The notes below the pieces were generated by a model. The model was not told where the DNA came from and did not search any database. It saw only the letters and a program-made list of their open reading frames with translations. Below, piece by piece: positions 1 through 64,000 of a stretch of 64,000 nucleotides of DNA. Made by a program: the position numbers and the translations under genes. This DNA is from Rhodobiaceae bacterium (GTDB lineage Bacteria; Pseudomonadota; Alphaproteobacteria; Rhizobiales; G965224185), in assembly GCA_965224185.1 (NCBI GenBank), contig OZ245042.1, positions 5,146,761-5,210,760 on the forward strand, given 5' to 3'. Each line of letters opens with the position of its first letter. The stretch's first letter is position 1.

Positions 1-11715: not shown

Positions 11716-11844
11716 GGTTCAAGCCTTTCGGGAACGTCCCCGACATTGACCATGTCGTATTTGTCCTCCATCAGCGTTTTCTGACCACCGGTGTCGGCGC
11801 CCGGGGGCATGAATGAACAGCGCTGGGACATAGTCCGGCGCCCC

Positions 11845-12600
11845 TCACAGATTGTATTTCCCGCCATCAACATTAATCGTCTGACCGGTGAGAAAATCGC
11901 TGTCAGGCGTGATCAGGAAAAGCAGTGAGCCGAGCAGATCTTCGGGCACCATTTCACGTTTGATCGAGCGCGACTGAACGGTTGGCGCGCGTGCGGGATC
12001 AAATCCGGTATGTCCTTGCAACGCCTCGCTCTCGGTGAGACCAGGCGCAATGGCGTTGACCTGGATGTTCTTGTCGCCCAGTTCGCGACCATGGCAGCGC
12101 GTCAGCGCGATCACAGCGCCTTTGGATGCCGTATAGTGCGAAAGGCCCGGAGGGCCGTAATAGAACGTGCCCGACGCGATGTTGACAATCTTGCCGCCAC
12201 CAGCCCGCATCATCGCCGGAACGACCGCCTTGGTCGCCTGATGCACGCCTCTGGTGTTGACGGTCATGACCTTGTCAAACTCGTCATTGTCGATTTGAAG
12301 AAACGGCTTGGGATCAAGAGCGGCAAAAATCGACGCGTTGTTGACAAGGATATTCAGGCTTCCGAATTCCTTTTCCGTCGCCGCGACCATCGTGGCGAGA
12401 TCGTCGTCCGACGTGACGTTGACGCTCAAACCAATCGCCGATCCACCTTGCGACATTATTTTCTCGACCGTCCCTGCCGTATCCAACACGTCGGTCACCA
12501 CCACGTTTGCGCCTTCCTGGGCCATGCGTTGCGCCATCTGTGATCCGATGCCGCGTGCTGCGCCCGTAATGACCGCGTTTTTTCCTGTTAGTCGGCCCAT
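11845..12600 (-). CDS. Short-chain dehydrogenase/reductase (SDR)
   Basis: TGAARGIG cofactor motif, NNAS, and the catalytic Y...K (YTASKGAV). The ATG at 12600 is preceded by aggagg. The track start at 12606 is a GTG inside the SD. Confidence 0.85.
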   Translation of the reverse strand: MGRLTGKNAVITGAARGIGSQMAQRMAQEGANVVVTDVLDTAGTVEKIMSQGGSAIGLSVNVTSDDDLATMVAATEKEFGSLNILVNNASIFAALDPKPFLQIDNDEFDKVMTVNTRGVHQATKAVVPAMMRAGGGKIVNIASGTFYYGPPGLSHYTASKGAVIALTRCHGRELGDKNIQVNAIAPGLTESEALQGHTGFDPARAPTVQSRSIKREMVPEDLLGSLLFLITPDSDFLTGQTINVDGGKYNL

Positions 12601-12614
12601 TTGCACCTCCTATT

Positions 12615-13436
12615 TCAAATCCTGATTTCGAGAATTTTCGCGACTTCGGGCCAGCTCTTGGCACCGTTTTCGCGCAGATCATTGGTCAGGTCCTCGGGCA
12701 CCCAGTCGATGAAACACTTCTTGAAGCTAGGTCGCGCCTCGATCCGGGCGAACCACTTTTCGACGTTGGGCAGGCGTCCCGATTCCCACATTCCCCGCAT
12801 CGACATCATCGCAAGACGATTGACATAAGGTGTCATGGCAATGTCAGCGATGGAGAACTTATTGCCCACCAGCCAGTCATTCCCACCGCTCAGCGCGTGC
12901 TCCATTTTATGCAGATAGGTGTCGTAAAGCTTAACTTTTTCCGCGGCACCAGGGGCCTCGAACCCGCAGCGCGTGAAGGCATCCTTCTGGCTCTTCCAGT
13001 CCGATGTGACAGACATTGACGGCGTCGAGGCAAGAAACTTCTTCACGCCCTCCGGTCCGAGCTTTTCTAGAACTGTGTGCCGGTGCGAGCAGACAAAGGT
13101 GACTGCCCCACAAGCCGGGTGAAGGTCCTCGTCGACCGCCTTTGTCCAATACCTGGCCTGTGCATATTCCCAGGAGTCGGTGGGATGGACGCTGGTTTCA
13201 GGTGCGATATGGTCGAGATATTCGATGATGACCGTGCTGTCGGGAATCACGAGATTGTCGTGAACCAGCGTCGGAACCACACCTTTGGGATTGAGCTTTA
13301 GGTATTGCGGATCGAATTGCTCGCCCTTCAGGATATCGATATAGACGCCATCCCAATCCATGCCCTTTTCGTCCATCGCGAACCGCACCTTGGCAGCGCA
13401 GACGGAAGAACCATGGTGATAGAGTGTAAATGTCAT
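12615..13436 (-). CDS. Glutathione S-transferase, LigE/LigF (beta-etherase)/GDAP1-like type
   Basis: MTFTLYHHGSSVCAAKVRFAMDEKGMDW....ID..KGEQ....YLKLNPKGVVPTLVHD..VI.DSTVIIEYLD plus the C-terminal FSIADI...W..RIEARPSFKK. The ATG at 13436 overlaps the ALDH stop (ATGA). Confidence 0.7.
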   Translation of the reverse strand: MTFTLYHHGSSVCAAKVRFAMDEKGMDWDGVYIDILKGEQFDPQYLKLNPKGVVPTLVHDNLVIPDSTVIIEYLDHIAPETSVHPTDSWEYAQARYWTKAVDEDLHPACGAVTFVCSHRHTVLEKLGPEGVKKFLASTPSMSVTSDWKSQKDAFTRCGFEAPGAAEKVKLYDTYLHKMEHALSGGNDWLVGNKFSIADIAMTPYVNRLAMMSMRGMWESGRLPNVEKWFARIEARPSFKKCFIDWVPEDLTNDLRENGAKSWPEVAKILEIRI

Positions 13437-14872
13437 AGTTGCACCGTGACCCATTTGAGTTCTGTCATCGCTTCCATATCGGCGTCGGTGCCTTCCCGGC
13501 CGACACCGCTTTCGCCGTTGCCGCCGAACGGCACATGCGCTTCGTCATGGATTGTCGGGCCGTTTATATGGCACATGCCCGCGCCGATGTTACGGGCGAA
13601 ATGAAAAGCCTTGTCGATGTCCTTGGTGAAGATCGAGGAGGAGAGACCGTATTCGGTGTCGTTGGCCTTTTCGAGTCCTTCATCATAGCTGTCGATCGGG
13701 TAGATCGAGGTGACCGGCCCGAAAGTCTCGGCTTTGCAAACCGTCATGTCCTCGGAAACACCTGTCAGTAGCGTCGGCTGGCAGCGGTTACCGTCCCATT
13801 CCCCGCCGGTAACGACCGTTGCACCCTTGGCGACGGCATCGGCGATATGGTCCTTGACCCGTTGACGTTGGCGTTCGGAAATGATCGGTGCGATCACTGT
13901 ATTCGGATCGCGCAGATCGCCCATCCCGACTTTTGAGGCGACCATGGCAAAACGCTTGACGAACTCGTCGAAAATCGGGCGTTCGACATAGAACCGGCTG
14001 GACCCGATACAGGCCTGGCCAGCGAACATGAAGATCGACCGTGCGGCCAGCGGCATGACCTTGTCGAGGTCGGCGTCTGCCAGAATGACGGTCGGGCTCT
14101 TGCCGCCCAGTTCCAGCGTGTTTGGCGTCTTATTCTTCGCACAGACCTCGTTGATGTGCTGGCCGACGACTGTGGAACCGGTAAAGGTGACGAAATCGAC
14201 ATCCGTGTGGCTGGTCAGATAGTCGCCGATCTGGTGCCCGAAGCCGGTGACGACATTGTAGGAACCCGCCGGAAATCCGGCCTCGGCTACAATCTCGGCA
14301 AACAGTAGAGTCAGATGCGGCGCCATTTCCGACGGAAGATGCACAACTGTGTTTCCCACTGCCAGAGCATTGGCGGCCAGCCGCGTGGTCTTGATCAACG
14401 GTACGTTGAACGGCGTTATCACCGCGACGACGCCGAGCGGTTCGCGGATCGACATCGAAAACTTGCCCGGCGCGTCCGACGGAATGGTTTCGCCGCGCAC
14501 ATTGCGGCAAAGGCCGGCGGCCGCGCGGACCATGGTCAGGCCCTTCTCGAACTCAAACATGGCTTTCTGGACCGGCGAGCCGATCTCATCGATCAGGCAA
14601 TCGACCAGTTCGGCTTTGCGCTCCTCCATGATTTCCGCCACCCGCAGAAGCCAGCGTTCGCGGTCCTTGGGCGGTATTTCCTTGTATTCAGGAAAGGCGG
14701 CCTTGGCGGCGGCGACAGCGCGACCCATATCAGCGCCCGTGCCCCTGGCCGCATGGGCATACAGGCTGTCGTCGAGCGGATTCAGCACTTCGAAGGTCGC
14801 ACCGTCCTCGGCATCGACCCATTCGCCACCAATGAAGTGTCGAAGCGTTTTGAATTTGGTGTTTGTATCCAC
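13433..14872 (-). CDS. NAD(P)-dependent aldehyde dehydrogenase
   Basis: The ALDH motifs FTGST.VG, ELGGKSP and the catalytic Cys context FMFAGQACIGSSR are present. GTG 14872 is preceded by GGAG at 7 nt. The alternative ATG at 14905 (track ORF) overlaps dctM. Confidence 0.9.
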   Translation of the reverse strand: MDTNTKFKTLRHFIGGEWVDAEDGATFEVLNPLDDSLYAHAARGTGADMGRAVAAAKAAFPEYKEIPPKDRERWLLRVAEIMEERKAELVDCLIDEIGSPVQKAMFEFEKGLTMVRAAAGLCRNVRGETIPSDAPGKFSMSIREPLGVVAVITPFNVPLIKTTRLAANALAVGNTVVHLPSEMAPHLTLLFAEIVAEAGFPAGSYNVVTGFGHQIGDYLTSHTDVDFVTFTGSTVVGQHINEVCAKNKTPNTLELGGKSPTVILADADLDKVMPLAARSIFMFAGQACIGSSRFYVERPIFDEFVKRFAMVASKVGMGDLRDPNTVIAPIISERQRQRVKDHIADAVAKGATVVTGGEWDGNRCQPTLLTGVSEDMTVCKAETFGPVTSIYPIDSYDEGLEKANDTEYGLSSSIFTKDIDKAFHFARNIGAGMCHINGPTIHDEAHVPFGGNGESGVGREGTDADMEAMTELKWVTVQL

Positions 14873-14891
14873 GGTACGACTCCTGTTTCTA

Positions 14892-16253
14892 CTATCCGCC
14901 GACAATCGTCTGCGGCAGGAAAAGCGCGATTTGCGGGAAGAGGATGAGAAGGCCGATCATCGCGGCCATGGCGAACCAGAATGGCCAGATACCGCCAAAA
15001 ATTTGCCCCATCGGCACTTCGGGCGCGATGGATTTGACGATGAAGACATTGATGCCCACCGGCGGGCTGATCATGCCCATTTCCAGCACGATCACCACGA
15101 TGATTCCGAACCAGATCAGATCCCAGTCGAGTCCGAGCGCGATGGGGATCACGACCGGGATGGTCAGCACCAGCATGGCCATGGATTCCAGGAACATGCC
15201 GAGAAACATGTAAGTGAGGATGATGATCACCAGCACGCCGACATCGCCAATCGGTAGAGAGGTCAGGATTGTCACCAGTTGCGAAGGCAGTTCGGTCAGC
15301 GACATGAACGGGATAAAGACGAAGGCGCCGATGATGATGAGAAAGACGGTGGCTGTTGCATTCATCGTTTGCAGGATGACCGCACGCGTTGCCCGCCAGT
15401 TCAACGACCGGCGCCAAGCGGCAACGACGAAGGTGAGGAATGCACCAACCGAAGACGCCTCGACCGGCGTGAAGAAACCGGTATACATGCCGCCGATGGT
15501 GGCCAGCACAACGCCCAGGATCGGTGCCGCGCGCCAAAGCGACTCGATGCGCTCGGCCGTCCCCGACCGTTCGCCGCGCGGCCCTGCCTCGGGCTTGCGC
15601 GCCACAACCAGATAGATCGAGCCGATAAACAGCAGCGTCAGGATGATGCCGGGAAACACGCCAGCCATGAACAACCGGCCGATCGACTGATCGGTCAGCA
15701 CAGCGTAGATGATCATTCCGCCGGATGGCGGTATCAGGAAACCAAGCGTACCGCCCGCGGCGACCGATCCGGTGGCAAGACTGTCGGAATATTTGTAGCG
15801 CTTCATCTCGGGCAGCGCGACGCGGCCCATGGTGACGGCCGAGGCGAGTGACGAGCCGGACAACGCCGCGAAGCCGGCGCAGGCGGCGATCGTGGCCGAG
15901 GCCAGCCCGCCTTTCATGTGCCCCATCCAGCGATACGCGGCGGCGAACAGATCGTTCGACATGCCCGAGACCCCGGCCAGATTGCCCATCAGCACGAACA
16001 TCGGGATGACCAGCAGATTAAAGTTGGAGGCCGCCTCGAACGTTTCGCCGGCCAGGTTCGAATAGGCAATCTTCCAGCCCCGTGCCCAAGCCTGATCGGA
16101 AGCCATCCCGAGGCCGATGAACTTGTTGGCGTTGGCGATGATGGTTCCGACGAAGCCGACACTCAGCATCGACAATGCAACAGGCATGCGCAGCGCCAGC
16201 AGGATAAAAAGGATGAGCAAGCCCAACAGACCGAGGAGCGTCATGCTGATCAC
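14892..16253 (-). CDS. dctM: TRAP transporter large permease
   Basis: 453-aa polytopic membrane protein with a typical DctM sequence (ALSGSS.A....MG....PEM..Y.Y, GGTLG.LIPPS). Confidence 0.9.
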   Translation of the reverse strand: MISMTLLGLLGLLILFILLALRMPVALSMLSVGFVGTIIANANKFIGLGMASDQAWARGWKIAYSNLAGETFEAASNFNLLVIPMFVLMGNLAGVSGMSNDLFAAAYRWMGHMKGGLASATIAACAGFAALSGSSLASAVTMGRVALPEMKRYKYSDSLATGSVAAGGTLGFLIPPSGGMIIYAVLTDQSIGRLFMAGVFPGIILTLLFIGSIYLVVARKPEAGPRGERSGTAERIESLWRAAPILGVVLATIGGMYTGFFTPVEASSVGAFLTFVVAAWRRSLNWRATRAVILQTMNATATVFLIIIGAFVFIPFMSLTELPSQLVTILTSLPIGDVGVLVIIILTYMFLGMFLESMAMLVLTIPVVIPIALGLDWDLIWFGIIVVIVLEMGMISPPVGINVFIVKSIAPEVPMGQIFGGIWPFWFAMAAMIGLLILFPQIALFLPQTIVGG

Positions 16254-16789
16254 AGCCGGTCACCATCAATCCTGAGTGTCACGACCTTGTCGGTGCGCAG
16301 CAATTGCCAGATGTCAAGCAGGAGAACCATGGCGTAGACCGCCATCGAGATGGAGAGCAAATAGTAGAAAGGCTCGTATGAAATCAGAAGCTGCTGCGTG
16401 GTTTCGCCGAATTTCGCCGCGCTTCCTCCTGCGTGCCAGAGCCCCCACGCCATGATGACGAGAAGCACGGCGCCAAGTGCCTTGACGAGGATCTTCGACC
16501 ATTTCGCGAATCCCGCTGTCATGCGTGATTCCAGCACTTCAATTTCGATGTGCGCGCCGGTCCGCGCCCCAAATGGAATCGACAGCGCAACGATCAGAAC
16601 GAGCGACAGGATCAACAGATCCTCGGCCCCGATGATGGGCGAGTTCAGCGCCTTGCGCATGATCAGCACGTTGAAAACGCTGTAGGCGGTCATGGCTGCC
16701 AGCGTCGTGCCACCGAGCACCAATGAAATCCATCTCAGCGCCGTGTCGAGGTGCCTGACCGGACCGCGTAATTCAGACCTGTTTGACAC
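16250..16789 (-). CDS. dctQ: TRAP transporter small permease
   Basis: The hydrophobic C-terminal 180 aa of ORF 16250..17029. The upstream part overlaps the GST gene, so GTG 16789 is proposed as the start. The start is uncertain. Confidence 0.7.
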   Translation of the reverse strand: MSNRSELRGPVRHLDTALRWISLVLGGTTLAAMTAYSVFNVLIMRKALNSPIIGAEDLLILSLVLIVALSIPFGARTGAHIEIEVLESRMTAGFAKWSKILVKALGAVLLVIMAWGLWHAGGSAAKFGETTQQLLISYEPFYYLLSISMAVYAMVLLLDIWQLLRTDKVVTLRIDGDRL

Positions 16790-16803
16790 CGGATCAACTC
16801 TCG

Positions 16804-17565
16804 TCAGACTTTTGAAAAGTCTGGACACCACTTTAGGACACCTTGCCGGTAGCTTTCCTTGTCGTCGAAAGCGGCCGCCCAGCGTCGGATGTTCGGAAAG
16901 TCTTCGAACGAATAGCCGCAACCGAAGATCACGAAGTAAAGTGGGATCCATGAGATATCGGCCAGGGTGAACTGATCGCCCATGATCCAATCGCGCCCCT
17001 CCAGCGTTGCATCCAGCTTGGCGAAACAAGCCCCCAGTATTGCCTTCGCCTTCAGGAAATCACTGGTGCTGAATTCGCTGCTGCCGGCGTGCTTGGCATG
17101 AAAATTCTTCAGCTCTTCATTTTTCTGAAGCGAATCGTATTTTTCCTGTTCCTCGGCAGACTTCTTCAGTTTCTTGACCAACTTGGTCGCATAGACATAA
17201 GGCTTGCAGGCCGGCACATGGATCGCGGCGGCCAAATGCAGCCATTCCATCATGTCGTCATTGTCAGCGGCGCGCAGCGTCGGCTCTGGATAGGCTTCGT
17301 CCAGATAATCGATGATGTCGTTCGATTCGATGTGAACGACACCGTTGTCGATGAGTGTCGGCACCAGACCGTTCGGATTGATCCCGAAATAGTCGTCGGA
17401 AATGTTCTCTTTCTTCTTCAGATCGATATGATGGCTGGTCCAGTCCAGCCCCTTTTCGATCAGTGTCATGCGAACCCGCATGGAACAGTTCGAAATGGCG
17501 CCATGATACAGGTGCAGCCCCTTAAGAGACTCGACTGATTTGTTTGTCGGAACAATGACGACCAT
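16804..17565 (-). CDS. Glutathione S-transferase, paralog of 12615..13436
   Basis: LHLYHGAISNCSMRVRMTLIEKGLDW....ID..K.E.....YF.INPNGLVPTLIDNGVV..ESNDIIDYLD and FTLADIS align position by position with the other GST. The ATG at 17565 follows GGAGG. Confidence 0.7.
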   Translation of the reverse strand: MVVIVPTNKSVESLKGLHLYHGAISNCSMRVRMTLIEKGLDWTSHHIDLKKKENISDDYFGINPNGLVPTLIDNGVVHIESNDIIDYLDEAYPEPTLRAADNDDMMEWLHLAAAIHVPACKPYVYATKLVKKLKKSAEEQEKYDSLQKNEELKNFHAKHAGSSEFSTSDFLKAKAILGACFAKLDATLEGRDWIMGDQFTLADISWIPLYFVIFGCGYSFEDFPNIRRWAAAFDDKESYRQGVLKWCPDFSKV

Positions 17566-17722
17566 CGGAGGGCCCTCCATACCTTGGTGACCGATCTGGA
17601 AGCGTTTTGAGATTGGGTTGGCGCGCAACCCAATTTCGAAGCGCTGCGGAATTGGCGCCCCGGAAACGTGACTGGTTTAAATCTGCACGAATTGTCCGGG
17701 GCGCCTGCGCTCTGCTTGGGAG

Positions 17723-18733
17723 TTATTTGTTCAGCGCACCGTAAATCTCGCGGACATTCGAAATGCCGCGGCTTTCGTAGTCCGCGAAGATTGCCTCAAG
17801 CCCTTTGGCGACCGCGGCGTCCATCTTGGCCCGCTCTGCGTCCGAAACCACGGTCCATTTGTAGCCCTTATCAGTAGTTTCAGCGATAAGCTTTTTGGAG
17901 ACCTCGTCGGCACCGTCGAACGACTTTGCAAGTTCAAGCGACATCGGCAGGCCGGCAACGTCGTCGATGATTTTGCGGTGCTCGTCCGAGAGGCTCATAT
18001 AGCGCTCTTTGTTCATGATGGCGTAGGTGACGGCAAAGGTCGCGGGCACATTTTCAACGATGTAGGAAGACACGTCCCAGAAGTTCCAGGGCTGCGTGAT
18101 GTTGTTGTAGGACGCCGTGGTTGCGTCGATGGTGCCGGTCGATAGCCCGGTATACATCTCCGTCACCGGCATCTGTACCGGAACCGCGCCCAGCGCTTCG
18201 ATGATCGGGGTGGTCATGGCCGCGAAAGGAACGATCTTGGCGCCTTTCATGCCCTCCATGGTCGACACGTCACGAGTTGCCGCGAAAAGGTTTCCCGCAA
18301 CCGTGCCGACGGCCAGAACCTTCACGTCTTCATATTCGTCTGCGAGATGTTCGTCGTAGATGTTCCAGATGGCCCGGGTGGACTGATCTGCGTTCTCCGC
18401 CTTGCCCGGCAGGATGGCCAGCATGGTCTTCGGGAAGAGCGCAGGTGTGTAGCCCGAAACACCGAAGGTGATGTCGGCAACGCCCTCAACGGCGCGCTTG
18501 TACTGCTGTACCGGACCAGCGCCCAGTTGACCCGCCGGGTAGAGTTTCATGGTCAAAGTGCCGCCGGAGCGCTTTTCGATCTCCTTGGCGAACCAGGTGA
18601 ACATGCCGGTGTTGGTGTGGTGCTGTGGCGGCAAGAAGGTCGCAACGGATAGCTCTTCACTGGCTGCGGTTTGCACGGAAAGACCAAGCCCGATTGCGAA
18701 CGCCATAGGCACCGGGAAACGTGAGAAATTCAT
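17723..18733 (-). CDS. dctP: TRAP transporter substrate-binding protein (DctP family)
   Basis: 336 aa with a signal peptide (MNFSRFPVPMAFAIGLGLSVQTAAS), a DctP-like body and an SD aggagga before the ATG at 18733. Confidence 0.9.
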   Translation of the reverse strand: MNFSRFPVPMAFAIGLGLSVQTAASEELSVATFLPPQHHTNTGMFTWFAKEIEKRSGGTLTMKLYPAGQLGAGPVQQYKRAVEGVADITFGVSGYTPALFPKTMLAILPGKAENADQSTRAIWNIYDEHLADEYEDVKVLAVGTVAGNLFAATRDVSTMEGMKGAKIVPFAAMTTPIIEALGAVPVQMPVTEMYTGLSTGTIDATTASYNNITQPWNFWDVSSYIVENVPATFAVTYAIMNKERYMSLSDEHRKIIDDVAGLPMSLELAKSFDGADEVSKKLIAETTDKGYKWTVVSDAERAKMDAAVAKGLEAIFADYESRGISNVREIYGALNK

Positions 18734-18770
18734 GGTATCCTCCTAAAGTTGACGGCGCAGTCCGGATCGA

Positions 18771-18958
18771 TGGGATCCCAATTCCCGGGAAGTTCATTTA
18801 AACCCGCAGGGTCGACTCCATCCCTTCATATTTAATACCGTTTTGGGATCCCATATCAAGCTAAAGTTTGAAATCTGAGCACGAATTTGTCGATTCGGTG
18901 CTCTTTCGGATACAAAGTGAATGCATATATTATTGCATAACTTGACTTTGGGATCCCA
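18771..18958. promoter_or_regulatory. Three copies of the palindrome TGGGATCCCA in the dctP/gntR divergent promoter region
   Basis: Exact TGGGATCCCA at 18771-18780, 18844-18853 and 18949-18958. The last copy is preceded by ATGCAtatattatTGCATaa. Candidate GntR operator sites. Confidence 0.6.
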
Positions 18959-18976
18959 TGCGTGATCAATAACCGG

Positions 18977-19735
18977 ATGGAATCGATTGACTCAGAACTT
19001 GCCGCACGAATCCGCCAGGACATCATTATGGGTGTCTTTAAGGAAGGGGAGCGCCTGTCGGAGACACGACTGTGCGACATTTACAACGTTTCACGCACAC
19101 CAATTCGGTTGGCGTTGCGACTTCTCGAACGCGAGAAGCTCATCCGCCGAGGTGAAGGCCGGGGCTACATTATTTTCAGCCCGACGGTCGAGGAAATCCT
19201 TCAGGCGGTACAGGTGCGTGGCCACCTGGAGAGCCTTGCCGCACGGCTCATGGCGCAATCTGAAATGCGAGCGCAACACCTGCCCCACATGGCCCGCGCA
19301 ATCGAAACGATCGGCGAAGTGTTGCGTCGCGGCGTTCTGGATGATCCCGCTATCCGCGAGGCGCAGAAAGCCAACAAGGTTTTTCATACAACGATCTTGG
19401 CTGCGTGTGGCAACGACTATGTCGGATACACATGTGAACAGATTAGTTATTTGCCGATGCTGGCTGCCGGTTCGATGGTTTTCGACCGCTCCACCAGCAA
19501 GTCACCAGATCACATGGAACGCGGCCTGTTCAGGCTGCAGTTGGGAAACGCCCAGCATCAGGTGATTTACGAGGCCATTGAAAAAGGTGACGCTGTTCGG
19601 GCTGAAGGTATGATGCGCGAGCACTCGCACACCATGATCGACTACATTCAGACCTTCGAACGAAAAGACGATAGCCTAACAGTGGCCGACCTGATCGCCT
19701 ATTCAGGCGCGGAGCCGCTCACAATGGGTCGTTAG
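18977..19735 (+). CDS. GntR family transcriptional regulator (FadR/FCD-type)
   Basis: wHTH LSETRLCDIYNVSRTPIRLALRLLEREKLI plus a helical FCD-like C-terminal domain. The start is ATG 18977, or GTG 18962 as in the track. Confidence 0.85.
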   Translation: MESIDSELAARIRQDIIMGVFKEGERLSETRLCDIYNVSRTPIRLALRLLEREKLIRRGEGRGYIIFSPTVEEILQAVQVRGHLESLAARLMAQSEMRAQHLPHMARAIETIGEVLRRGVLDDPAIREAQKANKVFHTTILAACGNDYVGYTCEQISYLPMLAAGSMVFDRSTSKSPDHMERGLFRLQLGNAQHQVIYEAIEKGDAVRAEGMMREHSHTMIDYIQTFERKDDSLTVADLIAYSGAEPLTMGR

Positions 19736-19791
19736 CGCCGAACCAGTTTCCAGATTGGGCGCGAAATTCAACAGGCCCCAAGTGACATTTG

Positions 19792-21090
19792 CTACCGCAT
19801 TAAGTTGGGAAGCCAAGTTGCGATTTCCGGAATCGCGAATAATAGCAGCAAGCCCGCGAGCATCGAGAAAATGAACGGTGTCACGCCGATAAACATTTTG
19901 GCGAGATCAACGTCGCTGACAACCGCTTTGACCGTGAAAACGTTCATACCGATCGGTGGGGTGATCAGCCCTAGTTCGACAACCAGGATAATGATTATCC
20001 CGAACCAGATCATGTCCACGTCCAGCGCGCTCAGCGAAGGCAGGAAAACCGGCACGACCAGCAGCAAGATCCCAAGGGATTCAAAGATCATCCCCAAGAG
20101 AACGCAGACGAAGCAGATCCCGAGTACCAACTGAATAGCGGAAATGGCGCCTTCGCCCTGAACCAACTCAACAAGCTCAAAAGGCATGCCGGTAATATTG
20201 ATGAACTGAGCCAGCATCATACCGCAAATCACAATGGTAAAAATCATTGCTGTGGTTTTGACGGTATCCAAAAAGACATGCAGGAGTTCAGGCCAATTGC
20301 GCAAACGACCCCGGGAAACGGCGAAAATAAAGGCGAAGAACGCGCCGACTGCCGCCGATTCCGTTGGGGTAAAAATACCTGTGTATATGCCCCCGAGGAC
20401 CAGGGCGAACAGCAATACGATCGGCCAGGATGCTCTTGAGGCGCGAAGCTTCTCCGCCCAGGTCGTCGCTTCACCGGGAGGGCCCGAATTGGGAAACAGG
20501 CGTACAACGACCGCTATGCCAACGAGGAACAATGAGACCAGCATGAGGCCAGGAACGATCCCCGCGATGAAGAGCTTTCCGATATCCTCTCCCACGATGA
20601 TCCCGTAGATCACCATCGGCACCGATGGTGGGATCATGATACCAAGCGTGCCGCCCGCGGCGATTGTACCGGTCGACAACGCATCATTATAACCAAAGCG
20701 CCGCATCGGGGGCATGGCGACCCGGCTCATGGTTGCAGCGGTGGCCAATGACGATCCGCTAACTGCTGCAAAACCGGCGCAAGCGAAAACGGTGGCCATC
20801 GCAACCCCGCCCTTTAACCGGCCCAGCCAAGCATAGGATGCCTCGTATAGCTCGTCGGAAATTCCTGCCCTGTGTATGAATGTCCCCATCAGAATGAACA
20901 GCGGAACGACAGACAGGCCGAGATTCATGGTCATCTCGATGATCCATTGGCCGGTAACCGCAATGGAGGCATCGATGCCGCGATATGCAGCAAATCCCAC
21001 GACACCGACAACAAGTGTCGCATACCCCAACGGCACGCCGATAAAGCTGAGAACCAGTACGATCGCCAGTCCGATGAGTGCCTCCGCCAT
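19792..21090 (-). CDS. dctM: TRAP transporter large permease
   Basis: ORF 19792..21273. The true start is probably ATG 21090 (MAEALIGLAIVLVL...), just after the dctQ stop at 21099. The sequence is DctM-like throughout. Confidence 0.9.
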   Translation of the reverse strand: MAEALIGLAIVLVLSFIGVPLGYATLVVGVVGFAAYRGIDASIAVTGQWIIEMTMNLGLSVVPLFILMGTFIHRAGISDELYEASYAWLGRLKGGVAMATVFACAGFAAVSGSSLATAATMSRVAMPPMRRFGYNDALSTGTIAAGGTLGIMIPPSVPMVIYGIIVGEDIGKLFIAGIVPGLMLVSLFLVGIAVVVRLFPNSGPPGEATTWAEKLRASRASWPIVLLFALVLGGIYTGIFTPTESAAVGAFFAFIFAVSRGRLRNWPELLHVFLDTVKTTAMIFTIVICGMMLAQFINITGMPFELVELVQGEGAISAIQLVLGICFVCVLLGMIFESLGILLLVVPVFLPSLSALDVDMIWFGIIIILVVELGLITPPIGMNVFTVKAVVSDVDLAKMFIGVTPFIFSMLAGLLLLFAIPEIATWLPNLMR

Positions 21091-21098
21091 GACGATCT

Positions 21099-21584
21099 CT
21101 AGTCCGCTGATCCGTGGCTGGTCGGTCCTTTGGTGAACACTCTGATACCCGCCACCAACGAGAAAGCGACCAGGACGACGAGCGCGGATATGATCCAGAC
21201 AAACGGGATTTCGAGACCTTCGGTGGCGTCTTCGTAGATAAACGAATCCCTGGCCGCCACGATCAGCACCCACAACAGGAAACCTGTTCCAAGCGTATTG
21301 CTGATCGCATAGATCAGGACGTAGAGTTTCGGTGAGAACTGATTGATAATCGGCTCAAATATCGAAACGACGATATGGCTGCCGTCGCGACTGACAAGGA
21401 TGAAGCCGGCAAAAACCGTCAGCGTCAGTAGGATTTGCGTTAATTCCGCGCTTCCCGATACCGGGGCGGAAAACACATAGCGCATGAACACGTCGACGAC
21501 GGTCAGCAGCATCATCAAGGCGAGCAATACCGACCCGACAATCAGTGCGACGCGACTGATCAAGCCCACGACCTTGTCAAACAT
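21099..21584 (-). CDS. dctQ: TRAP transporter small permease
   Basis: 161-aa protein with four TM segments, placed between dctP and dctM. Confidence 0.8.
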   Translation of the reverse strand: MFDKVVGLISRVALIVGSVLLALMMLLTVVDVFMRYVFSAPVSGSAELTQILLTLTVFAGFILVSRDGSHIVVSIFEPIINQFSPKLYVLIYAISNTLGTGFLLWVLIVAARDSFIYEDATEGLEIPFVWIISALVVLVAFSLVAGIRVFTKGPTSHGSAD

Positions 21585-21647
21585 CGTCTGCCTTTTCGAA
21601 TGTGAAACGGGCCAGGCTCCCGCTGCTAGAAACCTGGCCAGCCCGCA

Positions 21648-22691
21648 TCAATTGGCGTTGATCTTGCTCAGACGCTCGACTTCTGAGCGCATGAAGTCCA
21701 GCGCGGCCTGACCATCGACGCCCATACCGTCGACCTTGGCAATCCAGTCTTTGGCAATCGATTGCGAGTTCTCTTTGAGACTTGCCATCAACGCGTCCGA
21801 CGGCGGGTGGTACTTGACTGTTTTGGCAAGCTTGTCACGGCCTTTCAGGGCCTGTTGGTTCACCTTTACCCCGACCATGCGCGCCAGGTGCTCTCCCGAC
21901 AGGTCGGTCAGGACCTTTTGGTCCTCTGGTGACAGGCTGTTCCACGTCCTTGCATTGATGAAGTGGGTGAAATTGATCGAGAACAGCGACTTTTCAAACT
22001 GTATGCAGGACTTCGTGTAGCTGTCGATCTTGAACTGTAGAATGGAATCGTAAGTGATCCCGGTATAGGCCTCTACGACATTGCGCGAGACGATTTCGTG
22101 GATCTGGACGGCCGGACCGGTCACGGTCGCGACACCCATTTTCTTCAGGATCTTGTCCAGGTTCCCCTTGAGTGACCAGACCTTGCGGGTGGTCAGATCG
22201 TCCGCCGATGCGATCTGCCCATCCGTCAGCGAACACAGTGCTCCGCCCGCGAAATGGTACATGCCCAGAAGGTGGACACCCCGCCATTTTTCAGTGTCCG
22301 CAAAGAACTTCTGATAGGTGTTCCATAGCGCGACCGATGTCGCCTCGGAGTCCCCCTGATGCACCCAAGGCATCATGCCCACATGCGCACCGGGATTCTT
22401 CGGGCTAAGATAGATATTGGCGATGAAGCCGGCATCCGCCGCACCCTTGCGAACGGCGTCCATAACCTTCGGCGGCGGCGCAACCGATTTGGGCGTGAAC
22501 TCGATCGTGAGGCGGCCTTCGGATTTTTTGTGTACTTGATCGGCCCAATCGTTCATCACTTCCCAATAGAAGTGGCTGGGCGGAACGAAAATATTGAACA
22601 GAATTTTCGTTTTCGCAGCGGCCGAAAGCGGCGTCAGCAACGCGCAAGCCAACCCTGCCAGCGCCGCGTTTTTAAAGAACTTCAGGGGCAT
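21648..22691 (-). CDS. dctP: TRAP transporter substrate-binding protein (DctP family)
   Basis: 347 aa with signal peptide MPLKFFKNAALAGLACALLTPLSAAA and an SD ggaggag upstream. Confidence 0.85.
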   Translation of the reverse strand: MPLKFFKNAALAGLACALLTPLSAAAKTKILFNIFVPPSHFYWEVMNDWADQVHKKSEGRLTIEFTPKSVAPPPKVMDAVRKGAADAGFIANIYLSPKNPGAHVGMMPWVHQGDSEATSVALWNTYQKFFADTEKWRGVHLLGMYHFAGGALCSLTDGQIASADDLTTRKVWSLKGNLDKILKKMGVATVTGPAVQIHEIVSRNVVEAYTGITYDSILQFKIDSYTKSCIQFEKSLFSINFTHFINARTWNSLSPEDQKVLTDLSGEHLARMVGVKVNQQALKGRDKLAKTVKYHPPSDALMASLKENSQSIAKDWIAKVDGMGVDGQAALDFMRSEVERLSKINAN

Positions 22692-22735
22692 TTCTTCTCC
22701 TCCAATAGTCAGTTTCCAGGTCGGGTTGCGCGCGG

Positions 22736-24373
22736 TCAGGCCGTGTTTGACGGCTTGCGCGTCGGCAGGATTTCGGGGTTCTTGCCCGCCGCATCAGTTT
22801 CATCCCAGTATCCAATGAGCACGCCCAATTGCTCTTCCATGCCGGTCATCTGGAGATTGTGTTCTTCCGACCAGGTCTCGCGCTGACGATACTGCAGTGA
22901 CCACTCGGCGAGGCGATCGAACATTGACCGGCGGATGTCGGCATGGTCCGGACTACATCCAAGATCGACCAATTCGCCGGGATCACGGACCAGATCGAAC
23001 AGCACCGGCGGATACCCCGGCGCGTATATGTATTTCCATTCCTGGGTGGCGATCATGTACGAACGGCAGTCGAGCGGCATCCGTCCGGTCTCGGGCCGGA
23101 AGACCTGGCATGAATAGTCGTATTCGCTGATGGCGAAGTCCCGCCACTCGGTGTCCTCGCCCCGAAGCTTTGGCAATAGAGAGCGCCCGTCCAGGATGTT
23201 TTTGGCCACCGACCCTCCTTGGTATTCAATAAAGGTCGGGAGCAAATCAATCGACTCGACCAGGGAATCGTCGACTGTTCCACGTGTTCCGTCAGCGGAT
23301 GCACTCGGGTCGACGATGATCAGGGGGATTTTTACGGCGGGGTCGTGGAAGTAGTCTTTGTCGCCCATCCAATGGTCGCCGAGATAGTCGCCGTGGTCGG
23401 ACGTGAAAACGATCAAGGTGTCATCAAACAATCCACGCTCGCGCATAAATTCAAACAAGATCCCGAGCTGATCGTCGATTTGGGAAATCAGCCCCATATA
23501 AACAGGAATGACGGTTTCCCGAGCTATTTCCTTGCCGAAGGTCTTTCCTGCGACCCGGCTCATGAAATGCCGGACAAGCGGATTCGGATCGACCAACTCT
23601 CCGTCGGATTTGACGGCCGGGATAACGTCGCCCGCTGAATACATGTCATTGTATGGCGCTGGCGCGATATAAGGCCAATGCGGCTTGATGTAGGACAGAT
23701 GAAGCAGCCATGGCGTCTGGCCGCCGTCCTGGCTAAGGAAATCCATCGCCCGCCTCGTCATATAGGGCGTCTCCGAATCGTCCTCGCAGACCCTGGCGGG
23801 CAAATTGGCCTGATCGTTGAAGAATCCCGACCGAACCTGCCGACCGGTATCGACCGCGTTGGCAGCCCAATGCCACGGATTGTCGTCTTCGGTATGTCCC
23901 TTGGACTTCAGGTATTCGTTATATGCCAGATTGGGGCGAACCATCGTATCGGGGTGCACACCGTCGTCGCGCTCGAAAGCCTCAAATCCGGCTTGGGAAT
24001 GATGAACTCCGATGTAACTGTCGGGATCGACACCAAGTCTTTCCATTCCCTCTTTATCAGCAACCATGTGCGTTTTGCCGACCAAAACAGTACGCACCCC
24101 AAGCGGGTTAAGGTGGTGTCCAATATTTTTTTCACCGATGCGCAGTGGCGTGAAGTTGGAGGTCGCTCCATGCGAGGATACATAGCGACCGGTATAGGTG
24201 CTCATCCGCGACGGGCCGCAAATTGGTGACTGGCAATAGGCATTGCTGAACCGCACGCCGCGCGCCGCCAGCGCGTCGATGTTGGGGGTCTTTATCGTTG
24301 GATGTCCACTGCAACCCAGATAGTCAAACCTCAGTTGATCGCACATGATGAACAGAATGTTTTTGCGCGCCAT
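22736..24373 (-). CDS. Type I (formylglycine) sulfatase-family hydrolase, phosphonate-monoester-hydrolase (PMH)-like, cytoplasmic
   Basis: NILFIMCDQLR, the signature C-G-P-S-R (C-x-P-x-R) in SPICGPSRMSTYTG, and later LHLSYIKPHWPYIAPAPY, TSDHGDYLGDH and LFDLVRDPGE. The overall pattern resembles Rhizobium PMH as I remember it. No signal peptide. Confidence 0.8.
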   Translation of the reverse strand: MARKNILFIMCDQLRFDYLGCSGHPTIKTPNIDALAARGVRFSNAYCQSPICGPSRMSTYTGRYVSSHGATSNFTPLRIGEKNIGHHLNPLGVRTVLVGKTHMVADKEGMERLGVDPDSYIGVHHSQAGFEAFERDDGVHPDTMVRPNLAYNEYLKSKGHTEDDNPWHWAANAVDTGRQVRSGFFNDQANLPARVCEDDSETPYMTRRAMDFLSQDGGQTPWLLHLSYIKPHWPYIAPAPYNDMYSAGDVIPAVKSDGELVDPNPLVRHFMSRVAGKTFGKEIARETVIPVYMGLISQIDDQLGILFEFMRERGLFDDTLIVFTSDHGDYLGDHWMGDKDYFHDPAVKIPLIIVDPSASADGTRGTVDDSLVESIDLLPTFIEYQGGSVAKNILDGRSLLPKLRGEDTEWRDFAISEYDYSCQVFRPETGRMPLDCRSYMIATQEWKYIYAPGYPPVLFDLVRDPGELVDLGCSPDHADIRRSMFDRLAEWSLQYRQRETWSEEHNLQMTGMEEQLGVLIGYWDETDAAGKNPEILPTRKPSNTA

Positions 24374-24660
24374 TGGACTATCACCGCTCAGAACATTTGT
24401 TTTACTTGTGCTTTACCACCCAATTTGAGCGGCACGTACATGTAGGGCCACTGCTGACCATTCGCACTTTGAGGCCAGAACGTTCTGGAAAATTCGAGTT
24501 GGTGCAGGGGTCATCTGCATGCCGCTATATCCTCCCTTTGAGCTCCCGAACGGGACAGCCGTCAATCCGCGGCTCGCGCTCTATTTGTTCAAAATTGAAT
24601 TCGCAGCCGAGAACCCGAGCCCATCTTCTGAATGAAGTAGGCAGGCACATATTGCATAAA

Positions 24661-24731
24661 TGGGATCCCAAAACAATTGAATTCTGTATGTAATCCAAAA
24701 ATCCTCGATAAATCTTGATTTTGGGATCCCG
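24661..24731. promoter_or_regulatory. Two further copies of the TGGGATCCC(A/G) palindrome in the sulfatase/MBL-sulfatase divergent promoter region
   Basis: TGGGATCCCA at 24661-24670, preceded by attgcataaa as at 18931-18940. TGGGATCCCG at 24722-24731. Confidence 0.6.
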
Positions 24732-24867
24732 TTTATGTCACGTTACACGCAACACTAAGAAATATGCCAGCCATGGGACACGTGAGTTCAGGCTCACTGT
24801 TGGCCAAGCCAAGTGTGGCCAGTTTGGTTGCAAGCCCAAGCGCTTATACTTGGAGGAGAAGCCGCAA

Positions 24868-26145
24868 ATGCACCCGGAACTGAAATCCCATCCCGACTAC
24901 TTTCAAAAGGAAGTGGTTCAGCTTGCAGACAACGTCTACATGGCTTTCGGCTATGCGGCATCGAATGTGTTCATGATCAAAGGAGACGACGGGATCATCA
25001 TCGTCGACACGGCTGAGACGACCAGTGCCGCCGAAAACATCCTGTCGGAGTTCCGCAAGATCACCAATCTTCCAGTGAAAACCATCATCTACACCCATTC
25101 GCACCGCGACCACGTATCCGGCGCAAGTGTCTTTGCCGAAGGCGGAGCGCCTGAGGTATTGGCGAGTACCAGATTTTCCGACGATTCTCTGTTCGTCGCC
25201 TCTGAACATCCGTTACCGACCAAGGCGATGCAGGTGCGCACCAAGCGGCAGTTCGGCATCGGACTGTCCTATCCGGACGAGATCATCGGCATCGGCGTGG
25301 GTCCGGGTGACCGGCCCTTGGCCGGCATGGGCGCCGGTGCGTTGTCCCCGACCCGTCGGATAGGTGACGAGGGTGAAAGCATATCCATCTGCGGCGAAGA
25401 CCTGCAACTGGTCATGGCCCCCGGCGAGACCCCCGATCACATGGTCGTCTGGTATCCGAAAAAGAGAGTGCTGTTCTCAGGCGATAATTTTTACCGTTCC
25501 TTCCCGAATCTCTATGCCATTCGCGGCACGGCATACCGGGATTTTGATGCCTGGGCCGATACGATGGATCAGCTCATGGCCTTTGAACCGGAGGTTCTGG
25601 CCCCCGGCCACACAAAAGCGATCATTGGCGCGAACCAGATCAAGGAGGTGCTGACCGATTACCGCGACGCCATTCGCCATGTCGTCGATGAAACACGCTA
25701 TGGCATGGACGCCGGGCTGACCATCGACCAATTGGCACACTGCGTCAAACTGCCGGAGGAACTGGCTGCCAAACCCCATCTGCGCGAATATTACGGCCGG
25801 GTTGACTATGCGGTGCGCGCCTATTTCGTCGGCACAATGGGCTGGTTTGACGGCAATCCGACATCGCTGGCCTCACTCGCCCCGGATGACGAGGCCAATC
25901 GGTTTATTGAGATGGCCGGTGGCGCGGATGCGGTATTTGAGGCGGCGGCGAAAGCCCGAAACAACGGGGAATATCAATGGGCGCTGCAATTGATCGACCG
26001 TTTGATCTATTCCGATGGAAACGCGGCGCGGGCAATTGCAATGAAAGCAAAAGTCCTGAACGACTATGCGCAGGGCCAAATCAACTGCCCGACGCGCCAC
26101 TATTACCTGCAATGCGCAAAAGAGCTGTCAGCCTCCGGGCGCTAA
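24868..26145 (+). CDS. MBL-fold alkyl/aryl-sulfatase-like protein (type III sulfatase; MBL plus dimerisation domain, no SCP2 tail)
   Basis: THSHRDH metal motif and an alkyl-sulfatase dimerisation-domain-like region (YYGRVDYAVRAYFVGTMGWFDGNPTSL...GEYQWALQLIDRLIY). The ATG at 24868 follows ggaggag. The protein ends right after the dimerisation region. Confidence 0.75.
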   Translation: MHPELKSHPDYFQKEVVQLADNVYMAFGYAASNVFMIKGDDGIIIVDTAETTSAAENILSEFRKITNLPVKTIIYTHSHRDHVSGASVFAEGGAPEVLASTRFSDDSLFVASEHPLPTKAMQVRTKRQFGIGLSYPDEIIGIGVGPGDRPLAGMGAGALSPTRRIGDEGESISICGEDLQLVMAPGETPDHMVVWYPKKRVLFSGDNFYRSFPNLYAIRGTAYRDFDAWADTMDQLMAFEPEVLAPGHTKAIIGANQIKEVLTDYRDAIRHVVDETRYGMDAGLTIDQLAHCVKLPEELAAKPHLREYYGRVDYAVRAYFVGTMGWFDGNPTSLASLAPDDEANRFIEMAGGADAVFEAAAKARNNGEYQWALQLIDRLIYSDGNAARAIAMKAKVLNDYAQGQINCPTRHYYLQCAKELSASGR

Positions 26146-26319
26146 CGGACACTTTTGTCCTTTCAGAGGCGACGGGTGCATCGCCCCTTGCGTTCCAGCT
26201 TACGCTGCACGCAGCGGATTGGTACCGGCAGGTCCGAGCCAAGTCGCCGGGAATCCGCACACTATTGGAAATGCCCGGGCAGGTCGCGACCGGGCCGACC
26301 ATTCGTTTCGGCCGGAACT

Positions 26320-27504
26320 CTACCCGTCCTTGATATCACCCGCGCAGATCGTGTTCAGGCTGTGCGCAGCGTCGCCTTGGAAGATGTCTTCGGGGTGTTT
26401 GGCTTCGACGAGAACGAGATCGCCGCGTTTGCCTGTCGCAATTGTGCCGATTTCGGCGGCCGCGCCAAGGGCCTCGGCGGCGTTGGTGGTTATCGCCCGT
26501 ACCGCCTCAACCGGCGTCAGGCCGTATCGTGTGATGCCGAGCCGGGCAGCCGAAACGATGTTGAGATCACCCGTAGCGTCGGGACCGGCTTCCGTGGAGA
26601 TCGCTATCTTCACCCCCGATGCACGCATATCGTCGATCAGCGGCATTTGGCTGTCCTGGTCACGGATGGCAATCTGTGGGACGAGCACCGCGACACCACC
26701 GCTCGAAGCGATCGCGGCGACGCTCAGCGCATCGGATCGACACAGGAATGTTGCCGCTTGCGAGTTGAACGAGGCGGGCAGGGTCGCGCCGGCTGAATCT
26801 GAAAACCGATCGCAAGCAACGCGCGTCGGCGTTTTCTTCCTGTAAAACAGCTCAAGGACCGCGCTCGCCTGATCAAGGTCCAGGCCGGCCGCGTCATCGC
26901 AAAACACCTCCACGGCATCACACGCGCCGTGCTCATAGGTCTTCGGCATGAGGCCGGCCTCGATATCGGCGAGATGGTCGTCCGGGTCCCGATCCCGGGC
27001 AATGAAATGACCGGCAAACAGGGTGACCCGCGACAGGTTGGGCATTTCCGCCTGAAGCCTGCGGCACACAAGCGCGAGCCGGAATTCGTCCCGCGGCGTC
27101 CGGCCGAAGCCGGACTTCAGTTCGAACGCGGTAACGCCGCTTCGTGCCAATTTCGCAAGGCGCCGGCGCATGGATGCAAGCAGATTTTGGTCGTCAGCCG
27201 CGCTGGTCGCGGTCGCAACGGCTTGAACGAAGTCACGATAGTCCTGCGCCGACAGGCGCTCCGGCGCATCGACCCCAGGCGCCCAACATACGGTATTGTG
27301 ACAGGCGACGAAGCCGGGCAGGGCAAGCCGGCCGTCCATGGATGTCGCGTCGGCCAGATCACCGGCGAAGCCGGTCCTCGGTCCGGCATAGGCAATCAGA
27401 CCATCGCTGATTTCGACAACCGCATCCTCGATCAGTCCACAGGGATCGTCGGCGACCGGAACCATGGTCGCTAGATTCAGGTTTGTCAGAACCAGGTTGC
27501 CCAT
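26320..27504 (-). CDS. hutI: HutI-like (imidazolonepropionase-related) amidohydrolase of cmu clusters
   Basis: Amidohydrolase-fold N-terminus (IEDAVVEISDGLIAYAGP...LPGFVACHNT). Its position after paaE matches published cmu clusters. The start is ATG 27504. Confidence 0.7.
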   Translation of the reverse strand: MGNLVLTNLNLATMVPVADDPCGLIEDAVVEISDGLIAYAGPRTGFAGDLADATSMDGRLALPGFVACHNTVCWAPGVDAPERLSAQDYRDFVQAVATATSAADDQNLLASMRRRLAKLARSGVTAFELKSGFGRTPRDEFRLALVCRRLQAEMPNLSRVTLFAGHFIARDRDPDDHLADIEAGLMPKTYEHGACDAVEVFCDDAAGLDLDQASAVLELFYRKKTPTRVACDRFSDSAGATLPASFNSQAATFLCRSDALSVAAIASSGGVAVLVPQIAIRDQDSQMPLIDDMRASGVKIAISTEAGPDATGDLNIVSAARLGITRYGLTPVEAVRAITTNAAEALGAAAEIGTIATGKRGDLVLVEAKHPEDIFQGDAAHSLNTICAGDIKDG

Positions 27505-27515
27505 TGCGATCGCGC

Positions 27516-28598
27516 TCAAAGCTCGTCGAAATCGATGCGGACATGACGCGATGTCGGCTGCGCCAGGCAAGCCAGCACCAGTCCGTCCTCAAGGTCACAT
27601 TCCCGCAACGTCTTCAAAACCCCCGACCGCACCAGTGCCGTGCCGTAAGTGAGCTTGGCGATACAAGACGAACAGTCCCCTTCCTGGCAGGAAAACGGCA
27701 CATCGGCATCGATGCGCAGCAGAGCCTCGAGGATGGATTCTCCGTCTTTAGGTGCAACGTGGTTCTCTTCGCCGTTCATAACGGCCGTGATCTGTCGGCA
27801 TGATCCTTCCTCGCCGGGCGCCTTGGACACCACCGGGATAGGCGGGCCGTCATCGTCGTCGTTCAAGACAAGGTCAAAGCTTTCCCTGCGAATGTCGCGG
27901 TTGCCGAGACCAAATCCCATCAGTACCGATTCCGCTACATCCATGAACGGCTCAGGGCCGCACAGATAGGCACTCATGGGCAGGTTGCCGCGTCTCGCCC
28001 ATACCGGCAGGCGATCCTCAAGATATGTTCTGTCGACGCGCCCGCGGGAACCGGCCCAATCTGCGCCAACGCGCGAAAACACATGTTCGATCTCGGCCAG
28101 GGGGTGATCGCACAATGCCTCCAGATCGTCGCGGAGAACGACATGGTCGGGCGTGCGATTGCCACAGACAAGGGTAATCACCTGGTCGGGCCCCGCATCG
28201 AGCAGGCTCCTTGCGATGGGGATCATCGGCGCAACGCCGCTCCCGGCCGCCAGCAACAATGTATGACGTGGTTCCTCCGGAGGCTTGAAAAACACGCCGC
28301 GTGGCGGGGCAACCTGCAGAACATCACCGACCACCGTCTGATCGACGAGCCATGATGACATTCTGCCCTCCGGCACCTTCTTTGCCGTAATCCGAAAGCC
28401 CGCGGCCCGATCCGGGCTTGAGCTTATCGAATATTGCCGCAACAGAACCTCACCGCGAATTTCCTGTTCAATCGTAATGAATTGCCCGGCGCGGTGAGAA
28501 AACGTGGTGTCGAGGTCCCGCGGGACGTCAAACCACAGGCTCGCCGCATCGCGCCCCTCGGCCTGCTTTGCAGTGATTGTCAACGGATAGGTCGCCAT
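27516..28598 (-). CDS. paaE: PaaE-like ferredoxin:NAD(P)H oxidoreductase (FNR-like plus plant-type 2Fe-2S)
   Basis: RQYSISS FAD motif, AAGSGVAPM NAD-binding motif, and a C-terminal C-x4-C-x2-C (FSCQEGDCSSC) with a later Cys. The start is ATG 28598. Confidence 0.85.
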   Translation of the reverse strand: MATYPLTITAKQAEGRDAASLWFDVPRDLDTTFSHRAGQFITIEQEIRGEVLLRQYSISSSPDRAAGFRITAKKVPEGRMSSWLVDQTVVGDVLQVAPPRGVFFKPPEEPRHTLLLAAGSGVAPMIPIARSLLDAGPDQVITLVCGNRTPDHVVLRDDLEALCDHPLAEIEHVFSRVGADWAGSRGRVDRTYLEDRLPVWARRGNLPMSAYLCGPEPFMDVAESVLMGFGLGNRDIRRESFDLVLNDDDDGPPIPVVSKAPGEEGSCRQITAVMNGEENHVAPKDGESILEALLRIDADVPFSCQEGDCSSCIAKLTYGTALVRSGVLKTLRECDLEDGLVLACLAQPTSRHVRIDFDEL

Positions 28599-28605
28599 CC
28601 GGGGC

Positions 28606-28896
28606 TCAATCCTCCTCTGCGCCGCGCGCCGCGCGAATTTGCTTGGCAAAGGGATTGGGCCGGCTCAGTTTGACATGGCATCGGCAGGGATAGTCGTGAC
28701 CGCAAGTCTTGGCCTTGGGAGTCGCGTCCTTATCCGGCTTGGCGCCGGTGAGGATGTTGACCGCCATCACGGGCGCCACGCGCATGGTGCCGCCGCATGC
28801 GGTGCAGGCCAGTTCAAGGTCTCGCGATTCCTCGAACCCGATGGAAGCTTCGCGGCTGCGGCCGCAGTCTTCACAGCGAAAATCGTATCGTGGCAT
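28606..28896 (-). CDS. fmdB: FmdB-family zinc-ribbon protein
   Basis: MPRYDFRCEDCG...CTACGG is a CxxC...CxxC zinc ribbon of the FmdB/CxxC_CxxC_SSSS type. Confidence 0.75.
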   Translation of the reverse strand: MPRYDFRCEDCGRSREASIGFEESRDLELACTACGGTMRVAPVMAVNILTGAKPDKDATPKAKTCGHDYPCRCHVKLSRPNPFAKQIRAARGAEED

Positions 28897-28960
28897 CAGT
28901 TAACTCGAAGGCATTGCCGGCCCACGCCGGGCGTGGGCCGGCAAGGCGTCGATCGAAGCT

Positions 28961-30817
28961 CTAAGCCGCCGCTTGGCCCAGATGCTCCTTGACCAACGCC
29001 ACCGCCGCATTGGCGTCAAGGCCGTAAGCAACGCCCATCTCGGAGGCGATACCCCGATTGGCGGCGGCACCGCCGCAGATCAGCAGGAACCGGTCGCTCT
29101 TGCCTTGCTCTTCCAGCAAATCCTTGACCTTTTTGACATAGACCGCCGAGGAATTGGTCATGACCGACATGCCGATCGCCACGGCGTCTTCCTTTTCCGC
29201 CGTCTCGACGAACTGCTCGGGCTTCACGTTCTTGCCAAGATCGATGACATTGAACCCGCTCGCCTTCAGCATCAGGCAGACCAGGTTCTTGCCGATGTCC
29301 TGAGTGTTGCCGCGCACCAGGCCGACCACCACGGTGCCTGTCGGCCCTTCGTTGTCGCCCGAGGCTTCCAGCAGCGGGGTGAGAATGGGCATCGCTTTAT
29401 CCATGGTCTTGGCGGCCTTGAGCATGTCGGTCACAAATCGCTCATTGCGCTCATACATGTCGCCGACGATCTTCATGCCGAGCGACAGTCCACCGAACAC
29501 GATCTCCTGGGCGTTCATGCCGCGGTCGAGACCCGTCTTGGTCCATTCGATCGCCTTGTCGCCGTCATATTCCATGATCGCCTCGACAAGCTTTTGATTG
29601 ACCTCATCGGCGGGTGTGGAGTCCGTCGATTCACTTTTGGCCCACAGCTTCCGCATCTGTTCGTCGCCTTCGGTCGACGGTGCGCGCTTGCCGGGATGGT
29701 TGGGATGTCCGGCGAGATAGATGTTCGACAGATCGCCCAGTGCCGCCACATCCATCGGATATTTGATCTCCGCGCATTGCTGGATCATGGCGTGCATGTT
29801 TTCGTCGGGAATGTTCCAGTCGATGTCACAACCCGGCATGACGATCATTCCGCCGTTATAGCCAACCTCGGCGGCCAGTTTCTTGACCTCGTTGCGCACG
29901 TCCTCCGGCGAGCCGTGCATCAACGTGGAAAACGGCGACAGCGTTCCCATCAGGGAAATCTCGCCACCGATCGCCTGTTTGGCCTTATCCATGCCCGGAT
30001 ACATATCGCCGTTGAAATTGCAGCACCCGTTTTGCGATATGTCGCGCCAAATGGGCTGGGTGAACGTGCATGTGTGGGTGAACGCGGCACCCTTCAGCTC
30101 CTCGTTGATATATTTGAACAGCCGTTTCTGATAGGGCAGGCCGTGCTTGCGGTAGACGTCCGGCGGCAAGATGTCGGTCGAGTTGAACGGATCAAGAATG
30201 TTGGTGGCGTCGAGCCCCGCCTCGAACATCATCCGACACACATTTTTGACGATATCGAGCGCGAGTTCGGTTACCTCGTCCGCATAGTCCGGATCCTCAT
30301 TCAGATAGGTCAGAAACTCCGACGATCCGGTCATCAACTGGGCCGTGGTGATCGGCCCGCCGACGGGTGTTGGTATGGCGTGGGTGTCCTTGTAGCCGAG
30401 TTCGATGAACGTGCGGATTTCCTTTTGAATCTCCAGCAACCGGGCGGAGGGTTGAAAGCCCTCGCGCTCATACTTTTCCTTGAAGCGGTAAAAAGCCTCC
30501 TTGGTGGGCGTCGGGTGCCTGACCAGCGAGGGTTGGGCGTAAGGCAGGTAGTCGAGCTCGCAGCCGTCGACGCACTCCACGGGGGTAAACAGATCTGTGC
30601 CGGCAATGATGGCATCGCCGCCGAATTTCTTCTCCGCCTTGGCCTTGGCATGTGCCGAAGCCACACCGTCGCGCAGTGCCTGGTCGACCGTGATGCCGCC
30701 CTCGCGAATCCCCCGCGTCATCAACAGCGGCACCACCGGAACCTGGTCGGGCAGCCCCTGCATGAGACACGCGGTAAAGAACCGTTCACGCCCGGTCATT
30801 TTTTCAATCTGTGCCAT
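28961..30817 (-). CDS. cmuA: CmuA-type bifunctional methyltransferase I / corrinoid-binding protein
   Basis: 618 aa. The N-terminal MtaA/URO-D-like methyltransferase carries an H-x-C zinc motif (FTHTC) and a downstream Cys (MPGCD). The C-terminal B12-binding domain reads VVVGLVRGNTQDIGKN...GMSVMTNS...LICGGAA. Size and fusion architecture match CmuA. Confidence 0.85.
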   Translation of the reverse strand: MAQIEKMTGRERFFTACLMQGLPDQVPVVPLLMTRGIREGGITVDQALRDGVASAHAKAKAEKKFGGDAIIAGTDLFTPVECVDGCELDYLPYAQPSLVRHPTPTKEAFYRFKEKYEREGFQPSARLLEIQKEIRTFIELGYKDTHAIPTPVGGPITTAQLMTGSSEFLTYLNEDPDYADEVTELALDIVKNVCRMMFEAGLDATNILDPFNSTDILPPDVYRKHGLPYQKRLFKYINEELKGAAFTHTCTFTQPIWRDISQNGCCNFNGDMYPGMDKAKQAIGGEISLMGTLSPFSTLMHGSPEDVRNEVKKLAAEVGYNGGMIVMPGCDIDWNIPDENMHAMIQQCAEIKYPMDVAALGDLSNIYLAGHPNHPGKRAPSTEGDEQMRKLWAKSESTDSTPADEVNQKLVEAIMEYDGDKAIEWTKTGLDRGMNAQEIVFGGLSLGMKIVGDMYERNERFVTDMLKAAKTMDKAMPILTPLLEASGDNEGPTGTVVVGLVRGNTQDIGKNLVCLMLKASGFNVIDLGKNVKPEQFVETAEKEDAVAIGMSVMTNSSAVYVKKVKDLLEEQGKSDRFLLICGGAAANRGIASEMGVAYGLDANAAVALVKEHLGQAAA

Positions 30818-30849
30818 TTTCTCCTCCTGGCTAGGGCAACCAAGTTGCT

Positions 30850-32106
30850 TCAGTTGTGGCCGTTTCCGGCTCTGGATTCCGATGGTAATGCGCCGCCGGC
30901 GCGGCGTGTGGACCGCAATGGGCGCGCAATGACGGCGACGTCGGGATGGTCTCCGATGATTTCAGGGGCCGGGCTGTCGGCCGCGGCGACCAGCTTGTCG
31001 ACAATCGCCCGCGTGGGGCCGATATCGGCGAGCGCCTTGATGTCGTCGAGATCGAGCGTCTTTGCCATTTTGGCTCCCAGGGCGCATTCCTCGACACAGA
31101 TGGGCTCACTGATATTGTCCGGCGGCGCGGCAATCGATGGACCGGCCATCGCAAGATCGGCGGCGAATCGCGCAATGGCGCCCCGATCGCCCCGCTTGGC
31201 GGCGGCGCCGAGCGCAATCAAGTCGACCGGTCCATGCAGGATCATGTCGCCAGGCACTTCGCGGCGGATAACGTCCAGTTCCATGCCCTTGGCATAAAAG
31301 TCCAGATTGAGGATCTCGACGCCGAGATCCGCCAGATCGGGAAGAATGGACCGCACGCCGCCACATGAATGCATGCAGATCGCGGCGTCCGTGTGCTTGC
31401 GGATTCGCGAAATCAGGGTTTTCAACCGCGGGTGAAGAAAGTTGCGAAAATCCGTATCCGACAGGTACATGCCGCCTTGAAATCCAAGATCGTCGCCGTA
31501 AACGACGATGTCAGGCTGCTCCGGAAGCGCTGTGAGCATGTGCTCGTAAGCGGCGGTGATCACATCAAGCGCCCAGTCGAGAAGCGCATTTGCAATCCGC
31601 CAGTCTCCGGTGACGTCATCGAGGAATTGCCAGCCGTTGCGCAGCGCGAAGCACGTGTCCAACAGGCCGGGACAAGGGGCATCGGCAACAACGAGCAGGC
31701 TGCCGCTATCGGTTGCCACCTGTAACTTCGACGACAATTCCGGGCGGGGATATCGGGAGATTTCCGGCCAGCCGGCATGTTCGAGCGGATGAGACAATTG
31801 CGCCGGATAGCCATCCGCCCAAAGCCATACGACGCCGTACGCGTCCTTGAAATTGTGCTCCTCATCGCCATCCGGGCGGGGATAGAGCAGGCCAACACGC
31901 TGACAGTCGGAGCCGAGCGCACTGCATTCCCGTGCGCTGAGCGGCAGGGTTTCATACACCGGATGGGCAACATGCTTCAGGATCGGCATTCCATGACACG
32001 CGCGTAAGCGTATTCCCGTGAGCGATGATGTGCCGACATCGACGATGAGCCGCTCCCCGGCCAGCGCGTCGATGCGCGGCTTCCATCCATGTCCGTTGGT
32101 TTTCAT
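30850..32106 (-). CDS. cmuC: CmuC-like URO-D/MtaA-family methyltransferase
   Basis: 418 aa, URO-D-like (YGDDLGFQGG, ICMHSCGG H-x-C motif). The start overlaps the cmuB stop (ATGA). Confidence 0.7.
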   Translation of the reverse strand: MKTNGHGWKPRIDALAGERLIVDVGTSSLTGIRLRACHGMPILKHVAHPVYETLPLSARECSALGSDCQRVGLLYPRPDGDEEHNFKDAYGVVWLWADGYPAQLSHPLEHAGWPEISRYPRPELSSKLQVATDSGSLLVVADAPCPGLLDTCFALRNGWQFLDDVTGDWRIANALLDWALDVITAAYEHMLTALPEQPDIVVYGDDLGFQGGMYLSDTDFRNFLHPRLKTLISRIRKHTDAAICMHSCGGVRSILPDLADLGVEILNLDFYAKGMELDVIRREVPGDMILHGPVDLIALGAAAKRGDRGAIARFAADLAMAGPSIAAPPDNISEPICVEECALGAKMAKTLDLDDIKALADIGPTRAIVDKLVAAADSPAPEIIGDHPDVAVIARPLRSTRRAGGALPSESRAGNGHN

Positions 32107-33008
32107 GCCGAAGCCAACTTGAACATTTTCAAGAGCGAATGCCCCTCTGGTAAGGTGTGCCCATCAAGTTCCTGGGCCGCGAAGCCGAGAAACGTCTCCA
32201 CCGATCCGAGCGCGTGGGCCGCCAGCCTTGCCTTTTCGATGATGCCGTAGTGGAGGAAGTCGCCGCCAAAGCAGCGGCAGGCCGCCAACGCGGCGCCCAG
32301 CGACACGTTGACCCATTCACGTCCCAGCCTGTCGAGCCCCGTCCATTGCGGGAACGCATTGGAAAATGCGCACCCGGCCGGATATCCGAACCGTTCGCGT
32401 ACCCCCTCGATACCGCGCATTGCCAAGCCGATGGACGGCGCGTCCATGACACCCAGGTCGACAATCGGGACGTCGCACCCGATCTCTTGGAGTATTGGAT
32501 GAAAGTGGCTGTCGATCATGGCGCATGCCCCCTCGGCCGAGAGGTCGGAAATGTCGTTGGCCAAGATCATTATGCCGGCCGGCTTGTACCGTCCGAGTGC
32601 CTCGATCTCCTCGTCTTCGGTGTCTTCGGTGAGCGAGGCAAAGACCGAGCGGTCCAGGATCTTCAGTTCCGCCGCCTTTTTGAGGCCGGCGATGCGAACA
32701 TCCGCTTCCGTGGCGTTGATGAAAATCGGCAAGGTGGTGCGTTCCGCCACGAATGGCAGTGACGTGGCGATGGCCGCCTCCGTGGCGCCGATCACATCGA
32801 AGGCCATTTGAACACCATATGTTTCGGCAAGCCCGTTCACCCGTTCAATCAGCGCCGCCGCACGAGCCCGATCGAACGTGCCCTCAAACGGGTCTTCGAT
32901 AATGGAGTGGTTGTCGTAGAAGATGCTGCCGACGGCCCAGCCCGTATGCGATCCCAACGGTCCACCGATTGTGGCGTCACCGATTTTCACGAACTTTGGA
33001 TCGGCCAT
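32103..33008 (-). CDS. cmuB: CmuB-like methylcobalamin:tetrahydrofolate methyltransferase (MtrH family)
   Basis: About 300 aa with an MtrH-like pattern (IGG.LG....WAVGSIFY, FDVIGAT, PIFINAT). It is the first gene of the operon, with an SD gaggagg before ATG 33008. The track start at 33011 is a GTG. Confidence 0.75.
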   Translation of the reverse strand: MADPKFVKIGDATIGGPLGSHTGWAVGSIFYDNHSIIEDPFEGTFDRARAAALIERVNGLAETYGVQMAFDVIGATEAAIATSLPFVAERTTLPIFINATEADVRIAGLKKAAELKILDRSVFASLTEDTEDEEIEALGRYKPAGIMILANDISDLSAEGACAMIDSHFHPILQEIGCDVPIVDLGVMDAPSIGLAMRGIEGVRERFGYPAGCAFSNAFPQWTGLDRLGREWVNVSLGAALAACRCFGGDFLHYGIIEKARLAAHALGSVETFLGFAAQELDGHTLPEGHSLLKMFKLASA

Positions 33009-33035
33009 CACTCCTCCTCTCGCCCTTGCCTCCGT

Positions 33036-33051
33036 TTGGCGGTGCCGCCAA
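33036..33051. promoter_or_regulatory. Palindrome TTGGCGG-TG-CCGCCAA in the cmuB leader
   Basis: Perfect 7-bp arms, read directly from the sequence. It could be a leader hairpin or a protein-binding site. Confidence 0.35.
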
Positions 33052-33080
33052 GGTCTCGGGATAGGATTCCGAAATATCCG

Positions 33081-33102
33081 TTAGACAGACAGGTCTGTCT
33101 AA
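33081..33102. promoter_or_regulatory. Perfect 22-bp palindrome TTAGACAGAC-AG-GTCTGTCTAA (candidate TetR operator)
   Basis: 10-bp perfect inverted arms with a 2-nt spacer, centred in the 135-bp cmuB/tetR divergent intergenic region. Confidence 0.55.
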
Positions 33103-33143
33103 ATTAAGCTTGAAAACGGCGAAAACGTCAACCGGCTTGTGGA

Positions 33144-33845
33144 TTGAATGTCGCGGACCAATATTGCTATAGGGACGAAACCTTGGCGGACCGATTTGAC
33201 GGTCGGCCGAGCCTAGAGAAACGAAGTCGTGGGTTGCGAACCGTGCCTGACACAGCGGGAAAACGTCAAAAAGCCGATAAAGCGGATGCGAAAAACCGCA
33301 TCCTGAACGCGGCTTATGACCTGTTTGCAACCCAGGGCGTGGCCCAGGTGGGGGTCGACAAGGTCATCGCCAAATCCGGCTGCGCCAAGGCGAGCCTCTA
33401 CAATCAGTTCGGTTCCAAGCAGGGATTGGCGATCGCATTTCTGGAACGCCGGGAGGAATTGTGGACGAAGGGCTGGCTGGAAGCGGAACTCCTGGCGCGG
33501 TCGAAGGAGCCGACTGAACGCCTGCTCTCGGTGTTCGACATCTTTGACGAATGGTTCCGCCGCACCGATTTTGAAGGCTGTGCATTTATCAATGTGCTGC
33601 TCGAAACGGAGCGCAACAGCCCGATCAACCGCTCGGCCGCCGAACATCTCGGCAATATTCGTGCGATTCTGCGTGAATTGGCCGAGCAGGCGACGCTCGA
33701 CGATATCGATGCATTCTGTCAGATCTGGCATATGCTGATGAAAGGCTCCATCATCGCCGCCGGCGAAGGCCACCGTTCCGCCGCGCGCGACGCAAAAAGA
33801 GCGGCGCATTTGATCCTCGACAATTGGCCGCGCGCCGAGAGGTGA
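33144..33845 (+). CDS. TetR/AcrR family transcriptional regulator
   Basis: HTH ILNAAYDLFATQGVAQVGVDKVIAKSGCAKASLYNQFGSKQGL. The start is uncertain: TTG 33144 in the track, or an in-frame GTG at 33243 that gives about 200 aa. Confidence 0.85.
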   Translation: MNVADQYCYRDETLADRFDGRPSLEKRSRGLRTVPDTAGKRQKADKADAKNRILNAAYDLFATQGVAQVGVDKVIAKSGCAKASLYNQFGSKQGLAIAFLERREELWTKGWLEAELLARSKEPTERLLSVFDIFDEWFRRTDFEGCAFINVLLETERNSPINRSAAEHLGNIRAILRELAEQATLDDIDAFCQIWHMLMKGSIIAAGEGHRSAARDAKRAAHLILDNWPRAER

Positions 33846-33954
33846 CGAGCAGCGGTTCGCAGCCTCAAGATTGGTCAAGCGGCGCGTTGCGATCGTCCAT
33901 CGGCAAATCTACTTGTCTTTGCCGCCATTGCCTGATTGTTTGCCGTTGAATCAA

Positions 33955-34893
33955 ATGAAGATCAGCATGAGCGCACAAGACGGACATCCGCATTTGAATA
34001 TTATCGATCGGGCTTTGGCGGCGACCAGCGCCCGGCCGCGTTTGACGATGTTCGTTGTCGTCGGATTATGCGCGGTGGTTGGTTGGACATATTTCGCCGC
34101 CATGGTGGCGCAGATGGCCGAGAACGTGGACCCGCGTGTATTTGGCCCGGGCATGTCATTGTTGTCCGGCCTGTTCGATGCCGCGCCCCGCGTGGCCGAC
34201 CACACGGCCATCCACGGCAATTCCGGCATTCTCGCCATGCCGGCGCTCGGTCCGTGGGGCCCGCGCGACCTGGGCCTGGTGCTGTTGATGTGGACCATGA
34301 TGGCCTGCGCCATGATGATGCCCACGGCGGCGCCGATGCTGTCGACATACGCGGATATCGCCGATACGGCGGCCAAAGGCGGCAAGCATGCGGTGTCGGT
34401 GGTGGTGCTCGCCGCCGGCTATCTCGTTGTGTGGCTCGGTTTTGCCGTGGTCGCCACGCTGCTGCAATGGGGCCTGACGGAATTGCGGCTGATGTCGCCG
34501 CTGATGGAGCCGGTCGCCGAAGTGTTCGCCGGCACGACGATGGTCGCCGCCGGCATCTACCAGTTCACGCCGGCCAAGGCGGCCTGCCTGACGCGCTGCC
34601 AGCGCCCGTTCCCGTACTTTTTCAGCCGCTGGACCGATCGGACGGCCGGTGTCTTTCGGCTGGGTTTGGAGCAGGGCCTCTTCTGCCTCGGCTGCTGTTG
34701 GGCGCTGATGATCGTCATGTTCGCGGTCGGCGTCATGAATGTGGTCGCCATTGCCGTGCTGACGCTGATCATGGCGATCGAAAAGACCGTGCCGCTGCGC
34801 TGGGTGTCGCACGGCGTGGGCGTTCTGTTCCTGGCGGGTGGGGCGCTGATTTTGGTGTTTTCCGAACCCGGACGCACCCTGTGCGGCTTCTGA
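33955..34893 (+). CDS. DUF2182 predicted metal-binding membrane protein
   Basis: Polytopic membrane protein with LLMWTMMACAMMMPTAAPML and C-terminal GLEQGLFCLGCCWALM motifs. The start is ATG 33955 or 33967. Confidence 0.7.
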   Translation: MKISMSAQDGHPHLNIIDRALAATSARPRLTMFVVVGLCAVVGWTYFAAMVAQMAENVDPRVFGPGMSLLSGLFDAAPRVADHTAIHGNSGILAMPALGPWGPRDLGLVLLMWTMMACAMMMPTAAPMLSTYADIADTAAKGGKHAVSVVVLAAGYLVVWLGFAVVATLLQWGLTELRLMSPLMEPVAEVFAGTTMVAAGIYQFTPAKAACLTRCQRPFPYFFSRWTDRTAGVFRLGLEQGLFCLGCCWALMIVMFAVGVMNVVAIAVLTLIMAIEKTVPLRWVSHGVGVLFLAGGALILVFSEPGRTLCGF

Positions 34894-34920
34894 GTTTGTT
34901 ATCGAGTGGGAGGAAATGTC

Positions 34921-35535
34921 GTGGCCAATGAGCCTTGGAAATTGACCGGAGAATTGGTGTTGTCGTGCAATTGCACGGTGTTTTGTCCCTGCGTCATCTC
35001 GCTCGGCGACCACCCGCCGACGGAAGGCTATTGCCAGACTTGGGCCGGGATCCGGATCGAGGAGGGGCATTTCGGTGACGTCGATCTGTCCGACATCAAT
35101 ATGGGATTGGTCATGGAAATCCCCGGCCTGATGAGCCGCGGCAACTGGTCGGCCGGCGTGTTCATCGACGACAATGCCTCCATCTACGCGGTCAAGGCAT
35201 TGACCAAAATCTTTTCCGGACGGGCTGGCGGCACGACCGGTCTCCTAAGCATTCTGGTCGGCAATTTCCTTGGCGTGCGCCAGGCGCCGATCACCTACGA
35301 AATCAGGGACAAGACGCGGATCTTCCAGATACCGAAGATTATCGACGGAGCAGTGACGCCCATTGCCGCAAAGGACCGGGACGGCGACGTTGTGATATCC
35401 AATTCGCAATACTGGATTGCGCCGGATATAATCGTCTGCAAGTCGGACAAGAGCCGCATGCGCGCATTCGGCCGCAATTGGAACTTCGCCGGCCGGTCAG
35501 CGGAATTGTGCCGTCTTGACTGGGCAGGTCCGTAG
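34921..35535 (+). CDS. DUF1326 domain protein
   Basis: WKLTGELVLSCNCTVFCPCV is the Cys-rich N-terminus typical of DUF1326. GTG 34921 follows gggagga. It is the usual genomic partner of DUF2182. Confidence 0.7.
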   Translation: MANEPWKLTGELVLSCNCTVFCPCVISLGDHPPTEGYCQTWAGIRIEEGHFGDVDLSDINMGLVMEIPGLMSRGNWSAGVFIDDNASIYAVKALTKIFSGRAGGTTGLLSILVGNFLGVRQAPITYEIRDKTRIFQIPKIIDGAVTPIAAKDRDGDVVISNSQYWIAPDIIVCKSDKSRMRAFGRNWNFAGRSAELCRLDWAGP

Positions 35536-35581
35536 TTTTCCGTTACATTTGTGGCTCGATTGCACTAAATATGAATTTGAT

Positions 35582-36304
35582 ATGACACCCAATATTGCGG
35601 CATTTTCAGTTCACTTAATCACCGCCTCCGGTGCGCTGTGGGCGTTTGCGGCCACTTTGGCCGCGGCGGAAGGCCGGTGGCTGCCCATGTTCTGGTGGCT
35701 TGGCCTGGCCCTGTTCGTCGATGCCATAGACGGCCCGTTGGCTCGCAAATACGAGGTCTCCCGGAGATTGCCGCGATGGAGCGGCGACGCGTTGGATTTC
35801 GTGATCGACTACGCGACCTATGTTTTCATTCCCGCTTTTGCGCTCTACCAGTCAGGCATGCTGACCGAAAGTGCCGCCATCTACTGCGCGGGAATCATCA
35901 CCATCACCGGCGCGCTTTATTTCGCCGACCGCAACATGAAGAACGAGGATTGCAGCTTCCGGGGGTTTCCCGCGGTGTGGAACGCGGTGCTGTTCTGCAT
36001 TTTCGTGTTCAAGCCGCCGATAGAAGCGATCGTCGCCGCTGTCACCATTTTGGGAATTTTGACCTTCACGCCCATTAAATTCATCCATCCGGTCCGGGTT
36101 AAGATGTTCCGGCCTTTGACGCTGACGATGACGGTCGTCTGGTCACTGTTCGCCGCCCTGGCGCTGGCCTACGAACTCAATCCGCCCGAGGTGGTCGTCA
36201 TCTGCCTGGCCATTGCCAGCGCCTATATGTTCTGCATCGGTTTTGTCGTGCAATTGGCGGAACGCCATCGGTCCCGCGATCTCGATCATCACCGAATTTT
36301 ATGA
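35582..36304 (+). CDS. pcs: Phosphatidylcholine synthase
   Basis: AFSVHLITASGALWAF...MFWWLGLALFVDAIDGPLARKYEV...WSGDALDFVIDYATYVFIPAFALYQSGM closely follows rhizobial Pcs (CDP-alcohol phosphatidyltransferase motif DG..AR........G..LD...D). Confidence 0.85.
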   Translation: MTPNIAAFSVHLITASGALWAFAATLAAAEGRWLPMFWWLGLALFVDAIDGPLARKYEVSRRLPRWSGDALDFVIDYATYVFIPAFALYQSGMLTESAAIYCAGIITITGALYFADRNMKNEDCSFRGFPAVWNAVLFCIFVFKPPIEAIVAAVTILGILTFTPIKFIHPVRVKMFRPLTLTMTVVWSLFAALALAYELNPPEVVVICLAIASAYMFCIGFVVQLAERHRSRDLDHHRIL

Positions 36305-37026
36305 CCGGATGGATATCTGACCCGCAAATCTGGGCCAGTCTCATCACGTTGACCGTGATGGAGATCGTTCTCGGCATCGACAATATCGTCTTCATTTCGG
36401 TCATTGTCGGGCGCCTGGAGGCGGCAAGCGCCAAACGAGCGCGCCAGATCGGCCTGGCCTTGGCGCTGATCTTTCGGGTGATCCTGCTGATGGCGCTCAC
36501 CTGGCTGATCGGCCTGACCCAGCCGCTCTTCACATTCCAGGGCGAGGAATTCTCCTGGCGCGATCTGATCCTGCTTGCCGGCGGCCTGTTCCTGTTGGTC
36601 AAGGCGACCCATGAAATTCACGACGGTATCGAAAGTGCCGGCGAGGAAGACGGTCCCGCGAGCAAGGGCGGTACTTTCGCCAGCATTATTATGCAGATCA
36701 TCGTCATCGACATGGTGTTCTCGGTTGATTCCATCGTCACGGCCATCGGCATGGCCGAACACGTTGAGGTGATGATCGCTGCCGTGGTGATCTCCATGGC
36801 CGTGATGTATGTCGCCTCCGGCGCGATCGCCGACTTTATCGAGCGTCACCCGACGACCAAGATGCTGGCGCTGTCATTCCTGCTGCTCATCGGCGTGGCA
36901 TTGATCGCCGACGGCATCGGTTTCCACATTCCACGCGGTTACATCTATTTCGCCATGGCCTTCGCGGCCGGTGTTGAGGCCATCAATATCCTCGCCAAGC
37001 GCCGCTCCGACGCCTCAAAACGATAG
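36301..37026 (+). CDS. TerC-family integral membrane protein
   Basis: LTVMEIVLGIDNIVFISV and VFSVDSIVTAIGM are the duplicated TerC motifs. The start overlaps the pcs stop (ATGA). Confidence 0.85.
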   Translation: MTGWISDPQIWASLITLTVMEIVLGIDNIVFISVIVGRLEAASAKRARQIGLALALIFRVILLMALTWLIGLTQPLFTFQGEEFSWRDLILLAGGLFLLVKATHEIHDGIESAGEEDGPASKGGTFASIIMQIIVIDMVFSVDSIVTAIGMAEHVEVMIAAVVISMAVMYVASGAIADFIERHPTTKMLALSFLLLIGVALIADGIGFHIPRGYIYFAMAFAAGVEAINILAKRRSDASKR

Positions 37027-37324
37027 GCCTGCCAAGTCCGCGGGCAAGGATGCGAACGCCAGGGCGCAATGGCGCGGCCAGGGCCAAACCCGGACTTGGG
37101 GAGGTTTGTTGGTGCCGAGACCCGCCGCGACGGCAGCGTTGTCGACGGCGCATGCCCGCCAATGCTCACACTGTTTTTGTTGTAATATACGTTCTAACAC
37201 GTAGTTTTCGTTTGAATTTAATTCCTATTTAACTCCGATTACGAAATAACCGCAAATATTCGATGTTTTTAGTCGAAATCAATTGTTATCGCTCATTATT
37301 GTGCGCACAAACTATTACTCTGCC

Positions 37325-38572
37325 ATGGGAATCGATATGACGAAAAACACGATGCAGCATAATATTGCAGGCAATTTCTGGCGGAATCGCTCAGGCAGCG
37401 TGGCGATCATATCCGGATTGCTGATAGTCGTGCTTGTATTAGGTGTCGGTGCCGCGATCGATTATAACGTCGCGCACAGCCAACGCCAGCACATGCAATG
37501 GGCGCTCGACGCGTCGATCCTGGCTGCGGCGCGGATGGAGAACGCCACCGTCGAGGAGCGCAAGAAATACGGAAAATCCGTGTTTCTCGCCAATTATAAA
37601 GGCGATTCGGCCGCCAGCTACGATCTGACCGTCGAGGCCGGCAATATCCGCGCGACGGCGACGTCCGCGGCGCAAACGTCCTTCATGAAACTGGCAAATA
37701 TTGACACGATCGATCTCAAAGCGACATCGGAAGTGCCGAAACTAAGCAGGACCATTCCCGCGGAAATCGCCGTGGTCCTAGACTACTCAACCTCGATGGA
37801 AGATGAAGACCGGTACATTAAGATGAGAGAAGCCGCCATCCAGATGATCGACATCATCACCGATGGCGGAATGAACACGAACGTCAAATTTGGACTTGTT
37901 CCGTTTGCCGATGCCGTGGCCGTTGACTTGCCCGATAAGCACCTTTCTTCCCCGTCAACATATGCAGGTTGCGTCACCGACAGACTTCATCCCTGGAATA
38001 TCGGGGAAATGGCCGGGACAGGAGAAGATGGGGCAAAATGGGGCTCCTACGAGGAAAAATATTGCTTGGGTTACCAACAAGAACGCACCGTCGTTGCGCC
38101 GCTATCCGCCGATCTTGATGCAATCAGGGTGCAGCTAAACAGGATGGTTCCAGTTGGTGCGACCAACCTGGCGCTCGGCGCGGCCTTTGGCTGGCAGGTC
38201 CTGTCGCCCATCGGCGCCTTCAACCAAGCCGAATCCTATGACAAGGACAAAGTCGTGAAGGTCATGGTATTTCTGACCGATGGAATGCAGACCTACAATA
38301 GCCATGGACCCGGAGACACGCGCCAGGATCCAGGTACTGTGGATGCGGGCGTGCAAAATACAAAGGATATCTGCACCAATATGAAAGATAAGGATATCCA
38401 AATCTACACAATCGGTGTTCGTCTCATCACACAAAGAGCTGTCGATATTCTTACCCACTGCGCTACTGATAATCACTATTACGACGTTGATAATGTTGCG
38501 ACGGAAATGGAAGTAGCGTTTCAGGATATCGGAAAAAAAGTCAAGGACGAAATCCTCAGGCTATCGCGATAG
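37325..38572 (+). CDS. TadG/TadE-like N-terminal domain plus von Willebrand factor A domain protein
   Basis: N-terminal RSGSVAIISGLLIVVLVLGVGAAIDY (Tad-like pseudopilin anchor). VWA MIDAS-like VLDYSTSM...TN...FLTDG. Visibly lower GC than the neighbours. The start is ATG 37325 or 37337. Confidence 0.7.
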   Translation: MGIDMTKNTMQHNIAGNFWRNRSGSVAIISGLLIVVLVLGVGAAIDYNVAHSQRQHMQWALDASILAAARMENATVEERKKYGKSVFLANYKGDSAASYDLTVEAGNIRATATSAAQTSFMKLANIDTIDLKATSEVPKLSRTIPAEIAVVLDYSTSMEDEDRYIKMREAAIQMIDIITDGGMNTNVKFGLVPFADAVAVDLPDKHLSSPSTYAGCVTDRLHPWNIGEMAGTGEDGAKWGSYEEKYCLGYQQERTVVAPLSADLDAIRVQLNRMVPVGATNLALGAAFGWQVLSPIGAFNQAESYDKDKVVKVMVFLTDGMQTYNSHGPGDTRQDPGTVDAGVQNTKDICTNMKDKDIQIYTIGVRLITQRAVDILTHCATDNHYYDVDNVATEMEVAFQDIGKKVKDEILRLSR

Positions 38573-38713
38573 AAAGCAGGCCTAACGCGGCGGTTCGGCG
38601 TGCCGGGCCTGCCGCCGACGGCGAAATCCGACAAATCGACAAATCACGCCAATAATCACGCTCCCTGCTGACCCAAGCGTGATGTGGTGAAAAATACTCA
38701 TACGTCACAACGC

Positions 38714-38755
38714 ACGGTCTTTCCCGCAAACGTGGGAAGGACCGTTTCTTTGTTT
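38714..38755 (+). terminator. Candidate rho-independent terminator or attenuator
   Basis: Stem acggtctttccc / gggaaggaccgt (one G-U pair) followed by ttctttgttt. It lies 140 nt after the TadG-like stop and 90 nt before the E1-like start. Confidence 0.4.
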
Positions 38756-38847
38756 GTCCCGAAACCAATAGAATGCAATATGCGTTAGAGTTGGGTGGCC
38801 CCTCGGTCACCAAGCCGTAATCTATGCGACAGACAAGGACGCCGGCC

Positions 38848-41265
38848 ATGGCCCTGCCAGCCGCCAACGAAAATCGATCACCATTGCTCGATATCGAGAC
38901 ACTGGAAGCGCTGGAGCGCAAGGTGCTGTGGCTCGCCACCCAGATGATCCATCATGCCAACCATGTCCGGCCGAGCGATGACGGGTTAAAGGTGGGTGGG
39001 CACCAGGCATCCTCGGCGTCGCTGGCAACGGTGATGACCGCGCTTTATCTGCGTGTCCTACGGCCACAGGACCGGATCGCGGTCAAGCCCCATGCGGCGC
39101 CGGTCTTTCATGCCATTCAATATCTGCTCGGCCATCAATCGCTGGAAGCCTTGCGGAATTTCCGCGGCTTCGGCGGCGCGCAATCCTATCCCTCGCGCAC
39201 CAAGGATCATGACGACGTGGACTTCTCCACCGGATCCGTCGGCCTGGGTGCCGCGGTGACCGCTTTTGCCAGCCTGGCACGGGATTATCTGGTCGCCCAT
39301 GGCCGCGACCCGATCGGGGCGGACGGCCGCATGGTGGCGCTGATCGGCGATGCGGAACTCGACGAAGGCAATATCTTCGAGTGTCTGCTGGAGGGCTGGA
39401 AGCACGAACTGCGGAACCTTTGGTGGGTCATCGACTACAACCGACAAAGCCTGGATTCGGTGGTGTCCGACCAATTGTTCCAGAAGCATGCCGATGTGTT
39501 CGACAATATGGGTTGGCAGGTCGTCACCATCAAATATGGCCGGCGCCTGCAGGCGGTCTTCGAGCAGGATGGCGGCGCGGCATTGCGGGACTGGATCGAT
39601 ACCTGCCCGAACGCGCTTTACTCCGCTTTGACCTTCCAGGGCGGTGACGCCTGGCGCAACCAGCTTGCCGCCGATCTGGCAAACGAGCCGCGGACCCTGG
39701 CCCTGATATCGGATTATTCCGATGGCGAATTGCACGATCTGATGACCAATCTGGGCGGCCACGACATGGCCTGCCTGATCGACGCCTTCGAGACCGCACC
39801 GGCAGACCGCCCGGTCTGCTTCATCGCTTATACGGTCAAGGGGCACGGCCTGCCGATCCAGGGCCACAAGGACAACCACGCGGGGCTGATGACCCCGCAA
39901 CAAATGGATCGGTTCCGCGAGGATTGCGGCATCGACCCCGGTAGCGAATGGGAGCGATCGGCCGGCCTGCCCTTTTCCGAAAGCGACCTGTCCGCAAAAC
40001 TATCTGCTGTTCCTTTCGCCCAGTCCTATCCCCGGCGCTATCACGCGCAGGCTGTCCCGGTCGACGGTTATGAATGGCCCGAAATTCGCGGCGACATGTC
40101 GACCCAGGAAGGCTTCGGCAAGATTCTGGCGGCGATCGCCGCGTCACAATCACCGCTCGCCGATCATATCGTAACCACATCGCCCGACGTCGCCGTCAGC
40201 ACCAATCTGGGGCCATGGATCAACCGGCGCGCGCTGTTCGCCCGCACCGAGCGGCGCGATGTATTTCGTGACAGGCAGTTGATGTCGCCGCAGCGCTGGG
40301 AGGCGCGACCGAAGGGCCAGCATGTCGAACTGGGCATCGCGGAGAACAATCTGTTCCTGTGCCTGGCGGCCCTGGGCCTGTCGCACAGCCTGTTCGGCGA
40401 GCGCATCCTGCCGATCGGCACGCTTTATGATCCGTTCATTGCCCGTGGTCTCGATGCGCTCAACTATGCCTGCTACCAGGATGCCAGGTTCATCCTCGTG
40501 GCGACGCCATCGGGCATCACGCTGGCGCCGGAAGGCGGGGCGCATCAATCGGTCGGCACACCGCTGATCGGTCTTGCACAGGACGGCCTGGCCTCCTTTG
40601 AACCGACCTATGTGGACGAACTGGCCGTCATCCTCGACTGGGCCTTCGGCTATATCCAGCGTCATGGCGACGAGGAGGGCGATGACGGCGGTTGGTTGCG
40701 GGACGACAAGGGGGGCTCGGTCTATCTGCGTCTCTCCACCCGGGCCATCGCGCAGCCGATCCGCGCCTTCGATGCGCGCATGCGTCGCGAAATCATCCTC
40801 GGCGGGTATTGGATGCGCCCGCCGGCCGAAGGGGCGGATCTGGCGATCGTCTACACGGGTGTGCTGGGCCCCGATGCGGCAACGGCCATGGGCCGGGTCC
40901 TCGACCGCTGTCCCGGCGCGGGCCTGTTGGCGGTGACCTCGTCGGATCGGCTGAATGCCGGATGGCATGCGGCCCAGCGGGCGCGCCGCGCCGGCATGCC
41001 GGGCGAGCCGTCGCATGTTGAAAGCCTGCTTGCGCCGCTGGCGCGGGGGGCGCAACTGGTCACCGTGCTCGACGGGCATCCGGCCGCCCTGTCTTGGCTC
41101 GGCGGCGTCGGCGGTCATCGGGTCCAGGCGCTTGGCGTGGAGCATTTCGGCCAGACCGGAACCATCGCCGACCTGCATGGACATCATCACATCGACGCGG
41201 ATTCGATCGCCGAAGCGGTGTTAAATATCTTGCCGAAAGGGCGCCGACTTGGGATGATCCGCTAG
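38848..41265 (+). CDS. Homodimeric pyruvate-dehydrogenase-E1 / transketolase-like ThDP enzyme
   Basis: About 805 aa. GGHQASSAS, the ThDP motif GDAELDEGNIFE...N, and a transketolase-like pyrimidine-binding middle domain (GIAENN). No E2 or E3 genes lie adjacent. Confidence 0.75.
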   Translation: MALPAANENRSPLLDIETLEALERKVLWLATQMIHHANHVRPSDDGLKVGGHQASSASLATVMTALYLRVLRPQDRIAVKPHAAPVFHAIQYLLGHQSLEALRNFRGFGGAQSYPSRTKDHDDVDFSTGSVGLGAAVTAFASLARDYLVAHGRDPIGADGRMVALIGDAELDEGNIFECLLEGWKHELRNLWWVIDYNRQSLDSVVSDQLFQKHADVFDNMGWQVVTIKYGRRLQAVFEQDGGAALRDWIDTCPNALYSALTFQGGDAWRNQLAADLANEPRTLALISDYSDGELHDLMTNLGGHDMACLIDAFETAPADRPVCFIAYTVKGHGLPIQGHKDNHAGLMTPQQMDRFREDCGIDPGSEWERSAGLPFSESDLSAKLSAVPFAQSYPRRYHAQAVPVDGYEWPEIRGDMSTQEGFGKILAAIAASQSPLADHIVTTSPDVAVSTNLGPWINRRALFARTERRDVFRDRQLMSPQRWEARPKGQHVELGIAENNLFLCLAALGLSHSLFGERILPIGTLYDPFIARGLDALNYACYQDARFILVATPSGITLAPEGGAHQSVGTPLIGLAQDGLASFEPTYVDELAVILDWAFGYIQRHGDEEGDDGGWLRDDKGGSVYLRLSTRAIAQPIRAFDARMRREIILGGYWMRPPAEGADLAIVYTGVLGPDAATAMGRVLDRCPGAGLLAVTSSDRLNAGWHAAQRARRAGMPGEPSHVESLLAPLARGAQLVTVLDGHPAALSWLGGVGGHRVQALGVEHFGQTGTIADLHGHHHIDADSIAEAVLNILPKGRRLGMIR

Positions 41266-41290
41266 GTCACATCCAACGAGGTCTCAAGCA

Positions 41291-42268
41291 ATGGTCAATG
41301 CCGTACGCGTCCATGAAACCGGTGGTCCGGAAGTCCTGAAATGGGAAGCGGTCGAGGTCGGCGATCCGGGCCCCGGACAAATCCGCCTGCGCCACACGGC
41401 GGTCGGCCTGAACTACATTGATACCTATTTTCGATCCGGGCTCTATCCGGCGCCGAACGGCCTGCCGCTCATTCCCGGCAATGAAGGCGCCGGCGTGGTG
41501 GAAGCCGTCGGCGACGGTGTCGATCTGTTCAATGTCGGCGACCGGGTCGCCTATGCGGGGCCGCTGGGTTCTTATAGCGGGGAACGGATCATCGATGCGG
41601 CGGGCGTCGTCAAGGTGCCCGACGGTGTCAGCGACGAACAGGCGGCGGCGATGATGCTGAAAGGCATGACCGCACGCTATCTGTTGCGGCGGACGTTCCG
41701 GGTCGAGCCGGGACATACGGTGCTGTTCCATGCCGCCGCCGGCGGTGTCGGCTCGATTGCCGGCCAGTGGGCGAAGCATCTCGGCGTTACCATCATCGGC
41801 ACGGTGGGGTCTGCGGCAAAGGCGGAACTCGCCCGCGCCAACGGCTACAGCCATGTCATCAATTACGCGGAAGAAGATTTCGTCGAACGGGTGAAGGAGA
41901 TCACCGGCGGGGTCGGGGTCGATGCGGTCTATGATTCGGTCGGGCGCGATACCTTTCCGGCCTCGCTGGATTGCCTGAAACCGCTCGGCATGTGGGTCTC
42001 CTTCGGCCAATCGTCGGGGGCGTTGCCGGAGATCAATCTTGCGATCCTGTCGCAGAAGGGATCGCTCTATGCGACCCGGCCGACTCTCTTCCACTATATC
42101 GCCACGCGGGAGACGCTGGAGGAAACCGCCAACGATCTGTTTGACGTGGTGGCCTCGGGAGCCGTGAAAATTGCCGTCAACCAGACTTACAAACTGGCCG
42201 ACGCGGTGCGCGCGCACCAGGACCTGGAAGGCCGCCGGACGACCGGATCGACGGTGTTGATCCCGTAA
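41291..42268 (+). CDS. qor: NADPH:quinone oxidoreductase (zeta-crystallin family MDR)
   Basis: MVNAVRVHETGGPEVLKWE..., the AAGGVGS cofactor motif, and the C-terminal GRRTTGSTVLIP. Confidence 0.9.
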   Translation: MVNAVRVHETGGPEVLKWEAVEVGDPGPGQIRLRHTAVGLNYIDTYFRSGLYPAPNGLPLIPGNEGAGVVEAVGDGVDLFNVGDRVAYAGPLGSYSGERIIDAAGVVKVPDGVSDEQAAAMMLKGMTARYLLRRTFRVEPGHTVLFHAAAGGVGSIAGQWAKHLGVTIIGTVGSAAKAELARANGYSHVINYAEEDFVERVKEITGGVGVDAVYDSVGRDTFPASLDCLKPLGMWVSFGQSSGALPEINLAILSQKGSLYATRPTLFHYIATRETLEETANDLFDVVASGAVKIAVNQTYKLADAVRAHQDLEGRRTTGSTVLIP

Positions 42269-42469
42269 TCGATTACAATTGACGAGCTAGGTTTGAGAGA
42301 TCGCACATCTGCGGTCGACCGATGCTCTGACAGCTCCGGCGATTAATTTTACGACATGGATGCGTATGGTTGTAATTGACCGGCGGAACCTATTGAAAAT
42401 AGGTCCCGGCCCTCTAAGTCATCAATTGGGTCAATTGGGTTGCATGGCGGCTTACACGAAACGTCTTTA

Positions 42470-43129
42470 ATGCGTTCTGTTTTTAAATTTCTGATAATTG
42501 CATCAATCGCCCTGACCGCGGCGGGGGGGCCGAGCGCAGCGTTCGAGCAAATCGGCTGGCGGGATCTGACCGTCGCCATCGAACCGGGCGAAGATCCTTA
42601 TTTCGGGCTCACATTTGAGCAACGGCAAGCATTTGAAAGACTGCTCGCGATTGCCCGCGTCCGCAAAATGAACCCGTTTTTGTCCAAAATGACCGATCGG
42701 GAAAAGGATCTTGTCGCCAAACTCGCAAGGTCCGGCATCGACGCGGCGGAACTGACGAGGAAGGAGGCGACGCTTCGGCGTAAAATCGCATTACAGCGAT
42801 CAACTGTCCGCGAGGATCGGGATGGCACGGACATCAAAATTCCCGGCTATCTGCTGCCATTGGGTAATAATGAAGACCCCAAAGCCGAATTTCTGCTGGT
42901 TCCTTATGCCGGCGCCTGCATTCACACACCGCCGCCGCCGGCCAATCAGATCATTCATGTCGTTCTAGATGCCGGTTTTCGCACTCACAACCTTTTCACG
43001 CCGGTATGGGTCAGCGGGCGGCTAGCGATCAACCGCACGCGGCACAGCGTCGGCCTGTCCGATGGGGTATCGAGCTTTGATGTGGCCTATCGTCTCAAAG
43101 CCAATCGTATCGAGCATTACGCGCGATAA
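42470..43129 (+). CDS. DUF3299 domain protein (secreted)
   Basis: Signal peptide MRSVFKFLIIASIALTAAGG. FLLVPYAGACIHTPPPPANQIIHV is the DUF3299 signature as I remember it. Confidence 0.65.
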   Translation: MRSVFKFLIIASIALTAAGGPSAAFEQIGWRDLTVAIEPGEDPYFGLTFEQRQAFERLLAIARVRKMNPFLSKMTDREKDLVAKLARSGIDAAELTRKEATLRRKIALQRSTVREDRDGTDIKIPGYLLPLGNNEDPKAEFLLVPYAGACIHTPPPPANQIIHVVLDAGFRTHNLFTPVWVSGRLAINRTRHSVGLSDGVSSFDVAYRLKANRIEHYAR

Positions 43130-43302
43130 ATCCGTGGTGCCGACGCTTGTAAATACGATTCCCAAGCCCCTCATTTGGATGTCGCAGAATACGTAAAAAT
43201 TATCTTTTGCCGGCCAAGGCCTTGGTGCATAGTGCCGTAGGGCGTTGTCTACATGAATAATGCGTGTTGTGGTAACAATGGAATCACAAGTCACATCATG
43301 TA

Positions 43303-43386
43303 GTCATTCCCGCGTAAGCGGGAATCCAGGGCCAAAACAAAGGCTTGCGTTTGTAACCCTGGATTCCCGCTTTCGCGGGAATGACT
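43303..43386. repeat. Nested-palindrome MITE/REP-like element
   Basis: Left arm gtcattcccgcgtaagcgggaatccagggcc. Right arm accctggattcccgctttcgcgggaatgac. Each arm contains its own cccgc-N4-gcggg hairpin. It generates the spurious ORF 43304..43489 (...SFPRKRESR...). Confidence 0.7.
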
Positions 43387-43432
43387 GTTTCATAATTCGT
43401 ACCGAGCCCGATTGAACGCAACATGCATTAGA

Positions 43433-43801
43433 ATGGCATTCGGAGGATCTTTGGGGCGGCTTACGACACATGTTCTCGACACCATGCACGGCCGGCCGGC
43501 GGCTGGATTGGCAATCGAATTGTGGCGCATTGACGATGGCGAAAACCGGCTAAAAACAGTTGTTACAAACAGCGACGGGCGGGTTGACGGTCCGCTGTTG
43601 GAGGGCGCTGAATTCGGGGCGGGAACCTTTGAGCTGCGTTTCTTCGTGGCCGACTATCTGCGGGCGATCAACGTGGATCTGCCCGATCCCGCATTTCTCG
43701 AAGTCGTCCCGGTCCGTTTCGGTATTGCCGAGCCGGACGCACACTATCATGTCCCGCTTCTGGTCTCGCCCTATGGCTATTCCACCTATCGCGGGAGTTG
43801 A
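43433..43801 (+). CDS. uraH: 5-hydroxyisourate hydrolase (transthyretin-like)
   Basis: LTTHVLDT..G.PA.G......R.......L....TN.DGR...PLL and the C-terminal HYHVPLLVSPYGYSTYRGS. Confidence 0.9.
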   Translation: MAFGGSLGRLTTHVLDTMHGRPAAGLAIELWRIDDGENRLKTVVTNSDGRVDGPLLEGAEFGAGTFELRFFVADYLRAINVDLPDPAFLEVVPVRFGIAEPDAHYHVPLLVSPYGYSTYRGS

Positions 43802-44020
43802 TATTGTGATTTCTGAAATACCCATCAGAAACACCCAGCGGCATCCCGTGCGCCGCGCAGCACGTAGTGATGCGTTGCAGACACGGGATCCGGCAGCAAT
43901 GCTCTGCGTTACCTTGGTGAGATCCCGGTGTCTGCATCGCAGCATTTCATGCTGCAATGCGCTCGGGATGACGAGTGCAGTAAACCGAATCTGGGCATCG
44001 AAAAGGAAGCTAAGCCCTTC

Positions 44021-45502
44021 ATGCGCAACGCAATACGTTTCTTGAGGCGCGGCCAGATTGTGGAATTGTCTGATGTCGGTCCGACCGATACTTTGCTCGA
44101 CTATCTGCGCCTGACGGAGGGAGCCTGCGGTACCAAGGAGGGCTGCGGCGAGGGCGATTGCGGCGCCTGTACCGTGGCCATCGGCAAGCCCGACGGCCGT
44201 GGCGGCGTCGCATATCGGCCGGTAAACGCCTGCATTCATCTGCTCGGTCAGATTGACGGCACGGAGATCGTAGCCATCGAAGACCTGGCCGGCGCGGATG
44301 GAACGTTGCACCCGATCCAGCAGGCAATGGTCGACCATCATGGTTCGCAATGCGGCTTCTGCACGCCGGGGATTGTCATGGCCCTGTTCGCCATGAGCCA
44401 CGCCGAGACATCGGTGCCGGACCGTGAGACGGTGAATGACTGGCTTGCAGGCAATCTGTGCCGTTGCACGGGCTATCGGCCGATTGTCGCGGCGGCGACC
44501 GAATCCGCCGAGGCAACCCGGTCCGACAAGTTCGCCGCCCAGGCCAAGGACACGGTCGCCATGCTGGATTTCATGACCGATAAGGACGATGTCTTCATCG
44601 GTGATGACAATCGTTTCCTGGCGATACCGGCAAGCGTCGATAGTCTGGCACAGCTCTACTATGACAACCCCGATGCCTGTCTGGTTGCCGGCGCAACCGA
44701 TGTCGGTCTGTGGATCACCAAACAATTGCGGCACTTTGACAAGGTGATCTTTCTCAATCGTGTCGACGGATTGAACCGGGTGGAGGAAACCGAGGGCGGA
44801 TTTTTGGTCGGTGCTACCGCGACCTATGCGGATACCGAGGATTTAGTCCGCGCTATCGACCCCGATCTCGGCATATTATGGCGGCGGATTGGCAGCAAAC
44901 AGGTCCGGGCCGCCGGAACGATCGGTGGCAACATCGCCAACGGCTCGCCGATCGGTGATACACCGCCGGTCCTGATCGCCCTGGGCGCCACGTTGGAGCT
45001 GCGCCACGGCGATGTCATGCGCACCTTGAGCCTGGAGGATTTTTTCCTCGATTACGGCCGCCAGGATCGCGGGAAGGGTGAATTCGTAACCGGTATTCTG
45101 GTGCCCAAACCCGGACCGAACGATATCTTCCGCTGCCACAAAATCTCCAAGCGGTTCGACCAGGACATCTCGTCGGTCCTTGGCGCCTTCAAATTCACCG
45201 TGATCGACGGCCGGATCACCGCCTGTCGCATTGCCTTCGGCGGCATGGCGGGGATCCCGGAACGGGCGATCCGTGCAGAATCCGCGCTCATCGACGTGGA
45301 TTTGGCATCGCCGCGCGACTGGTCGCCGGCGCTCAGCGCGCTCGCCAAGGACTTTCAGCCGATCAGCGACATGCGGGCCAGTGCCGGCTATCGGCTGGAG
45401 GCCGCCCGCGTGTTGTTGGGCAAGGCCCTGGCGGAAGCCGGCGGCGCGCCCTCGACCCGGACCCGGGTGATCGGGCAGCGGGAGGCCGCCGATGTCGCCT
45501 GA
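44021..45502 (+). CDS. xdhA: Xanthine dehydrogenase small subunit (2Fe-2S plus FAD)
   Basis: [12 protein letters not shown] and CGFCTPG iron-sulfur motifs, followed by an FAD-binding domain. The start is ATG 44021 ([12 protein letters not shown]...). Confidence 0.9.
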
Positions 45503-47819
45503 GGCCGATGCCGTTTCCGAAGGCCGGTCCAGCCAGGCGGTCAACAAGGCATTGCCCCATGACAGCGCCGTCCAGCATGTTACCGGCGCCGCACTTTATA
45601 TTGACGATTTGCGCGAACCGGCCGGCACATTGCATGTGGCGCCGGGTTACTGCCCGACATTAACAGCCGGCGAGTTGACGGCAATCGACCTTGACGCCGT
45701 GCGCGCCGCCGATGGCGTGGTGGCGGTGTTGACCGCGGACGACGTGCCGGCGGTCAATGATTGTTCCCCGTCACTCGGCGACGACCCGGTCTTTGCGCAA
45801 AAGCGTGTCGATTTCTGGGGGCAGGTGGTGTTCGCGGTTGTCGCTGAAACCCGGGATCAGGCCCGTCGCGCGGCGCGGCTCGCCAAGTTCGAAACCGTCG
45901 CCGACAATCCCGCGGTGACCGTTGAGGATGCGATCGAAGCCGACACCACGGTGCTACCCGATTACCAGTTCCTGACTGGTGATCCGGATTCGGCCCTGCG
46001 CACGGCCGGCCACCGGCATTCGGGACGCTTCCATATTGGCGGCCAGGAACATTTCTATCTGGAAGGCCAGGTGGCGATGGCGGAACCGCGCGAGGGTGGT
46101 GATATCTTTGTCCATTCCTCCACCCAGCATCCAAGCGAAGTGCAGCACACGGTCGCCAAGGTGCTCGGCCTGCCGCATGCCGCCGTGACTATCGAAGTGC
46201 GGCGCATGGGTGGCGGTTTTGGCGGCAAGGAAAGCCAGGCCAATCAATGGGCGGCGATTGCTGCAATCGGGACCCATATCACCGGGCGGCCGTGTAAACT
46301 GCGCCTGGACCGGGACGATGACATGATCATGACCGGCAAGCGCCATGATTTTCTCGTCGAATACGATGTCGGCCACGATCGCCAGGGACAGATCACCGGG
46401 ATCGATCTGACCTTCGCCAGCCGTTGTGGTTACTCGGCCGATCTGTCGCTCGGGGTCAATGACCGGACCATGTTTCACGCCGACAACGCGTATTTCCTGG
46501 AAAATGCCCGCATTCTGTCGCGGCGCATGAAGACCAATACGGTTTCCAATACCGCCTTCCGCGGCTTCGGCGGCCCTCAGGGGGTGGTGGCCATCGAGCG
46601 GGTGATGGATGCGATTGCCATTATTCTGGGCAAGGACCCGCTGGACATTCGCAAGGCCAATTTCTACGGCATCGGCGAACGGGACCGAACGCCTTATGGC
46701 ATGCAGGTCACCGACAATGTGATTTCCGAAATTGTCGAGCAATTGGCGGATCAGGCGGACTATCGCGCCCGGCGGGAGGAGATTGCCGCCTTCAATGCGG
46801 CGAACAGCATCCTGAAAAAGGGGCTGGCACTGACGCCGGTCAAGTTCGGCATCTCCTTCACCCTCATCCATCTCAACCAGGCCGGCGCTCTGGTGCATGT
46901 CTACACCGATGGCTCGGTGCATTTGAACCATGGCGGCACGGAGATGGGGCAGGGGCTTTTCGTCAAGGTGGCGCAGGTGGTGGCCGAGGTCTTCGGTATC
47001 GGGCTCGATCAGGTCAAGATAACCGCCACCCATACCGGCAAAGTGCCGAACACGGCGCCGACGGCTGCGTCGTCCGGCTCCGATCTCAATGGCATGGCCG
47101 CAAAAATAGCGGCGGAGGCGATCCGGCAAAGACTGATCGAATTCGCCGCCGACAAGTACGGCGTGGCGCCCGACCAGATTTCCTTCCGCGACAATCAGGT
47201 GTTGATCGGCAACGAAGCGGTGAATTTTGCCGATCTTGCCAACCAGGCGCATCTGGCGCGGATCGGCCTGTCATCGACCGGGTTTTATGCCACACCGGAA
47301 ATTTCCTGGGATCGGGAAAAGGTCTCCGGCCGGCCGTTCTTCTATTTCGCCTATGGGGCGGCCTGTTCGGAAGTCACCATCGACACGACCACCGGAGAGA
47401 TGCGCGTCGATCGGGTAGATATCGTCCACGATGTTGGCAAATCGCTCAATCCGGCAATCGATATCGGGCAGATCGAAGGTGGATTCGTGCAGGGTATGGG
47501 CTGGCTGACCACCGAGGAGCTGGTATTCGATGACGATGGGCGGCTGCGTACCCATGCGCCGTCGACCTATAAGATCCCGACAGCATCGGATGTTCCGGAA
47601 GACTTCAACGTCACCCTCTATGCCTCCAAGGGAAACCCGGAAAAGACGATTTACCGGTCGAAGGCCGTCGGTGAACCGCCGCTGATGCTGGCAGCCTCGG
47701 TGTTTTCCGCGATCACGGATGCGGTTGCGAGCCTGCGGTCAGGGGTCGTGCCGCCCCTTGACGCCCCGGCCACGCCGGAGGCCATATTGACGGCGGTGCG
47801 CGCCTTGAAGAGCGGATAA
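45492..47819 (+). CDS. xdhB: Xanthine dehydrogenase molybdopterin-binding subunit
   Basis: 775 aa with motifs GGGFGGKE, AFRGFGGPQG and GEPP. Confidence 0.95.
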   Translation: MSPEADAVSEGRSSQAVNKALPHDSAVQHVTGAALYIDDLREPAGTLHVAPGYCPTLTAGELTAIDLDAVRAADGVVAVLTADDVPAVNDCSPSLGDDPVFAQKRVDFWGQVVFAVVAETRDQARRAARLAKFETVADNPAVTVEDAIEADTTVLPDYQFLTGDPDSALRTAGHRHSGRFHIGGQEHFYLEGQVAMAEPREGGDIFVHSSTQHPSEVQHTVAKVLGLPHAAVTIEVRRMGGGFGGKESQANQWAAIAAIGTHITGRPCKLRLDRDDDMIMTGKRHDFLVEYDVGHDRQGQITGIDLTFASRCGYSADLSLGVNDRTMFHADNAYFLENARILSRRMKTNTVSNTAFRGFGGPQGVVAIERVMDAIAIILGKDPLDIRKANFYGIGERDRTPYGMQVTDNVISEIVEQLADQADYRARREEIAAFNAANSILKKGLALTPVKFGISFTLIHLNQAGALVHVYTDGSVHLNHGGTEMGQGLFVKVAQVVAEVFGIGLDQVKITATHTGKVPNTAPTAASSGSDLNGMAAKIAAEAIRQRLIEFAADKYGVAPDQISFRDNQVLIGNEAVNFADLANQAHLARIGLSSTGFYATPEISWDREKVSGRPFFYFAYGAACSEVTIDTTTGEMRVDRVDIVHDVGKSLNPAIDIGQIEGGFVQGMGWLTTEELVFDDDGRLRTHAPSTYKIPTASDVPEDFNVTLYASKGNPEKTIYRSKAVGEPPLMLAASVFSAITDAVASLRSGVVPPLDAPATPEAILTAVRALKSG

Positions 47820-47821
47820 GG

Positions 47822-48823
47822 ATGCAGGTCTGGCAAACATTGAAGCGGATTTTGGCCGAGCACGACCGGGCCGCCCTGGTTACCGTGCTCGATGCCAAGG
47901 GCTCGGTGCCGCGCGAGGCCGGCGCCCGGATGATCGTTCTGCCCTCCGGAGATTTTCACGGCACCATCGGTGGCGGTACCTTGGAGTGGGAGGCTCTGTC
48001 GCTGACCCGTCAAAGACTGAGCGACCAGGCCGGTGTCGGCGGATTCTCCACCCGGCGTTTCGCCCTTGGACCGGAATTGGGCCAGTGCTGCGGCGGTCAA
48101 TCGACCATCGCCATTGAGATATTGACCACAGATGACCGCCCGGCCGTGGACCGCTTGGCGGACCGGGAGCAGGACGGCCGGTTTTCCACGATCGGACGCA
48201 TCGGTGAGGACGGTCTCGTATGCCGGGATATCGCGGCATCGGTCGATAAGTCCATCAAAACCGCGTCATTGAGGCGTGACGGCGTCCTTCTTGAGATTTT
48301 CGGCGACGATCGGCGGCCGCTATGGCTGTTCGGTGCCGGTCATGTGGGCCGGGCGCTTGTGCTGGCCCTGGCGCCGTTGAAATTCAGCGTCACCTGGATC
48401 GATAGCCGGGCGAACATCTTTCCCGGCCATGTCCCCCAGACCGTGACGTGTCGGCAGGTCGATGATCCGGCGGCGATGGTGGCCCAGGCGCCCGCCGACG
48501 CCTTCATTCTCGTCATGACCCATTCCCATGCGCTTGATCAGGATGTGGTTCAGGCGGCGCTGCAGGCCGATCGGTTCGGCTATGTGGGGCTGATCGGCAG
48601 TGCCACCAAACGCCGGCGGTTCGAAAAGCGCATGGTTGCAGCCGGCCTGCCCGAAGGCCGGCTAAAAGACCTGGTCTGCCCGATCGGCCTGGATGAGATC
48701 CGATCCAAGGAACCGGCGGCGATCGCCCTTGGTACCGCGGCGCAATTGGTGATGATGGATGAAAGGCAGCGGCGGGAATCGGCGGATGCCAAACCGGCAA
48801 AATCGGTTAGTATGACCGTATAA
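47822..48823 (+). CDS. xdhC: Xanthine dehydrogenase accessory/maturation protein
   Basis: XdhC/CoxI pattern (ALVTVLDAKGSVPREAGARM...GTIGGG..E; LWLFGAGHVGRAL), directly after xdhB. Confidence 0.85.
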   Translation: MQVWQTLKRILAEHDRAALVTVLDAKGSVPREAGARMIVLPSGDFHGTIGGGTLEWEALSLTRQRLSDQAGVGGFSTRRFALGPELGQCCGGQSTIAIEILTTDDRPAVDRLADREQDGRFSTIGRIGEDGLVCRDIAASVDKSIKTASLRRDGVLLEIFGDDRRPLWLFGAGHVGRALVLALAPLKFSVTWIDSRANIFPGHVPQTVTCRQVDDPAAMVAQAPADAFILVMTHSHALDQDVVQAALQADRFGYVGLIGSATKRRRFEKRMVAAGLPEGRLKDLVCPIGLDEIRSKEPAAIALGTAAQLVMMDERQRRESADAKPAKSVSMTV

Positions 48824-48842
48824 CAATAATCCGGGAGGGGAC

Positions 48843-50415
<1,573 letters not shown>

Positions 50416-50426
<11 letters not shown>

Positions 50427-51495
50427 ACTGCAAAAACGCCCCGAACACAGCCGGCTGATGGCCGTTCTATCTCCGGTACTCGCCATCATTCTCACGTTGA
50501 TCGCCGGCTCAATCATGTTCGCTGCACTCGGGCTCAATCCCGGCCGGGCACTCTATGTGCTGTTTGTCGAGCCGCTGACCCAGGCCTGGGCCTTGCAGGA
50601 ACTGGTTGTCAAGGCGACCCCACTGGTCCTGATCGGTGTCGGTCTTGCAGTCTGCTTCTTGTCCAACACCTGGAATATCGGCGCGGAAGGCCAGTTCACC
50701 GTCGGCGCGATCGTCGGTAGTGTCCTGCCGATCATGGCCTTTCAATGGGAATCCTCGCTGACCCTGCCGGTCATGCTGATCATGGGCGCGCTTGGCGGCA
50801 TGGCCTTCGCGGCGATCCCGGCATTGTTGAAAATCCGCTTCGGCACCAATGAAATCCTCACCAGCCTGATGTTGGTCTATGTGGCACAACTCTTTCTCGA
50901 TTGGCTGGTGCGCGGGCCTTGGCGTGATCCACAGGGCTATAACTTTCCTGAATCCCGGCTGTTCTCGGCGGCGGCCGCCTTGCCGACATTCGGCGATGGG
51001 CGCATGCATCTGGGCACCATCTTCGCGTTGATTGCCGTAGCCGCCATGGCCATCATGCTTGGGCGGACGCTCAAGGGCTTTGAGATCAAGGTGCTCGGGC
51101 AATCGCCGCGAGCCGGCGCCTTTGCCGGGTTCAGCCAGAACCGGATGATCCTCTTCGCGTTCCTGTTATCCGGCGGGCTTGCCGGCCTGGCCGGGATCTG
51201 TGAAGTGTCGGGACCAATCGGCCAATTGCTGCCGACCATCTCGCCGGGTTACGGATTTACGGCGATCATCGTCGCCTTTCTCGGGCGCCTGAATCCGATC
51301 GGTATCCTGCTCGCCGGCTGCCTGCTGGCGCTCTCCTATATCGGCGGCGAGGCGGCGCAGATCGCCCTTGGCATATCGGACAAGATCACGCGGGTCTTCC
51401 AGGGCATGCTCCTGTTTTTCGTACTCGCTTGCGACATCCTGATCCTCTACCGGGTGCGCATTGTCGGCAGTGCCGCCAAGGCCGGGGAGGCCTGA
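50416..51495 (+). CDS. ABC transporter permease
   Basis: Polytopic membrane protein. The start is ATG 50416 (MRLELQKRPE...), overlapping the ATPase stop. Confidence 0.85.
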
Positions 51496-51496
51496 C

Positions 51497-52417
51497 ATGG
51501 GGGTCCTGGAAGCGGTCATCCTGACGGTCATCACGGCGGCGACGCCGCTCCTGCTGGCGGCGATGGGCGAATTGATCACCGAGCGGTCCGGCGTGCTCAA
51601 TCTCGGGGTCGAAGGCATGATGGTGATGGGCGCGGTGTGCGCCTTTGCCGCTGCGTTCACCACTGGTTCGGCGAGCATCGGCGTCGTTGCCGGCATCTTG
51701 GCCGGCGTGGTCATGTCGTTGCTTTTCGCGTTCCTGACCCTGTCACTGATTGCCAACCAGGTCGCCACCGGTCTCGCCCTGACGCTGCTCGGATTGGGTC
51801 TGTCCGGGATGATCGGAGAACCTTTCGTCAGCAAGCCGGGCATCGGCCTGCCGAAACTTTACATTCCCTATCTCACCGATATTCCGCTCATCGGACCGAT
51901 CCTGTTCGGCCAGGACGGGCTGGTCTATGGCAGTATCGCGCTGACCGCGGCGGTCTGGTGGTTCCTGTTCAGGACCCGCGGCGGGCTGATCGTCCGCAGT
52001 GTTGGCGACAATCCGGATTCCGCTCATGCGCTCGGCTATGACGTCATCAAGATCCGCTATCTGGCGGTCATGTTCGGCGGCGGTTGCGCCGGTCTCGCCG
52101 GCGCCTATCTGTCGCTCGCCTATACGCCGTTATGGACGGAAAACATGACCGCCGGGCGCGGCTGGATCGCGCTGGCGCTGGTGGTCTTTGGCACATGGCT
52201 GCCCTGGCGGGTGGTTGCCGGCGCCTATCTGTTCGGCTTCATGACCATTGTCGGATTCCATGCGCAAGCGTTGGGGATTGCTATTCCGTCGCAGTTCCTG
52301 TCCAGTCTGCCCTATATTGCCACGATCGTGGTTTTGGTTCTTATATCGATGCGCAAATCTCTGGTCGGCATTCACGCGCCGGCCTCAATCGGCAAACCGT
52401 TCGTCGCCAGCCACTAG
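51497..52417 (+). CDS. ABC transporter permease
   Basis: Polytopic membrane protein. ATG 51497 lies immediately after the previous stop. Confidence 0.85.
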   Translation: MGVLEAVILTVITAATPLLLAAMGELITERSGVLNLGVEGMMVMGAVCAFAAAFTTGSASIGVVAGILAGVVMSLLFAFLTLSLIANQVATGLALTLLGLGLSGMIGEPFVSKPGIGLPKLYIPYLTDIPLIGPILFGQDGLVYGSIALTAAVWWFLFRTRGGLIVRSVGDNPDSAHALGYDVIKIRYLAVMFGGGCAGLAGAYLSLAYTPLWTENMTAGRGWIALALVVFGTWLPWRVVAGAYLFGFMTIVGFHAQALGIAIPSQFLSSLPYIATIVVLVLISMRKSLVGIHAPASIGKPFVASH

Positions 52418-52482
52418 AGCGGCGCGGCATCGACAGATAACGAATGATATGGTGCTGATGGCGCCAGAACAGGGAGAAGACG

Positions 52483-53553
52483 ATGAACAAATTTTTCAAA
52501 CTCTTGGCGATCGGTGCAACGGGCGCCGCACTGTCTATTGGATCAGCCTTCGCGGCTGATTTGAAGGTCGGCTTCGTATTGGTCGGCCCGAAGAATGACG
52601 GCGGCTGGTCGCAACGGCACTACAAGGGCATGGAGGAGGTCAAGGCCAAATACGGCGACCGGGTGGAAACCACGCTCGTGGAAAATGTCGCCGAGGGACC
52701 GGATGCCGAACGGGTGATCGCGCAGCTTGCCCGGTCGGGCCACGGCCTGATCTTCACCACCTCCTTCGGCTTCATGAACCCGACGCTGAAGGTGGCGAAG
52801 AAGTTCCCGAATACGATGTTCGAACACGCCACCGGCTACAAGCGTTCCAAGAACGTGGCGACCTACAATGCCCGCTTCTACGAGGGTCGGTATGTGATCG
52901 GCCAGATCGCCGCCAAGATGTCGAAGACGGGCGTTGCCGGCTATATCGCCTCGTTCCCGATTCCCGAAGTGGTGATGGGCATCAACGCATTCCTGCTCGG
53001 CGCCCAGTCGATCAATCCCGACTACAAGCTGAAAGTGGTTTGGGTGAATACCTGGCATGATCCGGGCAAGGAAGCCGACGCCGCGAAATCCCTGATCGAC
53101 CAGGGGGTCGACATCCTGACCCAGCATACCGACAGCCCGGCACCTTTGCAGATCGCACAAGAGCGCGGCATCTATGCCTTCGGCCAGGCGGAGAACATGT
53201 ATGAATTCGCCCCCAAGGCAACGCTGACCTCGATCGTCGACAATTGGGGTCCCTATTATGTGCGCCGTGTCGGGGAAGCCCTGGAGGGCCAATGGACGTC
53301 GACCGACACCTGGGACGGCATCAAGGAAGGCACCGTCGAGATCTCCGAACTGACCAACCTGCCCGATGACGTGGTGGCCATGGCCAAGGAAACCACGGCA
53401 AAGATCGCCTCCGGTGAATTTCATCCCTTCACCGGCCCGATCAAGAAGCAGGACGGGACGGAATTCCTGGAAGACGGCAAGGTGATCGATGACGGCACTC
53501 TTGCCGGCATGAATTTCTACGTGATGGGGGTCGACGACAAGCTGCCGCAATAG
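52483..53553 (+). CDS. BMP-family (basic membrane protein) ABC substrate-binding protein
   Basis: Signal peptide MNKFFKLLAIGATGAALSIGSAFA. The BMP/PnrA-like body has VGFVLVGPKNDGGWSQ. Confidence 0.85.
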   Translation: MNKFFKLLAIGATGAALSIGSAFAADLKVGFVLVGPKNDGGWSQRHYKGMEEVKAKYGDRVETTLVENVAEGPDAERVIAQLARSGHGLIFTTSFGFMNPTLKVAKKFPNTMFEHATGYKRSKNVATYNARFYEGRYVIGQIAAKMSKTGVAGYIASFPIPEVVMGINAFLLGAQSINPDYKLKVVWVNTWHDPGKEADAAKSLIDQGVDILTQHTDSPAPLQIAQERGIYAFGQAENMYEFAPKATLTSIVDNWGPYYVRRVGEALEGQWTSTDTWDGIKEGTVEISELTNLPDDVVAMAKETTAKIASGEFHPFTGPIKKQDGTEFLEDGKVIDDGTLAGMNFYVMGVDDKLPQ

Positions 53554-53641
53554 GCGGTTCTTGTTCGCCTCATTCCGTGATTTGCGGGCGCCGTACGCGG
53601 CGCTCGCCTCACGAAGGATGACGGAGGCCGCAAGCCGCATC

Positions 53642-54199
53642 ATGGGATCTCCAAGTTCTCCATCGCCGATATCGATCGATCAGGTCAACGCCCTGGACCG
53701 GGCCGCCTTTGCAGCCACCTTTGCCGATATCGCAGAACATGCCCCATGGGTGGCCGAGGGGGCGGCGGATGCGCGGCCCTATCGGGATCGCGCGGAGATG
53801 ATCGACGCTTTCGAACAGGCCATGCGGGCTGCCGACCCGCAGGCCCGGCTGGCGCTGATCCGTGCCCATCCGGACCTGGCGGGACGGGCGGCGATCGCTG
53901 GAGATCTGACGGAGGATTCCAAACGCGAACAGGCCGGTGCCGGTCTCGATCGGCTGACGGAAGACGAATTCGCCCGGTTCACGGCGCTCAACGATCACTA
54001 TAAAAGCCGCTTCGGCTTTCCGTTCATCCTGGCGGTGAAGGGCGCCACCAAGGATACGATCTTGTCAGCCTTTGAAGCCCGGGTGGGCAATGACCCGCAA
54101 TCGGAATTGGAGACCGCGCTCGACCAGGTCTCCCGCATCATCCGTTTCCGATTGCAAGATCGGGTGGCCGATGACCGGCAACGGGGAGGGCAGGGATGA
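53642..54199 (+). CDS. uraD: OHCU decarboxylase
   Basis: AHPDLAG...L.T..S..EQAGAGLD.L...E...F..LN..Y..RFGFPFILAVKG. The start is ambiguous: 53618 or 53642. Confidence 0.8.
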   Translation: MGSPSSPSPISIDQVNALDRAAFAATFADIAEHAPWVAEGAADARPYRDRAEMIDAFEQAMRAADPQARLALIRAHPDLAGRAAIAGDLTEDSKREQAGAGLDRLTEDEFARFTALNDHYKSRFGFPFILAVKGATKDTILSAFEARVGNDPQSELETALDQVSRIIRFRLQDRVADDRQRGGQG

Positions 54200-55215
54200 C
54201 CTTGCGTGATTTCATCATCGGCCTGCCGAAAGCCGAACTGCATTTACATATCGAGGGGTCGCTTGAGCCGGATCTGATGATGCGGTTGGCTGAGAAAAAC
54301 GGCATCAACCTTCCCTATGGGTCGATCCAGGACATTGAGAACGCCTATAATTTCGAAAACCTCCAGGACTTTCTCGATCTCTATTACCAGGGCATGAGCG
54401 TGCTGCGGGAGGAGGACGATTTTCGCGCGCTGGCCGCGGCGTATATGGATCGCATCGCCGCCGACGGCGTTGTCCATGCGGAGATTTTTTACGATCCGCA
54501 AGGCCATACGGAACGCGGAATTTCCCTGGATGTGTGCACCAATGGCATTCTGGCCGGCCTGGAGGAGGGGGGGCGAAAACACGGCATCACGACGCGGCTA
54601 ATCTTATGCTTTCTGCGCCACCTGTCGGAGGATCAGGCGATTGAGACATTCAATGCCGCGGGCCCGTGGTTCGATGACGGCCGGATCATCGGCGTCGGCC
54701 TCGATTCCACCGAGCGCGACAATCCGCCGGAGAAGTTTCAGCGGGTTTTCAAGAAAGCCCGCGATCGCGGCCTGAAAGTGGTTGCCCATGCTGGCGAGGA
54801 AGGCCCGCCCGATTATGTGCGTCAGGCCGTCGACCTGCTGCAGGTCGACCGCATCGATCACGGCAATGCCTCCATGCAGGATCCGGCATTGGTCGCGCGG
54901 CTTGCCGATATGGGGATCGCGCTCACTGTTTGCCCGCTCTCCAATGTCAAACTGTGCGGTGTGCCGACGATGGCGGACCATCCACTCAAGCGCATGCTGG
55001 ATGCCGGCCTCGCGGTCACCGTCAATTCCGACGATCCGTCCTATTTTGGCGGCTATGTGGCCGACAATTACCTTGCGGTCGCCGAAGCCTTGGACCTGTC
55101 ACGGCAGGACCTGACGCTGCTGGCCCGCAATTCCCTCCAGGCATCTTTTCTCGAGCCATCGCAGATTGCAGGCTACGTGGATCGACTGGATGCATATCTT
55201 GCTGACACCGATTAG
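54196..55215 (+). CDS. add: Adenosine/adenine deaminase family protein
   Basis: LPKAELHLHIEGSL, HAGE and SDDP motifs. Confidence 0.85.
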   Translation: MTLRDFIIGLPKAELHLHIEGSLEPDLMMRLAEKNGINLPYGSIQDIENAYNFENLQDFLDLYYQGMSVLREEDDFRALAAAYMDRIAADGVVHAEIFYDPQGHTERGISLDVCTNGILAGLEEGGRKHGITTRLILCFLRHLSEDQAIETFNAAGPWFDDGRIIGVGLDSTERDNPPEKFQRVFKKARDRGLKVVAHAGEEGPPDYVRQAVDLLQVDRIDHGNASMQDPALVARLADMGIALTVCPLSNVKLCGVPTMADHPLKRMLDAGLAVTVNSDDPSYFGGYVADNYLAVAEALDLSRQDLTLLARNSLQASFLEPSQIAGYVDRLDAYLADTD

Positions 55216-55227
55216 GACCTCACATTC

Positions 55228-56487
55228 ATGACGCGAGCCAATCCGTTGGACCTTGGCAAAAAGGCCGAGCTTTTAATCCAGGCGCTGGCCGAATGCTCTG
55301 CCGAACCCGACCGATTGGTCCGCCTCTATCTGACCCCCGAACACCGCAAGGCCGCCGATCGGGTTGCAAGCTGGATGGAAGACGCCGGCATGGCGGTCAG
55401 CGAGGATGCGCTAGGGACCGTGCGTGGCCGGTACATGCCTGAGGGTGCCGACAAAGTCCTGTTATGCGGCTCGCATATCGATACGGTCATCGATGCGGGT
55501 CGCTATGACGGGCCGTTCGGCGTGATCGCAGGGATCCTGGCGGTCGACGAAATTCGCAAGCGGGGCATCGCCCTGCCATTCGGCATCGAAATCCTGGCTT
55601 TTGGCGACGAAGAGGGGGTGCGGTTTCCTACCACGCTTGCCGCGTCGTCGGCGGTTGCCGGCCGATTTTCGGAACGGAACCTGGATCTGGCCGACGAAGA
55701 CGGGATCTCGATCCGCGATGCGCTGGTCCAATATGGCGCCGATCCGTCGTGCCTGTCTGGCTGCGCCCATGCGCCGGAGGATGTGGTCGCCTATTTGGAA
55801 GTGCATATCGAGCAAGGGCCGGTCCTGGAAGCCGAAGGCCTACCCGTCGGCGTGGTCACCTCCATCGCCGGCCAGGCGCGGCATAGCATAATTGTGCGTG
55901 GCACGGCCGGCCATGCGGGGACGGTGCCCATGACCCTGCGATCAGACGCCCTGGTCGCCGCATCGGAATTGATCCTGCAGATCGAGGCCATCGCCAAGGC
56001 CAATGCCGAGCATTCGATGGTCGCCACAATCGGCCGCCTCACCGTGGCGCCCGGTGCCTCCAACGTCATCCCCAACGAGGTGGTGTTCACGCTCGACCTC
56101 AGGGCGGCGTCCGATCCGCCACGGCTTCAGGCGACCGAGGCGATTATCGAAGCCGGGCGACGTATCGGCGAGGCCCGTGGTGTCGAAATCGCGCTCGAAC
56201 AGTATCATTATGGCCAAACAACACCCTGCGCCGCCACGATCCAGGAGCATGTGGCGCGCGCCATCGGCAATCTGGGCGTCAAGCCGTTTCGGCTGGCCTC
56301 CGGCGCCGGGCATGACGCCCAGGCCATGGCACATATTGCCGATATCGGCATGATTTTCGTGCGCTGCCGGGACGGGGTCAGCCACAATCCCTTAGAACAC
56401 GCAACGATGGAAGACATGGGGATCGCCATCGAAGCGCTCATCGGCACCATCGTGAATTTGGCCGCCGAATATGGAGATCGATCATGA
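55228..56487 (+). CDS. M20-family allantoate amidohydrolase / N-carbamoyl-amino-acid amidohydrolase
   Basis: GSHIDTV..GG.YDG, FGDEEG, and the C-terminal SGAGHDA...FVRC..G.SHNP.E. Confidence 0.8.
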   Translation: MTRANPLDLGKKAELLIQALAECSAEPDRLVRLYLTPEHRKAADRVASWMEDAGMAVSEDALGTVRGRYMPEGADKVLLCGSHIDTVIDAGRYDGPFGVIAGILAVDEIRKRGIALPFGIEILAFGDEEGVRFPTTLAASSAVAGRFSERNLDLADEDGISIRDALVQYGADPSCLSGCAHAPEDVVAYLEVHIEQGPVLEAEGLPVGVVTSIAGQARHSIIVRGTAGHAGTVPMTLRSDALVAASELILQIEAIAKANAEHSMVATIGRLTVAPGASNVIPNEVVFTLDLRAASDPPRLQATEAIIEAGRRIGEARGVEIALEQYHYGQTTPCAATIQEHVARAIGNLGVKPFRLASGAGHDAQAMAHIADIGMIFVRCRDGVSHNPLEHATMEDMGIAIEALIGTIVNLAAEYGDRS

Positions 56488-57701
56488 CATCGGCCATCGA
56501 CGCCAATTGGGCGGATGAACTTGCGTTTTTGCAGGCACTGGTAAGGGTGCCGTCGGATAATCCGCCGGGCGATTGCGCGGCGCATGCGGAGACGGCCGCC
56601 AAACTTCTGCGGGACGCCGGTTTCGAGGTTGAAGAGCACCCGGTGCCGGAACCGTTCGTGCGCCAGAACGGCATGAAGAGTGTGACCAACCTGATCGTCC
56701 GCGAACAATTCGGCGACGGGTCCGGGCCGACCATCGCGCTCAATGCTCATGGGGATGTGGTTCCGCCGGGGGAGGGCTGGACCACCGATCCCTATGGTGG
56801 CGAAGAGATCAATCAAGCGATCTATGGCCGCGGTGTCGCCGTGTCGAAATCCGACTTCGCCACCTATGCCTTTGCCCTGAAGGCGCTGAAGTCGCAGCCG
56901 CAGGGGCTGAACGGTACGATCGAACTGCATCTGACCTATGACGAGGAAGCGGGTGGTTTCGTCGGACCGAAATGGCTGCTTGAACAAAATCTCAGCAAGC
57001 CGGACCTGGCGATCTCCGCCGGATTTTCCTATGCCATCACCACCGCCCATAATGGCTGTCTGCACTTGGAGGTCGTCGTGCGCGGCCGGCAAGCTCATGC
57101 GGCGATGCCGGAAACCGGGGCCGATGCGCTGGCGGCTGCGACGCCGATTCTGGCGGCCATCTACGGCGAGCGGGAGCGCCTGGCGACGATCCGATCCGAG
57201 CAGGTCGGTATCGACACACCAAAAATTACGGTTGGCCTGATCAGCGGCGGCATCAACACCAATGTGGTTCCAGATCGCGTGGCTTTGCGCATCGACCGCC
57301 GGATGATCCCGGAGGAAGACGGCGAGGCGGTGGAGCGGCAACTCGTTGACCTGATCACCGCCGCGGCTGGCGACCAATCAGGTATCGAGGTGGAGTGCCG
57401 GCGCATCATGATGGCCGAACCGCTGCAGCCGCTGGCCGGCGTGGAACGCATGATCAAACCGATCCAGCGTCATGCCAAGGCGGTGTTGGGGATCGACGTG
57501 GCGCCGACCGGGGTGCCGCTTTACACCGATGCGCGGCATTATGCGTCGGCCGGGATTCCGACAATCCTTTATGGCGCCGGACCACGGTCGATCCTGGAAG
57601 CCAACGCCCATGGCGCCGATGAGCATCTGCAACTTTCCGACTTGCGGGCGGCGACGGAAATCGTCGCATCGGCCCTGCGGGATCTGTTGAGTGGCGGCTG
57701 A
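56484..57701 (+). CDS. M20-family metallopeptidase (ArgE/DapE/ACY1-like)
   Basis: LNAHGDVVP, YGRGVAVSKS and YDEEAGG motifs. The start overlaps the previous stop (ATGA). Confidence 0.8.
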   Translation: MTSAIDANWADELAFLQALVRVPSDNPPGDCAAHAETAAKLLRDAGFEVEEHPVPEPFVRQNGMKSVTNLIVREQFGDGSGPTIALNAHGDVVPPGEGWTTDPYGGEEINQAIYGRGVAVSKSDFATYAFALKALKSQPQGLNGTIELHLTYDEEAGGFVGPKWLLEQNLSKPDLAISAGFSYAITTAHNGCLHLEVVVRGRQAHAAMPETGADALAAATPILAAIYGERERLATIRSEQVGIDTPKITVGLISGGINTNVVPDRVALRIDRRMIPEEDGEAVERQLVDLITAAAGDQSGIEVECRRIMMAEPLQPLAGVERMIKPIQRHAKAVLGIDVAPTGVPLYTDARHYASAGIPTILYGAGPRSILEANAHGADEHLQLSDLRAATEIVASALRDLLSGG

Positions 57702-57841
57702 GCGAAGGACTATCCGAAATCCGGTCAATCCGAAGATTTGATATGGTATGTTTCAAAACAGATCGTTGATTGACGACAGCGGTTTAGGGGTCAGGGGCCA
57801 ATAACCAACCGTCCCGGATCCAAAAACGGAGTGGGGGCTCG

Positions 57842-59374
57842 ATGACAATTGCCCGCTGGATTGCGCGCCATGCCGCGTTTCAGCCCGACAAACCGGCGAT
57901 ACATTGCGGGGGCAAGACCTGGACCTATCGCGGATTGAATGCGGATATCGCCGCGCTCAGTCGGGCCTTGCTGGACGATCTGGGCCTGAAATTCGGAGAC
58001 CGGATTGCTTATTACGGGCTCAATAGCGGCGAAATGATCGTCGCCCTGTTCGCCGCTGCCCGCGCCGGCATGGTGCTTGTACCCATCAACTGGCGTCTGG
58101 CGGCACCGGAGATTCGATACATTCTGGAGGATTGCGGCGTCGCCGCCATGCTGGTCGACGACACCTATCAGGCGTCGGTCGCGGAGATCGACCCGCCATT
58201 GACCATTGACCGGATCATCGGCGTGGGCACCGATGGTGCGTCCTATCGGCGGTTTGACGACCTGCTCGACGCCAATCGCACCGACACGCAGACCGACGTG
58301 GAGGAGGTTGATCCGCGGTCGCCGCTGCTCATCGTCTATACGTCAGGCACGACCGGCCGGCCGAAAGGCGCCGTCCTGTCCCAGGACGTGCTGCTCTACA
58401 ACGCACTCAACTCGGTGCACCTGCATGACATGCAAGCCGACGACCATGTCTTAAGCTACCTGCCCATGTTCCATGTCGGCGGTCTCAATATTCAGACCAC
58501 GCCGGCGCTTTATTGCGGGGCCACGGTGACCCTCATGCCCCGGTTCGAGCCAGGCGAAGCCCTGGCGGCGATCCGGACCCTGCGGCCGAGCCTGACGGTG
58601 ATGGTGCCGGCGATCATGCAGGCGCTGCTAAACCACCCGCAATGGCCGGACACCGATATCGGTTGCCTGCGAACCATCTGCACCGGATCCACCGATGTAC
58701 CCGTCCCGTTGATTGAGGCCATGCTGGCGCGCGGCGTGCCCGTTCAGCAGGTCTATGGCTCCACCGAAACCGGGCCGGTGGCGATCTATCAGCGGGTCCA
58801 TCAGGCGCGGTCCCATGTCGGGTCGATAGGCCAGGCCGGATTGCATTGCGATGTGCGGATCGTCGATGGAAACGGTCGGGACCTGCCCGATGGGGAATCA
58901 GGCGAAATCCTGATCCGCGGTCGCAATATCCTGAGCGGCTATTGGGGAAACGAGGAAGAAACCCATCGTGTGCTGCGCGACGGTTGGTTCCATACCGGCG
59001 ACGTCGCCCACCGGGACGCTGACGGGTTTTACTGGTTTGCCGACCGGATAAAGCACGTAATCATATCCGGCGGTGAAAACATCTATCCGGCCGAACTGGA
59101 TCGCATCCTAAATGGCATTGAGGATGTGACGGAGGCGATTGTCATCGGTCGCGACGACGCCAAATGGGGGGAAGTGCCGATCGCCATCGTGGTGCGTCGT
59201 TCAGAGGCCTTGTCCGAAGCCGATATCATGGCCGTCTTTGCCGAACAGGTAGCACGGTTCAAGCATCCGAAGGAGATCGTCTTTGTCGATCAATTGCCAC
59301 GCAATGTCATGGGCAAGATCGTGGTGGCCGATGTGAAGGTCATGCTCCGGAGCCGGTTTGGGATGGCCATATAG
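57842..59374 (+). CDS. AMP-dependent acyl-CoA synthetase/ligase
   Basis: AMP-binding motif YTSGTTGRPKGA, YGSTE, GWFHTGD and the C-terminal GKI. Confidence 0.85.
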   Translation: MTIARWIARHAAFQPDKPAIHCGGKTWTYRGLNADIAALSRALLDDLGLKFGDRIAYYGLNSGEMIVALFAAARAGMVLVPINWRLAAPEIRYILEDCGVAAMLVDDTYQASVAEIDPPLTIDRIIGVGTDGASYRRFDDLLDANRTDTQTDVEEVDPRSPLLIVYTSGTTGRPKGAVLSQDVLLYNALNSVHLHDMQADDHVLSYLPMFHVGGLNIQTTPALYCGATVTLMPRFEPGEALAAIRTLRPSLTVMVPAIMQALLNHPQWPDTDIGCLRTICTGSTDVPVPLIEAMLARGVPVQQVYGSTETGPVAIYQRVHQARSHVGSIGQAGLHCDVRIVDGNGRDLPDGESGEILIRGRNILSGYWGNEEETHRVLRDGWFHTGDVAHRDADGFYWFADRIKHVIISGGENIYPAELDRILNGIEDVTEAIVIGRDDAKWGEVPIAIVVRRSEALSEADIMAVFAEQVARFKHPKEIVFVDQLPRNVMGKIVVADVKVMLRSRFGMAI

Positions 59375-59645
59375 GCTGCGTCGTTCAGACATATGCAAAA
59401 TATTGTGCACTTGCGATCAGCATGAAATATAATGCTTATAACGTGAATCTAATGTTACGAAAATTGAATTGGCACCTTGAATTTAGTAACATTCGGGGCG
59501 CGGAAATTGAGGGGCGATCCTGTCGTTATCGCCGGGCGGCGAAAATGGGTCGGGCGAAGCGATTGAATTGAACCGGTAAGAATTAGGTTGCGGGATCCGT
59601 CATTGGATCATGTAATCTTCGGATATGCTCTTGGGAGGAGTTGAC

Positions 59646-60665
59646 ATGAAAATACTCAAAAACCTGACGGCGGCGGCGATTGCCATACCAATGACGCTGG
59701 CAGTCAGCCAGGCGGTTTCGGCGCAGGAAGTCTTGCGGATTTCCAGTTGGATCCCGCCGCATGCCATGAACAAGGTAGTGCTACCGGCCTGGATCGCGGC
59801 CGTTGAGAAGGCGACCGAGGGCCGGGTGACCGGCAAGATAGAGTTCGGACTGGCGCCGCCGCCGGGTCAGATCGATCTGGTGGAAGACGGGTCGGCGGAT
59901 GTCGCCTGGATCTTTCACGGCTATAATCCCGGCCGGTTCGTGACGACCAAGCTGATCGAATTGCCCGGCTATACCGGCGATGCGGAAGCCGCGTCGGTGG
60001 CCCATTGGCGGGCCCATGAGAAATATCTCGCCAAGGCCGACGAGCATTCCGGTGTCCGGGTCATCGCGCTCTTTACTCATGGTCCCGGGCAGGTGCATAT
60101 GCGCGAGGCGACCAAGAGCCTCGGCGACCTGGACGGCAAGAAAATCCGCATCGGCGGCGGCGTGTCCGCTGACGTCGCCAAGGCGCTCGGGGTGGTCGGC
60201 GTCCAGGTGCCCGCGCCCAAGGTCTATGAAACCTTGTCCGGCGGTGTGGCCGACGGCGTATGGATGCCCATGGAAACCAACAAGAGCCTGCGGCTTTTTG
60301 AAGTGGCGCCGAACACGCTGATGGTGCCCGGCGGCCTCTATCGCGGTTCGTTCGGCCTCATCATGAGCGAGGATGCGCTGAACAGGTTGAGCGAAAAGGA
60401 CCGCGAGGCGGTGCTCTCGACCACCGGTGAGAAACTCTCCGCCATGATCGGCAAGGCCTGGGCGGAAGCCGATATTGTCGGCATGGACAATGCCAAGAAG
60501 GTCGGCGTCAATCTGGTTGAGGCCTCCGCGGACGATATGGCCATGTTCGGCAAGATCGCGGCGGATGTTCGCAAGAAGGTGATCGATGAGGTCAAGGCGG
60601 CTGGGATCGATGCCGATGCCGCCGTCGCCGACATCGAAGCGACCATGAGTTCCTATGGCAAGTAA
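59646..60665 (+). CDS. dctP: TRAP transporter substrate-binding protein (DctP family)
   Basis: Signal peptide MKILKNLTAAAIAIPMTLAVSQAVSA with an SD gggagga upstream. Confidence 0.85.
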   Translation: MKILKNLTAAAIAIPMTLAVSQAVSAQEVLRISSWIPPHAMNKVVLPAWIAAVEKATEGRVTGKIEFGLAPPPGQIDLVEDGSADVAWIFHGYNPGRFVTTKLIELPGYTGDAEAASVAHWRAHEKYLAKADEHSGVRVIALFTHGPGQVHMREATKSLGDLDGKKIRIGGGVSADVAKALGVVGVQVPAPKVYETLSGGVADGVWMPMETNKSLRLFEVAPNTLMVPGGLYRGSFGLIMSEDALNRLSEKDREAVLSTTGEKLSAMIGKAWAEADIVGMDNAKKVGVNLVEASADDMAMFGKIAADVRKKVIDEVKAAGIDADAAVADIEATMSSYGK

Positions 60666-60678
60666 GGTCTAGCGGTCC

Positions 60679-61221
60679 TTGGATCGTCTGTCGCAATCCA
60701 TCGGGCGGGTCGGCAATGCGCTGGCCCGCACGATTTTGATCATCGGCGCCCTGCTGCTGGCCATTATGCTGGCGCTGACGGTGGTCGATGTGTTCGGCCG
60801 CTATATCCTGAACGCGCCGGTCAACGGCAAGACCGAGTTGACCCGCTTTCTCATGGCCGGCCTGATCGCCTGCGCCTTGCCGGTGATTACCGCGCGATCG
60901 GAGCACATTACCGTCGACCTTTTCGACCATTTCTTCAGCCCCCGGCTGGCGGCCATTCGCGATGTGGTTGTCGATGTCGTCTGCGCGGGATCCTTGCTGA
61001 TCTTGTGCGAATGGCTGCTGTTTCGGTCCGACCGACTGTTCAAGCGTGGCTATGTCAGCGATTTCCTTGAAGTGCCGCTCTATCCGGTCGCCTATTTCAT
61101 CACGGCCATGTTCTTCGCGACCGCAATCGCCCTCGCTTTGAAATTACTCATCGACATCGCCTATATCCGCCGTCCGGACCTCAGGCCGAAAACCACCAGG
61201 GAGCGGACCTTTGAGGCCTGA
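60679..61221 (+). CDS. dctQ: TRAP transporter small permease
   Basis: 180-aa four-TM protein between dctP and dctM. Confidence 0.8.
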   Translation: MDRLSQSIGRVGNALARTILIIGALLLAIMLALTVVDVFGRYILNAPVNGKTELTRFLMAGLIACALPVITARSEHITVDLFDHFFSPRLAAIRDVVVDVVCAGSLLILCEWLLFRSDRLFKRGYVSDFLEVPLYPVAYFITAMFFATAIALALKLLIDIAYIRRPDLRPKTTRERTFEA

Positions 61222-61266
61222 TATGCTCCATATCGGCGCCATCGAGCGGCGGGCGACCACTTAGCC

Positions 61267-62613
61267 ATGGAAATCTCCCTCATCGGTTTTGCCGCGGTTC
61301 TGATCCTGGCTTTTTTGCGTGTTCCGATCGCGTTTTCCATGGGTATTGTCGGGATCATCGGTTTCGCGGCCATCAATCGCTGGAACTGGAAATCGGCGCT
61401 GTCACCGGCGGCGGGCACTGTGCTCGACACGATCCAGACGGAGAGCCTGTCGGTGATCCCGCTTTTCGTGCTGATGGGCATGCTGGTCAGCCGCGCCGGG
61501 CTGGCGAACGAGCTCTACCGCGCATCCAATGCCTTTCTGGGCCATCGACGGGGCGGCCTGTCGATGGCCACCATCGTTGCCTGCGGCGGCTTCAGCGCCA
61601 TTTGCGGCTCCAGCCTGGCGACCGCGGCGACCATGTCCAAAGTGGCCATGCCGCAAATGCGGGCCTTCGGCTATTCCGACCGGCTGGCAACGGCATCGAT
61701 CGCCGCCGGCGGCACGTTGGGCATCCTCATTCCGCCGAGCGTCATCTTGATCATCTACGGCATCATGACGGAGCAAAGCATCGACAAGCTGTTCCTGGCC
61801 GGGGTGATCCCGGGGATCATCGGCATTATTTTTTATCTCGGCGCGGTCAGATGGACGGTATGGCGCAATCCGGAATCCGGCCCGGCCGGCGAGCGCGCCG
61901 AATGGCCGGAGCGGCTATCGGCACTCAAGGATGTCTGGGGCATCCTGCTGCTGTTCGTTGCCGTGCTCGGCGGCATCTATGTGGGCATCTACACGGTGAC
62001 CGAGGCCGCCGGCATCGGCGCCGGCGGGGCGCTGCTGATTGCCGTATTGCGACGACGTCTGACCTGGGCCGGGTTCCGGGAGGCCCTGGTGGCGACCATC
62101 GGCACCACCGCCATGCTGTTCTTCGTACTGATCGGTGCGCAGATCTTTCAGCGGTTTATCGTGCGCGCCGGCATGCCGGAGGACCTGGTGGCGATCGTCA
62201 CCGCGTTCGACGTGCCCAGCATCGTCGTGATCCTGCTGATCATCCTGGTCTATGTGATTTTGGGCTGTGTGTTTGAAAGCCTGTCCATGCTGCTCCTGAC
62301 GGTGCCGGTCTTCGCGCCTCTGGTTGTCGATCTCGGCCTGTTTCCCGAATTCCCCGGCGACAAGGGCGCGGAAATGTCGCTGATCTGGTTCGGCATCATC
62401 GTCGTGGTGGTCACCGAAATCAGCCTGATCACGCCACCAGTGGGTTTGAATGTCTTTGTGTTGCGGGGCGTTCTGGGGGATGTGACGACGGGAACGATCT
62501 TCCGCGGCGTCACGCCGTTCTGGATCGTCGATATTCTGCGGCTGTTGCTGTTTATCCTGCTGCCGGCAATTGTCCTGTTCCTGCCCTTGACCATCAAGCC
62601 ATTTGCCTATTAG
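61267..62613 (+). CDS. dctM: TRAP transporter large permease
   Basis: 448-aa protein that is DctM-like throughout. Confidence 0.9.
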   Translation: MEISLIGFAAVLILAFLRVPIAFSMGIVGIIGFAAINRWNWKSALSPAAGTVLDTIQTESLSVIPLFVLMGMLVSRAGLANELYRASNAFLGHRRGGLSMATIVACGGFSAICGSSLATAATMSKVAMPQMRAFGYSDRLATASIAAGGTLGILIPPSVILIIYGIMTEQSIDKLFLAGVIPGIIGIIFYLGAVRWTVWRNPESGPAGERAEWPERLSALKDVWGILLLFVAVLGGIYVGIYTVTEAAGIGAGGALLIAVLRRRLTWAGFREALVATIGTTAMLFFVLIGAQIFQRFIVRAGMPEDLVAIVTAFDVPSIVVILLIILVYVILGCVFESLSMLLLTVPVFAPLVVDLGLFPEFPGDKGAEMSLIWFGIIVVVVTEISLITPPVGLNVFVLRGVLGDVTTGTIFRGVTPFWIVDILRLLLFILLPAIVLFLPLTIKPFAY

Positions 62614-62700
62614 CGACCCGAGATTGGCGCCGGGCACCGGTTCCGATTGATGTGCCGTCGAAATGATCCAGCGAATTGATGCCGTGATGAAGATAAGACC

Positions 62701-63159
62701 ATGACCGACCAGACCTCAAAAGCCGATATCACCGCGCGGCGCTGTGCGGAGCGGATGCTGGAAGACGACCATGCAGTGCAGGCTGCGAAGATCACACTGG
62801 ATGAAGTCCGTGCGGGCTTTATCAGGATGTCCATGTTCGTCAGGCCGGATATGGCCAATCACGGCGGCATGTGTCACGGCGGGCATATCTATCTGCTCGC
62901 CGACGCGGCGTTCGGTTATGCCTGCAATTCGCACAATCAAAACGCGGTCAGCCAATATGGCGCCATCCACCATATCGCGCCCGGTCCGATTGGAGAGCGG
63001 ATTTACGCCACCGCCAATGAGCGCCATCGCAGCGGTCGGACCGGAATTTATGATGTCGTGGTGACGAAGGAAGACGGCACTGTGATTGCCGAATTTCGCG
63101 GCCATTCCCGGCAAATTCCTGGAAATCTGCTTGCGGACGAAGACGCAAAGGGCGGCTAG
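62701..63159 (+). CDS. paaI: PaaI-type hotdog-fold thioesterase
   Basis: N..G..HGG....LAD.AFG.A pattern (MANHGGMCHGGHIYLLADAAFGYACN). Confidence 0.8.
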   Translation: MTDQTSKADITARRCAERMLEDDHAVQAAKITLDEVRAGFIRMSMFVRPDMANHGGMCHGGHIYLLADAAFGYACNSHNQNAVSQYGAIHHIAPGPIGERIYATANERHRSGRTGIYDVVVTKEDGTVIAEFRGHSRQIPGNLLADEDAKGG

Positions 63160-63195
63160 GCCCTGAAGAATACGGGATTTTTTAAGGAGCATCGA

Positions 63196-64000
63196 ATGAT
63201 CGACCTGACGCCCGATCGCAGCGACCTGGAAGCCATAGAAATCGCCTCTCGCGATGAGATTGCCGCCCTGCAGGCTGAGCGGCTCACATGGTCGTTGCAC
63301 CATGCCTATGACAACGTCGCCCATTACCGCAGCGCCTTCGATGCGGCCGGCGTGCGTCCGGACGATTTCAAGACGCTGGCGGATCTGGCGAAGTTTCCCT
63401 TCACCGTGAAGCAGGACCTGCGCGATAATTATCCCTTTGCCATGTTCGCCGTTCCGCGCCAACAGGTCGCGCGCATCCATGCCTCGTCCGGCACTACCGG
63501 CAAGCCGACCGTTGTCGGTTACACGGCCGACGATCTCAAGACATGGTCGAACCTGATGGCCCGGTCTATGCGCGCGGCGGGCGGGCGCAAGGGCGATGTC
63601 TTCCACAATGCCTATGGCTATGGATTGTTCACAGGCGGCCTGGGTGCCCATGACGGGGGCCAGGCGCTGGGCTGCACGGTGGTGCCGGTGTCCGGCGGCA
63701 TGACCGAGCGCCAGGTGACGCTGATCAACGATTTCAAACCCGACCTGATCGGCGCCACGCCGTCCTACATGCTGGCCATCCTGGACGAGTTCAAGGCCCA
63801 GGGCATCGACCCGCGGGAGAGCTCGATGAAGGCCGGAATGTTCGGCGCCGAACCGTGGACCAATTCCATGCGCCGGGAAATCGAAAGCGCCTTCGACATG
63901 CATGCCGTCGACATTTACGGCCTGTCGGAGGTGATGGGGCCGGGCGTGGCCTGCGAATGCGTGGAAACCAAGGACGGCCTGACCCTTTGGGAGGACCATT
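63196..64000 (+). CDS. paaK: Phenylacetate-CoA ligase (partial, runs off window)
   Basis: SD aaggag plus ATG 63196. MIDLTPDRSDLEAIEIASRDEIAALQAERL...KFPFTVKQDLRDNYPF...IHASSGTTGKPTVVGYT...GYGLFTGGLG...DIYGLSE. It is not in the ORF track because it has no stop in the window. The 62716..63999 minus ORF is its antisense shadow. Confidence 0.9.
   Translation, partial: MIDLTPDRSDLEAIEIASRDEIAALQAERLTWSLHHAYDNVAHYRSAFDAAGVRPDDFKTLADLAKFPFTVKQDLRDNYPFAMFAVPRQQVARIHASSGTTGKPTVVGYTADDLKTWSNLMARSMRAAGGRKGDVFHNAYGYGLFTGGLGAHDGGQALGCTVVPVSGGMTERQVTLINDFKPDLIGATPSYMLAILDEFKAQGIDPRESSMKAGMFGAEPWTNSMRREIESAFDMHAVDIYGLSEVMGPGVACECVETKDGLTLWEDH

Follow-up and report, generated by a model that had tools for sequence, protein, structure and literature searches.

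Near-perfect palindromes in two divergent promoter regions as predicted operators of a VanR-group GntR regulator

The regulator and its closest described relatives

FCD-type GntR regulators of the FadR type bind operators of the consensus t.GT.N(0-3).AC.a. The VanR group is distinguished by a six-helix effector domain, and several of its members carry a metal site of three His plus Asp or Asn (PMC7797058). Atu1419 of Agrobacterium fabrum (PDB 6z74 and 6za3) is a repressor of this group; it forms a tetramer, loops DNA and occupies identical 10-bp palindromes (ATGTATACAT) spread over two promoter regions, where Arg45 reads G3 (PMC7797058). Its effector is N5,N10-methylene-tetrahydrofolate. In Caulobacter crescentus, the GntR-type repressor VanR is encoded divergently from its target operon, and its operator vanO has the sequence ATTGGATCCAAT (PMC5377333).

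The window, by which we mean the whole 64-kb stretch of DNA that was analysed, contained a gntR gene (Table 1). Its product matched PF00392 (GntR winged helix-turn-helix; E 2.7e-16, 59.4 bits, cutoff 27, residues 12-69 of the longer ORF) and PF07729 (FCD; E 6.4e-14, 52.9 bits, cutoff 24.3), and the N-terminus MESID... was kept in orthologues. The best solved relative by sequence was Atu1419 (6z74, E 5.5e-22), at an identity of only about 26%. The 12 best PDB fold matches of the AlphaFold2 model (mean pLDDT 80) were all Atu1419 chains (TM 0.67-0.75), whereas FadR chains reached TM 0.35-0.47. The model had long helices at residues 71-93, 98-118, 123-143, 147-156, 177-202 and 206-226. The predicted effector domain thus comprised six helices, not seven, with no extra helix after the linker, which places the protein in the VanR group; the FadR group has a seven-helix, domain-swapped effector domain (PMC7797058). 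E29, R40, T41 and R44 aligned with the DNA-contacting Glu34, Arg45, Thr46 and Arg49 of Atu1419, and H137, H194 and H216, invariant in 22 orthologues, aligned with its histidines. The recognition helix VSRTP(I/V)RLALR was invariant in 80/80 orthologues.

The window motif is the palindrome TGGGATCCCA, with the extended consensus tTTGGGATCCCAAa. With its length of 10 bp, its G at position 3 and AT at the centre, the motif is the kind of palindrome that the VanR and Atu1419 operators lead one to expect for this family. As with Atu1419, several identical copies were distributed over two promoter regions and overlapped predicted promoter elements, and auxiliary sites lay at a looping-compatible distance. 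However, the half-site is ATGTA there and TGGGA here, the sites are 109-190 bp apart there and 61-73 bp here, and the targets are hydroxycinnamate genes there but TRAP transporters, GSTs and sulfatases here. VanR was compared by operators and layout. Both vanO and the window motif are perfect, intergenic palindromes with a GGATCC core, but the half-site TTGGA of vanO is replaced by TGGGA, with an extra G:C pair on each side. Moreover, one Caulobacter site lies upstream of the -35 element and the other over -10/+1, whereas those in the window occupy the spacer directly after the predicted -35. FadR-type operators are also short palindromes with one half-site per winged helix-turn-helix and symmetric G/C around an A/T centre.

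In some source databases, orthologues of the window protein carry the label of a vanillate-catabolism regulator. Among the site-flanked genes of the window and of 80 orthologous loci there was no Rieske-type oxygenase, and the window regulon contained no vanAB demethylase genes, which argues against control of vanA/vanB. The sole VanB-like reductase (27516-28649) had no site and was part of a neighbouring cmu-like cluster. The two operators had no more in common than the GGATCC core and their palindromic form. The protein was therefore not assigned to VanR sensu stricto.

Palindromes in the window and in orthologous loci

Four exact copies of TGGGATCCCA and one copy of the one-off variant TGGGATCCCG were found in the window, and the 64 kb contained no further match to TGGGATCCC(A/G) on either strand. 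Counted per strand, there were nine matches against 0.63 expected, a number attained by 0/100 dinucleotide-preserving shuffles of the window. All five sites were intergenic, three between dctP and gntR and two between the sulfatase and MBL genes. With one or two mismatches allowed, 30 matches were found versus 42.8 expected, without excess over chance, so the signal consists of the five near-perfect sites only. The 8-mer core GGGATCCC had one additional copy at 45251 (GGGGATCCCG). In a scan of the window with an 18-bp weight matrix derived from the sites of orthologues, the five sites scored 16.9-24.8 bits, with O2 at the top (24.8 bits), and the next best position, at 53245 within a coding region, scored 11.8 bits. 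The five palindromes are real. The first-pass annotation had reported them at these positions, confined to two divergent promoter regions and too numerous for chance, and the scan and the shuffles bore this out.

Table 1. Genes, palindromes and predicted promoter elements of the cluster (positions in the window).
Feature	Position	Strand	Remarks
OsmC-domain fusion protein (393 aa)	10248-11429	-	Pfam OsmC
Target operon 1	11845-18733	-	Pfam; genes tightly spaced or overlapping
SDR	11845-12606	-	operon 1
LigF-like GST1	12615-13454	-	operon 1; best solved relative LigF, 4xt0, E 6e-26
ALDH	13433-14905	-	operon 1
dctM	14892-16253	-	operon 1
dctQ	about 16250-16800	-	operon 1
GST2	16804-17628	-	operon 1
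dctP	17723-18733	-	operon 1
O1, TGGGATCCCA	18771-18780		exact; 38 nt upstream of dctP start codon
O2, TGGGATCCCA	18844-18853		exact; in spacer of predicted dctP-operon promoter (minus strand)
Predicted -35 TTGATA, dctP operon	18854-18859	-	read from sequence; abuts O2
Decayed fourth site, TCGGATACAA	18906-18915		3 mismatches; 62 bp from O2
Predicted -35 TTGACT, gntR	18942-18947	+	conserved columns in alignment
O3, TGGGATCCCA	18949-18958		exact; spacer of predicted gntR promoter, 28 bp before gntR ATG
Predicted -10-like ATCAAT, gntR	18965-18970	+	17 nt after -35, 6 nt before ATG
gntR, FCD-type GntR regulator, VanR group (252 aa)	18977-19735	+	Pfam, fold match
Target operon 2	19792-24373	-	Pfam, NCBIfam
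dctM2	19792 to about 21100-21273	-	operon 2
dctQ2	21099-21584	-	operon 2
dctP2	21648-22691	-	operon 2
PehA/PMH-like sulfatase	22736-24373	-	operon 2
Predicted -10-like CAATAT, sulfatase	24649-24654	-	overlaps ATTGCATAA at 24651-24659
O4, TGGGATCCCA	24661-24670		exact; in spacer of predicted sulfatase-operon promoter (minus strand)
Predicted -35 TTGTTT, sulfatase	24671-24676	-	abuts O4
Predicted -35 TTGATT, MBL gene	24715-24720	+	orthologue comparison
O5, TGGGATCCCG	24722-24731		9 of 10; in spacer of predicted MBL-gene promoter, 61 bp from O4
MBL-fold alkyl-sulfatase-like gene (425 aa)	24868-26145	+	Pfam Lactamase_B, Alkyl_sulf_dimr

The comparison set comprised 80 genomes or loci with a gntR orthologue (63-87% identity) from Rhodobacterales, Hoeflea, Labrenzia, Puniceispirillaceae and the gammaproteobacterial Granulosicoccaceae; the loci were picked via the GntR gene, and the association was thus tested mainly one way. 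Within 300 bp upstream of gntR, 74/80 loci had an exact site, 79/80 a site with at most one mismatch and 71/80 at least two sites. The offsets from the gntR ATG were fixed at -28, -91 and -164. As in the window, the usual distance of the upstream copy from the gntR start codon was 28 bp, and at the offset of O3 the site was exact in 51/66 loci and had at most one mismatch in 59/66. Exact sites had a density of 5.4 per kb upstream of gntR versus 0.017 per kb elsewhere in the loci (~300-fold), and in the loci as a whole TGGGATCCCA occurred 155 times versus 0-9 times for the 19 other palindromes of equal half-site composition. Related sequence beyond the gntR upstream regions (1.45 Mb) contained 25 exact copies, and those examined lay at other promoters of the cluster; no exact site lay inside a genuine coding region of the orthologous loci. 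The motif recurred ahead of the orthologous dctP operon, sulfatase operon and MBL gene, and in other genomes it also preceded a TAXI-like binding protein beside a second sulfatase paralogue. Such over-representation upstream, together with retention at orthologous positions, characterizes a transcription-factor operator. It had been proposed in the first-pass annotation that a GntR operator links four transcription units. Footprinting of the 80 loci, in which the motif travelled with the regulator at a fixed offset, stood before the same targets and was essentially absent elsewhere, supported this predicted regulon.

That the palindrome has no regulatory role and is instead a REP- or MITE-like dispersed repeat, or a restriction-modification or methylation target, is hardly credible. 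It does contain GATC and the BamHI restriction site GGATCC, and in low-GC metagenome contigs the same 10-mer centres a roughly 38-bp repeat that occurs in inverted pairs. However, that repeat has different flanks and comes from unrelated DNA. In the window and 1.47 Mb of related loci, the motif was found almost only in cluster promoters at fixed positions, and the flanks shared only a short A/T-rich extension and promoter elements. GGATCC alone occurred 24 times in the window and was thus not avoided. A genome-wide REP-like element was rejected, as the motif was essentially absent outside the cluster promoters in the 64-kb window and the related loci. A metagenome scan for site pairs, which approached the association from the side of the motif, gave at least three relevant contigs among the matches listed, which were dominated by the unrelated repeat from low-GC contigs, and a full-text literature search for the motif returned cloning primers only.

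Another transcription factor, encoded elsewhere, might bind the palindrome, with gntR linked to it merely through a shared catabolic island; the cross-genome comparison of loci chosen through gntR gives co-occurrence, not contact. We consider this quite improbable, because gntR was the sole regulator gene seen in the conserved core cluster and the 28-bp offset from its start was fixed across alpha- and gammaproteobacteria, as autoregulation predicts. In addition, the shape of the motif matched VanR-group GntR operators (PMC5377333, PMC7797058), and the invariant recognition helix was matched by an invariant operator. A Tara Oceans contig reached by the motif alone (L104) also bore a gntR orthologue. 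On this sequence evidence, the palindromes are almost certainly binding sites of the adjacent GntR-family repressor.

Predicted promoter layout and repression

The favoured reading, to which we assign a probability of about 80%, is that the palindromes are operators through which the adjacent VanR-group GntR regulator would repress four promoters. Four of the five sites lay directly after a -35-like TTGNNN hexamer, inside a predicted promoter spacer, where bound protein would block RNA polymerase. The promoter hexamers were read by eye and were not called by a generic sigma-70 scan, and the predicted -10 elements were weak. Three layouts were conserved: cTTGACT-T-TGGGATCCCA-N7-(G)TCAAT-N6-ATG at gntR, CTTGAAA-TGGGATCCCA at dctP and TTGATT-TGGGATCCCA-N6/7-GATAT at the sulfatase gene.

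Between dctP and gntR, O2 follows CTTGATA on the minus strand; orthologues kept CTTGA(A/T)(A/T)TGGGATCCCA and the pattern ...CCCATTTCAAG around this putative -35. O1 probably lies in the 5' untranslated region of the dctP operon and is a predicted auxiliary or looping site; the site nearest dctP was 37-43 nt upstream of the dctP start codon in 46/56 loci. The predicted gntR -35 was among the most conserved columns of an ungapped alignment of 67 upstream regions (cTTGACTTTGGGATCCCA), and the -10-like element was kept as (G)T(C/G)AAT at an equal position. O3 is a candidate autoregulatory site. No Shine-Dalgarno sequence was found before the gntR ATG, and the position of the -10-like hexamer suggested that the gntR mRNA is probably leaderless. 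The decayed fourth site was overlooked by the first-pass annotation. At its position, close relatives had an exact site (L005), a site with one mismatch (L002) or recognisable cores (L001, L004 and L006).

Upstream of the sulfatase gene, O4 follows TTGTTT on the minus strand, and orthologues kept TTGATT before TGGGATCCCA. In 25 orthologous regions, the putative -10-like element was kept as TG(C)GATAT or CAATAT, 16-17 nt after -35. At the MBL gene, cTTGATTT precedes TGGGATCCCG in the window, and orthologues had TTGATT, TTGCAT or TTGCAC plus one base before the site. The 9-mer ATTGCATAA had been described earlier as an upstream motif shared by two of the sites. Both copies are present, at 18932 and 24651, but 5/100 shuffles gave at least two copies, which makes the pair weak evidence, and the distance to the palindrome differed (8 nt and 1 nt). 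Orthologues conserved only the copy at 24651, as ATAT(T/C)GCAC. This copy fits a predicted minus-strand -10-like element of the sulfatase promoter. The shared-motif claim was thus half supported, with one copy a conserved putative promoter element and the copy at 18932 not conserved.

Some FCD-type GntR proteins activate transcription, as FadR does at fabA, and the GntR protein might likewise act on the palindrome as an activator or dual regulator. Caulobacter has one vanO site just upstream of the -35 box (PMC5377333), and the -35/-10 assignments made here are predictions. Activation is nevertheless unlikely: at four promoters the site starts 0-1 nt after the conserved TTGNNN and fills the spacer, which is the classic occluding position, and a site in the spacer of its own promoter fits negative autoregulation. 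Atu1419 and VanR, which are the closest characterised relatives, both act as repressors (PMC7797058, PMC5377333).

Under repression, the effector-free protein would most likely sit on each palindrome as a dimer whose two winged helix-turn-helix domains each contact one TGGGA half-site, and would keep RNA polymerase off the four promoters. The repressed units would be dctP-GST-dctQM-ALDH-GST-SDR, gntR itself (autorepression), sulfatase-dctPQM and the MBL gene, and a catabolic intermediate of the transported compound would release the repressor. Across the loci, the spacing between sites peaked at 61-64 bp (n=76, with 22 pairs exactly 61 bp apart) and 72-75 bp (n=36), or about 6 and 7 helical turns. 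O1 and O2 are 73 bp apart, within one of these two conserved classes, and the 61-bp pair recurred between orthologous sulfatase and MBL genes. Neighbouring sites would thus lie on the same DNA face (~7 turns for O1-O2, ~6 for O4-O5), so that cooperative binding or looping by a dimer of dimers is likely, as in Atu1419. Regulation of this kind would be ordinary and would closely resemble that by VanR and Atu1419, with a predicted divergent, autoregulated GntR repressor and short palindromic operators.

Target genes and the putative pathway

The gene order of operon 1 next to gntR was kept in most of the 80 loci. The OsmC gene was found in 41 loci, following the SDR gene in some and immediately behind gntR in others; in the window it was separated from the SDR gene by a 415-bp gap without a site. 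It appeared to be cluster-associated, and its operon membership is uncertain. The motif preceded sulfatase orthologues (70-83% identity) in about 30 loci, and MBL orthologues were transcribed away from the sulfatase gene, the two genes flanking the site pair. The ATG at 24868, preceded by the ribosome-binding site GGAGGAG, is the most likely start of the MBL gene, whose protein had no domain match beyond the MBL and alkyl-sulfatase dimerisation domains. None of the enzymes reached an NCBIfam equivalog cutoff.

The glutathione-dependent beta-aryl-ether pathway of Sphingobium SYK-6 (LigD/LigF/LigG) resembled the cluster in enzymes only, namely an SDR, two GSTs, of which GST1 was nearest to LigF, and an aldehyde dehydrogenase; the Lig pathway has neither sulfatases nor TRAP transporters. 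Since the genes are co-localised and apparently co-regulated in many genomes, it is plausible that the sulfatase product feeds the GST pathway. Because the operator is unusually sharp and conserved, it cleanly marks the regulon, which brings together transporters of the TRAP and TAXI types with two GSTs, an aldehyde dehydrogenase, an SDR and sulfatases of two or three kinds. Tentatively, the operator may mark a widely conserved marine regulon for an undescribed glutathione-dependent pathway that acts on a sulfated organic acid, perhaps an aromatic one. If so, the LigF-like GST, the second GST, the SDR and the aldehyde dehydrogenase would act in one pathway with sulfatases of two types, PehA-like and MBL-type, and the VanR-like repressor would be a ready-made sensor for a pathway metabolite.

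A repressor paired with its predicted operator offers a direct route to the inducer, and hence to the substrate. A second possible use of the pair is as an orthogonal repressor/operator system beside VanR/vanO. Carriers of the regulon, among them many marine alphaproteobacteria and some gammaproteobacteria, were roseobacters, Hoeflea, Labrenzia, SAR116-like Puniceispirillaceae and Granulosicoccaceae. They included MAGs with record titles and isolate names that suggest invertebrate-associated or open-ocean samples.

Palindromic sites and surrounding genes

The palindrome TGGGATCCCA occurred exactly at positions 18771, 18844, 18949, and 24661, and the variant TGGGATCCCG at 24722; no further match to either form was found on either strand of the 64-kb window. 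The first-pass annotation, which had proposed these five sites (O1–O5) as operators of a GntR regulon, placed all of them exactly. The nine strand-matches compared with 0.63 expected, a number reached by none of 100 dinucleotide-preserving shuffles. When one or two mismatches were allowed, 30 matches were found vs. 42.8 expected, which was no enrichment in the window, so the signal consisted of the five near-perfect sites only. An 18-bp weight matrix trained on orthologous sites scored these at 16.9–24.8 bits, and the runner-up in the window, located within a gene at 53245, scored 11.8 bits. Three sites lay in the first divergent region, between dctP and gntR, and two in the second, between the sulfatase and MBL-fold genes (see the table below). 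The distribution of sites contradicted a dispersed repeat or a restriction/methylation target, and that explanation was excluded for this genome neighbourhood.

A decayed fourth site, TCGGATACAA, was found at 18906–18915 of the window, where close relatives carried an apparently functional site at the equivalent position. The 9-mer ATTGCATAA, earlier suggested as an upstream motif shared by the two regions, was present at both 18932 and 24651. At least two copies occurred in 5 of 100 shuffles, the two copies differed in distance to their own palindromes, and just one was kept in relatives. Its sharing between the two regions was therefore weak evidence.

Features around the palindromic sites
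Feature	Position	Strand	Remark
OsmC-domain fusion gene	10248–11429	minus	beyond a 415-bp gap
dctP, GST, dctQ, dctM, aldehyde dehydrogenase, GST, SDR	11845–18733	minus	single tightly packed unit
GntR/FCD regulator (gntR)	18977–19735	plus	divergent from dctP
PehA/PMH-like sulfatase, then second dctPQM set	19792–24373	minus	
MBL-fold, alkyl-sulfatase-like gene	24868–26145	plus	divergent from the sulfatase gene
HutI-like amidohydrolase	26320–27570	minus	
PaaE-like ferredoxin reductase	27516–28649	minus	
MtaA/CmuA-family methyltransferase fused to corrinoid-binding domain	28961–30817	minus	618 aa; TIGR01463, 427 bits vs. cutoff 235
URO-D-like protein	30850–32106	minus	418 aa
MtrH-like methyltransferase	32103–33011	minus	

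Conservation of the site among relatives

When GTDB species were scanned with one genome each, 463 stretches with relatives of the regulator were obtained, the best 80 of which (1.47 Mb in total) were analysed. These 80 loci contained 155 exact copies of TGGGATCCCA and 149 copies with one mismatch, and each of 19 control palindromes of the same half-site composition occurred 0–9 times. Within 300 bp upstream of gntR, an exact site was found in 74 of the 80 loci, a site with no more than one mismatch in 79, and at least two sites in 71; exact sites had a density of 5.4 per kb upstream of gntR vs. 0.017 per kb elsewhere. This footprint supported the earlier proposal that the palindromes are predicted GntR operators joining the transcription units into one regulon. 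The site offsets from the gntR ATG were fixed at −28, −91, and −164; the first carried an exact site in 51 of 66 loci and was equal to that in the window (18949 vs. 18977). Sites and regulator were found together in Rhodobacterales, Hoeflea, Labrenzia, Puniceispirillaceae, and the gammaproteobacterial Granulosicoccaceae, and this wide span therefore did not reflect recent common descent of a single intergenic region.

Gene starts in these loci were based on homology, replacing longest-ORF calls, and no exact site lay within a genuine coding region in the 80 loci. The 89 exact sites placed in ORFs by longest-ORF calling were all 5′ over-extensions or spurious antisense ORFs on inspection.

A metagenome scan for site pairs mostly listed an unrelated low-GC repeat and was uninformative as a reverse test; at least three relevant contigs (L104, L115, and L150) were among the matches listed. 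The Tara Oceans contig L104 (40% GC), retrieved via the motif alone, contained the whole cluster including gntR. In L150 (70% GC; 250–520), the start codon of a GntR-like gene abutted a TGGGATCCCA site, and a second site, TTGACATTTGGGATCCCAAAAG, was located ahead of a divergent gene with the N-terminus MARIIGGIGSSHVPTIG, which we take to be LigB-type extradiol dioxygenase-like. Here a distant relative seems to use the same type of operator before a likely aromatic ring-cleavage gene. In many low-GC contigs (36–41%) within L081–L200, TGGGATCCCA formed the centre of a ~38-bp element (for example, TGCTATGCACACTTTGGGATCCCATCGTGTTTACATCC) in inverted pairs 60–76 bp apart, at times in arrays (L130 4736–4821; L189 9061–9146). 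This element, an unrelated repeat family, was what dominated the scan for site pairs.

The regulator and the architecture of its predicted promoters

Homologues of gntR with 63–87% identity were common in marine Rhodobacterales and further taxa, and some source databases annotated them as vanillate-catabolism regulators. The nearest solved protein was Atu1419 of Agrobacterium fabrum (6z74, E 5.5e-22). The AlphaFold2 model (pLDDT 80) displayed an effector domain with six long helices, and its 12 top PDB fold matches were Atu1419 chains throughout (TM 0.67–0.75); by these features it belongs with the FCD-type GntR regulators of the VanR group, following the published definition (PMC7797058). Residues E29, R40, T41, and R44 aligned with the DNA-contacting Glu34, Arg45, Thr46, and Arg49 of Atu1419. 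Atu1419 is a tetramer that loops DNA; it binds a 10-bp palindrome, ATGTATACAT, found as three identical copies over two promoter regions, and G3 of this palindrome is recognised by its Arg45 (PMC7797058). The operators of the window, Atu1419, and Caulobacter crescentus VanR (vanO) agreed in G3, C8, and the central AT, and GGATCC was common to the window motif and vanO. With no vanAB targets and a different half-site, the regulator was not a VanR sensu stricto. The comparison supports a VanR/Atu1419-like GntR regulator, a putative repressor, with palindromic operators, which is a kind already well known.

The recognition helix VSRTP(I/V)RLALR was invariant across all orthologues examined, and thus no covariation with operator variants was visible among them. 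Binding of the palindrome by a different, unlinked regulator is unlikely, since the site offset to the gntR start was fixed, the motif shape was typical of the GntR family, and the recognition helix was invariant.

When 67 regions upstream of gntR were aligned without gaps, the pattern was cTTGACT-T-TGGGATCCCA-N7-(G)TCAAT-N6-ATG, which reads as a −35 hexamer, a spacer occupied by the operator, and a −10-like hexamer. The latter was 6 nt before the start codon and a Shine-Dalgarno sequence was absent; we infer that the gntR mRNA is leaderless and autorepressed. The second site, on the opposite strand, had the form CTTGA(A/T)(A/T)-TGGGATCCCA, taken to be the predicted dctP promoter, and in 46 of 56 loci the site equivalent to O1 preceded the dctP start codon by 37–43 nt. 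The predicted sulfatase promoter was TTGATT-TGGGATCCCA-N6/7-GATAT, with its −10-like element overlapped by the ATTGCATAA copy at 24651, and the predicted MBL promoter was TTG(A/C)(A/T)(T/C)-N-(T/A)GGGATCCC. Beyond the 10-mer, symmetric T/A flanks (77 and 59%) extended the operator to tTTGGGATCCCAAa. A generic promoter/terminator scan with strict sigma-70 criteria did not call these promoters; such criteria are unsuited to these alphaproteobacterial promoters, and conservation was therefore relied on.

In the simplest reading, bound GntR would occlude the promoters and thereby repress them. Distances between neighbouring sites peaked at 61–64 bp (n = 76) and 72–75 bp (n = 36), ~6 and ~7 helical turns, and cooperative binding or looping between such in-phase sites might strengthen repression, as demonstrated for Atu1419. 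Activation by the regulator is possible, but it fits the site positions poorly. Like the hexamer assignments and the leaderless start, the sign of regulation and the oligomeric state are what we infer.

The sole 100%-identical database protein, P0001 (235 aa), began at Met18, inside the gene. All orthologues retained the N-terminus MESIDSELAARIRQDI, and gntR was thus probably annotated too short in the source record, which would fit a leaderless start lacking a ribosome-binding site.

The region between the sulfatase promoter and start codon (24374–24660) was unusually long (288 nt), and a 33-codon ORF followed a GGGAGGA ribosome-binding site there on the minus strand (24520 down to ~24420). 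A leader peptide or riboswitch was rejected: the length of this region ranged over 31–318 nt among 25 orthologues, in which conservation was confined to promoter and operator. A lineage-specific insertion is its probable origin.

Predicted regulon content and the adjoining cluster

The order dctP, (GST2), dctQM, ALDH, GST1, SDR beside gntR was conserved, and either the OsmC fusion or a sulfatase gene lay close by. About 30 loci had divergent sulfatase and MBL orthologues with a site pair in between, and its commonest spacing, exactly 61 bp, was the same in the window. In ~15 loci sites were also found near a second sulfatase paralogue, and in the 8 of these examined they preceded a gene for an apparently TAXI-like periplasmic binding protein. 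In several genomes (L020 18046–19301, L032, L046, L048, L056, L078, L008, and L010) the operator, often as a pair 62–65 bp apart, stood before a gene for such a protein of ~350 aa. This protein, with the conserved ...NLTSNTAGAGT...LKDGQTGT...NGPPRG..., is presumably a TAXI-family TRAP binding protein, and its gene would be a regulon member absent from the window. In most of these loci the gene lay near a second sulfatase paralogue, 27–30% identical to the sulfatase of the window.

The predicted regulon brings together several organic-anion transporters and sulfatases of two or three types with two GSTs, one of them LigF-like, an aldehyde dehydrogenase, and an SDR. This combination suggests that a sulfate ester is taken up and desulfated, followed by glutathione-dependent processing. 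The earlier idea that the GST pathway receives the product of the sulfatase is reasonable, as the genes are predicted to be co-regulated. None of the cluster's enzymes reached an NCBIfam equivalog cutoff, and no characterised homologues of them were found; among solved structures, the beta-etherase LigF was nearest to the larger GST (E 6e-26), and the OsmC-fusion protein had zero matches in the PDB. Solved relatives of the TRAP binding proteins carried generic depositors' names with no ligand hint; aromatic acids may be the ligands of 7nr2 and its relatives. Literature searches found no description of this gene combination and, for the motif, retrieved only BamHI cloning primers. The regulator and its operator provide a clean handle on a widespread, uncharacterised marine catabolic cluster.

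Adjoining the MBL gene, the minus-strand genes at 26320–33011 contained no TGGGATCCCA site and thus lay outside the GntR regulon. Their content matched the chloromethane (methyl halide) utilisation cassette cmuB-cmuC-cmuA-paaE-hutI, and we take their order to match it as well. The published gene list of the cmu cassette includes these genes (PMC4949252).

Follow-up and report, generated by a model that had tools for sequence, protein, structure and literature searches.

A putative GntR/FCD regulon for the uptake and catabolism of sulfated, probably aromatic, metabolites in a Rhodobiaceae bacterium

The window (the whole 64-kb stretch of DNA that was analysed) contains an island of about 16 kb, located at approximately 10.2–26.1 kb and carrying one regulator gene. 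With moderate confidence, this region may be regarded as one GntR/FCD regulon by which one or more sulfated organic metabolites, probably aromatic and non-carboxylate, are taken up and catabolised in the cytoplasm. Marine bacteria probably use the island to import and break down a sulfated compound, most likely an aromatic one; marine metabolites include sulfated phenolics (PMC7601137, PMC6278426). No description of the island was found in the literature. For this region the analysis established gene content, conserved synteny, a common operator motif, the conservation of active sites, and relationships at the level of family and fold. A preliminary description had delimited the unit at 19,792–26,145; the sulfatase-dctPQM genes and the divergent metallo-beta-lactamase (MBL) gene recognized there were confirmed, yet they account for only a portion of the putative regulon, and 10.2–19.7 kb had been missed. 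In addition to these genes, the island comprises a GntR/FCD gene, a second TRAP transporter with an embedded glutathione transferase (GST), an aldehyde dehydrogenase, a LigF-like GST, a short-chain dehydrogenase (SDR), a DUF2218 protein, and a double-OsmC protein. The features are as follows:

10248–11429, minus strand: double OsmC-domain protein, 393 aa, last gene of a long predicted operon (PF02566 twice, NF041052)
11431–11715, minus strand: DUF2218 protein, 94 aa (PF09981, 1.3e-30)
11845–12606, minus strand: SDR oxidoreductase, 253 aa (PF13561, PF00106)
12615–13454, minus strand: GST1, Ser-type glutathione transferase, ~275 aa (GST_N, GST_C)
13433–14905, minus strand: NAD(P)-dependent aldehyde dehydrogenase, ~479–490 aa (PF00171, 6e-155)
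14892–16253, minus strand: DctM1, TRAP large permease (PF06808, 3.6e-93)
16250–16801, minus strand: DctQ1, TRAP small permease, start approximate (PF04290; homologs 179–197 aa)
16804–17565, minus strand: GST2, 253 aa, embedded between dctP1 and dctQ1 (GST_N, GST_C)
17723–18733, minus strand: DctP1, TRAP binding protein with signal peptide, Arg replaced by Val (K-I-V) (PF03480)
18771–18958, no strand: three exact copies of TGGGATCCCA (18771, 18844, and 18949) between the divergent dctP1 and gntR genes, candidate GntR operators
18962–19735, plus strand: GntR/FCD-family transcription regulator (PF00392, PF07729)
19792–21090, minus strand: DctM2, TRAP large permease, 432 aa (PF06808, 5.7e-84; TIGR00786 above cutoff)
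21099–21584, minus strand: DctQ2, TRAP small permease (PF04290)
21648–22691, minus strand: DctP2, TRAP binding protein with signal peptide, Arg replaced by Trp (K-V-W) (PF03480)
22736–24373, minus strand: S1 (formylglycine-type) sulfatase, predicted cytoplasmic, arylsulfatase branch of the AS/PMH group, 545 aa (PF00884, 1.2e-42)
24661–24731, no strand: exact palindrome copy at 24661 and a one-mismatch copy at 24722 (TGGGATCCCG), between the divergent sulfatase and MBL genes
24868–26145, plus strand: tail-less type III (MBL) alkylsulfatase-like protein, 425 aa, predicted cytoplasmic (Lactamase_B; Alkyl_sulf_dimr, 5.3e-42)

Related loci compared with the window are designated by L-numbers (L001, L002, and so on). 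All sulfatase orthologs that were at least 66% identical and had sufficient flanking sequence adjoined the Aldh-GST1-SDR block, and their loci usually had the GntR gene, the MBL gene, and the DctP1-GST2-DctQM1 transporter as well. None of the sulfatase homologs with at most 60% identity adjoined this block. The GntR/FCD gene was found in every island locus with enough flanking sequence. The sulfatase, DctP2, DctQ2, and DctM2 genes lie on one strand with gaps of 44, 63, and 8 nt, and their order was retained in L002, L082, L083, L085, and L089. The proposed linkage of the sulfatase to its own TRAP importer is thus borne out by order and spacing in the window and by synteny in the related loci; operon structure and co-transcription are predicted from gene spacing and synteny only. 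The linkage persisted across transporter types, with DctPQM in some genomes and TAXI-TRAP in others, and held even where DctP2 homologs were 37–51% identical, including one gammaproteobacterium. The DctP2 family is small (72 matches).

The window contains exactly four copies of the perfect palindrome TGGGATCCCA, all of them within its two divergent promoter regions. In 1.68 Mb (the window plus the loci), 41 exact sites were observed against ~1.6 expected, all of them in island loci and in the matching intergenic regions (13 related loci). The sequence TTTGGGATCCCAAA is a candidate target of the GntR/FCD protein.

The S1 sulfatase contains the formylglycine motif C52-G-P-S-R56, followed by MSTYTGRY, and retains all S1 metal and catalytic residues (D12, K100, H102, H232, D326, H327, and K339). 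The metal ligand D12 is only 12 residues from the N-terminus, which leaves no room for a signal peptide; the motif, the PF00884 match, and the D12 position agree with the earlier recognition of a 545-aa cytoplasmic Cys-type (CGPSR) sulfatase. In the comparison with solved structures, it scored 615 bits to SpAS1, 587 to SpAS2, 232 to phosphonate monoester hydrolase (PMH) structures, and at most 135 to carbohydrate sulfatases. SpAS1 and SpAS2 of Silicibacter (Ruegeria) pomeroyi (PDB 4UPI and 4UPL) are members of the alkaline phosphatase superfamily, where they are placed in the arylsulfatase branch of its AS/PMH group. They share with the window enzyme full-length homology, the active-site set including the K/H pair, the Cys-type formylglycine motif, the absence of a signal peptide, and an alignable C-terminal extension. 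The primary in vitro substrate of this clade is aryl sulfate (PMC5488252). Since the identity to SpAS1 and SpAS2 is only 53% and 52%, respectively, the enzyme is assigned by sequence to an orthogroup of its own, sister to these two. Members of the orthogroup are at least 66% identical, only they are embedded in the island, and a few residues are specific to them, e.g., D338 beside K339. The approximately 70 SpAS-like homologs with 53–60% identity had neither the island context nor the palindrome TGGGATCCCA. A BetC identity was rejected (214 bits on the BetC model, cutoff 433), and the binding protein was unrelated to choline or betaine binders.

The ORF scan of the window, which covered nearly all ORFs of 180 aa or more, gave no match to PF03781, radical-SAM, or SPASM, the domains indicative of a formylglycine-generating enzyme (FGE) or anaerobic maturase (anSME). 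A regular-expression search of the window found no FGE motif, and neither FGE nor anSME was among the Pfam matches listed for eight related loci. The earlier remark that no FGE lies nearby holds for the scanned ORFs, yet is uninformative because the search covered, besides the related loci, only the 64-kb window of a 5.25-Mb genome. As no FGE was seen, maturation of the S1 enzyme is assumed.

The MBL protein had been described as having an alkylsulfatase dimerisation region without an SCP2 tail, and both the Pfam search, with no match to Alkyl_sulf_C, and the SdsA1 alignment agree with this. The alignment covers SdsA1 residues 108–516 of 658, so the protein stops where the SCP2-like domain starts; the distance from its stop codon to the neighbouring gene is only 175 bp. 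The best 120 of 5044 homologs (E ≤ 1e-20) were all 422–450 aa long, 74–82% identical, and of the same two-domain composition, which indicates a tail-less family and not a truncation. Over its full length the protein aligned only to type III sulfatases and not to non-sulfatase MBL hydrolases, and by these comparisons it is classified as a genuine alkylsulfatase relative. It is ~33% identical to the type III (SulfAtlas S3) MBL alkylsulfatases SdsA1, SdsAP, YjcS, and Pisa1. Like them, it possesses the HxHxDH plus Glu/Asp/His zinc ligands (H77, H79, D81, H82, E187, D206, and H248), an alpha-helical dimerisation domain, and the sulfate-binding Asn/Arg/Arg (N214, R219, and R224), and, like Pisa1, it has Asp at the SdsA1-E299 position (PMC5426288). 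Unlike these four, it has no SCP2-like C-terminal domain, and Pro213, invariant in the tail-less family, replaces the His (Pisa1 His317) that occurs in all five solved type III enzymes. Since His317 is the proposed general acid of Pisa1 (PMC3920027), the family may be no conventional sulfatase. The protein has no signal peptide or N-terminal extension and is therefore predicted to be cytoplasmic.

The best solved relatives of DctP1 were 7NR2, 5IM2, 5IGA, and 5I5P; the entry titles name aromatic-acid binders, except for that of 5IM2, which breaks off before the ligand. The AF2 model of DctP2 (pLDDT 91) was nearest in fold to 4P56, whose title also breaks off before the ligand, and then to TarP-type aromatic-acid binders. 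The ligands of the fold and sequence neighbours were coumarate, cinnamate, ferulate, caffeate, 4-hydroxyphenylacetate, or "aromatic acid ligands". Both proteins fall in the aromatic-acid (TarP) clade, their closest relatives including TarP-type binders of lignin-derived aromatic acids (7NR2, 7NQG, 7NSW, and others) and marine-metagenome binders (5IGA and 5I5P), with TM-scores of 0.76–0.82 and an identity of only 21–27%. The carboxylate-binding Arg conserved in TarP-type binders (K-I-R), whose role in ligand binding has been described (PMC11668362), is replaced by Val in DctP1 (9/9 orthologs) and by Trp in DctP2 (all orthologs). As both lack it, they probably do not grip the imported ligand through a carboxylate; this ligand is probably an aromatic compound recognised without one, perhaps via its sulfate ester. 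Against this, Arg-less binding proteins could bind something far from the ligands of their nearest relatives.

All nine top-scoring solved structures related to the aldehyde dehydrogenase were aromatic aldehyde dehydrogenases (for salicylaldehyde, 4-hydroxybenzaldehyde, vanillin, and benzaldehyde; 336–320 bits), although the margin over non-aromatic enzymes was small (336 vs. 308 bits). The best solved relative of GST1 was the beta-etherase LigF (4XT0; full-length alignment, 94.5 bits), to which GST2 aligned over nearly its full length with 52 bits; GST2 was embedded at the same position in L002, L008, L036, and L082–L086. The SDR gene was directly upstream of the sulfatase gene in L001, L004–L006, L008–L011, and L089 (59–84% identity). 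The LigDEFG beta-aryl-ether pathway likewise combines an SDR with stereospecific GSTs, whereas the island shows low similarity to it, has two Ser-type GSTs and no Cys-type LigG-like GST, and has a sulfatase and TRAP context. The distant resemblance of both GSTs to LigF and the generic nature of the SDR weigh against an aromatic route. The double-OsmC gene accompanied the island in L007, L008, and L084, in the last case again paired with DUF2218. An analogous unit, with OsmC divergent from DctPQM-GST, was observed on a Pacificitalea plasmid.

Every enzymatic step and the identity of the substrate are predicted. The two TRAP systems would import the compound(s), DctP2QM2 being swapped for TAXI-TRAP in other genomes. 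The cytoplasmic S1 sulfatase would cleave an aryl-type or activated sulfate ester via S-O cleavage, and the tail-less MBL enzyme might remove an alkyl sulfate, possibly benzylic. The released or pre-existing alcohol would be converted by the SDR and aldehyde dehydrogenase to the aldehyde and then the acid, and the two LigF-like GSTs may perform a glutathione-dependent substitution, e.g., ether, halide, or sulfate displacement. The acid product would enter central pathways for aromatics whose genes lie outside the island. Against the scheme as a whole, the island contains no ring-cleavage or aromatic funnelling genes.

The betC-betA-betB route (choline-O-sulfate to choline, betaine aldehyde, and glycine betaine) follows the same logic of a sulfatase, alcohol then aldehyde oxidation, a dedicated regulator, and uptake coupling. 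The island differs in that its sulfatase is not BetC, an SDR and an aromatic-type aldehyde dehydrogenase replace BetA/BetB, the importer is of the TRAP type, and a second sulfatase type, two GSTs, and OsmC are added. In a route of this kind for an aliphatic or "onium" alcohol sulfate (a choline-O-sulfate analogue or small hydroxyalkyl sulfate), the sulfatase would free a primary alcohol, the SDR and aldehyde dehydrogenase would oxidise it to the acid, and the DctP2 Trp would help bind a cationic head. The missing carboxylate Arg would suit it, choline sulfatase and the window sulfatase fall within one wider clade (PMC5870055), and the Aldh-SDR-sulfatase-DctPQM design recurs in L090 with a different sulfatase subfamily and an aldehyde dehydrogenase scoring 527 bits on the BADH model (cutoff 669). 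This explanation is nevertheless rather unlikely given the low BetC score, the absence of choline-O-sulfatase activity in SpAS1 and SpAS2 (PMC5870055), the aromatic relatives of the aldehyde dehydrogenase, the aromatic-ligand clade of the binding proteins, and the lack of a role for two GSTs.

It is improbable that the island serves detoxification and not nutrition, neutralising electrophilic algal metabolites (reactive benzylic or allylic sulfate esters, unsaturated aldehydes, and hydroperoxides) by the GSTs, aldehyde dehydrogenase, SDR, and OsmC-type peroxidase. Such a set is typical of electrophile and peroxide stress responses, GST2 lies inside a transporter operon, and the OsmC and TRAP-GST unit recurs on the Pacificitalea plasmid; however, two dedicated high-affinity importers argue for deliberate uptake, and catabolic operons are usually laid out in this way, with a substrate-type GntR/FCD regulator and an importer. 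A role in scavenging sulfated sugars or fragments of polysaccharides, namely monosaccharide sulfates freed by other polysaccharide degraders, appears still more doubtful. Most S1 sulfatases act on carbohydrates, additional S1 sulfatases occur in some island loci (one locus with a heparinase-like gene nearby), and the SDR passes the "glucose 1-dehydrogenase" subfamily model (222 bits, cutoff 215). Nevertheless, the island encodes no glycoside hydrolase, kinase, dehydratase, aldolase, or isomerase, its sulfatase is far from carbohydrate sulfatases, the binding-protein neighbours bind aromatic acids and not sugar acids, and the GSTs would be left without explanation.

The preliminary description had viewed the sulfatase as PMH-like. 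On such a reading it would be a promiscuous enzyme for phosphonate monoesters or phosphodiesters, with an imported phosphorus ester as its substrate. Although the enzyme is within the AS/PMH group and its best NCBIfam match by name is PehA, this is very unlikely: the PehA score of 309 bits is far below the cutoff of 900, PMH structures score far below SpAS1 and SpAS2, the branch-separating residues are K100/H102 (arylsulfatase type) and not Y/T or D (PMH type), the partner enzyme is a sulfatase-type MBL, and phosphonate genes are not present. Sulfur scavenging by sulfatases induced on sulfate starvation, the function of Pseudomonas arylsulfatases and alkylsulfatases (ats/sds), is scarcely credible here, since the carriers are marine bacteria at ~28 mM sulfate, the regulator is of the GntR/FCD and not the CysB or Cbl type, and the sulfatase genes are in close linkage with those for importers and carbon-processing enzymes.

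The preliminary description had paired a 545-aa S1 sulfatase with a DctPQM importer, opposite a divergent MBL alkylsulfatase-like gene without the Alkyl_sulf_C domain, and both the Pfam matches and the gene coordinates bear this arrangement out. The real unit is larger, a ~16-kb regulon with a predicted operator (window ~10.2-26.1 kb, hereafter the island). Its genes are listed below, where DctP1/DctQ1/DctM1 denote the TRAP system with an embedded GST gene and DctP2/DctQ2/DctM2 the one 3' of the sulfatase. A scan for sigma-70 promoters and terminators gave matches at chance level only.

Genes of the island (window coordinates, strand, product)
10248-11429, minus, double-OsmC protein, last gene of the second minus-strand operon
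11431-11715, minus, DUF2218 protein, second minus-strand operon
11845-12606, minus, SDR, second minus-strand operon
12615-13454, minus, GST1, second minus-strand operon
13433-14905, minus, aldehyde dehydrogenase (Aldh), second minus-strand operon
14892-16801, minus, DctQ1 and DctM1, second minus-strand operon
16804-17565, minus, GST2, second minus-strand operon, after DctP1
17723-18733, minus, DctP1 (PF03480), first gene of the second minus-strand operon
18962-19735, plus, GntR/FCD regulator (PF00392 and PF07729), between the two minus-strand units
19792-21090, minus, DctM2 (Pfam DctM), 8 nt from DctQ2
21099-21584, minus, DctQ2 (Pfam DctQ), 63 nt from DctP2
21648-22691, minus, DctP2 (Pfam DctP), 44 nt from the sulfatase
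22736-24373, minus, S1 sulfatase, 545 aa (PF00884, 1.2e-42, residues 4-384)
24868-26145, plus, MBL alkylsulfatase-like protein, 425 aa (Lactamase_B and Alkyl_sulf_dimr)

Sulfatase relatives were scanned in one genome per species, and the window proteins were then mapped onto the loci found (L numbers below). Wherever the flanking sequence suffices, all sulfatase orthologs with 66% identity or more adjoin Aldh-GST1-SDR, and usually also the GntR/FCD regulator, the tail-less MBL gene, and DctP1-GST2-DctQ1-DctM1. The ~70 homologs at 53-60% identity, which resemble the Silicibacter pomeroyi arylsulfatases SpAS1 and SpAS2, are accompanied by no island gene. Shimia abyssi (L082), Phaeobacter marinintestinus (L083), and Hoeflea MAGs (L002 and L085) share the exact arrangement of the window. 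In seven loci (L001, L003, L004, L006, L036, L084, and L086), DctP2QM2 is swapped for a TAXI binding protein and a ~785-aa fused permease; such loci usually add a second S1 sulfatase (28% identical), which was examined and gave no substrate clue. The DctP2 family is small (72 matches), and its distant members still lie beside an S1 sulfatase. This sulfatase-transporter linkage, kept through replacement of the transporter, supports the core proposal that the substrate of the enzyme is an ester taken up specifically; the finding is real, and the comparative data strengthen this proposal. The combination of a sulfatase with alcohol and aldehyde oxidation is a recurrent design analogous to betC-betA-betB.

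More distant or variable modules were also recorded. Microbulbifer sp. S227A (L089) carries the SDR (72% identity), the sulfatase (68%), and DctP (51%), together with DctQM. In a Qingshengfaniella MAG (L090), Aldh and SDR are found with DctPQM and a sulfatase from a different subfamily; the FAD monooxygenase beside this paralogous module is not PobA. Additional S1 sulfatases occur in some island loci, accompanied by other importers (TctABC and TAXI), by a MarR regulator, and by a small Lactamase_B_2 protein, and wider sulfatase neighbourhoods were seen in P. marinintestinus (L083, 707-8263), L084 (274-3366), and L008 (19522-21532). In S. abyssi, a gene for a TauE/SafE-family anion exporter, absent from the window, lies 3' of dctM2 (L082, 14621-15346) and could serve the export of released sulfate or sulfite. 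The GST gene between dctP and dctQ, an unusual placement within a TRAP operon, is kept in the window (16804-17565) and in L002, L008, L036, and L082-L086, which hints that glutathione chemistry acts on the imported compound as soon as it has been taken up. A search of plasmids for GST1 and MBL homologs returned only relatives of at most 38% identity in other contexts. Plasmid pDY25-C of Pacificitalea manganoxidans (L087, 5804-10795) has a related module in an aromatic-catabolic setting: a double-OsmC gene divergent from a DctPQM set with a GST (35% identical to GST1), and close by a GntR regulator, a catechol-type dioxygenase, a further TRAP system, and an FAH-family gene.

The sulfatase begins with MARKNILFIMCDQLR and has its formylglycine motif at C52-G-P-S-R56, followed by T61-G-R63, all invariant in 15 orthologs. 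The metal and catalytic residues D12, D326, H327, K100, H102, H232, and K339 are all conserved. Since the metal-binding Asp is already residue 12, there is no signal peptide, as had been proposed. The best solved-structure matches are SpAS1 (4UPI, 615 bits) and SpAS2 (4UPL, 587 bits), versus only 232 bits for the phosphonate monoester hydrolase (PMH) structures 2VQR and 2W8S and at most 155 bits for choline sulfatases. What distinguishes the two branches of this group is K101/H103 in SpAS1 versus Y105/T107 in RlPMH (PMC5488252). The corresponding K100/H102 of the window protein is the arylsulfatase-branch pair (PMHs have Tyr and Thr/Asp) and is invariant in the 15 orthologs and 70 further homologs. 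By scores and signature residues, the enzyme is accordingly placed in the arylsulfatase branch of the AS/PMH group, the common clade of these arylsulfatases and PMHs, which corrects its earlier designation as PMH-like. At 53% identity to SpAS1 and 52% to SpAS2, it is assigned to an orthogroup separate from both; only seven orthogroup-specific positions were found.

Identity with PMH/PehA was rejected on the NF045661 score (309 bits, cutoff 900), the structure matches (232 bits versus 615 for SpAS1), and the Lys/His pair. Clustering with the choline sulfatase BetC, the ordinary explanation considered at the outset, fared no better: TIGR03417 gave 214 bits (cutoff 433), no betA, betB, or betI is present, and the island aldehyde dehydrogenase scored 369 bits on the BADH model (cutoff 669). 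Choline-O-sulfatase activity is absent from SpAS1 and SpAS2 themselves (PMC5870055). The window ORFs scanned (nearly all those of at least 180 aa) contained no FGE, radical-SAM, or SPASM family member, and a motif search of the window found no FGE motif, in agreement with the earlier report of no maturation gene nearby; no PF03781 or radical-SAM maturase was seen in the related loci either.

The MBL protein matches PF14863 (Alkyl_sulf_dimr) at 5.3e-42 over profile positions 1-137 of 139, has no Pfam match to Alkyl_sulf_C (the SCP2-like domain), and lacks a hydrophobic leader. It aligns to residues 108-516 of the 658-residue type III alkylsulfatase SdsA1 and ends where the SCP2-like domain starts. 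The best 120 of 5044 homologs (E <= 1e-20) show 74-82% identity and the same two-domain composition, with lengths of 422-450 aa. The zinc ligands H77, H79, D81, H82, E187, D206, and H248 correspond to H169, H171, D173, H174, E280, E299, and H344 of SdsA1 and are invariant in 121 family members, except for H248 (120 of 121). N214, R219, and R224 align with the sulfate-binding residues N318, R323, and R328 of the related enzyme Pisa1. Pro213 aligns with H317 of Pisa1 and H306 of SdsA1 in the xHNLY motif, and it is invariant in the 121 members, in two 58%-identical paralogs, and in one 37%-identical rhizobial relative, whereas all five solved type III sulfatases carry His at this position. The proposed general-acid histidine of Pisa1 is reportedly numbered His317 by Knaus et al. 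2012. A histidine of Pisa1 was reported to protonate the sulfate leaving group (PMC3920027). The seven-ligand set differs from that of SdsA1 in one residue, D206 in place of E299, where Pisa1 likewise has Asp (PMC5426288). Judged from these alignments, the family keeps the metal and sulfate-binding sites but has neither SCP2 domain nor export signal nor the proposed general acid. With the island, a family of cytoplasmic tail-less MBL 'alkyl/aryl-sulfatases' without the proposed general-acid His is defined that is both large and highly conserved. A separate rhizobial clade of tail-less MBL 'alkyl/aryl-sulfatases' (~37% identical; L088, a Neorhizobium galegae plasmid) also has D206 and P213, so that the architecture without SCP2 and His extends beyond the marine island. 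These rhizobial genes adjoin aminotransferase, LysR, Rid, and C-N hydrolase genes, and the clade probably serves other substrates.

Both DctP1 and DctP2 have the PF03480 fold and hydrophobic N-terminal leaders read from the sequence as signal peptides. The best solved relatives of DctP1 are 7NR2, 5IM2, 5IGA, and 5I5P, and that of DctP2 is 4P56, which is also the nearest fold (TM-score 0.82) to the AF2 model of DctP2 (pLDDT 91). The next folds have PDB titles, from which all neighbour ligands were taken, naming coumarate, cinnamate, ferulate, caffeate, or 4-hydroxyphenylacetate, or stating 'specific for aromatic acid ligands'. The conserved TRAP Arg forms a salt bridge with the ligand carboxylate or sulfonate (PMC11668362). 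The K-I-R motif of 4P56 and 7NR2 is replaced by K-I-V in DctP1 and K-V-W in DctP2 in all 12 orthologs. The island also defines aromatic-clade TRAP binding proteins without the selectivity-filter Arg.

A perfect palindrome, TGGGATCCCA, is common to both divergent intergenic regions of the island. It occurs exactly four times in the 64-kb window, at 18771, 18844, and 18949 (dctP1-gntR) and at 24661 (sulfatase-MBL), with a one-mismatch copy at 24722. The window plus every locus fetched, 1.68 Mb in all, contains 41 exact copies against ~1.6 expected, all of them in equivalent intergenic regions of 13 island-bearing loci; the SpAS-like loci fetched have no exact copy. The extended consensus TTTGGGATCCCAAA, often flanked by TTGA(C/T)T, is conserved across the 13 loci and is taken to be the predicted operator of the GntR/FCD protein.

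Several clues, each weak alone and including the binding-protein relatives and Arg replacements just described, point to an aromatic sulfate ester that has no carboxylate or is not recognised through one. The nine best solved relatives of Aldh are all aromatic aldehyde dehydrogenases (336-320 bits; next class, 308). The aryl-ether-cleaving LigF is the best solved relative of GST1 (full length, 94.5 bits) and the third-best solved match of GST2 (52 bits); both GSTs have a Ser-type N-terminal motif, and no NCBIfam equivalog was found for them. The SDR has generic, FabG-like relatives only, and the island contains no ring-cleavage genes. Sulfated phenolics of marine plants and algae include zosteric acid, flavonoid sulfates, 4-(sulfooxy)benzoate, 4-(sulfooxy)phenylacetate, and sulfated coumarins, and the bromophenol lanosol was reported in seawater (PMC7601137, PMC6278426). 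Taken whole, with every step that follows, it is a rather unlikely proposal that the island codes for a pathway, not described before, for marine aromatic sulfates that are doubly functionalised. Candidate substrates would be sulfated hydroxybenzyl or hydroxycinnamyl alcohols, tyrosol-type sulfates, and lanosol-type bromophenol sulfates. The TRAP binding proteins, with Trp or Val for the carboxylate-clamping Arg, would recognise the sulfate ester; the phenolic sulfate would be removed by the cytoplasmic arylsulfatase-branch S1 enzyme and a benzylic or alkyl sulfate by the new SCP2-less, His-less MBL sulfatase class, while an ether or halide substituent would be displaced by the LigF-like GSTs.

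The enzymes of the island belong to known families, as new members or as variants. The searchable literature yielded no account of the island or its operator, nor of aromatic-clade binding proteins without the Arg or the tail-less MBL family without the His. The AS/PMH clade, to which SpAS1, SpAS2, and the PMHs belong, serves as a textbook model of catalytic promiscuity, to our knowledge the only aspect for which it has been studied, and its members have no known physiological substrate. If true, the proposed route would give the clade its first physiological substrate and pathway. With its conserved regulon, predicted operator, and two dedicated importers, the orthogroup offers a way into this natural-substrate question. 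Cultured carriers are S. abyssi, P. marinintestinus, and Algirhabdus cladophorae. Members are frequent in metagenomes and MAGs of marine Rhodobacterales (a few matches are tagged Tara Oceans), and for this reason the substrate may matter to the turnover of organic sulfur and carbon in the sea.

A truncated phage-type integrase gene (9454-9987, plus strand) lies just downstream of guaA (7594-9141); it encodes Arm-DNA-bind_3 and the central domain without the catalytic domain. The G+C fraction of the island region (16-26 kb profile) is 0.55-0.57, and that of the surroundings is 0.60-0.62. Together with the orthologous module in the gammaproteobacterium Microbulbifer, these features suggest that the island arrived horizontally at the guaA-adjacent site. 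On its other side, the MBL gene adjoins a complete chloromethane-utilisation-type (cmu) cluster on the minus strand (26320-33011), whose gene order matches that of the Hyphomicrobium and Aminobacter cmu clusters. A link between island and cluster, e.g., with methyl sulfate as a C1 substrate, was rejected because none of hutI, paaE, and cmuA accompanies the island in other loci.

Other genes of the window (coordinates, strand where noted, product)
26320-27570, minus, hutI-like, cmu cluster
27516-28649, minus, paaE-like, cmu cluster
28961-30817, minus, cmuA, MtaA/CmuA methyltransferase and corrinoid domain fusion (TIGR01463, 427 bits)
30850-32106, minus, cmuC, URO-D-like, cmu cluster
32103-33011, minus, cmuB, MtrH-like, cmu cluster
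33144-33845, TetR regulator, divergent from the cmu cluster
43928-48823, xdhA/B/C, xanthine dehydrogenase
48843-53553, PnrA/Bmp-type nucleoside ABC transporter

The xanthine dehydrogenase and nucleoside transporter genes belong to a purine catabolism block (43928-57701), which also includes genes for an OHCU decarboxylase, an adenosine deaminase, and two M20 peptidases or amidohydrolases; guaB (519-2120) and guaA are likewise in the window. An AMP-binding acyl-CoA ligase gene (57842-59374) precedes a third DctP/Q/M transporter (59625-62613), the two forming a block at 57842-62613.

Follow-up and report, generated by a model that had tools for sequence, protein, structure and literature searches.

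A probable chromosomal cmuBCA-type methyl-halide utilisation operon with a predicted TetR-controlled promoter in a marine alphaproteobacterium

Introduction

Natural transport of chlorine and bromine into the stratosphere occurs chiefly through methyl chloride and methyl bromide. To our knowledge, the bacterial cmu genes represent the only well-understood aerobic sink for these two gases. Their usual hosts are Hyphomicrobium, Aminobacter, Methylorubrum and Roseobacter, and the system that they encode, which demethylates methyl halides by way of vitamin B12 and folate, is already well known. Plasmid pJM105, which carries the cluster of Hyphomicrobium sp. MC1, gave M. extorquens AM1 growth on chloromethane; metF2 was the sole accessory gene essential for growth on this substrate in AM1 and CM4, and deletion of fmdB, paaE or hutI each cost 25-47% of fitness on it (PMC4949252). 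The PaaE-like protein was more abundant in the proteome of chloromethane-grown CM4 (PMC3621897), and a corrinoid-reactivating role of PaaE has been suggested in the literature. A 2017 paper described the regulator of cmu expression as unknown (PMC5585157). What is new in the present study is the host, since the locus adds a marine bacterium related to Stappia and Pseudovibrio. The window below is the whole 64-kb stretch of DNA that was analysed, and positions are counted from its first nucleotide.

Results

Six intact open reading frames, cmuB, cmuC, cmuA, fmdB, paaE and hutI-like, occupy positions 26320-33011 on the minus strand of the window. They are co-oriented, and their order is that of the annotated pJM105 and Aminobacter ciceronei clusters and of about 15 other loci. 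The first-pass annotation had proposed a six-gene cluster with the gene order of the Hyphomicrobium and Aminobacter cmu clusters; the ORFs lie exactly where it had placed them, the domains called with Pfam and NCBIfam/TIGR profiles and their cutoffs agree, and the pJM105 and Aminobacter loci confirm the order. Counting a divergent tetR gene, all seven genes are complete and carry no frameshifts, with lengths matching those of the homologues to which they were aligned. The apparent gene overlaps of 44 and 55 nt vanish when the starts of paaE and hutI-like are refined. In our judgement the region is very probably a bona fide cmu operon of the common cmuBCA type, chromosomal, with a predicted TetR-controlled promoter, in a marine member of the Alphaproteobacteria related to Stappia and Pseudovibrio. 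The search with CmuA matched 358 protein clusters, and the earlier remark that few cultured bacteria carry cmuA is out of date, because GTDB species representatives, many of which are isolates, contain at least 32 loci. No database entry matched this CmuA exactly, and none of the loci listed in the genome-contig scan was identical to this one. Related DNA in the plasmid collection was confined to pJM105, pJM50 and pCMU01 (72-73% identity), and no near-identical mobile element carrying the cmu cluster was found in that collection.

The cmuA gene (28961-30817, minus strand) encodes 618 aa with URO-D (residues 11-349), B12-binding_2 (407-479) and B12-binding (495-608) Pfam domains. It scored 427 bits against TIGR01463 mtaA_cmuA (cutoff 235) and just 79-94 bits against the MtaA and MtbA NCBIfam models. 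The fusion of an MtaA-like and a B12-binding part read from the sequence at first pass was upheld by the Pfam domains and TIGR01463. Its product is predicted to be a chloromethane:corrinoid methyltransferase (MT1, URO-D-like, Zn) fused to a corrinoid-binding domain, in a single polypeptide of the ~615-aa type. CmuA is 81% identical to that of Hyphomicrobium sp. MC1, 80% to those of A. ciceronei and A. lissarensis and 77% to that of Methylorubrum extorquens CM4. A neighbour-joining tree of 119 homologues, with the MtaA and MtbA outgroups left out, placed it inside a 51-sequence clade bounded by the four characterised CmuAs, and the CmuAs of Bacillota, Desulfomonile and actinobacteria fell outside this clade. 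The earlier reading had been staked on the candidate branching within the CmuA clade, and it survives because the protein nests among the characterised CmuAs at 77-81% identity. The Zn motif FTHTC...MPGCD (FTHTCTF, MPGCDID) is common to CM4 and other CmuAs. The C-terminal domain aligns with MtaC, MtmC, MttC and the MetH B12 domain, and its corrinoid motif reads GNTQDIGK where five corrinoid domains of known structure have GD(L/I/V)H(D/S)IGK; the His of DxHxxG that coordinates cobalt is thus replaced by Gln, a change also present in the characterised CmuAs. We take the Zn H-x-C ... C motif and the Gln in place of the DxHxxG His to be diagnostic features of CmuA.

Upstream of cmuA, cmuB (32103-33011, minus strand) encodes a predicted methylcobalamin:H4folate methyltransferase of the MtrH family, with 152 bits against Pfam MtrH and 359 bits against NCBIfam NF002142 (cutoff 287). 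Its start is probably ATG 33008, directly after a ribosome-binding site GAGGAGGAG. The product of cmuC (30850-32106, minus strand) is a divergent URO-D/MT2-like protein, which matched URO-D weakly (35 bits), as it did the mtaA_cmuA profile, and which retains an H-S-C motif without the third Cys of CmuA. The stop of cmuB and the start of cmuC share ATGA at 32103-32106, an overlap noticed at first pass and visible in the sequence.

Downstream of cmuA, fmdB (28606-28896, minus strand) encodes a CxxC zinc ribbon of 96 aa (Zn_ribbon_8 / TIGR02605), which is kept after cmuA in nearly all loci compared, with 38-53% identity. The paaE-like gene (27516-28598, minus strand, in an ORF extending to 28649) starts at ATG 28598 according to the homologue alignment and encodes 360 aa with FAD_binding_6, NAD_binding_1 and Fer2 domains; this NAD(P)H:FAD:[2Fe-2S] oxidoreductase would be the reductive activator of the CmuA corrinoid. 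The hutI-like gene (26320-27504, minus strand, in an ORF extending to 27570) encodes 394 aa, its start at ATG 27504 being likewise taken from the homologue alignment. Its amidohydrolase fold (Amidohydro_1) agrees with the first description as a HutI-like amidohydrolase, but the ligands of an imidazolonepropionase do not, and the 183 bits against TIGR01224 fall short of the cutoff of 298. Compared with A. tumefaciens HutI (2puz), HxH is changed to H-N-T, KLHAE to VACDR, DH to TF and TD to TE. The beta5 His, the third metal-ligand His, is absent in 18 of 18 cmu-linked HutI homologues, and the beta8 Asp in 16 of the 18. Judged from these eroded metal ligands, the cmu-linked 'HutI' is not a bona fide imidazolonepropionase, and with its sub-cutoff score and lost ligands it should be named HutI-like rather than HutI. 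Conserved along with the other components, CmuC, FmdB and the HutI-like protein would have helper roles.

Inverted repeats stand within and after the operon. The GC-rich stem-loop at 28911-28947 on the minus strand (inverted repeat I8) lies between cmuA and fmdB, where the intergenic RNA of 68 nt has a folding energy of -37.5 kcal/mol, and similar hairpins stand right after cmuA in loci L004, L006, L007, L010, L016, L026 and L027; it may serve as an attenuator within the operon or stabilise the RNA. The second, a palindrome at 26270-26303 (inverted repeat I3), lies just 3' of the hutI stop within the 175-nt convergent gap between the hutI-like and alkyl-sulfatase-like genes. It has no T-run and possibly marks the operon end, where it may act as a terminator.

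Divergently from cmuB, tetR (33144-33845, plus strand) encodes a protein with a TetR_N (Pfam) domain; its start is uncertain, at TTG 33144 or at the in-frame TTG 33234 or GTG 33243. This TetR is 54-71% identical to the divergent TetR 5' of cmuB in 12 other cmu loci and could be aligned with the orthologues of an Arenicellales MAG and of Aminobacter. About 90 nt 5' of cmuB lies a candidate TetR operator (33081-33102), a perfect palindrome TTAGACAGAC-AG-GTCTGTCTAA with 10-bp arms, which abuts a promoter-like site read from the sequence (33131-33103, minus strand; -35 TTGACG, 17 nt, -10 CTTAAT). The motif TAGACAG-N6-CTGTCTA had one match in the window at up to two mismatches, namely this palindrome (0.00 expected by chance), and the TAGACAG palindrome recurs 68-118 nt 5' of cmuB in L001-L007, L010, L015, L016, L026 and L027. 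The helix-turn-helix domain, the divergent layout and the inverted repeat at the promoter are all present, and binding is predicted. The divergent tetR and the palindrome, which the first-pass annotation overlooked, recur together in the 12 loci, the palindrome at a conserved position relative to cmuB, and on this comparative ground belong to the cmu module. Their pairing, conserved as it is, would make the cmu operon inducible. Neither TetR nor the palindrome was found within 10 kb of cmuA in CM4, which, if this TetR is the cmu regulator, would explain why it escaped detection there. The comparison across loci thus gives a concrete candidate regulator for cmu expression.

Discussion

The dehalogenation steps of this cluster can be assigned by homology to the characterised system. 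The N-terminal Zn domain of CmuA would transfer the methyl group of CH3Cl (also CH3Br and CH3I) to the Co(I) corrinoid on its own C-terminal domain, with release of the halide, and CmuB would pass the methyl group of methyl-Co(III) to tetrahydrofolate to give methyl-H4folate. The most likely task of the PaaE-like flavin/iron-sulfur reductase is to reduce again any corrinoid that has been accidentally oxidised to Co(II). Transcription would most likely start at the sigma-70-type promoter 5' of cmuB, where the divergently encoded TetR repressor is predicted to bind the 22-bp palindrome. The pathway picture itself is unchanged by our findings; the comparison does show that what cmu clusters encode as 'HutI' is something other than an imidazolonepropionase. 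Tentatively, we propose that TetR with TAGACAG-N6-CTGTCTA is the regulator that renders cmuBCA operons inducible by chloromethane, and that the form without metF2 is a distinct 'minimal' marine cmu type serving methyl scavenging or co-metabolic removal, not methylotrophic growth.

The first-pass annotation had called the cluster complete while noting that metF, folD and purU are absent from the window. The absence is real: Pfam scans of the principal ORFs found no MTHFR, FolD, PurU or FolC domains in the 64-kb window, and MetF2, FolD, PurU and FolC2 of CM4, Aminobacter and Hyphomicrobium MC1 gave zero tblastn matches in it. Cobalamin synthesis or uptake genes were not found in the 64-kb window either. 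The cluster is therefore complete for dehalogenation but not for C1 oxidation, since the linked metF2 is missing; the H4folate-oxidation genes of a full catabolic pathway are not linked within the window, which leaves the dehalogenase operon itself unaffected. Without linked metF2, folD or purU, further processing of the methyl-H4folate must depend on genes outside the window. A variant of our main reading, with another physiological role, would be that such a 'minimal' cluster removes methyl halides co-metabolically or feeds scavenged methyl groups into the H4folate pool, e.g. for methionine/SAM supply or partial energy gain, and does not support growth on methyl halides as sole carbon source. 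The 64 kb without metF2, folD, purU and folC speak for this, as do the loci whose CmuA is most similar (L001, Kiloniellales MAG; L002, Arenicellales MAG; L003, Rhizobiaceae MAG; L004, Ruegeria sp.), which equally lack these genes within 10 kb, and the housekeeping metF of AM1 cannot stand in for metF2 (PMC4949252). However, the 64 kb are part of a genome in which metF2, folD and purU may sit elsewhere, the cmu genes of CM4 are scattered over a 138-kb region (PMC3621897), and purU and folD are dispensable in AM1 (PMC4949252). We consider this variant rather unlikely. In Hyphomicrobium, Aminobacter, Bradyrhizobium, Gemmobacter, Roseovarius and others, metF2 stands directly after hutI. The comparison thus splits cmu clusters into those with and those without linked metF2, which matters for the use of cmuA as a marker of methyl-halide growth.

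The neighbouring sulfatase-family genes had been said to leave room for a methyl donor other than a halide. A formylglycine-type sulfatase gene (22736-24373) adjoins the cmu cluster, together with a gene for an alkyl-sulfatase-like MBL protein (24715-26145), and the substrate of this CmuA is predicted from homology, so that a methyl sulfate ester, methanethiol/DMS or a methoxylated compound might be thought of. Against this, CmuA is highly identical over its full length to chloromethane enzymes and lies inside their clade, and none of the 32 other cmu loci listed shares the sulfatase, alkyl-sulfatase, PpoB2 and DUF1326 neighbours. Moreover, the alkyl-sulfatase-like gene is convergent with hutI-like, not co-oriented with the cmu genes, and belongs to a large family (~425 aa) found mostly on contigs without evident link to cmu. 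A donor other than a halide is thus very unlikely.

As for the alkyl-sulfatase-like gene itself, its product spans only residues 106-516 of the 658-aa SdsA1. Truncation by an insertion was considered and rejected: the best 120 homologues listed are two-domain proteins of 422-450 aa, and the gene is accordingly whole, with no C-terminal alkyl-sulfatase remnant in the other frames. Its start is probably near 24868.

Horizontal acquisition had been suggested from a decayed integrase after guaA (7594-9141). The remnant is real (9454-9987, plus strand; Arm-DNA-bind_3 and Phage_int_M without the catalytic domain), but neither a repeat indicative of an attachment site nor a shift in composition connects the cluster with it. 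Direct repeats of at least 13 nt of the guaA 3' end or the pre-integrase region were not found elsewhere in the window, which also contains no tRNA genes, and no repeats flank the cmu cluster. The cmu genes have GC3 values of 0.68-0.78, a range overlapping that of core genes (0.74-0.79). The neighbourhood of the closest GuaA relative, P0121 (90%), differs, which makes it unusable as an empty-site reference. The truncated integrase 17 kb away and the missing H4folate-oxidation genes might suggest that the cluster is what is left of a horizontally acquired island, decaying and no longer functional, but this is highly improbable given seven full-length, frameshift-free genes, intact catalytic motifs, a perfect operator palindrome and host-like GC3.

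The operon may be set beside the described systems. Hyphomicrobium sp. MC1 / H. chloromethanicum CM2 (pJM105, KT950741.1) has cmuB-cmuC-cmuA-fmdB-paaE-hutI-metF2-purU-folD, of which the first six genes are identical in order and orientation to ours, whereas the metF2-purU-folD tail is missing from the window. The identities to MC1 decrease from CmuA (81%) through CmuB (65%), PaaE (53%), CmuC (48%) and FmdB (43%) to HutI (34%). The Hyphomicrobium genome locus L008 has a divergent TetR 5' of cmuB as in the window, but the Hyphomicrobium HutI-like protein is of the CHTH subtype (window, CHN...) and the Hyphomicrobium palindrome is GATACAGATCTGTATC instead of TAGACAG...CTGTCTA. Aminobacter ciceronei IMB-1 and A. 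lissarensis CC495, degraders of methyl bromide and methyl chloride, share with the window the divergent tetR-cmuB-cmuC-cmuA-fmdB-paaE-hutI arrangement, a CmuA of 80% identity, the HutI subtype, the operator motif (TAGTCAGACAGGTTAGTCTA in Aminobacter) and a GC-rich hairpin after cmuA. Aminobacter differs in having metF2 and folD after hutI, and its cluster has as neighbours Trb conjugation genes and a btu-like uptake operon that includes a second TetR paralogue; none of these is in the window. In Methylorubrum extorquens CM4, the biochemically characterised system, CmuA (77% identical) has the same Zn and His-to-Gln motifs, and fmdB and hutI adjoin cmuA as they do here. Its cmu genes are on plasmid pCMU01, whereas the cluster in the window is chromosomal, and cmuA lies apart from cmuB/cmuC, the clusters also comprising cmuC2, purU, folD, folC2 and cob genes (PMC3621897). 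The three-component corrinoid methyltransferase systems MtaABC, MtmBC/MtbA, MtgABC and the Cdm system of Acetobacterium dehalogenans follow the same logic of MT1, corrinoid protein and MT2. Cdm has separate MTI, CP and MTII and works without zinc, and CdmB groups with O-demethylases, not with CmuA (PMC13222342). CmuB is of the MtrH/MtgA type. Unlike these systems, Cmu joins MT1 and corrinoid protein in one polypeptide, with Gln in place of the lower-ligand His.

Gene content of the cmu cluster

Six consecutive open reading frames with short gaps between them occupy positions 26320-33011 on the minus strand of the window. The first, cmuB (32103-33011), encodes an MtrH-family methyltransferase (Pfam MtrH, 152 bits; NF002142, 359 bits with the cutoff at 287), and cmuC (30850-32106) encodes a protein with a weak URO-D match, in which the H-S-C motif is kept and the third Cys is not. 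The cmuA product (28961-30817; 618 aa) carries a URO-D-like region at residues 11-349 followed by B12-binding_2 and B12-binding domains, and scores 427 bits (cutoff 235) with TIGR01463, the MtaA/CmuA subfamily model. These genes are followed by fmdB (28606-28896), encoding an FmdB-type zinc ribbon, paaE (27516-28649), with FAD_binding_6, NAD_binding_1 and Fer2 domains, and a hutI-like gene (26320-27570) of the amidohydrolase family, whose nearest model is imidazolonepropionase, with a score under its cutoff. The stop of cmuB and the start of cmuC have ATGA at 32103-32106 in common; the six-gene cluster and this overlap had been described in the first-pass annotation, exactly to the base. Alignment of orthologues shifted three starts: that of cmuB probably to the ATG at 33008, 3' of the ribosome-binding site GAGGAGGAG, that of paaE to the ATG at 28598 and that of the hutI-like gene to the ATG at 27504, which leaves cmuB/cmuC as the sole overlapping gene pair.

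Identity of CmuA

A CmuA search of 5.8 billion proteins gave 358 matches, and the fused architecture was present in all of the best 120 of these except P0073, a truncated entry of 567 aa in the match listing without the final B12-binding domain. The window CmuA shares 80% identity with the proteins of Aminobacter lissarensis and A. ciceronei; for Hyphomicrobium the value is 81%, and for Methylorubrum extorquens CM4 it is 77%. Branching outside the CmuA clade would have spoken against a true CmuA; when 119 homologues were placed in a neighbour-joining tree, four characterised CmuAs bounded a clade of 51 sequences, the window protein among them, and the CmuAs of Bacillota, Desulfomonile and actinobacteria fell outside it. 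The zinc motif H-x-C ... C is kept (FTHTC, MPGCD). The window protein and every CmuA aligned carry GNTQDIGK, whereas MetH, MtaC, MtmC, MttC and 1y80 carry GD-x-H-(D/S)-IGK; Gln thus takes the place of the lower-ligand His in CmuA. Judged by its sequence, the cluster is a canonical cmuBCA-fmdB-paaE-hutI operon, that is, a known system in a new marine alphaproteobacterial host. The earlier remark that cmuA-positive cultured bacteria are few needs updating, as cmuA-bearing genomes are rare no longer, with the 358 protein matches and at least 32 loci in species-representative genomes.

Accessory proteins and completeness of the pathway

The PaaE-like protein has an NAD(P)H/FAD/[2Fe-2S] layout. Its counterpart was more abundant in chloromethane-grown CM4, with a proposed role in re-reducing the corrinoid (PMC3621897), and by analogy the protein described here likely has the same role. 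The HutI-like protein differs from the A. tumefaciens enzyme (2puz) at the metal site, where HxH is changed to H-N-T, KLHAE to VACDR (with loss of the beta5 His), DH to TF and the beta8 Asp to Glu. The beta5 His ligand was absent from all 18 cmu-linked "HutI" homologues compared, and the beta8 Asp was also absent from 16 of them. Judged by these residues, the HutI-like protein is no imidazolonepropionase, and deletion of the hutI gene is reported to lower fitness on chloromethane (PMC4949252). Among the window protein (26320-27504, minus strand) and its homologues in the numbered comparison loci L001-L037, two subtypes were seen at the HxH site, CH(N/A)xxxW and CHTH/CHAQ.

As the first-pass annotation had stated, metF, folD and purU are not in the window: Pfam scans of its principal open reading frames found no MTHFR, FolD, PurU or FolC, and tblastn with these proteins of CM4, Aminobacter and Hyphomicrobium sp. 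MC1 gave zero matches in the 64 kb. Elsewhere metF2, a divergent MTHFR gene (270-290 aa), directly follows hutI (L005-L008, L010, L016, L026, L027); a linked metF2 was found neither in the window nor in the loci with the nearest CmuA (L001-L004). In M. extorquens AM1, metF2 was the sole accessory gene without which growth on chloromethane failed, and the housekeeping metF was no substitute for it (PMC4949252). Since metF2 is essential there and no metF2, folD or purU is linked here, the cluster, which had been called complete, would on this evidence be complete for dehalogenation to methyl-H4folate but, within the window, not for methylotrophic growth.

Proposed regulation of the cmu operon

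A TetR-family open reading frame (33144-33845) lies upstream of cmuB and divergent from it. A divergent TetR homologue, 54-71% identical to that of the window, was detected upstream of cmuB in 12 alpha- and gammaproteobacterial loci of the same type. Between tetR and cmuB, at 33081-33102, there is a perfect palindrome, TTAGACAGAC-AG-GTCTGTCTAA, which is the single match in the 64 kb to TAGACAG-N6-CTGTCTA with at most two mismatches (chance expectation 0.00). The same motif occurs 68-118 nt upstream of cmuB in L001-L007, L010, L015, L016, L026 and L027. In the window the palindrome abuts a promoter-like site, TTGACG-17-CTTAAT, and in Aminobacter, Bradyrhizobium and Roseobacter-type loci it comes after a TTGCAA -35-like hexamer, so that it overlaps the core promoter in both arrangements. 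From this conservation we infer that the TetR repressor and this candidate operator would act as the switch of the cmu operon. Both had been omitted from the gene set first described, the regulators of cmu expression were said to "remain to be identified" (PMC5585157), and no link between TetR and cmuA was found in the literature searched.

A GC-rich stem-loop (28911-28947) directly follows cmuA, and the 68-nt intergenic RNA folds at -37.5 kcal/mol. Such stem-loops also follow cmuA in seven other loci (L004, L006, L007, L010, L016, L026, L027), with the position kept and the sequence not. The hairpin hints that cmuBCA and fmdB-paaE-hutI are expressed differently, and it may serve as an attenuator within the operon or stabilise the mRNA.

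The A. ciceronei locus L034 contains two more operator-like palindromes, at 3669-3688 and 4673-4692 (TAGACAGAGTGGTCTGTTTA; TAGACAGGTCGGTATGTAGA), flanking a second TetR paralogue that adjoins a TonB-receptor/Peripla_BP_2/FecCD uptake operon and a ferric-reductase-like gene; the btu-like uptake system of Aminobacter may therefore also be under the same type of regulator.

Genomic neighbourhood and mobility

The neighbours of the cluster are two TRAP transporters, glutathione S-transferases, an aldehyde dehydrogenase, a sulfatase, an alkyl-sulfatase-like protein and PpoB2/DUF1326. The sulfatase genes had been taken to leave open a methyl donor other than a halide. In tblastn against 32 loci, the sulfatase, alkyl-sulfatase, PpoB2 and DUF1326 neighbours were found at none of the other cmu loci, so nothing about the sulfatases speaks for a non-halide substrate.

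The alkyl-sulfatase-like gene (24715-26145, plus strand) encodes only MBL and dimerisation domains, without the SCP2-like C-terminal domain. Shortening of this gene by an insertion was ruled out, because the family is naturally about 425 aa long; it is large and includes named members from Ruegeria, Paracoccaceae and other Alphaproteobacteria. The sulfatase and alkyl-sulfatase-like genes diverge from a region that contains a 19-nt inverted repeat (24655-24737; CATAAATGGGATCCCAAAA / TTTTGGGATCCCGTTTATG; arms 95% complementary and spaced by 45 nt), to which a regulator may bind. The accessory-looking catabolic block at 10248-26145 encodes an OsmC-fusion protein, an SDR, two GSTs, an aldehyde dehydrogenase, two TRAP transporter sets, a GntR regulator and a formylglycine-type sulfatase, and its GC3 (0.64-0.74) is somewhat below that of guaA, guaB and xdh (0.74-0.79). 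The pair encoding PpoB2, of a copper chaperone family, and DUF1326 (33871-35535, plus strand) begins 26 nt after the tetR stop. The purine-catabolism block at 43928-57701 (plus strand), with xdhA, xdhB, xdhC, a nucleoside-type ABC transporter (Bmp/PnrA binding protein), OHCU decarboxylase, adenosine deaminase and two M20 peptidase-family hydrolases, looks like ordinary core genes.

Horizontal spread of the cmu module in general is well supported: it was argued earlier (PMC4197683), and elsewhere the cluster lies beside transposases, beside Trb conjugation genes or on a plasmid. Among named proteins, those of Stappia and Pseudovibrio come nearest to GuaA (7594-9141), and identity does not exceed 84%, whereas the best CmuA matches are in MAGs labelled Arenicellales (90%) and Kiloniellales (89%), so the CmuA tree differs from the host tree. 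For the window's own copy, horizontal acquisition is suggested indirectly. The decayed integrase after guaA, from which acquisition had been proposed, is indeed a truncated P4-type tyrosine integrase (9454-9987, plus strand; 313 nt after the guaA stop) with Arm-DNA-bind_3 and Phage_int_M and without the catalytic domain, but the attachment region had no repeat copy elsewhere in the window, no tRNA was found there, and the cmu cluster showed neither flanking repeats nor a GC3 break.

In the Arenicellales MAG with the nearest CmuA (L033, OZ244198.1; 90%), Transposase_mut and IS110-family transposases directly follow the cmu cluster (14817-17944), which fits recent movement of clusters of this type.

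Comparison with known cmu clusters

By tblastn of the window proteins, the gene order was found in about 15 of the 32 loci of species-representative genomes, including those of A. ciceronei, Hyphomicrobium, Bradyrhizobium, Gemmobacter, Ruegeria, Roseovarius and Pseudonocardiaceae. Features that merit further study are the repressor-operator pair conserved among loci, the cluster type without metF2 and the HutI-like protein with its non-canonical residues. The model strain CM4 differs: within 10 kb of its cmuA there is no TetR gene and no such palindrome. The cloned cluster of Hyphomicrobium sp. MC1, pJM105 (KT950741.1), which enabled chloromethane growth of AM1 (PMC4949252), is annotated in the order cmuB-cmuC-cmuA-fmdB-paaE-hutI-metF-purU-folD; its first six genes are arranged as in the window, with identities of 81% for CmuA, 65% for CmuB, 53% for PaaE, 48% for CmuC, 43% for FmdB and 34% for HutI.
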